NCBI RefSeq assembly: GCF_022045235.1 | Contig: NW_027266274.1 | Location: forward strand, 10,974,001-11,038,000 | Source of the DNA: Haliotis cracherodii | Lineage: Eukaryota | Length of the DNA: 64,000 nt | Direction: 5' to 3' | Position numbers and translations under genes: made by a program | Shown here: positions 1 through 64,000 of the stretch, piece by piece | How the letters are laid out: every line of letters begins with the position of its first letter | How positions within the stretch are numbered: position 1 is the first letter of the stretch | The notes under the pieces: generated by a model | Seen by the model: only the letters and a program-made list of their open reading frames with translations | The model's database searches: none | Told to the model about the DNA's origin: nothing

Positions 1-890
1 TTCGTGTACAGAGTGGCGAGTCCTGATCCTGTCTGTCAGTTCGTCTACAGAGTGGGAAGGCCTTATTGTGTCTGTTAGTTCGTGTACAGAGTGGCGAGTC
101 CTGATTGTGTCTGTTAGTTCGTCTACAGAGTGGCGAGGCCTTATTGTGTCTGTTAGTTCGTGTACAGAGAGGCGAGTCATGATTGTGTCAGTTCGTCTAC
201 AGAGTGGCGAGGCCTTATTGTGTCTGTAAGTTCGTCTACACGAGGGTCGAGTACTGATTGTGTCTGTTAGTTCGTCTACACGAGCGATGAGGTCTTGTTG
301 TGTCTGTTAGTTCTTCTACACGACCGGCAAATCCTGATTGTGTCTGTTAGTTCGTCTTCAGAGAGTTGAGTCATGATTGTGTCAGTTCGTGTTCAGAGAG
401 GCGAATCCTGATTGTGTCTGTGAGTTCGTCTATACGAGCGGCGAGGCCTGATTGTGTCTGTTAGTTCGTCTACACGAGCGGCGAGGCCTTATTGTGTCTG
501 TTACTTTATGTACAGAGAGGTGAGTCCTGACTGTCTGTTAGTTCGTCTCCAGAGAGGCGGGTCCTGATTGTGTCTGTTAGTTCGTCTATACGATCGGGGA
601 GGCCTTATTGTGCCTGTTAGTTCGTCAACAGAGTGACGAGGCCCTATCGTGTCTGTTAGTTCGTCTATACGAGGGGCGAGTTCTGATTGTGTCTGTTAAT
701 TCGTGTACAAAGATAATATGCCCAAATATGTCTGTTAGTTCGTCTACAGAGCGGCGAGGCCTGATTGTGTCTGTTAGTTCTTCTACACGAGCGGCAAATC
801 CTAATTGTGTCTGTTAGTTCGTCTTTAGAAAGGCGAATCCTGATTATGTCTGTTAGTTCTTCTACAGAGTTGCGAGGCCTGATTGTCTGC
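1..890. repeat. Degenerate minisatellite, ~39-bp unit (TTCGTCTACAGAGTGGCGAGGCCTTATTGTGTCTGTTAG)
   Basis: GTGTCTGTTAGTTCGTCTACA recurs about every 39-41 nt; the array runs off the window start. Confidence 0.92.
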
Positions 891-895
891 GAGGA

Positions 896-1075
896 ACGTC
901 TCGTAAGAGGCGACTAACGGGATCTTATGATCAGGCTCGCTCACTTTGTTGATCGTACCGTATCCCAATTTTATCAGATCGGTGTCAATCACTGGATTGC
1001 CTGGTCCAGGATCGATTAGTTACAAATCCCCGTCATATGACTGGAATGTTGCTGAGGGCGACGTTAAACAACAAA
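896..1075 (+). mobile_element. SINE family A (non-tRNA head), 5'-truncated copy
   Basis: TCGTAAGAGGCGACTAACGGGATC...GGAATGTTGCTGAGGGCGACGTTAAACAAC matches full copies such as 51382-51660. Confidence 0.8.
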
Positions 1076-1224
1076 ATACATACAAATTTTAAGAGAATAT
1101 ACTCAGAGACTGCATGACATAAACCAGCACGAATTGACTAGTATAGATATCATAACCTACAGATGTCTTCATCCGTGTTTCCACCAGTCGATACGTCCAC
1201 CATTACAACCCCCAGCCGAGAGAG

Positions 1225-1360
1225 AGTGAGTTAAGTGAGTGAGTTAAAATTGAACGTCACATCGGCAATATTTCAGCCATATCGTGACGAGAACATTAAT
1301 AATACTTGAATTTAGAAAAATATAAAACCTGTCATCAACGGACAGTATAATAACTATTAG
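1225..1360 (-). mobile_element. 3' end of I-superfamily LINE with (ACTC)n tail
   Basis: GAGTGAGTTAAAATTGAACGTCACATCGGCAATATTTCAGCCATATCGTGACG matches the LINE 3' ends at 46853 and 52163. Confidence 0.75.
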
Positions 1361-1369
1361 AGAGAGAGA

Positions 1370-1420
<51 letters not shown>

Positions 1421-1722
1421 GAGAGAGAGACGAACCGACAGAGAGACACATGGAGAGACACACAGAGAGACAAAGACAGAAGACACACACAGAGAGAGAC
1501 AGTGAGAGACACACAGAGACAGAGAAAGACAGAGAGAAAGAGGCAGAGAGACTCACAGAGAGACAAAGACAGAAGAGACACACACAGAGAGACAGTGAGA
1601 GACACACAGAGACAGAGAAAGACAGAGAGAAAGAGGCAGAGAGACTCACAGAGAGACAAAGACAGAAGAGAGACGCACAGAGAGACAGTGAGAGACACAC
1701 AGAGACAGAGACTCACAGAGAG
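1359..1722. repeat. (GA)n microsatellite grading into a compound GA/CA repeat with a ~92-bp higher-order unit
   Basis: Directly visible; the ORFs here are low-complexity artefacts. Confidence 0.9.
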
Positions 1723-2789
1723 AATTTGTTTAATGTAAAGGTTATATATGATCCTGGTTCAATATCTACGCAATAAAAATGCATACGGGAAGTTACAATT
1801 CTCCTCATTGAATCAAATATAAATTCAAAAAATAATTCAAATTTTCCTTTGATATGTACCTCCGTCAACATTAACGATCCGCTCAGATACAGTAAAATAT
1901 TGAACTGAACTTGCTCCGGATTTCACAACGCAAGAAAACCTCAGAGCTACATAACATTATGAAAGTACAGCAGAAATGTAACTGTTTTCCCAAACTGACA
2001 ATTTTGTTTTTTCTTTAATACAGTGATTAATTCAACTGGCATAATCCTACGTATGTCAATATCTTGGTGACATCTGCATATAAATGCGTTGCGTTTGCGG
2101 TCACGTGATCACGATGCAGTGATATATGCCACGAAGTATGTACTCCGTGGTTTCGGCGGAAAAAGCGAGCAAATAAGCATCGCTCCGGACTCTTCCTCGT
2201 AAAGATGACAGAAGCAGTTGATGGATAGTGTCATTTCATACTTCCTTACAAAGGCAGACGACAATTTAGCGCCGCCTAGCGGCATGATGAACGGTAATGG
2301 CGGCAAGCGAAGTAGACGATATATCACGTCTGTCATAATGTGCCTCATCTGTCACGCTTTGCCCCTATACTCAACAGCACCTCTGTTCTGATGAGGGCAC
2401 CATGGATATTTGACTTATTAGCCAGGTAATTTATATTCTGGACGCCCTTGTCGTTTCATATACCTGGAAGCTGTAAGTTGATTGATCGATGTGGGCAACG
2501 ACAGCAGTTGCGATGGCAACGTTTCAAATTGAAACGCATTTAACTCAGAAAAAAATAATTTTACATGACAATGTTTTGTACAAATTATTATAAATTACTT
2601 CAAAATAAAATCTAAAAAGATTTAATATACCGCAGATTTATAATACTGTTTTTAACGTGGGGGTATATGAATTGACACTTTCGCGTCAAAGCTGACACAC
2701 TAGTTGGGAATGGGAATCATGTCTTTTCGTTCGGACGTTCAGACGTTCAGACGTTCAGACAGAGAGTCACTTCACAAAATCTGAGCGTC

Positions 2790-3070
2790 TATTTCACTTA
2801 TTTCGGGATCAGAAAGCAGCAAACATGACAGACAGACAGACAGACAGACAGACAACGAGTATTTTATGGGCCATAGGCCAAGTACAGTATACACGAAGAA
2901 CATGTTTCCTCGATTAATTTCACTTATTACGGGATCGGAAAGCAGCAAACATGACAGACAGACAGATAGACAAAGAGTATTTTATGGGCCATAGGCCAAG
3001 TACAGTATACACGAAAAACATGTTTCCTCGATTTATTTCACTTAATACGGGATCAGAAAGCAGCAAACAT

Positions 3071-3101
<31 letters not shown>

Positions 3102-3162
3102 TGACAGACAGACAGACAACGAGTATTTTATGGGCCATAGGCCAAGTACAGTATACACGAAA
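2790..3162. repeat. Three tandem ~120-bp units, each with a (GACA)n core
   Basis: ATTTCACTTA..CGGGATC.GAAAGCAGCAAACATGACAGAC...GAGTATTTTATGGGCCATAGGCCAAGTACAGTATACACG occurs three times. Confidence 0.9.
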
Positions 3163-3577
3163 AACCCTATTTCACATGGCAAGTATCATATACGCAACTA
3201 TCAATAATATTAATTCTTAGTGCAAATCACCTTTCCCAACCACAGCCCATCTAAGTTGCAAACTAATAATCGAAGTCACGTTGATTCTCTCCTTCATGAT
3301 ATAACGTACACTTTTGGAAAGATTGAATGCCTCACACAATTTCTCCCGTTTTAATAAATGTACAAACTTTAACCTACTTGGGTTTTTAATAACATGTTTA
3401 GGTAAAATATCTTAATCAGATAAATTGATATTTCGGACAAAGAATGAGAACATGATATCAGTAAAGCACGGTGTATTCCATTATATCGATCCGTATACAT
3501 TGTTAACTGTATGAATAATTGAACACACGCGTGTTAGCCAGTCGTTGTTGATACTTAAAAGCAAATACAATAATATA

Positions 3578-3742
3578 CAGTTTAAACGAACTCAAATGGA
3601 CCACTCATTTTAGTTCGTTATAACCGTCGTTCGTAATAAGCATATATACAACATCTATATAGCTAATGGCCGTGACCTAAAATAAAGTTCGTAATATCCG
3701 TCAGTTCGTTATAAGCGTGTTCGTTATAAACGTATTTTGCTG
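3578..3742. mobile_element. Tc1/pogo-type MITE (degenerate copy of 40112-40284)
   Basis: TA-CAGT...CTG-TA ends, internal GTTCGTTATAA repeats, strong similarity to the 40.1-kb copy. Confidence 0.75.
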
Positions 3743-4109
3743 TACATGTGCATGTCAGTTCCTGGATAACACTCAAGGTTTGCGCATGAACAATATAATG
3801 TACGTGCATACACGTGTGTGTACAAGTCTCTGTGAAGTGGATAGGCGTTACTCTACAAACTGTTTCTTGTCTTAAGAATACATGCAAATGTGTCTATGTG
3901 AATGAATAGTTTGTCAACAGAATTATAATGTTTGATATCAATACCTCTATGTGTGTATAATTATGAACCTGTCTTCAGTTGCAACTCACATGCATGTTTT
4001 CGTGACGGATATTCCTGTATTGATGTACTATGTCAAGCTAAACTGCCGGGCAAGTTTTTGATGGGCATTTAGAACTTGTAAAACATGAATACATGAAACT
4101 TTCATGGGT

Positions 4110-4172
4110 CTAACTTCTATATTGTTTGTGATAATGTTTCAGGGCTACTTCTTGTAGCTTCATCAGGTGAAA
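4110..4172 (-). ncRNA. Penelope-type pLTR unit with minimal hammerhead motif (inverted copy of the 5831-6097 unit)
   Basis: Reverse complement reads CCTGATGAAGCTACAAGAAGTAGCCCTGAAACATT...GAAGTT. Confidence 0.6.
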
Positions 4173-4492
4173 ATTCGAACTGAATCTTCAAGACTAGCCA
4201 AAGTAATATACTTGAACAAAACTGTCAGTACTGGAGAAACTCAATTTTACCTTTTATTATAAAGATGTTATTACAGCATGGTGGGATTTCGCTTCTCAAA
4301 TTGACTTTAATATTGTTGAAGGTAATAACATACTTACAGAAAGCATTTTGGATAATAAAAACATACATAATGGCGAAAAAAGTGTTTTCTATAAAGAATG
4401 GTATATCTGTAAGGTCGTTGGATATATGACTTATTCAATGATAACGGGAAACTACTTTCATTTGACGCATTTGTAAAAAGATTTGATATCAG

Positions 4493-4760
4493 TGAGTGAG
4501 TGAGCTGGGTTTAACGCCGGTGTTAACAGTATTCCAGGTATATCGCGGCGTGTCAGCTTAATGTGGGAGGAAAGCCCGAAGTGATGCAGGTCTCAGACGT
4601 TTACCACTTCGGTGAAACCCAAGAGCACGGTCACGGTGCTGTCAAACCTAGAAACATAATCGGGGCGAACCGGGATTCGAACCCTCAATCATAGGTTTCT
4701 GAAGTGCCCAAGGGATGCAACTCTGCACAGTGCCTTAGACGACTGGGCCACCCGCACCCC
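4493..4760 (-). mobile_element. SINE family B (tRNA head with long A-B spacer, V-domain-like core), full length with TSD
   Basis: 14-bp TSD AGATTT(G/A)ATATCAG at 4479-4492 and 4761-4774; B box in reverse (GGGATTCGAACC); (GAGT)n tail. Confidence 0.88.
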
Positions 4761-5548
4761 AGATTTAATATCAGAACAAACTTTTTCATATATTTGGGCG
4801 TTGCTAACTTTGTAAAACACTATTTTCTGAAAGCCAACATACGATTTAAAAAAATATATAATCTGCCTGACCCAATCCAACCCCGATATATACAAATCTA
4901 TTGAAAATCTCACCAGGAACTCAATATTACTGTAAACTGTTATGCGATATGCCGCAAAAATTTACACTTGACAAAATGCGACGTCATCCTACAGAGCAAT
5001 ACCATATCTAACGATTGGCCATACTACAACGTACTTCCGTTTACAAAAGATACTAGTTTACAATGGTTCCAATACAGAATACTACATCGTATCTTATCAA
5101 CTAATATTTTCTTGTCAAAAATAGAATATGTAGATAGCAATAATTGTAGTTTCTGCGCCAAAGACATAGAAACAATCACTTATATATTCTGGGATTGCAT
5201 CAAGGTACACTTTATCGAGAAATTACTCGAAATATGGCTTTACGAGAAAGTAAAAATCACTTTAGACATCACAAAGAGACATGTACTATTTGGTTATCCA
5301 AGTAGAAAGAGTGACCCAATCAACATGATTATTATACTTTTTTAAATTTTATTTTTGAAAAGTAAGTTTTCCAAAATTATGCCACCATTTTATTCTTTCC
5401 AGAATGAATTAAAACAATACTACATTTTCACTAAATGTTCCTCTTTAATCGATTGTAACATTGATTCTATAAATTCTGGTCGTCCTGTCATGCTCTATTG
5501 TCTTAGTTTATAAACACGTTCCACTCTAGTTCTGTACAACATGTACAG

Positions 5549-5717
5549 TGAGTGAGTGAGTGAGTATGGTTTTACGCCGCTTTGTGCAAAATTCCAGCAA
5601 TATCACGGTGGGGGACACCAGAAATGGGCTTCACACATTGTACCCATGTCGTGAATCGAACCCGGGTCTTCGGCGTGACGAGCGAACGCTTTAACCGTCA
5701 GGCTACCCGACCGCCCC
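5549..5717 (-). mobile_element. SINE family C (tRNA-Asp-like head), full length with TSD
   Basis: 13-bp TSD ACAAC(A/T)TGTACAG at 5536-5548 and 5718-5730; matches 48958-49125. Confidence 0.88.
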
Positions 5718-5830
5718 ACAACTTGTACAGAGATGGATGTTAGTTCATATCACCCGGAGGCCATTGTTATCTGTTTTCCTGTAAAATGTGGATAAATGCA
5801 ACAATAGAAAAAAAGTTATTTAATAAAAAA

Positions 5831-6097
5831 GTAGCCCTGAAACGTCGTTACAAAGATAAAGACAATTACCTGATGAAGGGGAAAGAAGTGGCCCTGAAAC
5901 GTCTATACAAAGAATAAAGACATGAGCCTGATGAAGAGGACAGAAGAGGCCCTGAAACGTCGTTACAAGGAATAAAGACATTTACCTGATGAAGGGGAAA
6001 GAAATAGCCCTGGAACGTACTTACAAAGAATAAAGACATTTACCTGATGAAGGGGAAAGAAATAGCCCTGAAACGTATTACAAAGAATAACGAAGTT
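5831..6097 (+). ncRNA. Tandem array of minimal type-I hammerhead ribozyme motifs (58-nt period), Penelope pLTR-like
   Basis: CTGATGA at 5870, 5928, 5986 and 6044, each followed by stem II (AGGG...CCCT; AGAG in the 5928 unit) and GAAACGTC/GTA (GGAAC in the 5986 unit); AATAAA in most units. Confidence 0.75.
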
Positions 6098-6644
6098 GTT
6101 ATCTTTTATTTTGTGCGTTTGCCTTTTTCTTGTCTTGCTGTATTAACGTGCAATGCAGTGAAATGTCATTGGTAACACAAGGATTCGGTGTTTTGCCCAA
6201 CAAACTATTCAACAGTTACTGCCTAAAGAAGACAGGCATTTTCAGACGATAAATCTGCAATTCCTAAATCTACTCATGTTATGCTAGACTTCAAACAAAT
6301 GTACTTACATACAGATTCCTACAGCCTATATTCCCGAATTAATCACGTGTGTCACTTTAATTCCATACTGTGTCATGTTCTGCGTTGACCGCCTCGCTAG
6401 TTTAGTGGATGGAACATGTATCTCAACATTAAATTCTTACAAATCTAAATGCACGTGTTACTGGGGTCCAATGTTGTTACATCCCCTGGGAATTTCTCAA
6501 CCTCGTATTTATTTATTGAGATACAGTCTGATCATTTTGTTTCATAGTTTAATTTCTTATATCGGTAGGTGTCTTAAAACATAGACGCCAATTGTTAAAT
6601 GAAGTTATTATCAAGTAGAAAACTATCCCACCAACAGCGGTGAG

Positions 6645-7030
6645 GTAAGGATAACTGGGGTTTAACACCGCTTCATGATTATTGCACTTATATAGCGACG
6701 TGTGTGTGTGAATGTGGCTGCTTGTATTACTTATGCCGATTCTATAAAGCTACCACACTGAAATATCATACTTCAGTTTGACATGAATACCCCACTCAGA
6801 CACTGTATACTGACTCTGAGCCGACCAGTCCTTGTTTAGGCCCCTCAATACCAAGCACCAGGCAGGGTAACGACAAGTACCATTTTTTAATGGTTCTTTT
6901 AACGACCTTCTGCTCTCGGGGCAGACGCTTTATCCACTAGACCACGCAGGTGGTATTTTGGTATCGAACCCCCGACCTTCCGCTCTCCAGGCAGACGGTC
7001 TATCTATCCACTAGACCACGGAGGCGGTCT
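6645..7030 (-). mobile_element. SINE family D (tRNA head), degenerate, with partial head duplication
   Basis: Reverse-complement match to 63731-64000 (CATGAATACCCCACTCAGACAC.GTATACTGACTC.GAGCCGACCAGTCC; CCACTAGACCACG twice). Confidence 0.75.
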
Positions 7031-7729
7031 ACCCTGCAAGATGTACATGTGGGCAGATAAAAGGGTCATGACAATGACACCAGACACCAGGTAGCTAACA
7101 TGAATGGTTAAAATCCAGCGTTGTTATCCCTCCACCTTGTCTGCTTTTGTGGTTGACAAAATACCTTTAGCTAAGAACAACGATCAAACGAGAAATTGTA
7201 TGCCTCCTTTAAAGCATGGTTGGTGTAAGGTGGTTGTGTTCCAGAGACATCCATAAACAATACATGTACATAGGAAGAACATTCAAAAAGATTAAGACGA
7301 ATGTTTAATGTGAGTATTTTGGTCGCTTACTTAGCTTACAAATACATATACAACAGCCAATCAAAAGCGATTAAAGATCACGTTTTTATTGATTTGCAAA
7401 CGAAATATTACACTGATATATAAAACTATGATTTATTATAAATAAGCCTACTAGTGCTCATACTTTTATGAAAAAAAGGTCAACACAATGAATGATTGCC
7501 CTACATGCCTTCTTAGTAATATATGATTAAAAATTAGTCAACACGTGTGCCTTGAGCCAGAGACGGAACATAACCCCTTCTTGTTACATTGGGACAGTCA
7601 GACGGCATATTAACTGCAGACACCCTTAAGTTTAATGTAAAGTAGTGTCAATGAAATGTGTTTTATGTCGCTGTGGAAACAATGTTACTAAGCGTAATGC
7701 TGAAGGGAATCCAACGTGATTCACGATCT

Positions 7730-10700
7730 TGCGTGGTGTCCTGTCTGATACACGACTCCACATAGCAATACGTCATAATGGTTTTCTATCAGATACACAA
7801 CTCTACATAGCAAACAGTCAATTTGATGTCCTGTCAGGTACACGACACAACTCAGTATTCCGTCATAATGGTGTCCAGTCAGATACCCGACTCTACCTAG
7901 CAATCCGTCATTATGTTTGATTTAATAAAATACACGACTCTATATAGCAATCGGTCGTAGGGTGTCCTGACAGATACACGATTCTGCCTAGGATTCCGTC
8001 ATAATGTTTTTCTACCAGATACATGACTCTACTTAGCAATCCGTCCTAATGGTGTCCTTCGGTTACACGACTCCACCTAGCAAACAGTTATAATGGTGTC
8101 CTGTCAGATACACGACTCTACCTAGCAAACAGTTATAATGGTGTCCTGTCAGATACACGACTCTACCTACCAAAAAACAGTTATAATAGTGTCCTGTCAG
8201 ATACACGACTCTACCTAGCAAACAGTTATAATGGTGTCCTGTCAGATACACGACTCCACCTAGCAAACAGTTATAATAGTGTCCTGTCAGATACACGACT
8301 CTACCTAGCAAACAGTTATAATGGTGTCCTGTCAGATACACGACTCCAACTAGCAAACAGTTATAATAGTGTCCTGTCAGATACACGACTCTACCTAGCA
8401 AACAGTTATAATGGTGTCCTGTCAGATACATGACTCTACTTAGCAATCCGTCCTAATGGTGTCCTGTCGGATACGCGACTCCACCTAGCAAACAGTTATA
8501 ATAGTGTCCTGTCAGATACACGACTCCACCTAGCAAACAGTTATAATGGTGTCCTGTCAGATACACGACTCTACCTAGCAAACAGTTATAATGGTGTCCT
8601 GTCAGATACACGACTCCACCTAGCAAACAGTTATAATGGTGTCCTGTCAGATACACGACTCTGCCTAGCAAACACTTATAATGGTGTCCTGTCAGATACA
8701 CGACTCCACCTTGCAAACAGGTATAATTGTGTCCCGTCAGATACCCGACTCTACCTAGCAAACAGTTATAATGGTGTCCTGTCAGATACACGACTCCACC
8801 TAGCAAACAGTTATAATAGTGTCCTGTCAGATACACGACTCTACCTAGCAAACAGTTATAATAGTGTCCTGTCAGATACACGACTCCAACTAGCAAACAG
8901 TTATAATAGTGTCCCGTCAGATACACGACTCTACCTAGCAAACAGTTATAATAGTGTCCTGTCAGATACACGACTCTACCTAGCAAACAGTTATAATGGT
9001 GTCCTGTCAGATACACGACTCCACCTAGCAAACAGTTATAATAGTGTCCTGTCAGATACACGACTCTACCTAGCAAACAGTTATAATGGTGTCCTGTCAG
9101 ATACACGACTCTACCTAGCAAACAGTTATAATAGTGTCCTGTCAGATACACGACTCCAAGTAGCAAGCAGTTATAATAGTGTCCTGTCAGATACACGACT
9201 CTACCTAGCAAACAGTTATAATAGTGTCCTGTCAGATACACGACTCTACCTAGCAAACAGTTATAATGGTGTCCTGTCAGATACACGACTCCACCTAGCA
9301 AACAGTTATAATAGTGTCCTGTCAGATACACGACTCTACCTAGCAAACAGTTATACTGGTGTCCTGTCAGATACCCGACTCTACCTAGCAATCCGTCATT
9401 ATGTTTGATTTAATAAAATACACGACTCTACATAGCAATCCGTCGTAATGGTGTCCTGTCACACACACGACTCTACCTAGAAATCCGTCATTATGTTTTA
9501 TTTTATAAAATACACGACTCTATATAGCAATCCATCGTAGGGTGTCCTGACAATTACACGATTCTGCCTAGGATTCCGTCATAATGTTTTTCTACCAGAT
9601 ACATGACTCTACTTAGCAATCCGTCCTAATGGTGTCCTTCGGATACACGACTCCACCTAGCAAACAGTTATAATGGTGTCCTGTCAGATACACGACTCCA
9701 GCTAGCAAACAGTTATAATGGTGTCCTGTCAGATACACGACTCTACCTAGCAAACAGTTATAATAGTGTCCTGACAGATACACGACTCTACCTAGCAAAC
9801 AGTTATAATGGTGTCCTGTCAGATACACGACTCTACCTAGCAAACAGTTATAATAGTGTCCTGTCAGATACACGACTCTACCTAGCAAACAGTTATAATG
9901 GTGCCCTGTCAGATACACGACTCTACCTAGCAAACAGTTATAATGGTGTCCTGTCAGATACACGACTCCACCTAGCAAACAGTTATAATAGTGTCCTGTC
10001 AGATACACGACTCTACCTAGCAAACACTTATAATGGTGTCTTGTCAGATACACGACTCTACCTAGCAAACAGGTATAATGGTGTCCCGTCAGATACCCGA
10101 CTCTACCTAGCAATCCGTCATTATGTTTTATTTTATAAAATACACGACTCTATATAGCAATCCATCGTAGGGTGTCCTGACAATTACACGATTCTGCCTA
10201 GGATTCCGTCATAATGTTTTTCTACCAGATACATGACTCTACCTAGCAATCCGTCCTAATGGTGTCCTTCGGATACACGACTCCAACTAGCAAACAGTTA
10301 TAATGGTGTCCTGTCGGATACACGACTCCACCTAGCTAACAGTTTTAATGGTGTCCTGTCAGATACACGACTCTACCTAGCAAACAGTTATAATAGTGTC
10401 CTGTCAGATACACGACTCTACCTAGCAAACAGTTATAATAGTGTCCTGTCAGATACACGACTCCACCTAGCAAACAGTTATGATAGTGTCCTGTCAGATA
10501 CACGACTCTACCTAGCAAACAGTTATAATAGTGTCCTGTCAGATACACGACTCCACCTAGCAAACAGTTATAATAGTGTCCTGTCAGATACACGATTCCA
10601 CCTAGCAAACAGTTATAATGGTGTCTTGTCAGATACACGATTCCACCTTGCAAACAGTTATAATGGTGTCCTGTCAGATACACGACTCTACCTAGTAAGC

Positions 10701-11700
10701 AGTTATAATTGTGTCCTGTAAGATACACGACTCTACCTAGCAAGCAGTTATAATGGTGTCCTGTCAGATACACGACTCCACCTAGCAAACAGTTATAATA
10801 GTGTCCTGTAAGATACACGACTCTACCTAGCAAACAGTTATAATGGTGTCCTGTCAGATACACGACTCTACCTAGCAAACAGTTATAATAGTGTCCTGTC
10901 AGATACACGATTCCACCTAGCAAACAGTTATAATGGTGTCTTGTCAGATACACGATTCCACCTTGCAAACAGTTATAATGGTGTCCTGTCAGATACACGA
11001 CTCTACCTAGCAAACAGTTATAATGGTGTCCTGTCAGATACACGACTCTACCTAGCAAACAGTTATAATAGTGTCCTGTCAGATACACGACTCTACCTAG
11101 CAAACAGTTATAATAGTGTCCTGTCAGATACCCGATTCCACCTAGCAAACAGTTATAATGGTGTCTTGTCAGATACACGATTCCACCTTGCAAACAGTTA
11201 TAATGATGTCCTGTCAGATACACGACTCTACCTAGCAAGCAGTTATAATGGTGTCCTGTCAGATACCCGATTCCACCTAGCAAACAGTTATAATGGTGTC
11301 TTGTCAGATACACGATTCCACCTTGCAAACAGTTATAATGATGTCCTGTCAGATACACGACTCTACCTAGCAAGCAGTTATAATGGTGTCCTGTCAGATA
11401 CACGACTCTACCTACCAAAAAACAGTTATAATGGTGTCCTGTCAGATACACGACTCTACCTAGCAAACAGTTATAATAATGTCCTGTCAGATACACGACT
11501 CTACCTAGCAAGCAGTTATAATGGTGTCCTGTCAGATACACGACTCTACCTAGCAAACAGTTATAATAGTGTCCTGTCAGATACACGACTCTATCCAGCA
11601 AACATTCAATTTTTTTTCATAAAATACACGACTCCACATAGCAAGCAGTTGTTATTGTGTCCTGACAGATACACGAAGCTACTCTACCTAGCAGGTAGCA
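7730..11700. repeat. 45-bp minisatellite (GTCCTGTCAGATACACGACTCTACCTAGCAAACAGTTATAATGGT) with higher-order variant blocks
   Basis: About 85 units; a length divisible by 3 explains the 15-aa repeat ORFs on both strands. Confidence 0.96.
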
Positions 11701-11899
11701 GTAAATTACGACACATGGCAACTTATATGCCAGTCAAAACATGTGTCAAACGTGCGAAAGAAAACATTACGGGCGTTTATGATATATTAGGGAATAAATA
11801 TGAAAACCAACTATGAGTTGACGAGATAAGACGTAAAATGAGTCACCTGTTTCTATATCAGGTCGTGCATGCCTTTTAAGTACACAATTGTGCTTTTCG

Positions 11900-14050
11900 T
11901 GAGTAACGTGTGTCTGATCATGCATGCGATGTGCCTCCACGGGTATTCTTGTAGCATCACATGTGTTTGATCATGCATGCGATTGCCTACATGAATATGT
12001 TTGCTGAGAGTCATGTGTATCTGATCATACATACCCTTTACCTACAGGGGTGCATTTGGATTGAGTCGTGTATATCTTGAGTTTCATGTATAGCTTTACC
12101 TACACGGGTTTGGGTGCTGCAAGTTATGTGTTTCTGTTTCTGACCACATATGCCCTTTACATACACTGGTGTGCCTGCAGTGAGTTACGTGTGTCTGAAC
12201 TTGCATGCCCTTTACCTTCACTGGTTTGCGTGCAGTGAGTTATATGTGTCTAACCTTGCATGCCCTTTACCTTCACTGGTTTCCGTGCAGTTGGTTATGT
12301 GAATCTGGCCTTGCATGCCCTTTACCTTCACTGGTTTGCGTGCAGTGAGTTATGTGTGTCTGACCTTGCATGCCCGTGTAACTAGACTGGTTTGCGTGCA
12401 GTGTGGTATGCGTGTCTGACCTTGCATGCCCTGTACCTTCACTGGTTTCCGTGCAGTGAGCTATGTGTGTCTGACCTTGCATGCCATGTACCTTCACTGG
12501 TTTGCGTGCAGTGAGTTATTTGTGTCTGAACATACATGCCCTGTACCTTCACTGGTTTGCGGACAGTGAGTTATGTGTGTCTGAACATACATGCCCGTGT
12601 AGCTTCACTGGTTTGCGTACAGTGAGTTATGTGTGTCTGACCATACATGACCATGTACCTTTACTTGTTTGCGTGCAGTGAGTTATGTGTGTCTGGCCTT
12701 GCATACCCTGTACCTTCACTGGTTTGCGTGCAGTTGGTTATGTGTGCCTGGCCTTGCATGCCCTTTACCTTCACTGGTTTGCGTGCAGTGAGTTATATGT
12801 GTCTGGCCTTGCATGCCCTTTACCTTCAATGGTTTGCGTGCAGTGAGTTATATGTGTCTGACCTTGCATGCCCTTTACCCTCACTGGTTTGCGTGCAGTG
12901 AGTTATGTGTGTCTGACCTTGCATGCCCTGTACCTTCACTGGTTTGCGTGCAGTGAGTTATGCGTGTCTGACCTTGCATGCCCTGTACCTTTATTGGTTT
13001 GCGTGCAGTGAGTTATGTGTGTCTGACCTTGCATGCCCTGTATCTACACTGGTTTGCATGCAGTGAGTTATGCGTGTCTGACCTTGTATATCCTGTACCT
13101 ACACTGGTTTGCGTGCAGTGAGTTATGTGTGTCTGACCTTGCATGCCCATGTACCTACACTGGTTTGCATGCAGTGAGTTATGCGTGTCTGACCTTGTAT
13201 ATCCTGTACCTACACTGGTTTGCGTGCAGTGAGTTATGTGTCTGACCAGTTATGCCCATGTACCTACACTGGTTTGCGTGCAGTTAGTTATGCGTGTCTG
13301 ACCTTGCATGCCCTGTACCTTTACTGGTTTGCTTGAAGTGAGTTATGTGTGTCTGACCTTGCATGCCCTGTATCTACACTGGTTTGCGTACAGTGAGTTA
13401 TGTGTGTCTGACCTTGCATGCCCTGTACCTTCATTGGTTTGCGTGCAGTGAGTTATGTGTATCTGACCTTGCATGCCCATGTACCTACACTGGTTTGCGT
13501 GCAGTTAGTTATGTGTGTCTGACCTTGCATGCCCTGTACCTTCATTGGTTTGCGTGCAGTGAGTTATGTGTCTGATCAGTTATGCCCATGTACCTTCACT
13601 GGTTTGCGTGCAGTGAGTTATGTGTGTCTGACCTTGCATGCCGTGTTTCTATACTGGTTTGCGTGCAGTGAGTTATGTGTGTCTGACCTTGCATGCCCTG
13701 TACCTTCATTGGTTTGCGTGCAGTGAGTTATGTGTATCTGACCTTGCATGCCCATGTACCTACACTGGTTTGCGTGCAGTTAGTTATGTGTGTCTGGCCT
13801 TGCATGCCTTGTTTCTATACTGGTTTGCGTGCAGTGAGTTATGTGTGTCTGACCTTGCATGCCCTGTACCTTCATTGGTTTGGGTGCAGTGAGTTATATG
13901 TATCTGACCTTGCATGCCCTGTACCTACACTGGTTTGCGTGCAGTTAGTTATGTGTGTCTGGCCTTGCATGCCCTTTACCTACACTGGTTTTTGTGCAGT
14001 GAGTTATGTGTGTCTGAACATACATGCCCATTACCTACACGGGTTTGCTT
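11900..14050. repeat. 55-bp minisatellite (CTGGTTTGCGTGCAGTGAGTTATGTGTGTCTGACCTTGCATGCCCTGTACCTTCA)
   Basis: About 35 homogeneous units from ~12150; degenerate units towards 11900. Confidence 0.95.
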
Positions 14051-14567
14051 GCATTTTTTTTTATGACTCCACACCGGGACTACCGTGTATTTTGTCTACT
14101 TGGCAGTTAATATGAACATTACATGTAACATCTAGCCTGCGCCTGTAAATCTAATCTTTTGTTAAACCAAATATTTAAGCTATAAATACTACCAAAGACA
14201 AACGTAACAATGACCCTGTACTTACTTATATATTGTGATGCTGTAGAAGTAACCCAAAACAAGTGTACTAGTGTTTAATGTGTCTATGTCAGATTTAAAT
14301 TGAAACAAAATTGAAAAATGTCCTAAACGCATTACAAATAGCATCAAGACACCCCAACCTGCCTTGTTTTCCTATATTAAGATGAAGTAAATTGAAATGA
14401 TTGCAGTTAAATTTGTCTTTGAGTATAATGCATAACATTTTCGACCATCTATCAAAAATATATGCTGCCATTGTACGCACACCGTACACCACTAAGATAT
14501 ACGAAACTGCTGTTTACACGCCATTGTTTGGTGGCGGTTAAAAAATATCTAAACAAGACATGGTAAG

Positions 14568-15064
14568 ACGACTTTTTAAAATGCGACTAGTTGATTCGGA
14601 GACATGTAGTTTTTGTTCAAATAGTATAGAATCTGTTTCCCATCCACTGGCAGACTGTAGCAAAGTGAAACCCATATGGCAAAAAATGGAAGAGTGGCTA
14701 TCAGATGAGATTCAAGTTAAGCTCACATTAACAAGCAAAAACATTCTGCTTGGATTTGATCAGCGACACAACGATCCTATAAATGTAATTATCTTACTTT
14801 GCAAATTCGTAATTTTTAAATATAGATATTCAAAAAAAGGTACCGAACTTCCAGTTTTTAAACAAAGAGATTTACAAATATTACATGCTTACAAAATACA
14901 CAGCTCTCATAAGTAACAGTATCGATAAATTCTACAAATTTTGGTCATCTTGTCATCTTTTGTTTCCCACACAATAATTCTGTTCTCAACTTTTGTTTAC
15001 TGCCTATGTATTACATTGTATAGCCCATGTGTAAAAATGCAACAGAAATAAAAAGTTATAAAAA
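14568..15064 (+). mobile_element. 5'-truncated L1/Tx1-clade LINE 3' fragment with poly(A) and TSD
   Basis: 13-bp TSD AAGACATGGTAAG at 14555-14567 and 15065-15077; ORF has CSFCSNSIESVSHPLADC; AATAAA and A-tail. Confidence 0.85.
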
Positions 15065-17130
15065 AAGACATGGTAAGTTAATGGTGATGCATTTCAAACG
15101 GGCATCATAGTCGTGCTACGTTAGCAGGATTTCGTCGACAATTTTCATCCTAGTGACCTTTTTTCAAAGTTTGTAATTGTTTGGTCAATTCCAATTTTCA
15201 AATGCATGCTTTGTTTGGCCCCCTAGTTAACATAAGTACTATCAGACCATCCAACTGCAACCATGTGTGCAGTATCTTACAGTACGTTTGTTGAGAACCA
15301 CGCGTATTCAAAAGTATATTTTGTAACATATTCAGCAATGTCCAATAATCTTTAAAGTAATAAATCGGTTTAAAAAATGCAACATTCAATAAACATAACA
15401 TATCATGCACTTACTTATACACAGAGGCAGACTTCACCTGGTATCACCACTGTATGAAAGTAAAGCATAAACACATATTCATGATATAGTCGGAATCGTA
15501 CAATCGACTCTGCTGTTAGAAGAAACTTCTTATCGTGGGGCGGTTAAGGTTAAATTTGTGCACTTTGAGTTGAAAGCACCAAACTTGGCACAATTATACA
15601 TTGAACAATTCCGAACATTTCTGGATGTAGTATATAATTCAAATCTAATATGCAGCGCCCACTGGTGGCGAAGAAAATCCAAGATTGCCGCCAAAATGAC
15701 TTAATCTTCAATAAATGTCGACTCTGCTGTTGGAAGAAACCTCTTATGATTTCTATCTATAAGCGTAAGTAAACGTCCAAGAAAGTATGATGTGAAAAAT
15801 TGAATCAGAATGAGCGTCCATGTATGAATTTTACTTTTGAATTTATTTTGCATTTTGATATAAAAAATATGTATGTATGTATCTGTGTAAGGTTTATAAA
15901 TTGTATACCGTTGCATTATAAACGGTTCACATAAAATATCAGATGAAAAACTCTGATCATGAATATCCGACACTACACAAGATATGTATATAAGTCAATA
16001 GACACATACAATTTTGAAACCTCAATTATAAGCTTATAATGTAATTTAAATATAAACAAAACATGCGGAATTCGTTCGTCCCATCAGTTCGGTTCTCAAG
16101 AAGTATATCGTAATGGGCTAAACGGTTCACATAAAATATCAATTGAAAAACAATTGCACCTCTGAGTGTCCCACATTTTATAAAATGTTTATAGATGTGA
16201 ACAGACATATATACAATTATATTCATAACAATAAGCTTATAATGTCATTTATTTATCCTCAAAATATGCGTGTTCTACTTGTCATATGAGAAATTATTGA
16301 GATTTAATTATTGATAGTACTCTGAGCCGACAATGGATACGACTCAGGGAAGTACCTTTCAACAAGGATTCCTTTGACATGAAATGTTTACAGATGAGAT
16401 ATTAACTGTTTATGATACCTTCATATTCATATCACGTTGTTTCAACGCTAAGCGTGGAGCAAAAAGAGTCACAAACGACAGGGAAACTATTTTGCCGCGG
16501 GCTTATTGATAGCTTCAGCGAAGAGAAGTGACAAGACTCGCGGAGTAATATGTCTGTTTACTACCACGCATGCCCAGAGGCGAATAAAATACCGGTCTCG
16601 GCGTGCAAGCATTCATCATGGGTTAGGTCGGCTTAGCTTTATGTCACCACGTGACTACGTAGAGGACAAGTTGGTAGACTTTATTACAAGAACGGGGTCT
16701 AAACGTCTCCTTTAATCTTTTAACTTATAAAACCGTTTATTCATAATTGTATGTCGCGAAGCTGTTTTACAAACATGAATGTTTGTCGTTTGTCAAGGGC
16801 GTCCACAAAGACTGCATTGTTGAAATGACAATCAAGTTTTGTTTCAACAGATTACTTATTCGAAACATATTCAATTTATGTTAGGGCCATAACACACTGT
16901 TTTTAAATGAAAAGTGACAAGCATTAGAATCAATGTTAAACTTCAAGTGAATGGTTTTGAAGATGAAAAAGGTTAAATTTAAGCACTAACTAGGAAGACT
17001 CACCATTGGCGAAAGCTAAAATATGAAGAGAAATTTAGTCACTGTGCAGTGGGTTAATAATATTATAAAGGCAAAAACTGTGCAGGGTTTAAGTCTGTAG
17101 TGTATCTTTGTATTGACGCTGACGGAGCTA

Positions 17131-17201
17131 CTGCGATCACGGATCTTGGGAAATCCACATTAGAATGTAAGTGTGGAGTCCCCACGGTCCGCGCCCACAA
17201 C
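17131..17201 (-). ncRNA. mir-1986: pre-miRNA, miR-1986 family, downstream copy (mature 3p arm 17136-17157)
   Basis: Minus strand folds into a ~70-nt hairpin; the 3' arm UGGAUUUCCCAAGAUCCGUGAU is identical in the second copy while loop and star arm differ; matches the recalled mollusc miR-1986 mature sequence. Confidence 0.8.
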
Positions 17202-17220
17202 CACCGACCTTCTTCATCTG

Positions 17221-17234
17221 TGACGTCACTTCCG
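17221..17234 (-). promoter_or_regulatory. ETS-CRE composite motif (CGGAAGTGACGTCA) just 5' of the miR-1986 hairpin
   Basis: Exact motif conserved at the same offset in both copies (also 18235-18249). Confidence 0.45.
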
Positions 17235-17854
17235 CTAAGGGGGTCTCCGTGATAAGAGTTTTAATGTGCAAACATGCGTGCGAGTGAAATTGTGCAAACG
17301 TATAACTTATTTGGTGTTGGAAAGTCAGTTTCATCAAAGTTGTGCACTTTTGATTAAGTTATTCGTGAATGTGCAAGACATTTTATCAAACTTGGAATGT
17401 ACTGTTTAATTGAATAGTTTCACGAAGAAGCTAGTGCATTTCGCTCATTTACGCTGATATTAGTTCCTGTTATATAACTTTCTTAAATTAAATCGCCAAA
17501 AGGCTATGGTAATCGTGCTTTACTAGTAAAATAGAGAGACGAGGATACAGTGAAACTATCAAAGCAACGTGTGCGTGCAATCATTCCGGTGCGTGTTTGA
17601 TTTATTTTGCGTGAAACCAAGAGTGCGTTCCTGACCCAAAAAACAAATGGAAAACGAATTTGCTCATGGTTTATAACCACAAACACGAGTGTAAGTACAG
17701 AGTTACAAATGTGCAAAGTGAGTGATTGAGTGACCTTTTACTTTGAAACAATACCCCTACTGCAGTGTACCCCTAAGTTGACAGTGCAAGAGTATTTCAG
17801 TGAGTAAGTTCCTTTGCTTAAATGACTCAATTGTTAACATATTAAACTTGGTCT

Positions 17855-17933
17855 TGTCGCTATATGGCTGAAATAATGCCGATGCGACGTTAAATTTTAA
17901 CTCACTCACTCACTCACTCACTCACTCACTCAC
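17855..17933 (+). mobile_element. Short LINE 3'-tail insertion with (ACTC)n
   Basis: TATGGCTGAAATAATGCCGATGCGACGTTAAATTTTAACTCACTC... Confidence 0.65.
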
Positions 17934-18136
17934 CCCAGTGAGTAAGTTGACTGTAACGTCGCATTCAATATCATTTCATTAAAAGCACGGCGTTACTTGA
18001 CTTGTTGTTATTAAAATGATATTAAAAGGTATACATACACTCACCAAATTGTGTACCTGAATATTTCGTTTTATTGTTTTATTTTGGGTAAAGAGATAGT
18101 GATGAGTCGCTGTTGGTCTTGCAATGTTTGACGTAG

Positions 18137-18222
18137 GCGGCGACATTGCGATCACGGATCTTGGGAAATCCACTGTCAAATAGACTGTGGCGCCCCCACG
18201 ACCCGCGCCCACAACCACCGAC
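18137..18222 (-). ncRNA. mir-1986: pre-miRNA, miR-1986 family, upstream copy (mature 3p arm 18151-18172)
   Basis: Hairpin GCGCGGGUCGUGGGGGCGCCAC-loop-GUGGAUUUCCCAAGAUCCGUGAUCGC, with extended basal stem CGGUGGUUGUGG/UCGCAAUGUCGCCG. Confidence 0.85.
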
Positions 18223-18234
18223 CATCTTCTTCTG

Positions 18235-18249
18235 TGACGTCACTTCCGG
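18235..18249 (-). promoter_or_regulatory. ETS-CRE composite motif (CCGGAAGTGACGTCA)
   Basis: TGACGTCACTTCCGG on the plus strand; duplicated at 17221. Confidence 0.45.
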
Positions 18250-18497
18250 GAAATAGAATGCTTACAAACAATTTCTTTCAAAAATGCATACTGAAAACTG
18301 TTAACAGTTAATAATGTTTGTACAAGTATATTTGAAAGAAATATTTCATGAGAGTAGAATGTACAATTATGGAAACAAATATTTAACTCAGCTTGGAAAC
18401 TTTGAGAAAAGGACACCGGGGTGGTGCTGCCACTGGGTCGTGACATCTTCATCACGGGATGTTTTGTTGCCACGTTGTAGTTGTAGTTGCCACGGAC

Positions 18498-18570
18498 TGC
18501 ACGAGCAAGTAGTTGACGTAGTCCCGGGATTATAGACAACCTGGGACCCCATCAACTTACTGCACGTACA
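18498..18570 (-). ncRNA. mir-1990: pre-miRNA, miR-1990 (5p arm 18540-18561, 3p arm 18505-18526)
   Basis: Hairpin AGUAAGUUGAUGGGGUCCCAGG-loop-CGGGACUACGUCAACUACUUGC with basal stem UGUACG/CGUGCA; both arms match recalled miR-1990 sequences. Confidence 0.87.
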
Positions 18571-20000
18571 ACCCAAATATCGCTGGAATGACGTGGACTG
18601 ACGCCACTGGGACGATGTCTTTTTAGAGTCCTGAAACAAGATTGATATCAATAACACTTGCTGCAGCAATGAAGGTGAAACAGTTAATACCCTACAGCAC
18701 CAAGACACGTGGTATCATAATATTGTTAAGTGCTTATTAAGAAATGTACCAGGCGAATTATGAGGACAAACACCAAAAGTTTCTCAACAAAGTCTGAGAG
18801 AGGCTAAGCACGTCCGACCATGTCTAACCACACGGGAAAAGGACGCGGTCTCGTAGCCTCTCGTCGGAAGACGAGATCACGTTAATGTATGAGCGACAAG
18901 ATTAATATTCTAGCTTTCGGTGCCGGAGGGAAAATGGAGGCAGTTCAAATAATAAAAGCGGGCGACATTTGATGGGATGGGTTTGTGTCCCTCGGGCCTG
19001 CGCAGAGTGTCTCCTCGCAACAGAGGGCGCATTAATCATGCCAGGAAAGAGGCCGCGGACGCGAATTTAAATTTTAAATTTTGGTTACGCTTTTGACTTA
19101 GATTCGCCTCAGTTTTCATATTCGTAAGATATCGAAGATTTATTTTTAAAATATGAATAAGTGCAAGGTGAATTGCAATGCCATTTCAAAATGCATATTT
19201 ACTAATATAATTATTTATAACTGATATTATTTTAAATGGATTACATTAATCTAAAACATAATTTGATATCATTTCACCAAACTATTTATATTTTGCCCAT
19301 GTATGATGAATACTGTGTTTCAAATCTGTACAATAAATATAAATATGCCTCCAAAGGCGATATTAAGAGATATTCATCGATAGAGTAAAATATCTTCAAG
19401 CGATGTAACCATAGAAACAATGACTTGGAGATATAGATAACCTTCCTATACATATCTCAGTGTCCCCATTATTGCTATGCGATGTACGGCATTTAGTTTT
19501 ACGTATACGCATGGGTGCAGTTTGCTAGTCGATGAGCCTTTGGCTGTGTCCTGTCTTTCCCACAAAGATAGCGATCTTTGACATCACTGTATCAATATGC
19601 TACTGTTTCAAGCATGTTTATAGTTGATATTCTGTTCTCATTTATGACATATTAAACATAGATTTTGTAAATGAAAATATACCTATCAAATGATGAACAA
19701 TTTATTAAATGAAAATGTATTTTAGAACGAATCAAACACACTTTTAGCAGTATTTATGTATTTAATCATATATCATTCCATCTATGTATTCTATAGCTGC
19801 GAGTAGATGCAATATCGCTGGTGCAGCTAAAAACAATATTAACTCATTTTAAATATATCCGAAATATTATTCTGTGAAGTTATTAAACCTCTAATACTTG
19901 ATATGTAATCGGTATCCCCATATATAAAGTTAGAATGTGGTCATAGGCTCGGAGCTATGTAGAAATACATGATACTAAAAGTATCTACAAAATGAAATAC

Positions 20001-20210
20001 CTGTAGCAAACTTGGTCCTGTTTGCTGTGGTCATATCCGTATCGCTGGGAGGACTGGAGGAAGATGATGTGGGATACCGATACTCTACCCTTTTTATGTG
20101 AGACGCCCAGGTAATCCACATACCCGCCTCAAGGGATCACAGGTAAATCGACCACTAAGGATCGACCTTTTCGATCACGTTTGATCGTAATGATTGCCCA
20201 TCAATCAATG
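20001..20210 (-). promoter_or_regulatory. Candidate Pol II promoter and first non-coding exon of the pri-miRNA host transcript
   Basis: On the minus strand: TGATTGATGG (20207-20198), GC-box-like GAGGCGGG, CATAAAAAGG (from 20098), CA initiator ~30 nt downstream (~20068), then CAG|GTATTT donor at 20001/20000. Confidence 0.4.
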
Positions 20211-22205
20211 GAAACATCGGTCCAGGCGATACGGTGGAGTTTAAGACATGCCCGGGGCTGTCGGTCTGACACAATGTAGGTAAGCGTAGGTACTGTATGT
20301 GACCCTACCTTAAAACAATGGGATAATAGGGCTATTGTCTTCTTAATAAGCTTCCCTTTACTGAGTTTACTTATCATTTAAATCCCCTTGAGTCTTGATA
20401 GACTGACACTGACGATTGTGAAGTACTGTAAAACTGCCATAGGGTTTTGAGACGAGGAAGTGATTACGTTATGGTATTTAGGATTTTAACAGATTTTGTT
20501 TTGTTTTTTTGTTTACAAATCACTTACAGTGTTTTCGATACTTAACTAAAGCAACTTTGACGTGGCATTATTTACATTCGATCTTCTGTTTGTAGATTGT
20601 GTCATACATATAACTGTGTTTCTTATAATGTCAGTCAGAAAGTATGTCTTAACGTGGTCAGTTTTTGTGATAAATTATTACATTTTAAATTCATCACCAA
20701 TCAAGGGCATAGTTTCATGTTTAATCGTTAGAAAGAAGGGGATTAAAAACATGACCTCATCATAGAAATAAACCTTCATTCTCTTCATTATTGCAAAATT
20801 ATCTATTTTTTTAAATATTAACTTAATTTCATAAACCTATCCCAAATGTATTATCGATAGGTAACGGAGATAAATTGGTGCATATTCACATGGATTTAAA
20901 GGCACATTTTTGCATTTGTTGTGGTATCTCTTCTGTCACTGGTGTGGATAGTGTGATGTCCACATATTGCTGACAATGATAAATAAACATAGCTTGCATG
21001 CCACAGGATACCTAATACATCTTCGTCGGGCACATTCCAGGTGTGTGCCATGAAAAAAACGATAAATGCTACAAGTGACGTATGGTGTAATCATTAATAA
21101 ACGGTTGCCATCTTTCATGTCTGTTGTAATATAAGTAATCGGAAAGTTAATAACACCAGAAAAGCAATAGTAGTTTCATTTGCACTGGTGACAATAGTCC
21201 TATATGATTGTACCTTACTAAACCTAACCATGAAATGCATCTAATGATCCACATGACTTCGACTAATTGGACAAATAATATGTTGTGTACGCACTGTCGA
21301 CATTACTATAGAATGTTTTAAGTTATGTGGTTGATGCCATATGTAGAATGTGCATTATTTGTATTTAAGGAATATTCGGTCATAGTCACCCCTGAATCGG
21401 AAACATTCTAAACAGAATCGTTTTTGTAACTTGACAATTATATCGGAACAGTCATACAAAACTAAACGATCGTCTTTAGCAACTGCGCAAGGCTGGGTTT
21501 ATAATCTACCAAATCTAAATGTTTGGGTTTACTCTTAAACTTGGCATGGTTTACAATGAAACAGCCGTATTCGAAATATTTGCCAGTCACAGTGTCATCA
21601 TGTAGTTGATAAATGATACTGTTGGACTGACGTGAAATATATCTATTACATAAGACAAGTCCTCAGCAATATATCACTTTTGTAGCTTATATTATATGGG
21701 TACAAATGTCAAGTGTGTTTGTGAGTTGTGTCTTCTCCACACATGCGTAATATTAGGCTTACATAAATGTACAAGAAGTGTATTCTTGCTGTATATGCTG
21801 AAGCAATTACACTTTAAAAAAATAATCATTAAATATTTTGAATACCAAATATGACTAACTGCATGCTGTCGTACAACTATCGTGCAAAAAGCAAAAAAAT
21901 AATGATAGGTTTAATGACCATGATGAATAGTGAATTATGTAACATGTCACTAAACAACTCCTATGTACACAATGATCCGTGAATACAAAATATGATTTAC
22001 CTCCTGCTATAAGGCATTTTATAGCCACACATTGCATCATTATCAAGAGCGAACAATGTGTACAGTATGGTAAATATTGTTAATGGAGGCATATGAACAA
22101 AATATATGAACGGTTATTGTAAAAAAAAGTATGTATGGTTGCACAGGATTGATGTATCAGTGTATACGAGATATCGGGCTGACACCAACATTATCAGGTA
22201 AGAAA

Positions 22206-22318
22206 GAGAATTTATGGATGTCAACTTCTTTATTAGTAGGAAAACAACGTTACGGAGTATATGCCTACTCCTTCGTTGTGTTCCTCATAATAAAGAAGTT
22301 GACATCCATAAATTCTCA
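22206..22318. repeat. Fold-back (inverted) junction of a Penelope-type pLTR repeat
   Basis: GAGAATTTATGGATGTCAACTTCTTTATTA ... TAATAAAGAAGTTGACATCCATAAATTCTC form perfect 30-bp arms; same family as 45021-45395. Confidence 0.75.
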
Positions 22319-22648
22319 TCCTTATGTGTATCATTTATAAATGCCTTTCAGCGACATACATTATCATTGAAGTGTCCATTGAAATATACTTCTCCACAGA
22401 AGTAAACAAACACCCCATTCTTTGACGTTACTATAGTTCATCTGCCAGGCCATAGGAAATAATCGGGTGATCTCTTCTTTGGAATACTGTATATAATTTT
22501 ACGTTGGTATTTACACATCCTAATCCCAGAAGAGCAACAATGTAATGATAGCATTTTAGTAACAGCGAACTTGATTCCCTGACTTTAATTCCTAAATCGG
22601 CAAAGATCACACAGAAAGATTGTATATTGTACATGCGCATTATGTCAG

Positions 22649-22800
22649 NNNNNNNNNNNNNNNNNNNNNNNNNNNNNNNNNNNNNNNNNNNNNNNNNNNN
22701 NNNNNNNNNNNNNNNNNNNNNNNNNNNNNNNNNNNNNNNNNNNNNNNNNNNNNNNNNNNNNNNNNNNNNNNNNNNNNNNNNNNNNNNNNNNNNNNNNNNN
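22649..22800. other. Assembly gap
   Basis: N run. Confidence 1.
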
Positions 22801-25800
22801 TGTAAGTATCAAAATGCAAAATGTTATACATTTTCCTGCATTCTTGTTGGGCTTTCCTCGGCTACAATCCGTGTTTTGAAACGAATATATATGTATTGAG
22901 AGGTTGTATTCACATTGAAATATATACATAAAGCCACATACTGATTGTGGTTATGTGATATAACGCCTCAACATGCTCTGACAATAACATTCAAAGTTTA
23001 TTAACTGGAAACTCTGTGAAGGCAGTAGGTAGGTGGTATTCTGTACACACCATTCCGCTTCAAAATGCGTATTTTAGCCGAGGAAAGCCAAACGTGAACA
23101 TGACAGAATGTATTAAATTTTTCATATTTATACTTTCATCTTTCTACGTTTAACAAACATTGGTTCATATCAAGTTATATGTTAATATCAAGTGTAGAAT
23201 ATTCCCATGCATAAATCGTTGGTTACAACAGTCGTTGATGCTATGTGCATTTGCTAGGCTACTGTCAAGAGGTTAAGAGGCTATATATTGCCATCACAGA
23301 CAACGTCGTTGAAACTACACCATGTCTCATGTAAAATACTTCAATGTAAAGTACTCTCCCTAGGTTCCACAATATCCCCCGAGACCGTACTGTCACTGTG
23401 TGGAACCGACGAAGCCACATTTCATTCCGAAATTGACTTGTTTTCCTTGTACATTTGATGCATAGTTTCAAATGAATTACTTGATGAAGTCATTTTTTCA
23501 TCATTTTAGCCATTAGTTTCTTGCAATTGTCGAACTATGTTTATTATAGCAGATAATTATTTTCCTCTCCTTATATATAAACAACAGCATACATTTCATA
23601 CTTCAAGTATTCCCCAGACAAACAAAGTAGTTGGCTCTCATTGACCTCAATATTACGAAATCGGTTAACCAAGGGTAATTAATTAATCACTTGTATAAAT
23701 GCCCTTTGGCCATACCAGTAATTAGAGCCGGTGACAACCAAATACAGAGAAGGAGGCAATACGTACCTGTGGGTTTCATTATGCCGAATAATTATTTTGT
23801 GACTTTTAACTAGATTTTCCGTCGATCCTGTGTCTGAATCTCAAAACACAAACCGGCTTCCTTTGCGATTCTCGGCGGATTCCAAACTGAGGGACTTGTG
23901 GGACTATTAATAATGTCCCGAACTCTCGTCGCGTGTTTTATGATAAGGAAATAGGTGACGCTGTGGGTACATAAAATATATAAAAGTGGCAACATTGTGA
24001 CAGATGTGACGCTGACTCTGGCTTTATTAGTCATGTCATGTGATGAAGTTCTTTTTATGCAAATTTTAGAATTTGCCTTTGAAAAATCGAGGAAGGACAA
24101 AGATAACTGTTTTAATAGAACGCGCCTTGTTTAGCTCTCTGTAAGTGTAAGGTTACTCTTCTTAAAACTTGTCGTATAAATTTCACGATTTATGGAATGA
24201 ATTATTCTCCAAACACATTTTACGAGACAAGTAAGAAACATTTTGATAATATATTGTAGTGCATTAAGAACCAAATTTAATGACACTTGGATAAAATATG
24301 GATCATGTATAATGCGTGAAGCAAATATAGTGAATTGTATTGATTATAAATGTGTGTATTTTCGTTATTTTCAAACGGAAAAAAGTTTCAAATATATTTG
24401 TTGTGTCGTTCTTGTGGTATCTGCAAAATGGTCATGTCCTTATTTACATAATAATATTTTGCAATTCATCTTGCAATGTAGATTCACATCTCAATTCAAC
24501 TTTCTATATCATCTGTTCATCTGTATAGTTTACATACTTGATTATGACAAGATATTCCACATGTTGTGTTAATCCTACAGGAAAGTGATTTAATATATGC
24601 TGTGAAGGGAATCGCCAATGTCTCTATCACAATCATGTTATTAAGGGATACCTGTAGCCTTTGAGAAGCATAGATGTTAATTGTAGCAATGGTTCTTAAA
24701 TTGCAGATAAATAAGGTTATACATTGTGTCACTCGAACTATTACAGTTACATCGCGTTATATCTGTTTCAATGAAAATGGTGCATGAATTACAGACATTT
24801 ATGAACAAGGCATTCGTCTGCACGTTTCCTAAATGTGTACTTAATCAGGAAGGTCAAATGTCCATATAAGGAAATACCTCGTTGGGCATATGTCTCGTGT
24901 TCATGGAGGTCAAAAGGTCAAAACAAACACTGCCTGAGAGACCCAACAAGCTTGACAGGTCCCAAGGCGTTCAGAAAGAAAACGCTTATCACGAATTCCG
25001 AGGAATACACATATACTGTGTACGATTAGATTTTGTTTCTGTATTTTCATGTCACTATTAAGCATGGATATGGAGAAAGAAGTTGCAATATTATACAGAG
25101 AAACCTCGTTAATCCAAACCCTCGTCAATCTGGAAACCCTGTTGGACGGACAGTTCTGTTGGGAATGTCAATACCCCGTAAAACGTGTGTTTAGACCCTC
25201 AACACAAACCTTAGCACTTTCCTCACAGCATAATTTATGACTCATAACGTTCAGGATCGTGTTTGAAATCTATACACATTGAGGATCTAAAATGTAACAT
25301 ATTTCAGGTTGTGTTTAGTCGCTATTCATGTTTAAGATTGAGTTTAAAGTCGAAATATGTTTAGGATCTAAAGATGTTTTGTAAGTGTTCACACCTTAAA
25401 CACATTGTGTACCGTGTACAGTATTATAAGGATATTACTTCATAAGCATATGTGCTCACACAAAAATTATTGACCAGAATGAATTCACTTGGGGACTGTA
25501 TTCTCCGGGTAGATGGCATTTCAATATGTATGTATATGTTGATGATCTTGTGTTGATGGTGTGTATATTTTGTTGTTGAACGCTACAGTCAACGAAGTCC
25601 CAACTTATGTTGGTCTCTTGACGTATCCGTGACAAAAATGAAGTCCGATGCAATTCCTTGTTCTGACTTGTACCAAATGTTCCCCTTTTTTCAGGTGAAC
25701 AACTGACAGGCCTTTGCATGTGTCTGTCAAGGGTGCCACCTGTGGGGCAGAATACGCTCACCTTTTCGCGAAAACCTGGCATCATTACTATTTGATAGTG

Positions 25801-25894
25801 ATTCATAAACACATGATCATGATATAGTCGGAATCGTATTATCGACTCTCCTTAATGCAGAGATTTCTATAGGATTTGAAAGGATTTTGTTGCT

Positions 25895-26065
25895 TTATTT
25901 ACAATATTGAAACAAACCAGACAATTCAATGACTGATATTATGAACAACGTCTCATGACGTCGGGGTACGATGACCAAGTCAACGAGTCTGACCACCTGA
26001 TTCATGAAGTCGTCTCTAACGACAAACATGTTACGGAAGACCGGTTCTAACCTTGAAGACTTGAA
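25895..26065 (-). mobile_element. SINE family A, old degenerate copy
   Basis: CAAGTCAACGAGTCTGACCACCTGAT...GTCGTCTCTAACGACAAACATG. Confidence 0.55.
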
Positions 26066-27462
26066 CTGATGACAAGGTAAATGACATGGCAGGTTTAGTT
26101 GTTCAAACCTGCTCAACTTTCTTCTTTTTTTTCCCTCAAAGCCGCACTCAGTGGCTCCTGTTAACTGCGGTCAATGAAACAATCAAGAAATGACTATTCT
26201 AGGGTGTGTATTCGATACGGGCATTAAAGTTTTGTTTTTTACCTGAAGTGTGAAGTGTTTCAGTGACTGTGTTTCAGCCATGTAACATTTCAATAAATTT
26301 TGTTATTTTTTGTCAAATTTTCAAGTGTATAATTTCTTTTTCCCGGCAGTTAGAAGCAAGGCGGTACTATAACACTGCGACATGAACATAATCGAGAAAA
26401 AACAATGGGTGATAGCACGAGCACCGACCCATGCCAGCACAAAACCTGGCCATCAGATCCCAATTTCGTCAACGCTTACGATAAACAGGTTACTTTTTAT
26501 ATGTTTTTTTTTTTTGCAAGACGAATGAGTAGAAAATAACCTACGAGTGTGTAAATGTTATCTAATGTTGTTTTGTCAGCAATATTCTTGCTTTATGATG
26601 GTGACATGAACATAATTTGCATCTGGACGTAAACAAGTGGTTAATATTACGAACAACAACCCACGTCACAGTGGTGCAATGACACACATGCAACCGAGTC
26701 ACAAAGACTGACCGTTCAATCACCTTCTGGTCGTCTTTACAAGCTTTGGTCACCTTTATGTTATTTTGGATACTATGAATCAGGTTTTCAGATTAAAGCT
26801 TACGAAATCACAATTATATAACTGCGGATTGTAAATAATGGAACCTGAACCAGACAAACTAATGTCTTAATGCATGACGATACACGCCATGAAGATGGCG
26901 CAACAACCGATTCAGCTCTTGTGAGGCACTGGGATCCTATTCTTCCCTGGGATTCCCACGTGGACAATGACCTTCGAAGTACGATGTTTAACCTTGACCT
27001 CTGAAGGCTAGAGCCTTTAGTGAGTGATTGAGTGAGTGAGTTGGGTTTAAGACCGCTTTGAACAATATCAAGTTATGTCATGTCAGTTCAGTCAAACTAT
27101 TGGTGAAACGACGTCACATAAAATCACCCGTAACGTCAAGAACAATGGATTGACGTCATCATCTATTATTCGTGTTATAAATTAAAGGGACGCTCCACTG
27201 ACAACGAAAACCACGGAACAGTGTCGTAAACAATCGTGGTCAATCAGCGTGAAGTAAATATTATTATTCCTCAGTGAGACTAACTGAAACACAGAAATAT
27301 TTTTTATCAACGGAAATCCTCCCATCGAGTCAAAGCCATTATAGGCACTATCTGCAACGTAACTATGACCCATTCACTCGTATATTAACAAAAATAAACC
27401 TTCTGTACCAAAGCTTTGGCACCGTGCACAGTATAGATCGCAAGGTGGAGAGGTTCGTCGAG

Positions 27463-27620
27463 AGAGTGAGTGATTGTGTGTTTAAGCCGTTTTTAGCAAT
27501 AATTCGAGCAATATGACGGCGGGGAAACCGGAAATGGGATAAACACATTATATCCATGTAGGGAATCGAACCCGGCGTGACGAGTGAACGCTTTAACCAC
27601 TAAACTACCCAACCGCCGCT
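27463..27620 (-). mobile_element. SINE family C, degenerate
   Basis: GGAATCGAACCCGG...CGTGACGAGTGAACGCTTTAACCAC. Confidence 0.7.
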
Positions 27621-27949
27621 GAGTGCGTGCGTGCGTGCGTGCATGTATCACTGCTTGTGCTAGTCCGGAATAATGCCAACGTGAAGACGCTCTATACACT
27701 CCACAACGGTTTGTTGTAGTGAGGGGAGGGGAGTTAGTGAGTGAGCGTGGATTTATGCTGATTATGCTGATTATGCTGATTATAGCCTGGTTGCAACCAC
27801 ATCATGACAGGGACACAAAGTATGATTTTCACACATAGCAATCATGGACCAATCGAACCTGATCTCTGGACTGACATGCGGAGGCATTGACCATAATGCT
27901 ACCCGTCCATTTTCTCAGGAACCCCTCAGCATTCAATTATACACACAAG

Positions 27950-28113
27950 TAAGTGGGTATTGTTTTACGCCGCTTTTAGCAATACTCCAGCAATATCACT
28001 GCGGGGGAACACCAGAAATGGGCTTCACACATTGTTCCCTTGTCGGGAAGAAAACCCGGTTCTTCGACGTGACGAGCGAACGCTTTAACCACTAGGCTAC
28101 CCCGCAGCCCCCA
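27950..28113 (-). mobile_element. SINE family C
   Basis: TTTTACGCCGCTTTTAGCAATACTCCAGCAATATCAC...GAGCGAACGCTTTAACCACTAGGCTACCC. Confidence 0.78.
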
Positions 28114-28769
28114 AACACAAGCAGTGAGCAGTACATGGCAATGCTAGACTAGCGTATCTGTAATAAAACTTAAATAGATAAAATAATCGCCTGATCGTGT
28201 AAACTCAGCTTATATGCGTCACGCCTTGAAATCAGCATTTTTCGCTGTGGATACTTGAAGTGCACCGCAATCTCTGTGCACGGCCCTTCCCGATCCTGCA
28301 TAAGTGCTTCAACTAGCGACGCCTACTGTGCATTCTACAGCGACACACCTGACACACGTGGCACATTTCATTCTTTTCTTCTTGCTGAAGGTCAAAGGTT
28401 AGCTCAACATCTCCTTACACAAACCCGTTTTGCCATATTTATTACTTGATATCTACATGAAGACACAGAGATTTGATGACTTCCGCAACAGTATGAATAT
28501 GTGGCCTGTCTAACTTGAATAACGCATTCACATGATAAACGTTCGGCCAAAACGACTTTTGAAAATCTTGAGTAATTTTTGACAGGGTGGCATCCCTCCA
28601 TTGCTCCAAGCCACAATATTCGCTCTACGTGGTCGTTTCATTTAGGCATCGTAGGATCGGGCCGAGTTCGAATTCCGGATATATCCTTTGTATGGTTTAA
28701 ACTGCAGCTTATTCCTTGTTCACGCCATCAGACGTGACGTATCAGCATACATAACACGGCAGTCCGGTA

Positions 28770-30420
28770 GATAGAACTGTATCTTGCATACGCAAGACTT
28801 AATGTAACTGGTTGTAACTTACCTTGCATACTCTACACAGTATGCCGGTAAATGGAACTTTATCTTGCATACATTACACAATATGCCAGTGGGTAGACCT
28901 GTACCTTGCATACACAGTATGCCAATGGTTTGAGAAGTAAGTTGCATACTCTACACAATATGTTTGCGGGTGGAACTGTATCTTGCATACTCTACATAAT
29001 ATGTATGTCTTTGGGTTGAGCTGTAGCTTGCATACTCTACACTGTATACCTGTGGATGGAGCCGTACCTTGCATACTCTACACAGTATGCCAGTGGGTGG
29101 AGCCAATTTTGCATACTCTACACAGTATGCCTGTGGGTGGAGCCAATCTTGTATACTCTATACCGTATGCCTGTGGGTGGAGCCATTCTTGCATACTCTA
29201 TACCGTATGCCTGTGGGTGGAGCCTCTCTTGCATACCCTACACCGTATGCCTGTCGGTGGGGCCATTCTTGCATACTCTACACAATATGCCAGTGGGTGG
29301 AACTGTACCTTGCATATATAACACAATATGCCAGTGGGTGGAACTGTACCTTGCATACACAACACATTATAGCAGTGAGTGGAACTGTACCTTGCATACA
29401 CAACACAATATGCCAGTGGGTGGAACTGTACCTTGCATACACAACACAATATGCCAGTGGGTGGAACTGTACCTAGCATACACAACCCAATATGCCAGTG
29501 GGTGGAACTGTACCTTGCATACACAACACAATATGCGAGTGGGTGGAACTGTACCTTGCATACACAACACAATATGCCAGTGGGTGGAACTGTACCTTGC
29601 ATACACCACACAATATATCAGTGAGTGGAACTGTTCCTTGCATACACAACACATTATGCCAGTGGGTGGAACTGTACCTTGCATACACAACACAATATGC
29701 CAGTGGGTGGAACTGTACCTTGCATACACAACACAATATGCCAGTGGGTGGAACTGTACCTAGCATACACAACACATTATAGCAGTGAATGGAACTGTAC
29801 CTTGCATATACAACACAATATGCCAGTGGGTGGAACTGTACCTAGCATACACAACACATTATAGCAGTGAATGGAACTGTACCTTGCATATACAACACAA
29901 TATGCCAGTGGGTGGAACTGTATCTTGCATACACAACACAATATAGCAGTGAGTGGAACTGTTCCTTGCATACACAACACATTATGCCAGTGGGTGAAAC
30001 TGTACCTTGCATACATAACACAATATGCCAGTGGGTGGAACTGTACCTTGCATACACAACACAATATGCCAGTGGGTGGAACTGTACCTTGCATACACAA
30101 CACAATATGCCAGTGGGTGGAACTGTACCTAGCATACACAACACAATATGCCAGTGGGTGGAACTGTACCTTGCATACACAACACATTATAGCAGTGAAT
30201 GGAACTGTACCTTGCATTACACAACACAATATGCCAGTGGGTGGAACTGTACCTTGCATACATAACACAATATGCCAGTGGGTGGAACTGTACCTTGCAT
30301 ACACAACACAATATGCCAGTGGGTGGAACTGTATCTTGCATGTATGATACAAATATTGCACATGGTGGTTGGTGGAGCTGCAACTTGCATACCTATATAC
30401 AATGTCAGTGGGAAGAACCG
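28770..30420. repeat. 41-bp minisatellite (CCTTGCATACACAACACAATATGCCAGTGGGTGGAACTGTA) with 43-bp and left-end variants
   Basis: About 38 units; homogeneous core 29270-30340, degenerate edges. Confidence 0.95.
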
Positions 30421-30639
30421 TACGTTACATGTGAACAGTTGACCTGCTTCTGTAAGGTGTTTGTGAGAATCGTACAGGATTCGATCACATTTATCTATTT
30501 CATAATTCATAAATCATGCTTATGAAAAAGCTGGAATCGACAGTGAAATCTGCTATTGGTGGAGAATTCTTATGAGTATGAAATTGTTTTGTTGCTTTTA
30601 TTTACATATTATTATTATTATTTGCTGATTAAATAAATG

Positions 30640-31280
30640 CAGCAAAGAGGGTTTGGGTGAACCTGACACAGTCAGGCTGGTTAGGATCATCATCAGCTCA
30701 GGGCCCTTGCCCCCTCTACACGCAGCCCATACAGCGAATGGGACTTTTCTCAGGAGACGCTGCCTAGTCGAACCCACCAAGAACATTTCGGAGATTGTGA
30801 AGACTCTCCAACACTTCAGCCTTCTGCATTGCCCAGACTATCAGAAGGGCTGTATTCCTGGAAACAAACCCGGGTACTCTTCCAATGTCGGTCAACAGAT
30901 TAGGGGGTACCAAACTTAAGGAACCGAGAACAATGGGGTGTCGGACAACTTTGTACTTGAGATGCAAGCATGACATTTCGAAATATTTGCCGCATATTTG
31001 CCATGTTTTTCCTCAATCTTGTCAATCACATTTGTGTCAAAAGGGACAGAAAATACAATCATATAAATGGCTTCCATTGGATTTATCAGAAAGGACAAGA
31101 ACAGGTTTGTTGGCCTGGATAGGTCTGAGGCTGTATACGGGCCTATTTCAAAGAATTTTGCATTTGTCCTTTTCCTTGACGCCCTCAACATATTCTGGGT
31201 CGTGATATCTCGGAATCCGTCTAATATTGGTCCTGACCTGAACCTGTGCCAGAGACTGACTATTTGGTATTCCAGAAAAC
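30640..31280 (-). pseudogene. Unidentified decayed coding-like segment (possibly transposon-derived)
   Basis: More GC-rich than the flanks; overlapping minus-strand ORFs 30916-31344 and 30764-30976 can be joined by one frameshift; no family recognised. Confidence 0.3.
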
Positions 31281-31736
31281 AATTTAAACAAAAATTGTCT
31301 TCATGTTTTACTCCCTCCCCCAAAATCAAACAGACACACATCAATCATTCAATCCCCCGTGGTTTTACCTTGGCATCAAATAAAAAAAAGTTGAAATGTT
31401 AGTGAAAGGTGGTATATGCTTGATTTACGTAGAACAAATACATTGCCTTCGTAGGTTGAGCACATTGTCTTTTTACAGATTTTTTTAATTAATTATTTTG
31501 TGAAAATGAATACCAAGTTTCTCATACTCATCAATAAATTCAAGATTAGTTTCATTTAAACATATCTGCTTTCTTTTGTCAGATGCATTACCAATTATAT
31601 TTACTTTTGTTTTTTCAGTATTCCAGACACACTATAGATTTTTTGTTCAGCTTTTCTTGAAAGGGCTAGACGTGCTGTGTCACCTGCATATGACAATACA
31701 GACAATATAAGTGAAAGATGAATCATTATATCAAGT

Positions 31737-31804
31737 TGGGGTGAAATGGGGTTTAACGTGGCGTCCAATATTATTCACATATATAGCGACGTGCATGCTC
31801 GTGT

Positions 31805-31891
<87 letters not shown>

Positions 31892-32083
31892 AGTCCGGAC
31901 TAAAGCCGATTTAATAGTGCTAGCCCATTAAGATTCCATGCAGCAGTTTAACATGAATACCCCCCTGAGACACAGTATACTAACTCCGAGCCGACCAATC
32001 CTAGTTTTATCTCCATAATGCCGAGTACCAGGCAGGGTACCAACAAGTACCATCGTTTAACGTCTTTTGGTATGACGCGGCCG
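31737..32083 (-). mobile_element. SINE family D containing an expanded (GT)n microsatellite (31807-31888)
   Basis: TACTAGTCCGGACT...TAGTGCTAG...CATGAATACCCC matches 63731-64000 in reverse. Confidence 0.78.
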
Positions 32084-32229
32084 AAGGATATCATGAGAGG
32101 TATAAATTCAGTTGTAAACCAACGTAATTATTGTTCAGTGGGATAAGTTTCAATACCAGTAATCTACCTAGAAAATAAAAAAGGAGACAAGTTTTCTCAT
32201 GGTTCAACACTATCTTCACAAGGAAAATT

Positions 32230-32950
32230 TTCAAAGTGATGGTCAGTGGCAACTGTACGTTAATGAAATTATGACCAAAGTAATCCCAATGGTTAATTGC
32301 TTAAGAAGTTTCAAATATCGTTTGAATAAACACAGCCTTCAGACTTTGTTTAACTCTTTTAAATTACCATTATTCGATTACTGTAATTACATCTGGAACA
32401 GTTTTACTGAGGGCCAAGAACTGCTACCGTATTCAACGTAAAAACAGAGTTGAAAGATAAATTTCAACAGTGCTGACAGAATGAAATGTTTGTATACGAT
32501 AGATATATTTTTCCAGAATTTAACTGACAATAATTAAGGGTGCATATAACACACGAGTGCGTATTATACGCGAATAAATAAGTCTTGTGTACATTGATCA
32601 ATCGGAAGGTGTGCTAAATGGGATTGTTCACAAGCCAATATATTAGCAAATATCTCCGTGGGCGCTTATTATAGCGGTATTAGAACTACAGTTAGATGCC
32701 TTAAGAACCATATGTGGATCTGTTAGAGGAGTGAGTCATAGAAAAATATATAATGAAACGGGCTATGTTTCAATAAGTGATCGCCGGCAAAACCACAAAA
32801 TGGGTGTATTTCGCAAAATGTTATGCAATAAAACGCCTGAACACTTATCAAGTTTAATTCCTTTTAACATTTCTGCCACTTCAACGTGTGTAACGAGATC
32901 ATCCAGCATACTTCAAGTACACTCATGTCGCACGGAATTCAATTTAAAAG
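32230..32950 (+). mobile_element. CR1/L2-group LINE RT C-terminal fragment, interrupted
   Basis: LRSFKYRLNKHSLQTLFNSFKLPLFDYCNYIW ... LQLDALRTICGSVRGVSHRKIYNETGYVSISDRR...TPEHLSSLIP. Confidence 0.7.
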
Positions 32951-33061
32951 AATTTCGAAAAATATATTATCCACAATGTAATCCCTTTTTCAATGTTATG
33001 GTACTAGAAAAAAAATAATAATAATCCACTGTAGACTCAATTACAGTGACCTGAATGGCTA

Positions 33062-33337
33062 GAGTGAGTGAGTGAGTGAGTGAGTGAGTTGGGTTTAACG
33101 CCTCTTTTAACAGTATTCCAATTATATATTGGCATGTCAGCTTAATGTGGGAGGAAAGCCCAAGGTGATGCAGGTCTCAGACGTTTACCACTTCGGTGAA
33201 ACCCACGGGCACGGGTATGGTGCTGGAAACATAATCGGGGCGAACCGGGATTGGAACCCACAATCATAGGTTTCTAGCGTGCCCAAGGGGCGCAACTCTG
33301 CACAGAGAATCGCGGGGCCTTAGACTGGGCCACCCGT
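33062..33337 (-). mobile_element. SINE family B
   Basis: Near-full match to 54860-55125; (GAGT)n tail. Confidence 0.85.
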
Positions 33338-33398
33338 GATCGGTTCATGCATATTTTACGAAAACTAAAAGCTTTAAAAGGCTTTAATGTATGTTAAA

Positions 33399-33492
33399 GT
33401 GAGTGAGTGAGTGAGTATGGTTTAACGCCGCTTTTAGGAATATTCCAGCAATATCATGGCGGGGAACACCAGAAATGTGCTTCACACATTGT
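33399..33492 (-). mobile_element. SINE family C, 3' half
   Basis: (GAGT)n-ATGGTTTAACGCCGCTTTTAGG...CTTCACACATTGTA. Confidence 0.7.
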
Positions 33493-34554
33493 AGTATGTT
33501 AAACATTTTGGTACATTTATATATATATTTGATGTTGAACATTTTATCACACACTGTGTGTTGTGATATATAACTTAATTCATTTTTTTTATCGGAGAGG
33601 TCTTAAAAAAGGAATTGTGCCTGTTGACCAATCCATTTTGCAGAAAATAAAATATTGTTTAAACCACAAAGGAATTGGTTTACATATACATACGAATTCG
33701 TACCATTTTACATCGATTGTATTCGAGCTTATTTTTGTGTATTCATTTATGATTTCGTCAGTGACACGTTTTCCAATTATAATGTTTATCAATAACAATT
33801 TGTATTTCTTGTAGGGAAAAGTCTGTGTATAATGCGTTGCAATGAGTTATATCAATAGCGAATTAAGGAAGATCATCGGGTACCCTTGCTATTTGCTTTT
33901 TGAAAATATTTGGAAAAAAAATCATCCAAAGGTTGTAATCGCAAATCTTTATTATCTTTATTAATATTTTCCAAAATGACTTAGTGTCTTTTTTAGAGGC
34001 ATTTAGAAGTTGGAGTACTAAGTAAGGATAAAATATATGGATGAACAACTTCTTGATTAGAATTAGGAGCGACGTTTCGATGTAGTATTAACACCGTTAT
34101 CACGCAAGTGTAAAGTACTTCTATGGAAGCTGTAGTATTTAAGTAAAGTTTTCTTATATCCTCTACTAGACTTGAACAATCTTTGCTTGTTTTGTAAATC
34201 TCTATTCCTTTGGCAAATAGTTTTTTCCTGGTGATATATACTCTTCAAAAAATGAAACTTGACACTGACTTTCAAAATGTAATATAATGCGATTGTTTCA
34301 AAATAGGACACAGAAACCATAACAGAAACACTGTTTGAAGATCAATGTACACAATGTTAATTCCCATTAGTCCCTATACCCGAGTTTTTCAGCCTTTTAG
34401 CATTATTTTCTTTATAACAAAGTCATCGTTCTTGTCCTGGAAGGATACCATGATTGGCCACTGTTTTGGTCTCCCAAGTCTCTAAATTGTCTCTATGTTA
34501 CTGTCCTGTTCTGTCTGAAGATTGTTCTCCATCAGTTGTTTCACCTTATCCCCA

Positions 34555-34556
<2 letters not shown>

Positions 34557-34622
<66 letters not shown>
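34557..34622. repeat. (CT)n microsatellite
   Basis: Directly visible. Confidence 0.95.
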
Positions 34623-34625
<3 letters not shown>

Positions 34626-35188
34626 GTAAACAAGTCTTTCTCCATCTGTTTACATTGCACATTTAGTAGTAATATCTTGAAATCTTCCTCTTCCTCTACA
34701 GTCATGTGAACTTTTTTATTTCACTGTAGCAATCTTCTGGCTTACCGTCCAAGTTGGTAGTGTATTCCATACCCAGCCTTGCTGATCTCACTGAGTCTAC
34801 CTTACAGCCTCTCCCTCAGTCTCCTCCTTACTCTCCTCTCTAGTGTCTTACTAATCTCACCAATGTTGCTGTCTGTTTCATTTATTTTTCTATCCGTGTT
34901 CTCTTATCTGTTACATTGATTCTTCTTCAGTTGATAAAGTTCTGCTTACCATAATTTGAGTCAGTTGTGATAATGTCTTCAGCTCCGTGAATAGATCCTT
35001 CACCCAACTCGGAGTTGTAGTGGAGTCGATCTGAGGGTTTTCCTGTGTCCCTTGGAGTGGGTGGATTTGGATGTGGGTAGGTACTCCCGAACCGACCCTG
35101 AGGACAGCCTTGAATGCAGTCACAAACACGAGGGCTAAGTATACAATTCATATTCGACAAACACGAGCACATGCATTTATAACATATA

Positions 35189-36603
35189 TACTGAACCAAA
35201 TTAAAAACTTCACAATCCTAAAATTTTAACATTTTGACCAGTTATCATTGTGGGCCCTTATTGTGTATTTAAACAGTAATGGCCACGTATTGTCTTCAGA
35301 TAACACCCGTTTTTGTGCAGGTGAATCGATCAAAATCATGTGCACAGCACTATAGTGGCAAAAGTGTTTTTTCACGTGCAACTTGTCACGTGGCCATAAT
35401 ACCGCACGTGTTTTCAGCGATACGTGTTAGCAGTCATTAACAAAAAAAGAAAAACACCAGAAAACAAAAGTCTTTACGGCCATTTGTCATGCCACGCCTT
35501 TCAGATGTGCATCGTGAACGTGCCATCGGCATGTTGCAGACGGGAACATCCGTAGCTGAAGTCGCAAGGACTATGGGTTGTAGTCGACGGACTGTTTATG
35601 ATTTACAGACGCGTCTACAGCAAACGGGTACCACCGCTGATCGCCCTCGGCCAGGTCGACCAAGTGTGACGTCACATGCAGAGGATCGTCAGATTGTCTT
35701 ACGTCACCACTGTAACCGATTCTGACTCAATTTCACAGACGTCAACGTCAATTGTGGGCACAGCGACACTTACGATGGACTCAGAGGAATTGGAATCAAG
35801 TCGTCTTCAGTGATGAATCCCGATTTAATCTTTGATTTGCTGATGGTAGGGCGAGGGTGTGGAGGCGCCGTCATGAACGTAACGCCCAGAGTTGAGTACA
35901 GGAATTTGATTGATTTCGAGGCGGAAGTGTCATGATGTGGGGTGCTTTCTGTGGCAATGCATGTTTCAGGCTGCTTGTCACCCATGGCAACCTCAAAGCT
36001 GCTGCTTACCGCGACCAGGTACCGGCACAAGGACTTCTGCCTTTTATGGCAGCACATGGACCCGGTTTGATCTTCCAACACGACAATGCCAGACCCCACA
36101 CAACAATTTTGACAAGGAATTTCTTTCAGAAGGCGGGAGTCAACGTCATGGACTGGCCGTCAAGGTCTCCCGACCTCAATCCCATCGAACACGTCTGGGA
36201 TATTCTTGACAGAAGTCTGCGCACTCTCCAGAACCAACCACAGAATTTGCAAGATCTTGGCACCATTTTGCAGCAACAATGGCGTCGTCTTCCTAATCAT
36301 GTGTTCACAAGCATCACAAGGTCCATACGGAGGCGTTGTGTGGCAGTTGTCAACGCACATGGTGGCCATACACGCTACTGAACTTGTGTGCCATCAGATT
36401 CTCGCGCTTGGGACTTACGATTTAAACTGTTGATGTTATTACCGAATACCGTAGGTGCTTGGAACAAATTATGTTTACCACCGTTAATTAAAATCCTTCT
36501 TTGGACATTAATGATTAAAGATTACCTTCTCTGATACATTTGTCCGTTGGATATCATATATGGGATTACTTTTAAAAATTGAAGTTTTTAATTTGACTCA
36601 GTA
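35189..36603 (+). mobile_element. Tc1-family (DD34E) DNA transposon, defective
   Basis: 24-bp TIRs TACTGA(AC/GT)CAAATTAAAAACTTCA (22/24 identical) flanked by TA; HTH N-terminus MPRLS...GRP; FSDESRF, FQHDNARPH and WPSRSPDLNPIE motifs with 34 aa between D and E. Confidence 0.93.
35489..36381 (+). pseudogene. Tc1 transposase pseudogene (stops, frameshifts, internal deletion)
   Basis: ORF pieces 35489-35725 and 35932-36381; the first catalytic D lies in an interrupted frame near 35810. Confidence 0.88.
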
Positions 36604-36794
36604 TATATCATTTGCCCATGTTAATAGGCCTATTATGATCTAATGGAGAAAAATGTGACGTACTTGGGAAACAAATATCCCCGTTGATAAACTCTTCGTC
36701 TTGAAATAAGTAAATATGTCATTGATAATTCCACATGATTCCATGTCGCCGTGGCCGAAGACTACATTCGTTAGACTTTGGTTCTAATCCTTTT

Positions 36795-36990
36795 TGCGAA
36801 AAGGCGACTAACGGGATCGGGTGGTCAGGCTCGCTGACTTGGTTGATGCATGTCATCAATCCCAATTGCGTGGATCGATGCTTTTGATATTAATCACTGG
36901 ATTGTCTGTACCAGACTCGATTATTTACAGACCGCCGTCATATAGCTGGAATATTGCTGAATGCGGCTTTAAACAACAAACCAACCAACC
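36795..36990 (+). mobile_element. SINE family A, 5'-truncated
   Basis: AAGGCGACTAACGGGATCGGGTGGTCAGGCTCGCTGACTTGG...(AACC)n tail. Confidence 0.85.
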
Positions 36991-38117
36991 ATAGCTTTAC
37001 TTATGCGTTAAACAATATTCACCGACTAACAGTCACCGAATAAAGCTGGTTGACGCACCCTCAACATTGGAGTTAAGAGATTTTAGGGCAGCCTCAGATA
37101 GATGATATGTTCGAAAATTTGAGCAAAGGTGTTTTACGCCAAAAGCCACTACTGTCAAACATTAATTGGGCACACATCTTTACTACATCGCTTCCTAATG
37201 TCGGTTTTGCCGGTAGCACTCAGGAAACAAGCACTTGTCGGGGAAGACCGATGTTGATTGATTGATGTTGATTTAAATAAATACAAAACGCCAATGCCAG
37301 AGAACAACCAGTCTCGATTATCCGCCGATTTAATTGAGCGTAAGAGGCCAAATAACGGCCAAAGTCACATGGATGAATCAATAAAAACCAGCGAAGACTC
37401 CAGGTTTTCGCGAAAGGGAAGCGCATGTCCTGCTCTACCGGTAGCACAATTTGCATAAAAATACAAGCCTTTGTTGCCTGACGTCACAGTGCAGTTCTCA
37501 TGCCATTCGACTGCGTCCTGTAACAAAAATAGCCAAGTGATCGATGGACCAGAAAATCTGGTCACGACAGCGCATTTATTTTGTTAAAACCCCCCCAAAA
37601 CATGCTAATTTTTAACCACGTCCGCTGTGCACATGCGCCAAGACTCTGCTGTCTACAAGCAAAGAATAAATCGTTTAACAGGACTTTGGAAGATTCCCAT
37701 TGATTTCGTGTAAAATCTTAAGTAATCTTTTCAACTAAGAGAATATGTCAATATTTTACCATTAACACAAAATCCACATCTAGTGTGGGTTTTTTCTATT
37801 TTTGCTATGATCTGGCAGGAATGCATTACCAGCTCTTCAAGTCGATACAATTTTCTCGACAGAATATATTCGAAATGTACTATGCTTTGAATTTAGGAAC
37901 TGTGTATCATTTATATATTGGGTGTGAGGTGGGTGTTTTATATTCCAACGTTGTATATTAAACGCTTCCGGGCTTCATTTTGTTTCTAGTGACTTTTTAG
38001 GGTAAACAAAACACTCAGCTAAAATGGTTTTTCAATCCCTGAAACTTGAAATGACCCATGCAAGTTCGCGTCATAGCCATGCACTTACTCGCCTCTGCCG
38101 GTGTGTAATCGTTCGCT

Positions 38118-38359
38118 GCTTGGTTGGTTTGTTTGTTGTTTAACACCGCACAGAGGAATATATTTCTGCTATATGACGGCGGTCTGTAAATAATCGACCA
38201 GACAAACCAGTAATTTACATCATGAACATCAATCCACACAATTGGGATCGATAACATGCATCAACCAAGTCAGCGAGCCTGACCACCCGATCCCGTTTGT
38301 CGCCTTTTACGGCAAGCATGGATTGCTGAAGACCTATTCCACTAGGAACTTCATGGGTC
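38118..38359 (-). mobile_element. SINE family A, full length, diverged head
   Basis: Ends ...GCTGAAGACCTATTCCACTAGGAACTTCATGGGTC. Confidence 0.8.
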
Positions 38360-38497
38360 CCAGGCAGATAGCATCCATGTGAGACCAATACTGTCACTTT
38401 CATTCTTACGACTCTCACTTAGGTTTGTAAAGGAATATGTATCATACCTTAAAGATAATTTCTACCAAACAGTGTTGACAGTGTCCGTGTGTTTTGT

Positions 38498-38725
38498 GTG
38501 AGTGAGTGAGCGAGTGAGTTGGGTTTAACGCCGCTTTTAACAGTATTCCAGTCAGCTTAATGTGGGAGGAAAGCCCGAAGTTATGCAGGTCTCAGACGTT
38601 TACCATTTCGGTGAAACCACGGCACGGGTATGGTGCTGAGAAACATAGAAACATAATCGGGGCGAACCGGGATTCGAACCCACAATCATATGTTTCTGGC
38701 GTGCCCAAGGGACGCAACTCTGCCC
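38498..38725 (-). mobile_element. SINE family B, 5'-truncated
   Basis: Match to 54860-55125. Confidence 0.8.
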
Positions 38726-38739
38726 CCGTGTTTTGTGTG

Positions 38740-38975
38740 TGTCTGTGTTTGTTGTCTAACGCCGCGCTCAGGAATATTCCAGCTATATGACTGCGGTCTG
38801 TATATAATCGTGCCTAGACCAGACAACTCAGGGATTGACATCATGAGCATCGATCTACGCAATTGGGATACAATCATATGCATCAAGCAGGTCAGCAGCC
38901 TGACCTCCCTACCCCGTTTGTCGCCTCTTACGACAGGCATTGCTTATTATCAATTGTAACCCGAATCTTCATGCC
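38740..38975 (-). mobile_element. SINE family A, diverged
   Basis: TGTCGCCTCTTACGACAGGCA...AACCCGAATCTTCATG. Confidence 0.75.
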
Positions 38976-39616
38976 TCCTTTAGGGATGGGTACCTGAGAA
39001 CACATTCTAGTAGGGCTGTATTTCATATAAAATCTTTCCTTCGAATTGGATGGTGAAGACGTTAATTTTCCACATTTTCGAATTTTTTACTCTGGGTACA
39101 ATCTGCTGATTTTGTGTTCAAATCCGAGTATGACTATCAGTCTCTCGGGTCCACATGGGATTTCACTCTATAATAAGTATTACAATACATGATGTGATAA
39201 AATTTTAATACTTCTAAAAGTAGCGTTAAGCCCCAACTTACTCACTCTAAATATATGTAAATGAAGATACGTTGTAGATGATGTGGGATTATTTTCAAGT
39301 TTTAAGTAATTGTGGACATGGTGTTCTTATTTTATTGTAGATCTCTCACAACGCTCCTTCTTCTTTGACTACATACCGACCCGAAATATATGTCCGAAGT
39401 TTCACTGTTTAAAACTCTTTGATTCAGCTCAAGGCAACGCAAGCGAACATTTACTTCCCTTTACCGAATGCATTCGAATAAACATCGGCTCTTTTCAGCT
39501 CAATCCTACTTATGCGAGATAGGCAAGTGACCTAAGGTGTCTTCCGATTGATTTCGCAGCGGGCTACATGAGAGGTCTACATGGAAAATAATTGCCCGTT
39601 CCTTGATTGTCTGGCT

Positions 39617-39617
39617 G

Positions 39618-39684
<67 letters not shown>
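39617..39684. repeat. (CTTA)n microsatellite
   Basis: Directly visible. Confidence 0.95.
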
Positions 39685-40111
39685 TCATGAAAACAGTCAT
39701 CGAAACACTCCAAACGTAAGGTCCAAAACACATGATTGTTTCTTTCATGTTTAGCCACAATCAAACATACTTGAAGGTGTTTACTTTCTTTTGCTGAGCA
39801 GTGTACCCCACATCGAATAATGATTACCAATTTTTCTATAAATATTTCTATAAAATCACAAATGCTTGAGTATATTTGTTCTTGAATCAATCAACACTTC
39901 GGTTGCTGGGAATATTATCTAACGACGGTGGGGTGTTTACTTCACAAATGCTAAGTCTACACATGGTATCTGTGTTAGGTTAAAGTTGCCATGGCCGATC
40001 GTACTAGGCACGACTGTAACATGTGTATTCAGAGGAAACAGTTTTTAATGTAAGGCTTTTAGCAGCGAGATCACATACTGCAACCACGTGTCTTGGGATC
40101 TCAATCAAATA

Positions 40112-40284
40112 CAGTAAACTACGGTTATAACGAACTCAAAGGGACTACTTATTTTAGTTCGTTATAACCGTAGTTCGTTATAAGTACATACAGCATCACT
40201 ACAGCAAGTAGTCGGGACCAAAAAGTAAGTTCGTTATATCCGTCAGTTCGTTATAAGCGTGTTCGTTATAACCGTAGTTTACTG
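40112..40284. mobile_element. Tc1/pogo-type MITE
   Basis: Perfect 24-bp TIR CAGTAAACTACGGTTATAACGAAC, TA on both sides, non-coding 173 bp. Confidence 0.9.
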
Positions 40285-40394
40285 TACCACAAAGTGGTTG
40301 AGTGAGTCACGCAGCATGGACTATAAGGTATGGCCATTACAGATTATCCTGTTCAGTATTACGACATGCAGTTTGGATATTTGTAGTGAGACGA

Positions 40395-40722
40395 ACGTTG
40401 TTGGAGGTGTACGATATGCGTTGTGGGGAAAAGTACAACTATTTTCGTTGTGGGGTTAAGTACATTATGCGTTGTGAGATAAGTACTACGACATACGTTG
40501 CGGGGATAAGTACTACGATATACGTTATGGGATAAATACTACGATATACATTGTGGGATAAGTACTACGACATACGTTGTTGAATAAGTACTGCGACATA
40601 AGCTGCGGGGATAAATACTACGATATTCATGTGGATAAGTACTATGATATGTGTTGTGGGATAAGTACTACGACATACATTGTTGGAGGTGTACTACGAT
40701 GTACGGTGTGGGATAAGTACTT
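40395..40722. repeat. ~27-bp degenerate minisatellite (GGGATAAGTACTACGATATACGTTGT)
   Basis: About 12 units. Confidence 0.85.
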
Positions 40723-40733
40723 GTAAGTGCTTG

Positions 40734-40946
40734 TGCTTGTCGTAAAAGGCGACTATGCTTGTCGTAGAAGGCGACTAACGGGATCGGGTGATCAGGCTCG
40801 CTGATTTGGTTGATGTATGTCATCGATCCCAATTGCGTGGATCGATGTTCATGATATCAATCACTGGATTGTCCAGACTCGATTATTTACAGACCGCCGT
40901 CATATAGTTGGAATATTGCTGAGTGCGGCGTTAACAACAAACAAAC
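40734..40946 (+). mobile_element. SINE family A, 5'-truncated
   Basis: Duplicated CTTGTCGTA...GGCGACTA hairpin followed by the family body and (AAAC)n tail. Confidence 0.85.
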
Positions 40947-41840
40947 ATAAGAATTTGGCATCACCTTGGACTTTCACAACAAGCAGATGCAGAGTTGCGT
41001 ACCTTTGAAGTGTCATGATCCTAAGATCGTTCAAATCCCCTATACATCCTCATTATTTGCACCTGTAATTTTGAATAACGTTTATGAAATGGCTTAAGTT
41101 TAGGAAACTGAAACTGTATGGGAAACTGTCTGAGAATATTACTTGAATTTAAAAGTATCAATTCTCTTGTCTGCAAATTTCAAATTTAGAAACATTCTTT
41201 TTTTCGAATTAGTTAAGTTTTCTGATTTGGCCACACGATTTATAGCAATATCAAAACAACATACTCTCTAGTCGATACTGTAGGCTCTCAGTTTGGGGAC
41301 CCATCCATCATCAATAGTTGCTAGAGTTACTGAACTTTTTCAACGTCACAGTTGAGTCTGGTTCTTACTTTGTGCAATCCCGATGGTTCCTGAAGGAGAG
41401 GCAAGACATCTTCCAAATCAATAGTATAATTTGTGAAGTCTTTTATGTTTTCATTCCGACCATATGTCATTGTTCATGACTGTCGAGTACAATTATTCGT
41501 TCGGAACATCCTTAAAGGTCAATTTCAATTAATGCTACTTAGATGGTAGACACAATCGGAAAACTGTCCTTTGATGCCCAATGGGGTCGATAACTTGTGC
41601 TGTGTCTCTCCAACTTATATCAATCAACACAGGGTACACTTATTGCCATAGATGACGTGCCAAGTTTGACAAGCCTTCAAAACATCTTAAGCAGTGTATA
41701 TTCAGTCTAAAGAACGGCTCCGCTATCAATATATTTAACAAAATAAATAATCGATGCACTCAACTCTTAGTTTAACTAAAAGCCCAAGCCGGTTGTCGTT
41801 GCAGAAAGCTGTTCGTGAGGAAAGACGTGTTTTAACAATC

Positions 41841-42330
41841 ATGATCAGAAGAGAAATTCCACTGCTTTTATTGATAACTTGTGGTGGGTTTCATCTTGTT
41901 AGAAGTTCTGTTTGTGGTAAATGCCAGGTAGAGCCCTTCCCTTCATTCCAGAACAAGAGAGTAAGTGGTGGTGTTCTGTGGACGAAAACACTGACCAGTC
42001 GTGCCGAATGTGCGGCGCTCTGCAACAGCTTCATGGTCATCAGGTCCTTCGGCTACAAGGACAGCAGTGGAGAATGCGTGGCATACACCGTACCTCTCAC
42101 CCCACCACCACCAGCAACACCACCACCAGCAACAACAACAACACCACCACTACTACCACCACCACTACCACCACCACCACCACCAGAAACACCACCACCA
42201 CTACCACCACCACTACCACCACCAGAAACACTACCACCACCAGCAGCAACAACACCACCAGCAACAACACCACCAGCAACTACCTATGTCAGTGAATCAG
42301 GATTCAACATGTATTCCACCTGTGCACAAG
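41841..42330 (+). CDS. Exon 1 of secreted PAN-EB-PAN protein: signal peptide plus PAN/apple domain with Pro/Thr-rich insertion
   Basis: ATG at 41841 (MIRREIPLLLLITCGGFHLVRS); ECAALC...SFGY...GEC pattern; phase-1 donor CAAG|GTAACG. Confidence 0.85.
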
Positions 42331-42480
42331 GTAACGGGAACCCAGACAAATGTTACTGAGACTTACTCATCATGGTCAGCTTGATTACAGTTAACAAAGA
42401 CCCAATTACACCGTACCAGCATATGATATGCATATTGTATTCCTATAAGTAAATAGGACAAACTACGTAATCTTGTACAC

Positions 42481-42700
42481 ATGTTGGTTGGTTTGTTGTT
42501 TAACGCCGCGCTCAGCAGTATTCCAGCTATATGACGGCGGTCTGTAAATAATCGAGTCTGGACCAGGTAATCCAGTGATTGACATCATGAGCATCGATCC
42601 ACGCAATTGGGATCGATGACATGCATCAACCAAGTCAGCGAGCCTGACCACCCGATCCCGTTAGTCGCCTTTTACGACAAGGGGATCGGGTGGTCAGGCT
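42481..42700 (-). mobile_element. SINE family A in intron 1, 5'-truncated with a fold-back end and 9-bp TSD
   Basis: CTTGTACAC at 42472-42480 and 42699-42707; 19-bp inverted copy at 42682-42700. Confidence 0.8.
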
Positions 42701-42996
42701 TGTACACTTGTAAGTAGTAAGGACAAACTGTTGTATTTTTCATACATGTAATTTCTTAGATAATGACGTTTTACTATAGAGTTACTGTTATCAATTTTAT
42801 AGCATGTTTAGTTGTGTTTTGAAACTCCTGTTGCAGAACGCTGTATTATATCAAATTTCATTGCATGTTCACAACAAGCACTAAAACCTACGTATAGTAC
42901 TTTCTGAAACTTAGATAAAGATGATTCGTTTTTCGAAAACTAAATTTCGAATTACATGTTCATTCGTTCATTATCGAATGACAACAACACTGTAGT

Positions 42997-43278
42997 GGGG
43001 GCACGGCTGGTCCAGTCGTCTGATTCGCTGTGCAGAGTTGCGTCCCTGGGGCACGCCAGGAACCTATGATTGTAGGTTCGAATCCCGATACGCCCCGGTT
43101 ATATTTCTAGATTTGTCAGCACCATACCCGTGCTCGTGGGTTTCACCGAAGTGGTAAACGTCTGAGACCTGCATCACCTCGGGCTTTCCACCCACATTAA
43201 GCTAACACGCCGTGATATAACTGGAATACTGTTAAATGCGGCGCTAAACCAAACTCACTCACTCACTCACTCACTCAC
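42997..43278 (+). mobile_element. SINE family B in intron 1
   Basis: GGGGGCACGG...GGTTCGAATCCC...(ACTC)n. Confidence 0.85.
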
Positions 43279-43419
43279 TACTGTTGTAGTGGGAGTTACC
43301 CACTCTGGTTTTCAGGCGACGGATTTACAAAACTTTGGGAAAGAACGTTTTGACTGTGCCCCTCTCCTAGCTGATCTACTTCTTTTACATACGAATAAGT
43401 TTTGGTACTACGTATATAA

Positions 43420-43850
43420 ATCATAGAAAGGCCACATGCTATAAGGTTCCACCTCATTTTATGATATATTATAGATGACCTATTTCTCTTTCTTTCGTCA
43501 ATGCAGCGATAAATGAGTATCTTCACTTAAATTATCCACAAGCGTTAGAAATCAGATATGGATCTGTGCACAGAGATGAAAAGGATGATTGCAACCTCTG
43601 CACCGAGTTCTATGACAAAAGGGATGATTTCGATTTTGCAACCGTAAATATACCCTTCAGGTCGAGCTTTTGGCGTTTTCATTTCTCCATTGCTTACATG
43701 TAGGTACTTAAGACCGTGTACATTTCATTTAAATTTCATGAACAGACACATTTTAGTTTCAGCTTTTCTTTCAATGAAGGTCATGTTGGATTTTGCACTG
43801 TGACATATCGGCGATTCCTTGATTCACATCGGGAACATCGAGAACCTATT
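43420..43850 (+). mobile_element. Highly decayed Penelope-like RT fragment in intron 1
   Basis: Translates to IDDLFL, YPQALEI and FYDKRDDFDFATVNIPF, motifs typical of Penelope-like RT C-terminal regions. Confidence 0.6.
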
Positions 43851-44689
43851 TATTAAACCTAGCCACATAATTAAATGTTAGGAGATAAACCTCTTCTGTT
43901 ATAAATGCGTTGACGGGAGGTTTCAAATTTAACATTAATCGGTGTTTAATCAACGATGAACCACCTCCCAATTTAAGAACTGAATAGGTTTATTTCCATT
44001 CTACCATGATTAACATACGTTTTTTGTAAAAACACGGATTTGTTTTGGGTACGTTGTCAGTGCAGTGATTATCTGCAGAAGTGGTTATCACTCATTTACC
44101 ACTTCAAATTTAACAAATTAACCATTCAAATTAGATCATCCTTCAGTGTCATGGTAGAATTTTGCTTTACCCAAGCTCGCGTTTATTTTTGTCACACAGA
44201 TAACGATTCTGTCTTTCAGTGTTGAACTTACCACTGAAACGTCATTGGTTGGGCATTCACCAATTCAATCAGAGGCAGTCATATCTACAATTAACAAATA
44301 CACACTGCTGCATTTAACAAGTGCATTTTTATCGCTTAACGGGACTCTGTGTTTGAACAGGTCCATTATACACCCAGGCTTGCCATAGGAGCGAACTAAT
44401 GTGGATCGTTCCAGCATTGCGCACCGAAGGCGAGGAAAATGTATAATCTTAATACTAATAAACATGTTTATGGCTTATCTTTTATGCTTGAATCGAGTGC
44501 CACTCGTTTAGTCACCAACTGTTCCCTCAACATGTCAATATGTCATTACGACGCTTGGAGTGTTATGTATTCCATACTGCAAATAAATATATCCATTTAA
44601 AGATTCAAAGATATTGATTAAAGACTATGTATCTATTGCGCGCCACCTCTGCAATTCAATTAAGAACAACCACTATTTATATTCTTCAG

Positions 44690-44809
44690 CCAACCATTTC
44701 GGTTCCTGTGTCAACTCTACGGACTGCTCTGATGAAAAGACTACTTGTAATGATGGGCTGTGTGTGTGTAACATCACGTACGTGTCCTCCCAAGGCAACT
44801 GTGTTCAAG
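44690..44809 (+). CDS. Exon 2: 6-Cys EB/EGF-like module
   Basis: Acceptor TTCTTCAG|CC and donor CAAG|GTAGGT, both phase 1; NHFGSCVNSTDCSDEKTTCNDGLCVCNITYVSSQGNCVQ. Confidence 0.88.
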
Positions 44810-45020
44810 GTAGGTCGAGGCTCTGCAATATCTCTGAAACATCAAACCCGACGTTGCTTTAGCTTACATATTGTATCGATCATCATAGTAGCATCTAAGG
44901 TTTATATACCCGATTTTGTGTAATACACTATGTTATGTTTAACACATGACATACATACCAATTGTTTGGCACAGTTTGCATATCAAGTCTTTGAAGGGCA
45001 TTTAGAAGTAATACACATAG

Positions 45021-45395
45021 GGAAGAGAATTTATGGATGTCAACTTCTTTATTATGAGGAAGACAACGTTTCGTAGTATATACTTACTCCTTCATCAGAT
45101 GAACGGGAAGAGAATTAATGGATGTCAACTTCTTTATAATGAGGAAGACAACGTTTCGGAGTATATACTTACTCCTTCATTAGGTGAACGGGAAGAGAAT
45201 TTGGGGATGTCAACTTCCTTAGAATGAGGAACACAACGTTTCAGAGTATATGCTTACGCCTTTATTAGGTGAACAAGAAGAAAAGTTATGGATGTCAACT
45301 TCTTTATAATGAGGAACACAACGTTTCAGAGTATATGCTTTAGCCTTTATTAGGTGAACAAGAAGAGAATTAATGGATGTCAACTCCTTATGGAT
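45021..45395 (-). repeat. Tandem ~85-bp Penelope-type pLTR units with decaying minimal hammerhead motifs (intron 2)
   Basis: Reverse-complement consensus CTGATGA-A-GGAGTA-loop-TACTCC-GAAACGTTGT; CTGATGA is intact only in the first unit. Confidence 0.7.
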
Positions 45396-45875
45396 GTCAT
45401 GATGTCAATCACTGGATTGTCTGGTCCAGACTCGATGATTTACAGACTGCCGTCATATAGCTGAGTGTGGCGTTGAATGACAAACAAACAAACATTAATA
45501 AAGGTTTATAAACAAACAAAAACAACACCTGGCTATTTCGATGTACCATTTATACCATTGATAATCGAGACTAGTGGAAAGTAGGTTTGGTATTGATAAA
45601 GGAATTAGTGATTCATCACTTCCGACTATGAAAGGTTTTATCTCCTTATAAATTATTAATAACACCGCTAAGATTTCCAAGTTGACAAAATGTATGAGGT
45701 GTGGCGGGTGGACAGCCACAGAGGATAGTCTTCGGTCATGACTAAAGAAAATGCAACATTCAGCACGAACAGCATGTTCAGCGAAAATAGTGTTGTTGGT
45801 GTTATTGTTGTTGTTGTTATAAATTATATTTTTCTGGAATATTTTTTTTAATTAATCCCTTATAAGAAAGAAATA

Positions 45876-46102
45876 TACTGAACCAAATTAAAAACTTCAC
45901 AATCCTAAAATTTTAACATTTTGCCCAGTTATCATTGTGTGCCCTTATTGTGTATTTAAACGTTTTGTTTTCAGATAACACCCGTTTTTGTGCAGGTGAA
46001 TCGATCAAAATCATATGCACAGCACTATAGTGGCAAAAGTGGTTTTTCACGTGCAACTGGTCACGTGGCCATAATACCGCACTTGTTTTCAGCCATACGT
46101 GT
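45876..46102 (+). mobile_element. Left-end fragment of the same Tc1 family, inside a ~118-bp direct duplication
   Basis: Closely matches 35189-35425; flanks 45759-45875 and 46103-46222 are duplicates. Confidence 0.88.
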
Positions 46103-46426
46103 TTCAGCACGAACAGCATGTTCAGCGAAAATAGTGTTGTTGATGTTGTTATTGTTATTGTTGTTATAAATTATATTTTTCTGGAACATTTTTTTTAATT
46201 AATCCCTTATAAGAAAGAAATATATATATAACTGTTGGTTTCGTCGAAGTCCAAAGAGTAGGTATTGACATTCGTTGAAGTATTAGTTAACACAATTGGC
46301 AAGAATAAATAATAAGCATTCGTTTTTGCCGAAGAATCAAGTTACCAAGTAACATAAACAGCTTTACCTAATGACTAATCGCTCTCTGCTGTGTCAGTGT
46401 GACTCACATAACACTTTTATTCACAG

Positions 46427-46689
46427 GTTGTTCTACATATGGTTCGGGAGTCACTACATTCAAAAACAGGAACCTTAATGGATACAACACCAAGATTGTA
46501 CACAACATCACAACGATAGACGCATGTATAGATTTATGCTTGACCGAGAGAGATTTCCTGTGTCTGACAGCGGATTTCGGGCTTTCATTAAGCAGGTGCA
46601 TCCTCTGCAGCTGGGCTTGGAATGATGTCCCATCAGAGCACCAAATAGTCTCTACCACATTCGATCAAATCATCCGTAATTGTGCTTAA
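46427..46689 (+). CDS. Exon 3: PAN/apple domain and stop (joined CDS 873 nt, 290 aa)
   Basis: Acceptor TTTTATTCACAG|GT in phase 1; DACIDLCLTERDFLCLTADF...RCILC; TAA at 46687-46689. Confidence 0.88.
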
Positions 46690-46852
46690 AATATGAAAAA
46701 AAGGTCCTCTGGCTACCAGGTTCCAACTCTCTTGGTTTCGATTGCTTAAGAAATGTTCAACGTTTATATATGACCATATGTTTGTTTAGTAGTTGAAAAT
46801 TCACTGGGCTGAGACGTAAACAATGCAGCAACACGCTCTGTAAGATTATTAA

Positions 46853-48355
46853 GTGAGTGAGTGAGTGAGTGAGTGAGTGAGTGAGTGAGTGAGTGGGTGA
46901 GTGGAATTTAACGTCACATCGGTAATAATTCAGCCATATTGTGACGGAACAGTTACAATAATTATATTTTGATTTAATTAAAAAGCTGTCAACGATGGAC
47001 AGTAAGATAACTAGATTATCACAGTTTCGATGTTAAACCTAGTTGAGAACAGTTAAAGGAATACATTTTCATTCAACAATACAATATAAAAATGGGCTAT
47101 AGAACACCAGCAACCAAAGGTAGGCCACCTTACTGGGGATCGTGGGGACTTACATTACTTTTGCTACCTGCACGGCTCCCCAGCAGGATTTGCACCAACC
47201 CTTCAGCTGCTGGTGATGGGATGCAATTAAGCCAACACTTAAAATAAACAAATATACTACGTTTAAAACCGATGTAAGAATAATTGTACTTTGAATGATG
47301 TGGTCGCACATATCCTCTCAGGGGGACAATAATTTTACGCTACTTCAACCCCCTTTGAGGATATAGCCACTAACAAACTAAGTTACATATTATACATTAC
47401 CAATATAAAATATAGCTATTTACACAATTCAAAATTTATCAATAAGTTCAATTTCTTTTAAAAGCCAATAATTAAATGAGAATTTATTCTATTAAAAAGA
47501 TCCGTCATTGATGATGATTTGAAATATTTATCCCTTGTGATGAAAAAATCAACAAAGTCAAGCAGGACATGCTTGACGGTGATTCTTTCATCACCAGGGA
47601 TACAGAATGGAGGATCCTCACCTTTTAAAATATATTCATGAGAATACCTGTTATGATCAATACGACATCGTCGTATAATGACCTCTTCGAATCTGGACTG
47701 ACAACCCAAGTAGGTGTAGCCAATAGTTGGTTTAAGTTCATGTAATTTATTTATACCTACTTGAGTGTCCCACTTCTTTTGCATCAGATCATGGATGTAA
47801 GATCTTATCACGGGTTTATAATCAGTATATGGGATCAGAAGTGGTGTCACAGATTTGTTGAGTGCTGCTTTGGCTGCAGCATCAGCAATTGTGTTACCAG
47901 TTATTCCAACATGGCTGGGTAACCAACAAAAGACGATGTCGTACTGGCCAGTAGCAAGATCGTTATGAAGTTCTATGATGTCACGTATAAGTGGATCTTG
48001 ACAGGAAATATTCTTAATGGCCTGAAGACAGGAAAGGGAATCAGAAAATATAATGAACCTTGTATGTTTAGATTGAGTATTTATATATTTGAGAGCTGTT
48101 AAGATTGCTTTGATTCAGCTGTAAAAATCGAACTATAATTTGGTAATCTGGATGATATGGTTCTGGATGCAACGACAGTGGCGCTGGCAACTGCGTCACC
48201 ATCTTTGGATCCATCTGGAAAGATAGATATGTAGGTATTGTAAAAGCTTCTTAATTGATTATATTTTTGTTGATAAATTAGCTGATTGGTTTCAGATTTC
48301 TTGAGTTTAGTTATTGTAAGATTCATCCATGGCGGAGAAGACAAAAGCTGAGTTG
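46853..48355 (-). mobile_element. 5'-truncated I-superfamily LINE (RNase H domain, Cys/His tail, 3' UTR, (ACTC)n tail)
   Basis: IFPDGSK...YSSIFTAE; SDSLSCL; WLPSHVGITGNTIADAAAKAA; PPFC...ITVKHVL. Confidence 0.88.
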
Positions 48356-48957
48356 GGGCTATATAGTCTAGTCTAGACTATCTAGTATCCACTATAGGCA
48401 TATAGAGATCCGACTCAAATGCAGCGTAAGAAAAGGTCATGTCGAAATGAATTGAATTCTGAATGAAATGAGAACAAAACGAAAATACGTTTCCTCCTGG
48501 GCCGTTTTCATCCTCGTTTTCAAGTCACATTATCTTAATACGTTCGTAGACTTCTTAAGATAACGTGAAATGATATGCGCACCGATGTTGTGGGCACGGG
48601 AAGACCCAGTTATGAAGACACTGTTCTGTTACGGGATCCTAATGCATTCCTGTGTTGATATCATATCGATAGCGTTGACGTCAGTTACTAACGCGTTTTA
48701 AGATGCGTCACGTATTATGAAAACGTCTCTGCCAACGACCAACTGTCAGATCAACATTTCTTAAAGTTATAGTAACTCACTTTTAAAGTTCGGGTACATT
48801 TCTTCGTAAACGTCTCGTATATTGAACCACAACACAACTAGATATACGTTCAATAATTGAAACACTTTTGGTACATATGCATTTTACCGGTCACCTCTTC
48901 ACAATGTGTGTTTGATGTCACTAATGTAGCCTCACGCGCGGCATTACTTTATGAACA

Positions 48958-49125
48958 GGGGCGGTCGGGTAGCCTCGTGGTTAAAGTGTTCGCTCGTCAC
49001 GCAGGAGACCCGGGTTCGATTCCCGACATGGGTACAATATGTGAAGCCCATTTCTGGTGTCCCCCGCCGTGATATTGCTGGAATATTGCTAAAAGCGGCG
49101 TAAAACCACACTCACTCACTCACTT
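48958..49125 (+). mobile_element. SINE family C (tRNA-Asp-like head), full length with TSD
   Basis: A box TAGCCTCGTGG, GTC anticodon context, B box GGTTCGATTCC; TSD CTTTATGAACA at 48947-48957 and 49126-49136. Confidence 0.9.
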
Positions 49126-50194
49126 CTTTATGAACAAATATAGCTCAAAATACACAGGAACATGCTTGGATTAGTATAATTTCATGACTTAATCTCGAAA
49201 CTGAATATTAAAGCAATTCATAAACATCGAAGGAAAGCCCTCCATAACCCTCCCAATTTAGCCAGGGCTACAAATAGCGTCTGAAAAACTTAAAAGGAGT
49301 TGGCTCACCTCCCCTTACCGAAATGGTGAAAGGTGTCCCTTAAAATGCATTCGTGCCAGCGTTTCATGCACAATCAGTAGTTTAGATGTTGTTATATATG
49401 TAACACATGTGTGTCACTACATATGTTCGGCTCTCATTGACCAAAGGTCAATTGGCCTTAATTCATTGCACGCATGGCTGTTGTCGTGACGTGTTCATTT
49501 ATTCAACCACAACACCCGTCTGATTTTTTTACCACTGTGTAAATGTGTTGTGATGGTACAATCATATTACGTTTTTGACATGTATTCACTTTGTCTGCTG
49601 GTTTGATTTTAGGCCATTTTACTTTTACTGAGATAAGTACTTTTAAAGCCTATATCATATAACCGACCGATTGAATACTAGTATAGGAGGTTAGGGTGCA
49701 ATCTTTTGCGTTCGGCAAACCTATTAACTGATGCGCCAAATTCACACTTAATACAGAAAAATATCGGAAAATCATTCGCTGTTTTGCGTAAATAGTTAGC
49801 CACACATGAATGAAATGTTTATCAAAACGAAATTACTTTTAAACGTTAGTGTTGTACTATTTGAGCAAATGGATTGAAATTTTGGCGTTTACTTCCCTCA
49901 ATTTCGTACGTGCAGGACTCCTGATACAGTTCGAGGGAACACCGTATATTTGGAGACATCCTTAACATACTATGAAGGTAACGTTATTTTAAAGAACGCA
50001 ATATTGCATTATACTTGTCATTCATTCTACCATGTATATACTTATGTTTGTTGTTTATAAGTAATGTCTGAGTCCTAGAGTTCACCAAGATGTAATAAAA
50101 ATTCACAGTATGTAATAGATATGGTCATAAATTGGGCTATATAGAATAGCTAAATACAATTAGATTGTATTATAATGATAGTTATATTTTCTCC

Positions 50195-50336
50195 NNNNNN
50201 NNNNNNNNNNNNNNNNNNNNNNNNNNNNNNNNNNNNNNNNNNNNNNNNNNNNNNNNNNNNNNNNNNNNNNNNNNNNNNNNNNNNNNNNNNNNNNNNNNNN
50301 NNNNNNNNNNNNNNNNNNNNNNNNNNNNNNNNNNNN
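50195..50336. other. Assembly gap
   Basis: N run. Confidence 1.
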
Positions 50337-50560
50337 TCTTCAGCAACCCATGCTTGTCGTAAGAGGCGACTAACGGGATCTGGTGGTCAGGCTCGCTGAC
50401 TTTGCTGATGCATGTCATCGATCCTTATTACGTGGATCGATGCTCCTGATATTAATCACTGGATTGTCTGGTCCAGACCCGATTATTTACAGACCGCCTC
50501 CACACAGCTGGAATATTGCTGAGTGCGGCGTAAAACAGTAAAACAACAAACCAAACCAAA
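50337..50560 (+). mobile_element. SINE family A (5' end in the gap)
   Basis: TCTTCAGCAACCCATGCTTGTCGTAAGAGGCGACTAACGGGATC. Confidence 0.85.
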
Positions 50561-51381
50561 ACTCTCTCTCTCAGAACGTGTTTTACAAAAGTTTATGTTG
50601 AAAGCAAACTTTACCATATTGGATAACTTCTATGATTTTTCAGTGTTTAGCCATATGATAATAGTCAGTGACATTCTGTGTGTACATTTGTTTTATTATT
50701 TGTTTTATTATTAAAATTATTTGCACATTACATAGTTTTGTTACATGTTGCATGATCAGTTCATCGTTTAATACATCAGGATGATACTGTGGCATAGAAT
50801 AAATGTACAGGGACTATTATAGCAGGAGAATACTTAATACTGTGTTTTATCAATACAGTAATACACTGACTCGTCGCTACACGTCATATTGTCAAGCTCC
50901 CAAGTAACCTATGTTTGTTGCAATGGGTGAAAACATGGATAGGGTGCTCAGGATGGGTCAGTTGACAGATGGCGTGTCATCGTACCCGACGTCTACACTT
51001 TTGGTCATTATATAATTAGATCAAGTGAGAAGTGAGTGAGTTGGGTTAAACGCCACTTTTAACAGTTTTCAGATCTATCACGGCGTGTCAGCTGGGAGGA
51101 AAGTCTAATTAGATCAACAACATACTTGGTTATTTACAGGCCACAGTCGATAAGACAGTCGAGGAACTTAGTCCCCCACAGACACTTCGACCAAGTTGAA
51201 GTAAATATAAATTGTCAATGCAAGAGAATAACCAGTCTAGATTATCAGCTGAAACAAATGAAAATTTGGCCATAGGGCAAACTAGCTGTGAAAACCATAT
51301 GAATGGACCACTAAAAACCAGTGACGGCAACAGATATGCCGTTGGGTCTATGCCGAGTCCTATAGGTAGATTTTGCTTAAT

Positions 51382-51660
51382 TGGTTGGTTGGTTGGTTGG
51401 TTGGTTTGTTGTTTAACGCCGCACTCAGCAGTATTCCAGCTATATTACGGCGATCTGTAAATTATCGGGTATGGACGAGATAATCCAATGATTAATATCA
51501 GGAGCATCGATCCACGCAATTAGGATCGATGACATGCATCAACAAGGTCAGCGAGCCTGACCACCCGATCCCGTTAGTCGCCTCTTACGACAAGCATAGT
51601 CGCCTTTTACAGCAAGCATGGGTTGCTGAAGACCTATTCTACCCCGGATCTTCACGGGTC
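51382..51660 (-). mobile_element. SINE family A, full length, best-preserved head
   Basis: Reverse complement begins GACCCGTGAAGATCCGGGGTAGAATAGGTCTTCAGCAACCCATGCTTG...; (AACC)n tail; no A/B boxes. Confidence 0.9.
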
Positions 51661-52162
51661 TGAATTTGCATAAAAAAGTATGTATTTATTTCCCATCGAC
51701 GCACAGCAGTAATACTACCGACGGTGGCCTGTGAACAAAGAAACATCTTTTGATTTTTCTAGTGCAAGGGAGATAACTCGGTATAACCATTCGACTGATC
51801 TTAGTCGTGACCTAAATCTATGTTGTGGACCGACTTCGCATTCCAGAAATACATGGAAAGCAAATTGTCCTCAGGTTTCTTTGGAAGGGTTGGCGTGTTG
51901 TGACGTCCATGTTGCCGCTTTTGATCTTCGGTGTCCTTGACCTTCATGTAGCTTACCTTAAAATCAGTCAGAATATATGATGGAGACAGATTCCACCCAC
52001 GTATAATTTTGAAGTATTTTACTATTACTTCAGTTACAGTTAACGTGACACTTTTCGCCGAGAGAGGCTCCTCTCATAATGTTCCAGTAAACACAACAGG
52101 GAGAATATACCACGAGGGCGCAGCCCCTCAATGTTCATTCTCCATGCAGTGTTTTATTGTAC

Positions 52163-52580
52163 GAGTGAGTGAGTGAGTTAAAGTTTAACGTCACATCGGC
52201 AATATTTCAGCCATATCGTGACGAAACAAAATTTGACATTAACAATATATTTTAAACTGTATAAAATTCTGCCGACGAAGGGCAGTATAATAACTAGAAT
52301 ATCACAGATTTACATAAAACTAGTCAGAGAGCATGTAAACTTATATTAACATTTCACAACACAACATAGATCGCCAACAACTGAAGGTATATCACCACGC
52401 TAGGGTCCATGGGGACGCACATTACCATGCTACCTGCATGGACCCCAGCAGGGTTTACACCATCCCTTCAGTGGTTGGCGATTATTGTCAATTAAGCCGA
52501 ATTAATAGAACATATATTCTGCGATTAAAAACGTGGTAGTAATAAACATACTGTGAATGACGTGGACTTACGTACCATTT
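52163..52580 (-). mobile_element. I-superfamily LINE 3' UTR fragment
   Basis: Aligns with 46853-47320. Confidence 0.8.
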
Positions 52581-53220
52581 ATTGCACGATAAACAACAAG
52601 CACGAGTCGTTTATTTCTTAAATAACGTAGTCCGGGCAACGTTAAGTGTTAACACAGTCAGGTAACTAGCTTTGTTAAGCCCATGTTTTAAACAGCAGCA
52701 AATACTATTATTATGATAAAATATGTTTGACAAATTTGTTGTTAACTCATTCACTATCAACAGGTAACTATGACAAAGCTTGAACATTGAACGTTGAACA
52801 GAATTCACAGACTGACAGTAACCGAATGAAGCTGGTGGGGGGCTAACTTGAAATTAAGAGATTTTAGGGCCGCCTCAGATAGATGATATGGGCCGAAATT
52901 TGAGTAAAAGTGTTTTACACTGTTCGCTCCTCTGTTAAACATTGTCGGGAGCATACGTGTACAACACTGCTTTCTAATCTCGGGTTCACCAGACGCACAC
53001 TAAAGCTAGTGTTGGTTGATTTATGTCGATTCACGCCAGAGAACTAGACTCGATTATCTGAATCGGGAGAAATAGGCAAAGTAACGACAAAAACCACATT
53101 GCTGGATCACTGAAAACCAGCGATGACACCAGGTGGCGATAGGGTAACAATGTCTCCTCGACCGGAAGCACCTGCCACAATTTGTATAAATTGCAAACGT
53201 TTTTGCCAAAACGCCGCGCT

Positions 53221-53350
53221 CCCAGGAAGCACACAACGTTATCACACTTTATATTGTGCGTAAGTTGTGGGAACGTTAAGTTGTAAAATAACGTTCACTG
53301 ACGTTGTTACAACGTTACACTGCAACCATCAGGAAACATGCGTTTTCTGG
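53221..53350. mobile_element. Possible small MITE with CCCAG-type ends
   Basis: CCCAGGAAGCACA...TGCGTTTTCTGG imperfect ends with internal ACAACGTT repeats. Confidence 0.35.
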
Positions 53351-53664
53351 CCATTGCTTTCATGATAACAAACAGTAAAATATCAATTTGTATTTCGTGT
53401 GATTCTTCATTTAATGAGACATAAATGACAACAAAATAAACGTTCATCTACAAGTCTGACAAGGTACCCATTCTCATACGCAGTGATGACGTAGTCTGAC
53501 TGATGACGTAGTCAAAGTGATTACGTAGTATATTACACCAGGTTACCTGCAAGAAACTCTGGTCAGGAAAGAGTCTAGCTTTTTAGATCCTTTTTACATT
53601 AGTTTAGATACTGCTAAATAAAGGGACATAAGATGAAATGATAAGTTCCATGGTTTTAGAGGTT

Positions 53665-53665
<1 letters not shown>

Positions 53666-53703
<38 letters not shown>
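53666..53703. repeat. Poly(G) run, 38 nt
   Basis: Directly visible. Confidence 0.9.
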
Positions 53704-53704
<1 letters not shown>

Positions 53705-53777
53705 TTTATGAATTTGGGTATTCAAATGTCCTCTGGGCCCCCTTCTCAGGCATAAATAATTGGCCACCGAGCTTACG

Positions 53778-54066
53778 TTTTGTTTGTTTGTTTCTTTGTT
53801 TCTTTCTTTCTTTCTTTGTTTCTTTGTTGTTGAACGCCGCACTCAGCTTTATGACGGCGGTCTGTAAGTAATCCAGTCTGGACAAGACAGTCCAATGATT
53901 GATATCATGAGCATCGATACACGCAATTGGGATCGATGACTTGCATCAGAAAGTCAGCAAGCCTGACCACGCGATCCTGTTAGTCGCCCTTTACGACAAG
54001 CGTAACCGCCTTTTACGGCAAGCATGGGTTGGTGAAGATTTATTCTACCCCGGGTCTTCACGGATG
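53778..54066 (-). mobile_element. SINE family A, full length
   Basis: Ends ...GGTGAAGATTTATTCTACCCCGGGTCTTCACGG. Confidence 0.85.
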
Positions 54067-54727
54067 TGCCAACGTTTCTTTGTAACAAAATTCAAAACCG
54101 TTGCGGGGGAACAGCAGTACACCTCCTTGCGACGGCGGTCTGTAAATGAATCAGACGATCAACGGATCGATGGACCAGTAAATCCAGTGACACGACAAAG
54201 CATTTACTGAATTCGTTGAAACCAAAAACAACTGACTCGGATAATGATAAAAGAAACGTTTATCAGAGCATTGAATTATTCCCATTGATTTCGTGTACGT
54301 GCTTGGAAACGACCGTTTCACCTGAGAGATTATGTCAATAATTTACCATCCACACAAGATTCATTTCTCGTATAAGATTCTCACCTCACTAATCATATAA
54401 CTAATTATATTGCGCTTCATTTCAACGTCACACAAGGGCAAACTCAAACAATATATAATAATTTTCCAGTCAATGGATCAGTGTGCACTCGATTTTCATT
54501 CTCTGCTCCCTGGGGAGTGTACCTAACCTGCCTGTAAGACAGTAAAAGGTTACATCACTTGGACATGGACACCTCGAAAGCTTAGCATGGCTATCAAAGC
54601 TTCCATCTCTTGTTTTGAAATCTCACACTCGCTCTCGTGATTTATCTTTTCGACCCCTTTTTTGATTAAAGTTTTACAACTACAGCTTTATGGGGCAGTG
54701 GGTGTGGATAGGTCTAAATTCAGAACA

Positions 54728-54787
54728 GATCCATGAAGATTCGGGTTAGAATAGGTCGCGGCGTGCGGCGTTAAACCACAAACAAAC
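54728..54787 (+). mobile_element. 60-bp head+tail-only derivative of SINE family A with TSD
   Basis: 12-bp TSD AAATTCAGAACA at 54716-54727 and 54788-54799. Confidence 0.8.
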
Positions 54788-54859
54788 AAATTCAGAACAT
54801 GAATTATGTTTTCACTTACGTTTGTAAATGATTACGTCTCATACCTTACAAGTACTTCC

Positions 54860-55125
54860 GGGGGGCACGGGTGGCCCAGTCGTCTAAGGCGCCGCGATTC
54901 GCTGTGCAGAGTTGCGTCCCTTGGACACGCCAGAAACCTATGATTGTGGGTTCGAATCCCGGTTCGCCCCGATTATGTTTCTAGGTTTGTCAGCACCAAA
55001 CCCGTGCCCGTGGGTTTCACCCGAAGTGGTAAACGTCTGAGACCTGCATCACTTCGGGCTTTCCTCCCACATTAAGCTGACACGCCGCGATATAACTGGA
55101 ATACTGTTAAAAGCGGCGTTAAAAC
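54860..55125 (+). mobile_element. SINE family B, full length
   Basis: tRNA-Leu-like 5' part GGTGGCCCAGTCGTCTAAGGCGCC, B box GGTTCGAATCC, V-domain-like GTGGGTTTC...TTTCCTCCCACA, LINE-like tail. Confidence 0.9.
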
Positions 55126-55699
55126 CTGGAAGGGGACTATGTGGAGTAATAAATGAAAAACATCAACTTGGTACGGGTCTTTCACAGTTAGGCTTAGAAC
55201 TTTTCAGCCAGCCCTCGTATATCGACATTTTAGTTCTTTCTACCACCTCAACAGCAAACGTCTCAAACCATGCGATGTTGATAAACCAGTTGTATTTTGA
55301 TATGACACTACTGAGTTAATTCAGTTGAGAAGATGTTCAGTAAATACCGTAAAAGGCGACTATACTTGTCGTAAGAGGCGACTAACGGGATCGGGTGGAA
55401 TAATCCCGCGCAAGCATCATGCCGCCTTTTGTTACAGTCCATCATTCGAGCACAGTCCCTCTTCAAGTACACACGCGTGTCACTGTATCTAATCGCTTTC
55501 GCTTTGTACGTTTCCTTTGTACCCAGTCGCGACCGTTTCGCCGATTACGCTTTGAATACCATCTATTTCAACACTCGCAGTATCGCATTTACACAATCGC
55601 GACCGTTTCGCCGATTACGCTTTGAATAACATCTATTTCAGCACTCGCCGTATCGCATTTATTCCGTTCTACTCCCGAACTTCATCCTCGGGACATTTT

Positions 55700-56846
55700 T
55701 ACACTTGTGGAATACCAACTCACCACCTCGACCTTTCGTGATTCTCCCAGAGAAGAGCAGCCGTCAACCACAAGCTTGTGAGGGGAGCCAAGCAGGCCAG
55801 GACAACCAGAAGACAAACCCCGGGAGTACACATTATGCAGGAGGCAACAGCTGATGGTGAGTCTGCCAATTACGGAAATATCGAAGGTGGCAACACAATT
55901 AACGTGCAATCGGCGCAGCTTGTAAATGCCGCGCAGGCTGCCAACTCGGCTACCCAGGTAAACGATACTCCAAAAATACTCCACTTGCTGGAACATTCAG
56001 CGCCCGGCCCGGTTAGCGCAAACCAACAGGTAAGGCTTGGTTTTAGTTCTCCCGCCATTTCGCCCAACATAGTTGGTGACGCGGTTTGGCCAGCCAATCA
56101 GAACGCAGGATACGGGGATTCCCTATCCTTCCGTGCGGATGGAATAGACGCACACGTCAAACAACAGGCTTGGGAAAAAATCTGGCGTGGCGAGTTTGTC
56201 GACCTGGGCACAATCCTACCAAACACCGAGGGAAGTCACGAGGACGGTACGATTACAATGGCGTACGACTCCTCAGGTAAGATAATTTTTAAACCAATAA
56301 AGCAGCAACCAAAGCGCCTGTTACCTGGCAAGCTGGACTTCAGCTTTCCACATTTTCATGTATATCTATGTTAGTAGGCACTCCGAGGTCCGCAAAACCC
56401 AGGGGTTGCCGTCCTACATGGAAACCATAAGAACGGCGGCACTTCGTTTCGGGGGGGCCTGGTCAACGTCCAACAATTCCGACACAGAATGTCAAGGGCC
56501 CCTCACGTCGCTGGGACAACATTGACGGAGAGTTGTGGCTGAAGTACATGGTCACACAACCGGTACGACAACCAGAATCAGGCGGACGGGGCGCAATGAC
56601 ACGCTACAGGGGGACATCGCCAGTCAGGTATGCTGGGATTTCAATACATTTGGGTGGAGCAGGGTCAACTGTAAGTACACTCACAAATGCGGTAAGTGTG
56701 GCAAACATTCTCACAGCTCTAGGACCTGCTTCCGAGGGAATCGGGCCCAACCGACCCCATACCAGCCCAATCAGCCTTTCCCTAACAGAAAACCAGCCGT
56801 CAAGGCAGGTAAATTCAATGGCCCCTTCCCCCGTGGATCTCAATGA
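55700..56846 (+). pseudogene. gag-like ORF of the YR retrotransposon (frameshifted)
   Basis: KIWRGEFVDL; WDNIDGELWLKYM; Cys/His cluster CWDFN...CKYTHKCGKCGKHSHSSRTC. Confidence 0.7.
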
Positions 56847-58161
56847 AATGGCACCCTGGTTACGCCAATATGCTAGGGTCAATTACAGAGATGCAAATTA
56901 TTTATGGGTCGGTTTAAGCTTTGGCTTTAAGCTCGAGTTCTAGGGAAGCCGCACGGTTCGCCTGGCACGAAACTTGCGATCAACCACGCACCTGTCTAAG
57001 ACACGGCAGGCTACGTGAAACAAAAACTACAAAAGGAAGTCGACCTTGGCCCCTTCAAGGACACCCCCCTGGACAACCTCTAAGTATCGAAGAAGCAGCC
57101 AGGCTATGGTCAGCATCTGGGTAAGCATGCGGAGGAATTCCGTCTAATTCACCATCTATCCTATCCCAGGGGTAAACCTATAAATGACTTCATAGACACA
57201 GAGGCCTGATCCGTTGTGTATGCCAGATTTGATGAAGCTATGCATATGGTTCAACAACTGAGAAAGGGAGCACTACTAGCAAAATTCGACATTCAGTCGC
57301 CCTTTAGAATTATACCAGTCCACCCATCTGATTTCGAGTTGCTAGAGTTCTATTTCGATGAATGCTTACCATTTGGCTGCTCCATATATCTTGCGCCATA
57401 TTTGAAACGTTTAGTACCTTCTTGCAATCACATCTTCCAACGTGTCAGATCATGCATTACCTGGATGACTTCCTAACGGAGGGGGAGGGGGGGCACAGCA
57501 GGGACCAGCCACTGCCCAGACAACCTCAACGGATGCGTGAATACACTAGAACAGCTTGGGGTCCCTATTGCGCATGACAAGACGTTGCAAAGGTAAGCAA
57601 CCATTTCACCACATTAGGATTACCAGCTGGGTCAAGGAAGACCTACAAATGTGGTTAACATTTCTTATGAGTTATAACGGCATTTCAGTGTTTCAGGACC
57701 AACTATGGGTAGACAGCGATTTCCTCCAGCTGTTTTCAGACGCAGCGGGTGGTGCAGGCATGCAGGGCAAATGGTTTAACGGCGCATGGCCAACCCAGTG
57801 GGTGATGGATGGAACTACACGGGACTTGACGCTCCTGGAGCTGTTCCCCATCACACTGGCCATCCAACTTTGGGGCAAGCAACTCGCAAACAAAAAGGTC
57901 CTCTTTTACTGCGACAACCAAGCCGTCATAGCAATAATCAACAAACAGTCGACCAAGGCCCCCAAAGTGATGAGCCTACTCCATCGCCTAATCCTGCAGT
58001 GCCTCCAATATAATATTATGTTTAAGGCAAAGTATGTATGTTCCACTGCTAACACTATTGCCGATGCTCTCTCGAGGTTTCAGCTCAAATGCTTCCGAGA
58101 GGCAGCACCAGCCCCGGACCAGAACCCAACACCTATCCCGTGCAACATATGGCTGATCTGA
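56818..58161 (+). pseudogene. Reverse transcriptase-RNase H of the YR retrotransposon
   Basis: FRLIHHLSYP; LAKFDIQSPFRIIPVHP; LPFGC; HYLDDFL; FSDAAG; ELFPI; FYCDNQAV; NTIADALSR. Confidence 0.9.
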
Positions 58162-59055
58162 GGCAGGAAGCCGGCAGACTCCTACAACAGTCTCTGTCTA
58201 CAAATACATGGGCCACTTACCAAACAGGCATCAATGCCTTGCACCAGTTCCGGTCCTCACACCAGCTACAAGAGGTGTGGCCAGTCCCGCTGGATCAGGT
58301 CGTAAACTTATTGCTTATCTGTCAGTCACTCACCACTCCCCTAACACAGTCAAGACTTACATTGCAGCGCTGTTTTCACAGCACTAATTCCACGGGCTCA
58401 CCGACTGTACAGACCATTTCCTGGTGGGCAAGATTTTAACAGGCTTAGACAAATCAGCGGGCCGACCAGACACCAGAAAACCGATCACTGCAGATATGCT
58501 GCAGGTCGTAACCAACAATCTGCCTCACGTATGCTTATCAGCATATGAAGCCAGACTGTTCAAGGCAGTCTACTACACAGCCTTCTTCGGTTTCTTTAGG
58601 GTTAGCAAACTGGTCCAAACTGGACCCTCCAAAACAGGTTGCGCCATCCAGAATTTAAGCTTCTCGGGTAACCCCAAGTAGCTTTCAATCCATCTACCAC
58701 ACTCAAAGTCTGATCAGTACAGGATGGGGACAAGAGTTACAATGTCATCTATACCATGTTATCCGCTATATTCGGTAGTCGCCATCAAGCACTACCTGGA
58801 GGCACGCCCCTCCGGCCCACAACATGCATTCATTTATTTCGACCATTCCCCCATTACAAGGTACCAATTCCAGGCACTCCTAAAAAAGGCCTTAGCACAC
58901 AGCAACATAAACACGGCTTGCTATTCTTCGCATTGCTCCTTCCGCATTTGGGCAGCCACATCAGCAGCCATGAACAGGGTGCCAGAACACCTCATACAAC
59001 AATACGGCAGGTGGAAATCAGATTGCTACAATGCTTACATGCGCTTACCAAAATT
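58149..59055 (+). pseudogene. Tyrosine recombinase of the YR retrotransposon
   Basis: RKPIT; AFFGFFRVS; SKSDQ; SSH.SFRIWAAT; GRWKSDCYNAYMR. Confidence 0.9.
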
Positions 59056-59119
59056 CGATGTTGCACAATTAATTCAAATAGTCTTTCATGGTACTTACTA
59101 CAATTCTTATTGTTTACAG

Positions 59120-59667
59120 TTTGGATGGTGGGATCCAGCTACATGGCCAGGGCACGGCAGTACCTGCTCCTGAAGGGCACCAGTCCGAACCAACCGAGGA
59201 TGCTATGGCTGGCACGAGGGGGGGATGAGGTGGAAGGAGCTGGACACCATTCTAGATGCACAGGTCAAGGCGACATGGCGCAGCCCCAGAGCCCTCATCA
59301 TTCACCTGGGCTCCCAAACGACCTGTGCTCGGTCAAGGGCAGCCAACTCTACCCTGACATGGTGGCATCAATCCTTCGGATACAACTCCAGCTTCCTTAC
59401 ACCAAGATCATCGAATCCTCAATACTGCCCAGGCGCTACTGGCACGATGCCAGGGATCCACTAAAGATCAAGGGGATGCGGAAGAATATCAACCGCCAAC
59501 TGGCCAACCGAGTCAAAGAGCTTGGCGGTACAATAGTGCCACATCCCCAGATCTTGGCATCAGACAAGACATGGTACGCTTGGGAGGGCGTCCACCTCAG
59601 TGACAAAGGACTGTGTGTGTTTACGGACAATTTATTGCCTGCCCTGGCGCTTGTTTTGCGCCAGTAA
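59120..59667 (+). pseudogene. SGNH/GDSL-like hydrolase ORF of the YR retrotransposon (two frameshifts)
   Basis: WMVGSSY (block I), RGGMRW, IIHLG..NDL (block III), EGVHLS (block V); preceded by TTATTGTTTACAG. Confidence 0.75.
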
Positions 59668-60429
59668 GGATGTTATCTCCACAGGTTAATGTTTCTTTTC
59701 AGTACATAGCATTGTTGCCCCGCTTGCCTATCTCCACGTATCGCGTGGGCGTGGGTGTGGGGTAGCACTCTGGTGCTTTGTGGCGGAGTTCTTGTGGGCT
59801 ACACTGCTAGTAACAAATTAACTTGCTTCCAAATTAATACTCGTGCTTAAGGCTACCTGCTTTTCAGCGGGAACTTTTCGGGGGTTACCTGCTTCTCAGT
59901 GGGAACCTTGTCTTTCCCGACTTTTCAGCCGGGGAATCGTAAAATAACATACGTTGGGGCAAACAATTGCCACGTATATGGGCCCGGCGGCGGAAGTCGT
60001 CTTGTCAAGCGGTAGCTGACAGTTGGGTCCGCGGCGGTAGTCGCACAATGGTTTTGCTAATGGGGCCAGGCAGTGTTATCTGCTTTGGCCGGCTACCTGG
60101 GGCCCGGCAGCGATAGTCTGACTGAGGCCAGCAGCGGGAGCTGCTTTTGGCCGTGTGGTAGTTGCCAAGCAATTGTAGCATTTAAATATGCTACCGTGGG
60201 GGCCGGACAGCGGTAGCAGTCTCAGGCCAGCAGCGCTAGCTGCGAATCGCCGTTGGCCACGCTAGTGGCCATGGCAACGGTAGCATTTTGGTATACACAA
60301 TTAGCAGCTTAGTAGCCCACTAGTACCTGCACACCCTCGGCCATTTAACCAAATCTCATCTTCTGTTTTTATTATAGGAACGGGCATTCACGGTGGCCTG
60401 TGCCTCTCCTTGGCATATCGCGGGATAAC

Positions 60430-63235
60430 TACATCGTACCCCAGCTGGATTAACACCATCCCTCTGGCTACTGGTGATTGTTGGTAAGTGTAAGCCAAAG
60501 CATTAAAAAACAACAATTAAAATCCAAGAAAATGAAATATACTTTAAATGACTTACGTACCCTCTCAGTTGGACAATTATTTGACGTTACTTCAACCCCA
60601 TTTGATGGTACAGCCACCAACAATCACAGTTATATAATCATTTTACCAAATTAAAATCACAAAATTTTTACAAAACATGTTATCAAAATTTGTCTATTGA
60701 ATCAATTTTTTAAAAGAACCAAGACTTAAATGAGTACATTTCTGATAAAAAATATCCTTGATGGATGAAACCTGGAAATAATAAGTATCCCTTGTGGTAG
60801 AAAAATCAATACAGGACATGCTTGACTGTGATTTTTTCATCACCAGGGACACAGAATGGAGGATCTTCACCTTTAATAAATTTTCATGTGTATAACGCGA
60901 ATGGCCAATACGAAATCGTCGTATCATGATTTCTTCAAATCTGGACTACCCAAGTAGGTGTAACCGATAGTTGGTTTTATTGCATTAATTTAATAGTACC
61001 TACTTGGGTGTCCCACTTCTTTTGCATTAGGTTTTTGATATAGCATCTAATCAAAGGTTTGTAGTCACTGTATGGTACCAGAAGTGGTGTCACAGATCTG
61101 TTGAGAGCTGCCTTTGCTGCAGCATCAGCGATAGTGTGATTCCAACATGTCTGGGCAACCAGCAAAAGACGATGTCGTATTGGCCAGTAGCAAGGTCATT
61201 GTACAGTCCTAAAATATCTAAAATGAATGGATGACTCGTACAGCTAGATTTTATTGACTGTAGACACGATAATGAATCTGAAAATATGGTGAACTGTTTA
61301 CAGATGACTGTTTTTGGATATATTCCAAAGCAGTTTATATTGCTTTGGCTTCAGCAGTAAAAAATTGAGCTGTGGTCTGGTAATCGGGATGATACTGTTT
61401 TTGAACCAATGACGGCAGCACTGGCGACTGTGCTGCCATCCTTGGATCCATCTGTAAAAATGGAACGATGGGATTCATATTTTTTTCTAATTTGTATATA
61501 TTCGTGTTGATATATTGATTGATTTGTGTCTGATTTATTAAATTGTGAAGGGTAAAGTCTACTTCCGGTCTGATCAGTTGCCAATGAGGAGAAGACAATA
61601 TCCTGAAAGGAGAAATATTATCTAAATCAATACTGGCAGCTGTAATATGACGTATAATCCGAATGCCTAGTGGTGGAACCAGCTTAGGCTTCATGTGAAA
61701 AAGGTCTTTGTAAAAGGATTGAAAAATACAGTTGTATGCAGGTTTTAATGGGTTAGAAAGTAATTCTGTAATGTATGCAGCTATAATTTGATACGCTGTT
61801 GCTTCAAAGATGGTTCATCAGCTTCTACATATAGGCTATTGAAGGGAGATGTTTGAAATGCGCAAAGACATAGTCTTAGGCCCTGATGGTGAATTGAATC
61901 TAATTTTTGTAAATTGCTCTTACAGTCACCACCATAAACGAAGGACCCATAATCTAATTTAAAGTGGATCTGAGACCTATACAAGTGGAGGAGGGTTGTC
62001 TGTTCACCTCGGCCACTTTGTATTGGCAACAACTTTCAACAAATCTAGAGCCTTGGGGCATTTGGTTTTTCGGCTTAAAAGTAAAATGGTGATCGAAAAT
62101 GAGACCGAGGAACTTGGCCTCTTCTACAATCTTGATAGGGGTGCCATGTAAAAATTACTCTGGATCTTTGTGGTGCTTGTATGTCCTACAGAAATGAATA
62201 CAATTGGTCTTAGCTTTTGAAAACTTAAAACCATTTTCAAGACACCATTTTTCGATTTTGTTGAAACATAGCTGCAACTGTCTTTCGATGCTATGCATAT
62301 TTTAGCCACGACATGAAATATTAAAATCGTCCACACAGGTAAACCATCAATGGAATCATTTAAAACATTTGACAGACTATCAATCTTTATACTAAACAGA
62401 GTTACAGACAAAATACTGCCGTGTGGGACACTCTAAACATGATTATAATGGTAAGACAGGGTGGAACCCACACAAACCTGAAATTGTCGGTCTCTTAAAA
62501 ATTGGGATATAAGTTGAGGCATACGACCTCTTAACCCCAAACATATAGATCTTTCAAAATACCATGCTTCCATGTGGTATCATACGCTTTTACTAAATAA
62601 AAAAATATTGATACTGCATGCTGATTTTTTACAACTGCATTTCTGCTTAAACAAACAGGATGGTCAATGGTACTTTTATTTTGACGGAAACAACATTGTA
62701 TATTACTTAGGAGATTTGTTGGTTTCCAAGTACCACACCAGTCGATTGTTTACCATTTGCCATGGTTTTGCCTACACAGCTGGTTAGTGATATTGGTCTA
62801 TAATTAGATGCATCAGTATGGTCCATACCAGGTTTAGGTATGGGAACAACTATTGGTAACAGTGCTGAACACATCAGGTTTTAATTGATCGGTACAGAGT
62901 TCCTGAAAGGAAGGCCAGTTGGCCTTGGTAAAACTCCACCTTGATGTAGGTGGAACATCAGGTGGATTATTTGCTGTTAATATTGAAGGAAAATGGTCGC
63001 TTCCACACGTCATCATGGACCAACCATGGACATTCGTTTAATAAATTTGAATCTGCTTGTGGCAGATCTAAAACGTAATAGGTTCCAGTAGCAGGATGTA
63101 AATATGTATTTGATCCATCATTGAAAATGCATAAATTGTTATTGGAAATAAAATCTTCATGTACTTTTCCCTTCGGATTAACGTTAACACTTCCCCATAG
63201 TGGATTATGACCGTTTAAATTAACAGGGCGGTTGA
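60430..63235 (-). mobile_element. Decayed I-superfamily LINE ORF2 (APE endonuclease, RT, RNase H) and part of the 3' UTR
   Basis: LNGHNPLWGS, TYLHPATG, GSDHFP; VPHGSILSVTLFSIKI; KLDYGSFVYG, IHHQGLRLC; IFTDGSK; IADAAAKAA. Confidence 0.88.
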
Positions 63236-63296
63236 TCACTCCCTGCTTCACGAAAACAGTAGATCCTCCAGGAGCTTTAACACCTGGTGGAGAAAA

Positions 63297-63548
63297 TGAG
63301 TGAGTGAGTGAGTGAGTGAGTGAGTTGGGTTTAACGCTGCTTTTAACAATATTCCAGTTATATCGCGACGTGTCAGCTTAAAGTGGGAGGAAAGCCCGAC
63401 GTAATGCAGGTCGCTGACGTTTACCACTTCGGTGAAACCCACGAGCACGGATATGGTGCTTACAAACCTAGAAACATAATCGGGGCGAACCGGGATTCGA
63501 ACCCACAATCATAGGTTTCTGACGTGCCCAAGGGATGTAACTCTGCAC
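63297..63548 (-). mobile_element. SINE family B, 5'-truncated
   Basis: Match to 54860-55125. Confidence 0.85.
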
Positions 63549-63730
63549 GTTTTGTTGTTGTTTTGTTTGTTTTGATGTTGTTGTTTGGTTGTTGTTGTTG
63601 TTGTTGTTGTTTTTTTGGGGGGGGGCAATGTGAGTTTGTGGAAGGTTCACCATACCAGCTCCACACCCACCATAAAGTTTTGGAATTTATGTCACAAGCT
63701 GTATTGACATTTTCGATTCTTCATCAAACT

Positions 63731-64000
63731 GACCGCCTCCGTGGTCTAGTGGTAGAGCGTCCGACCGGAGAGCAGAAGGTCCGGGGTTCGATCCCCGACC
63801 GCATCATACCAAAAGACGTTAAAATAAGGTACTTGTTGGTATCCTGTCTGGCGCTCGGCATTTAGGGGCTAAAACAAGGACTGGTCGGCTCGGAGTCAGT
63901 ATACTGTGTCTGAGTGGGGTATTCATGTTAAACTGCGGCATGGTATCTCAGTGACCTAGCACTATAAATCGGCATCAGTCCGGACTAGTACAAGCAGCCA
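63731..64000 (+). mobile_element. SINE family D (tRNA head), runs off the window end
   Basis: A box TGGTCTAGTGG, B box GGTTCGATCCC; body shared with the 6645-7030 and 31737-32083 copies. Confidence 0.85.

What the first reader, a model, noticed from the sequence alone, without database searches (positions are those of the whole stretch)
17131..18570. miR-1990/miR-1986 cluster with a duplicated miR-1986 hairpin
Seen: three minus-strand hairpins. The two miR-1986 copies are ~1015 bp apart, share an identical 22-nt 3p arm, and have different loops and substituted star arms that largely keep pairing; their flanks are otherwise unalignable. That is the signature of purifying selection on both copies. 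No second miR-1990 lies at the equivalent position. Established (from memory): miR-1986 is a mollusc miRNA and miR-1990 a lophotrochozoan one. Inference: a lineage-specific dosage increase, possibly with different star-strand seeds. The ORF track does not show this locus.
Basis: partly seen in the sequence, partly recalled or inferred. Interest (0 to 1): 0.7.

Follow-up and report, generated by a model that had tools for sequence, protein, structure and literature searches.

The report
Abalone miR-1986 duplicate with ETS-CRE motif
This is a known microRNA pair (miR-1990 and miR-1986) in an abalone that carries a second, likely working copy of miR-1986, and both copies sit 41 bases behind the same perfect ETS-CRE transcription-factor motif, which likely acts as a local on-switch but is untested.

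Summary
Confirmed: mir-1990 (18501-18567) and two mir-1986 hairpins (18151-18210, 17136-17196), all on the minus strand and above Rfam cut-off. These are the only copies found in the genome. The miR-1990/miR-1986 cluster is an ancient, published lophotrochozoan cluster; miR-1986 is not mollusc-specific. The duplicate is already in print as unremarked data: a red-abalone miRDeep2 table lists both precursors, letter-identical, under the wrong name 'miR-876'. Their copy-specific star ends look read-derived, so both are likely processed.

The 41 nt upstream are 39/41 identical, while the loop and 3' flank are each 6/13. The shared block starts exactly at a perfect 16-nt ETS-CRE motif. Selection on a DNA cis-element is my best reading; gene conversion is the main rival.

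Against a promoter role: the motif is absent in two other animals' miR-1986 loci and is mostly repeat-borne in this genome (33 of 40 sampled sites). No reads could be laid. The scan's index showed no earlier look-alike. An ordinary microRNA duplication with one testable twist; interest 0.3.

The parts
18501..18567 (-). mir-1990 hairpin (5p arm 18540-18561, 3p arm 18505-18526)
   Evidence: Rfam RF03684, 72.5 bits; precursor identical by eye to the H. rufescens row in PMC11067994 Table S1-3; single match in genome
18234..18249 (-). ETS-CRE composite 16-mer, copy A (C variant), -42..-27 from the inferred 5' Drosha cut
   Evidence: motif defined in PMC3464117 passages and PMC4555227 abstract start
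18208..18233 (-). conserved 5' flank and lower stem of copy A (24/26 identical to copy B)
18151..18207 (-). pre-mir-1986 copy A: star 18186-18207, mature 3p 18151-18172; ancestral-type star seed
   Evidence: RF03753, 91 bits; 2-nt overhang geometry; H. rufescens row
18128..18133 (-). conserved 3' hexamer with a CNNC motif at +18 (copy A)
   Evidence: motif role from PMC11701709 passages
18039..18044 (-). consensus 5' splice-donor-like site 106 nt after copy A (untested)
17830..17933 (.). dispersed repeat fragment with a (GTGA)n microsatellite between the copies
17220..17235 (-). ETS-CRE composite 16-mer, copy B (G variant), same offset as in copy A
17194..17219 (-). conserved 5' flank and lower stem of copy B
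17136..17193 (-). pre-mir-1986 copy B: star 17172-17193 (derived seed), mature 3p 17136-17157
   Evidence: RF03753, 64.8 bits; H. rufescens row with the B-specific star
17113..17118 (-). conserved 3' hexamer with a CNNC motif at +18 (copy B)
16998..17003 (-). consensus 5' splice-donor-like site 132 nt after copy B (untested)

Best explanation
This is the lophotrochozoan miR-1990/miR-1986 cluster with a likely old tandem duplicate of miR-1986 so far seen only in abalone; both copies are likely cut by Drosha and Dicer to the same 3p microRNA, and the identical ETS-CRE motif 41 nt upstream of each is likely a DNA cis-element kept by selection. Shown: family identity, two copies, identical mature arm, kept pairing, a CNNC motif at +18 in both, and the motif at the same offset in both. 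From print: both precursors are called by miRDeep2 in red abalone. Inferred: both copies are processed (about 0.85); the benefit is miR-1986-3p dosage; an ETS factor plus a CREB/ATF dimer binds the motif and drives or boosts transcription through each hairpin (about 0.6 that it is a selected DNA element, about 0.3 that it is a promoter with its own start site).
For: Rfam hits. Divergence map: -41..-14 is 26/28, the loop 6/13, +5..+17 6/13 (Fisher p=0.002, post hoc), and the outer flanks are at background, so the duplication is old yet the non-pairing 5' flank is kept. Conservation stops at the motif's first base, where A has C and B has G, the two bases the published motif allows. The 16-mer occurs 337 times in 1.18 Gb, so the chance of one within 50 nt upstream of a given locus is about 7e-6. 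Expected in window shuffles: 0.03. The upstream flanks are single-copy, not repeat relics, and in-register flank identity to 43 other sites is at most 12/30. In the H. rufescens rows the stars start 2 nt earlier than a structure-predicted star would, whereas rows mapped on the Pomacea genome start where predicted; A and B stars differ at 4 of the first 17 nt, so reads cannot cross-map (miRDeep2's observed-versus-expected star rule is recalled). A donor-like site follows both copies; there are 13 such sites in 128 kb of both strands (post hoc).
Against: No RNA, start-site or chromatin data were seen. The motif is absent, even with 2 mismatches, from both outgroup loci L021 and L022. In this genome 33 of 40 hand-picked sites fall in four repeat families, and 2 of the 7 singletons lie inside open frames with Pfam hits; none was shown to be a host promoter. 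The conserved tract (-41 to star position 5, 44/46) is contiguous, as a gene-conversion tract would be. The donor-like sites have no significant flanking homology (832 of 2000 shuffles score as well), and L022 has none. ETS-CRE binding is shown for mammalian proteins only. Read counts per star were not in the rows seen.
Confidence: 0.6

Rival explanations
1. Ordinary dosage duplicate; the 5' flank is alike because a gene-conversion tract of about 46 nt homogenised it, and the ETS-CRE motif is a passenger.
For: One contiguous 44/46 tract running into the star arm. No motif in the outgroups. The motif is common in this genome's repeats and also turns up inside coding frames.
Against: The tract edge coincides with the motif's first base. 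The copies offer only a 27-nt perfect match outside the tract. Conversion does not explain why a word found once per 3.5 Mb sits here at all.
Confidence: 0.2
2. The conserved 5' flank acts at the RNA level: it is a binding site for a processing factor, or its UGACGU pairs with the conserved 3' (A/G)CGUCA and extends the stem over the CNNC motif.
For: The helix is possible in both copies (U-A in A, U-G in B) and reaches probability about 0.85 in the shortest fold of A.
Against: The probability falls to 0.01 or less once 60 nt or more of flank is included, and is only 0.17 for B at best. It does not explain the ETS half. CNNC alone accounts for the 3' hexamer.
Confidence: 0.12
3. The motif was donated by a mobile element (a Polinton-like terminal repeat or another repeat) and exapted before the duplication.
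For: The 18-mer shared by A and B occurs 153 times, with many of the 100 listed places in inverted pairs about 8-12 kb apart. Three such elements examined have terminal inverted repeats of 525-565 nt, and the two scanned encode protein-primed PolB. Copy B matches one repeat family over 21 nt.
Against: No homology beyond the motif (at most 12/30 in register). The upstream flanks are single-copy. This rival concerns origin only and is compatible with the best explanation.
Confidence: 0.1
4. Copy B is kept for a new star-strand seed rather than for dosage.
For: B's star seed is derived: A matches the oyster, mussel and ark-shell rows. Platynereis uses the 5p arm of Mir-1986 (1409 against 400 reads).
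Against: The mature 3p arm is invariant, and it is the arm called mature in all 9 rows seen. The star seed also varies in the outgroups L021 and L022.
Confidence: 0.08

Closest known systems
Mir-1990_Mir-1986 cluster of Lophotrochozoa (PMC12257675 supplementary files 3-5; rows and file 4 part 9 read)
   Same: Same families, order, strand and short spacing (354 nt here; 268-1434 nt in Lottia, Crassostrea, Lingula, Nautilus and Platynereis); same 3p seed GGAUUUC.
   Different: Those species are listed with one Mir-1986; here there are two in tandem.
H. rufescens 'miR-876' rows, Scaffold_72 (PMC11067994 Table S1-3; rows read)
   Same: All three precursors are letter-identical by eye, in the same order and on the same strand.
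   Different: Misnamed there and not discussed (no '1986' in the main text). Spacing is 988 and 360 nt against 1014 and 354 nt here, so this is another Haliotis species or haplotype.
Mammalian ETS-CRE composite motif bound by GABPalpha and CREB (PMC3464117, passages; PMC4555227, abstract start)
   Same: Exact 16-mer; the C and G first-base variants are both present.
   Different: Described for mammalian regulatory regions. Here it lies before a mollusc microRNA, and most sampled genomic copies are in repeats. Binding is untested.
TSS-derived capped pre-miRNAs such as miR-320 (PMC6009592, search listing only; details recalled)
   Same: 3p-dominant microRNA with a promoter-like motif right upstream.
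   Different: The lower stem, the CNNC motif and a star end at the 2-nt-overhang position point to ordinary Drosha cleavage.

Membership tests
MIR-1986 (Rfam RF03753) | Covariance-model score above the gathering cut-off (50 bits) | tested here: met
   91 and 64.8 bits
MIR-1986 (Rfam RF03753) | Mature 3p sequence with seed GGAUUUC | tested here: met
   Both copies equal the printed hru/hdh/bgl-miR-1986 sequence
MIR-1990 (Rfam RF03684) | Score above cut-off (63 bits) and both arms equal to the printed arms | tested here: met
   72.5 bits; arms as
Canonical animal microRNA | Hairpin with 22-nt arms, 2-nt 3' overhangs and at least 16 arm-to-arm pairs | tested here: met
   Expected star:mature pairs 16.6 (A) and 16.3-16.4 (B); folds
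Canonical animal microRNA | Reads from both arms with sharp 5' ends, per copy | tested here: inconclusive
   No reads were seen here; the printed H. rufescens star ends fit read-derived stars for both copies (inference)
Canonical animal microRNA | Processing motifs (CNNC, basal UG) | tested here: inconclusive
   CNNC at +18 in A and B and at +16 in mir-1990; no UG at -14/-13 in A or B (the expected offsets are recalled)
ETS-CRE promoter element | Exact overlap (C/G)CGGAAGTGACGTCAC | tested here: met
ETS-CRE promoter element | Lies in open chromatin near a transcription start and is bound by ETS and bZIP factors | not testable with these tools
   No RNA or chromatin data were available
ETS-CRE promoter element | Conserved at the orthologous position in other species | tested here: inconclusive
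   Absent in 2 of 2 distant loci; no other Haliotis flank could be read
Capped (Drosha-independent) pre-miRNA | Transcription start equals the hairpin 5' end; no Drosha-defined star | tested here: inconclusive
   The lower stem, CNNC and printed star starts argue against it; no start-site data

The most novel reading that the evidence does not exclude
In abalone each miR-1986 copy is its own small RNA-polymerase-II gene inside the ancient cluster: an ETS-CRE promoter, a start site about 26 nt before the hairpin, the hairpin in a short first exon, and a splice donor 106-132 nt behind it. This would uncouple miR-1986 from miR-1990 and put it under ETS/cAMP control, and would show the mammalian ETS-CRE code at work in a mollusc, possibly borrowed from Polinton terminal repeats.
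Probability: 0.25. Interest if true: 0.55.

Novelty: new variant of a known kind. Interest (0 to 1): 0.3.

Why it matters
A tandem microRNA duplicate is common, and this one is already visible in a published table, though misnamed. What would matter is the upstream element. It is a natural two-copy footprint of a cis-element right beside a microRNA hairpin, so it gives a cheap test of whether one member of a 500-million-year-old cluster (age recalled) gained its own promoter in one lineage, and of whether the ETS-CRE code works outside vertebrates. Its cluster partner miR-1990 is reported as mantle-enriched in molluscs (PMC4138081 and PMC11067994 passages), so separate control of miR-1986 could bear on shell biology; that link is speculative.

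Tried and rejected
Sequencing runs: one search (window 17960-18620, library word PACBIO); none was listed, so no reads could be laid; this is no evidence either way. Prokaryote genome scan for the mature arm: 0 matches. A second mir-1990 or a third mir-1986: none among the scored candidates. Larger duplication unit: rejected; spacer and outer flanks align no better than shuffles (154 and 80 of 200 shuffles score as well). Repeat relic upstream of either copy: none found. Long-range RNA helix: unstable in context. Host-promoter test of the 7 single-copy motif sites: 2 of 104 frames hit Pfam, both being frames that contain the motif; uninformative to mildly negative. The bacterial promoter scan is irrelevant to this organism. 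The outgroup hairpin model R1 has no match in the window (best E 0.33). Literature: 'miR-1986' gave 10 papers (9 listed); with 'miR-1990', 2; paralogue names, only the B. glabrata paper; the motif string, 13 papers (12 listed), none on molluscs by title. None of the listings or passages seen discusses the duplicate or the motif at this locus. MirGeneDB 3.0 includes H. rufescens with 83 genes and may list both copies; its entries, the Deroceras supplement and the B. glabrata supplements were not seen and could bear on novelty. H. discus hannai has a second entry (novel_105) with the same mature arm plus one base; without coordinates this is inconclusive. The PMC11989308 supplement had no arm sequences.

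Full report
Observation. An Rfam scan of the whole window gives exactly three hits above cut-off, all on the minus strand: mir-1990 at 18501-18567 (72.5 bits) and mir-1986 at 18151-18210 (copy A, 91 bits) and 17136-17196 (copy B, 64.8 bits). The hairpins fold better than shuffles (z -4.1, -3.8, -2.3). Searches of the 1.18-Gb genome return two mir-1986 matches and one mir-1990 match, all at this locus (only the best candidates are scored). The mature 3p arms are identical and 1015 nt apart. The stars are 18/22 identical: two changes swap G-U for A-U, one gains a pair and one loses a pair.

The flanks are not unalignable. The shared block runs from 18249 to 18128 in A and from 17235 to 17113 in B. 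Measured from the inferred Drosha cuts: -42..-27 is 15/16 identical, -26..-14 11/13, -13..-1 13/13, the star 18/22, the loop 6/13, the mature arm 22/22, +1..+4 4/4, +5..+17 6/13 and +18..+23 6/6. Beyond that, identity is background (19/58 upstream, 11/37 downstream). The 3' hexamer holds a CNNC motif at +18 in both copies, a known Microprocessor motif (PMC11701709 passages; the usual offset is recalled). Positions -2..-8 pair in both copies. Positions -41..-14 lie outside the lower stem yet are 26/28 identical, against 6/13 for +5..+17 (Fisher p=0.002, chosen after the fact).

The upstream motif. The block begins exactly at (C/G)CGGAAGTGACGTCAC, the overlapping ETS-CRE motif bound by GABPalpha and CREB in mammals (PMC3464117 passages; PMC4555227 abstract start). 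A has C and B has G at the one degenerate position. These are the only two matches in the window, even with 2 mismatches (0.03 expected). Genome-wide the 16-mer occurs 337 times against 1 for the reversed control. I picked 40 sites by hand from the first 100 listed, avoiding obvious inverted pairs and tandem runs. Of these, 33 fall in four repeat families and 7 are single; 2 of the 7 lie in open frames with Pfam hits (ZIP transporter, rhodopsin-type receptor), and none was shown to be a host promoter. The longer 18-mer shared by A and B occurs 153 times, often in the terminal repeats of Polinton-like elements. The flanks of A and B, however, are single-copy and match none of 43 other sites beyond 12/30. 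At this density the chance of a site within 50 nt upstream of a given locus is about 7e-6. A consensus splice donor also follows A (+106), B (+132) and outgroup L021 (+188) but not L022; there are 13 such sites in the window's 128 kb of both strands, and the donor surroundings do not align. This is suggestive only.

Other animals. A metagenome scan for the mature arm gave two loci of unidentified animals, L021 and L022. Each holds one mir-1986 hairpin (40.2 and 31.8 bits, below cut-off), no second copy in 3.4 and 4.2 kb and no ETS-CRE motif. The Platynereis genome paper's supplements (rows of files 2-5 and part 9 of file 4 read) call MIR-1986 and MIR-1990 lophotrochozoan, describe a conserved cluster, and list one Mir-1986 for Lottia, Crassostrea, Lingula, Capitella, Platynereis and Nautilus. 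So miR-1986 is not mollusc-specific, and the cluster is known.

The duplicate is in print as data. Table S1 of PMC11067994 has 9 rows with the miR-1986 arm, all named 'miR-876'. H. rufescens has two rows 988 nt apart, letter-identical by eye to A and B, and its miR-1990 row is also identical. The window is therefore an abalone close to, but spaced differently from, that assembly. Mytilus has two rows on different scaffolds, each with its own miR-1990 and the same hairpin (probably haplotypes); the five other species with a row have one each, and none was seen for M. yessoensis. With a 20-nt mature arm, a structure-predicted star would start at star position 3, as in the rows mapped on the Pomacea genome. 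Both H. rufescens stars start at position 1, the 2-nt-overhang position of the 22-nt mature arm, and they differ from each other at 4 of the first 17 nt. If miRDeep2 reports the observed star when reads exist (recalled), both copies are processed. No read counts were seen. The main text never names miR-1986.

How it most likely works. Shown: two intact miR-1986 hairpins with one mature product and kept processing features. Inferred: the duplication is old, since loop and outer flanks have decayed; it post-dates the split from Lottia; and it is kept for miR-1986-3p dosage. Star A carries the seed seen in oyster, mussel and ark shell, while B's is derived, but the 3p arm is the called mature arm in all 9 rows, so a new star function is a minor option. 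For the 5' flank I put about 0.6 on a selected DNA element, because an old duplicate keeps 26/28 non-pairing bases with no indel and the conservation ends on the motif's first base. Gene conversion gets about 0.2, an RNA-level role about 0.12 (the possible helix vanishes in context). A repeat origin of the motif is possible but unsupported. Whether the element is a promoter with its own start site or an enhancer within one cluster transcript cannot be told; no expression data could be laid.

Novelty. The cluster and families are known; the second copy is tabulated but misnamed, and may be in MirGeneDB 3.0, which includes H. rufescens (entries not seen). The searches showed no listing or passage on the duplicate or on the motif at this locus; most subscription papers and several supplements were out of reach. 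The scan's own index gave no look-alike in other genomes and no note holding all search words. Verdict: a real, largely ordinary microRNA duplication with one new and cheaply testable regulatory feature; interest 0.3.

Noticed in passing
L021:1370-1448 (+) and L022:3427-3504 (-): Conserved bulged hairpin about 500-600 nt upstream of mir-1986 in both metagenome loci: 54 identical columns of 83, with 2 of 22 pairs changed on both sides. Weak folding z (-1.8, -1.0), no Rfam hit, not found in the PMC11067994 table, no match in the window. Possibly an unnamed structured RNA.
   Followed up: partly
G000:C2:4059500-4073500, C4:20794500-20808500, C16:6184500-6198500 (L013-L018): Polinton/adintovirus-like elements of about 11-12 kb with terminal inverted repeats of 525-565 nt; two of three show exact AGTAGT ends with 6-bp target duplications, and the two scanned encode protein-primed PolB, PF03175. 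Their terminal repeats carry ETS-CRE and words resembling YY1, NRF1, E-box and CCAAT sites (motif names recalled).
   Followed up: partly
L023-L062 (G000 contigs C1-C6): At least four dispersed repeat families carry a perfect ETS-CRE 16-mer (17, 9, 5 and 2 of 40 sampled sites); two of the families were not identified.
   Followed up: no
window 1-886, 7734-11700, 11860-14056, 28745-30430: Long tandem arrays that account for many spurious open frames.
   Followed up: no
window 55500-59700: GC-richer stretch with frames that look by eye like remnants of a DIRS-type retroelement (label recalled, not tested).
   Followed up: no
window 41751-42359, 44618-44923, 46375-46689 (+): Probable exons of a gene with a PAN domain (PF00024, E 1e-4, in the last frame; no hit in the other two) and a Pro/Thr-rich linker.
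   Followed up: partly
window 18590-18610 and 18800-19100 (-): CRE-like words just upstream of mir-1990 and a CpG-rich stretch (observed/expected 1.3-1.6) that could be the cluster's main promoter; a possible splice acceptor near 18631 (by eye).
   Followed up: no
PMC11067994 Table S1: All 9 rows carrying the miR-1986 arm are named 'miR-876', so name searches miss them.
   Followed up: yes
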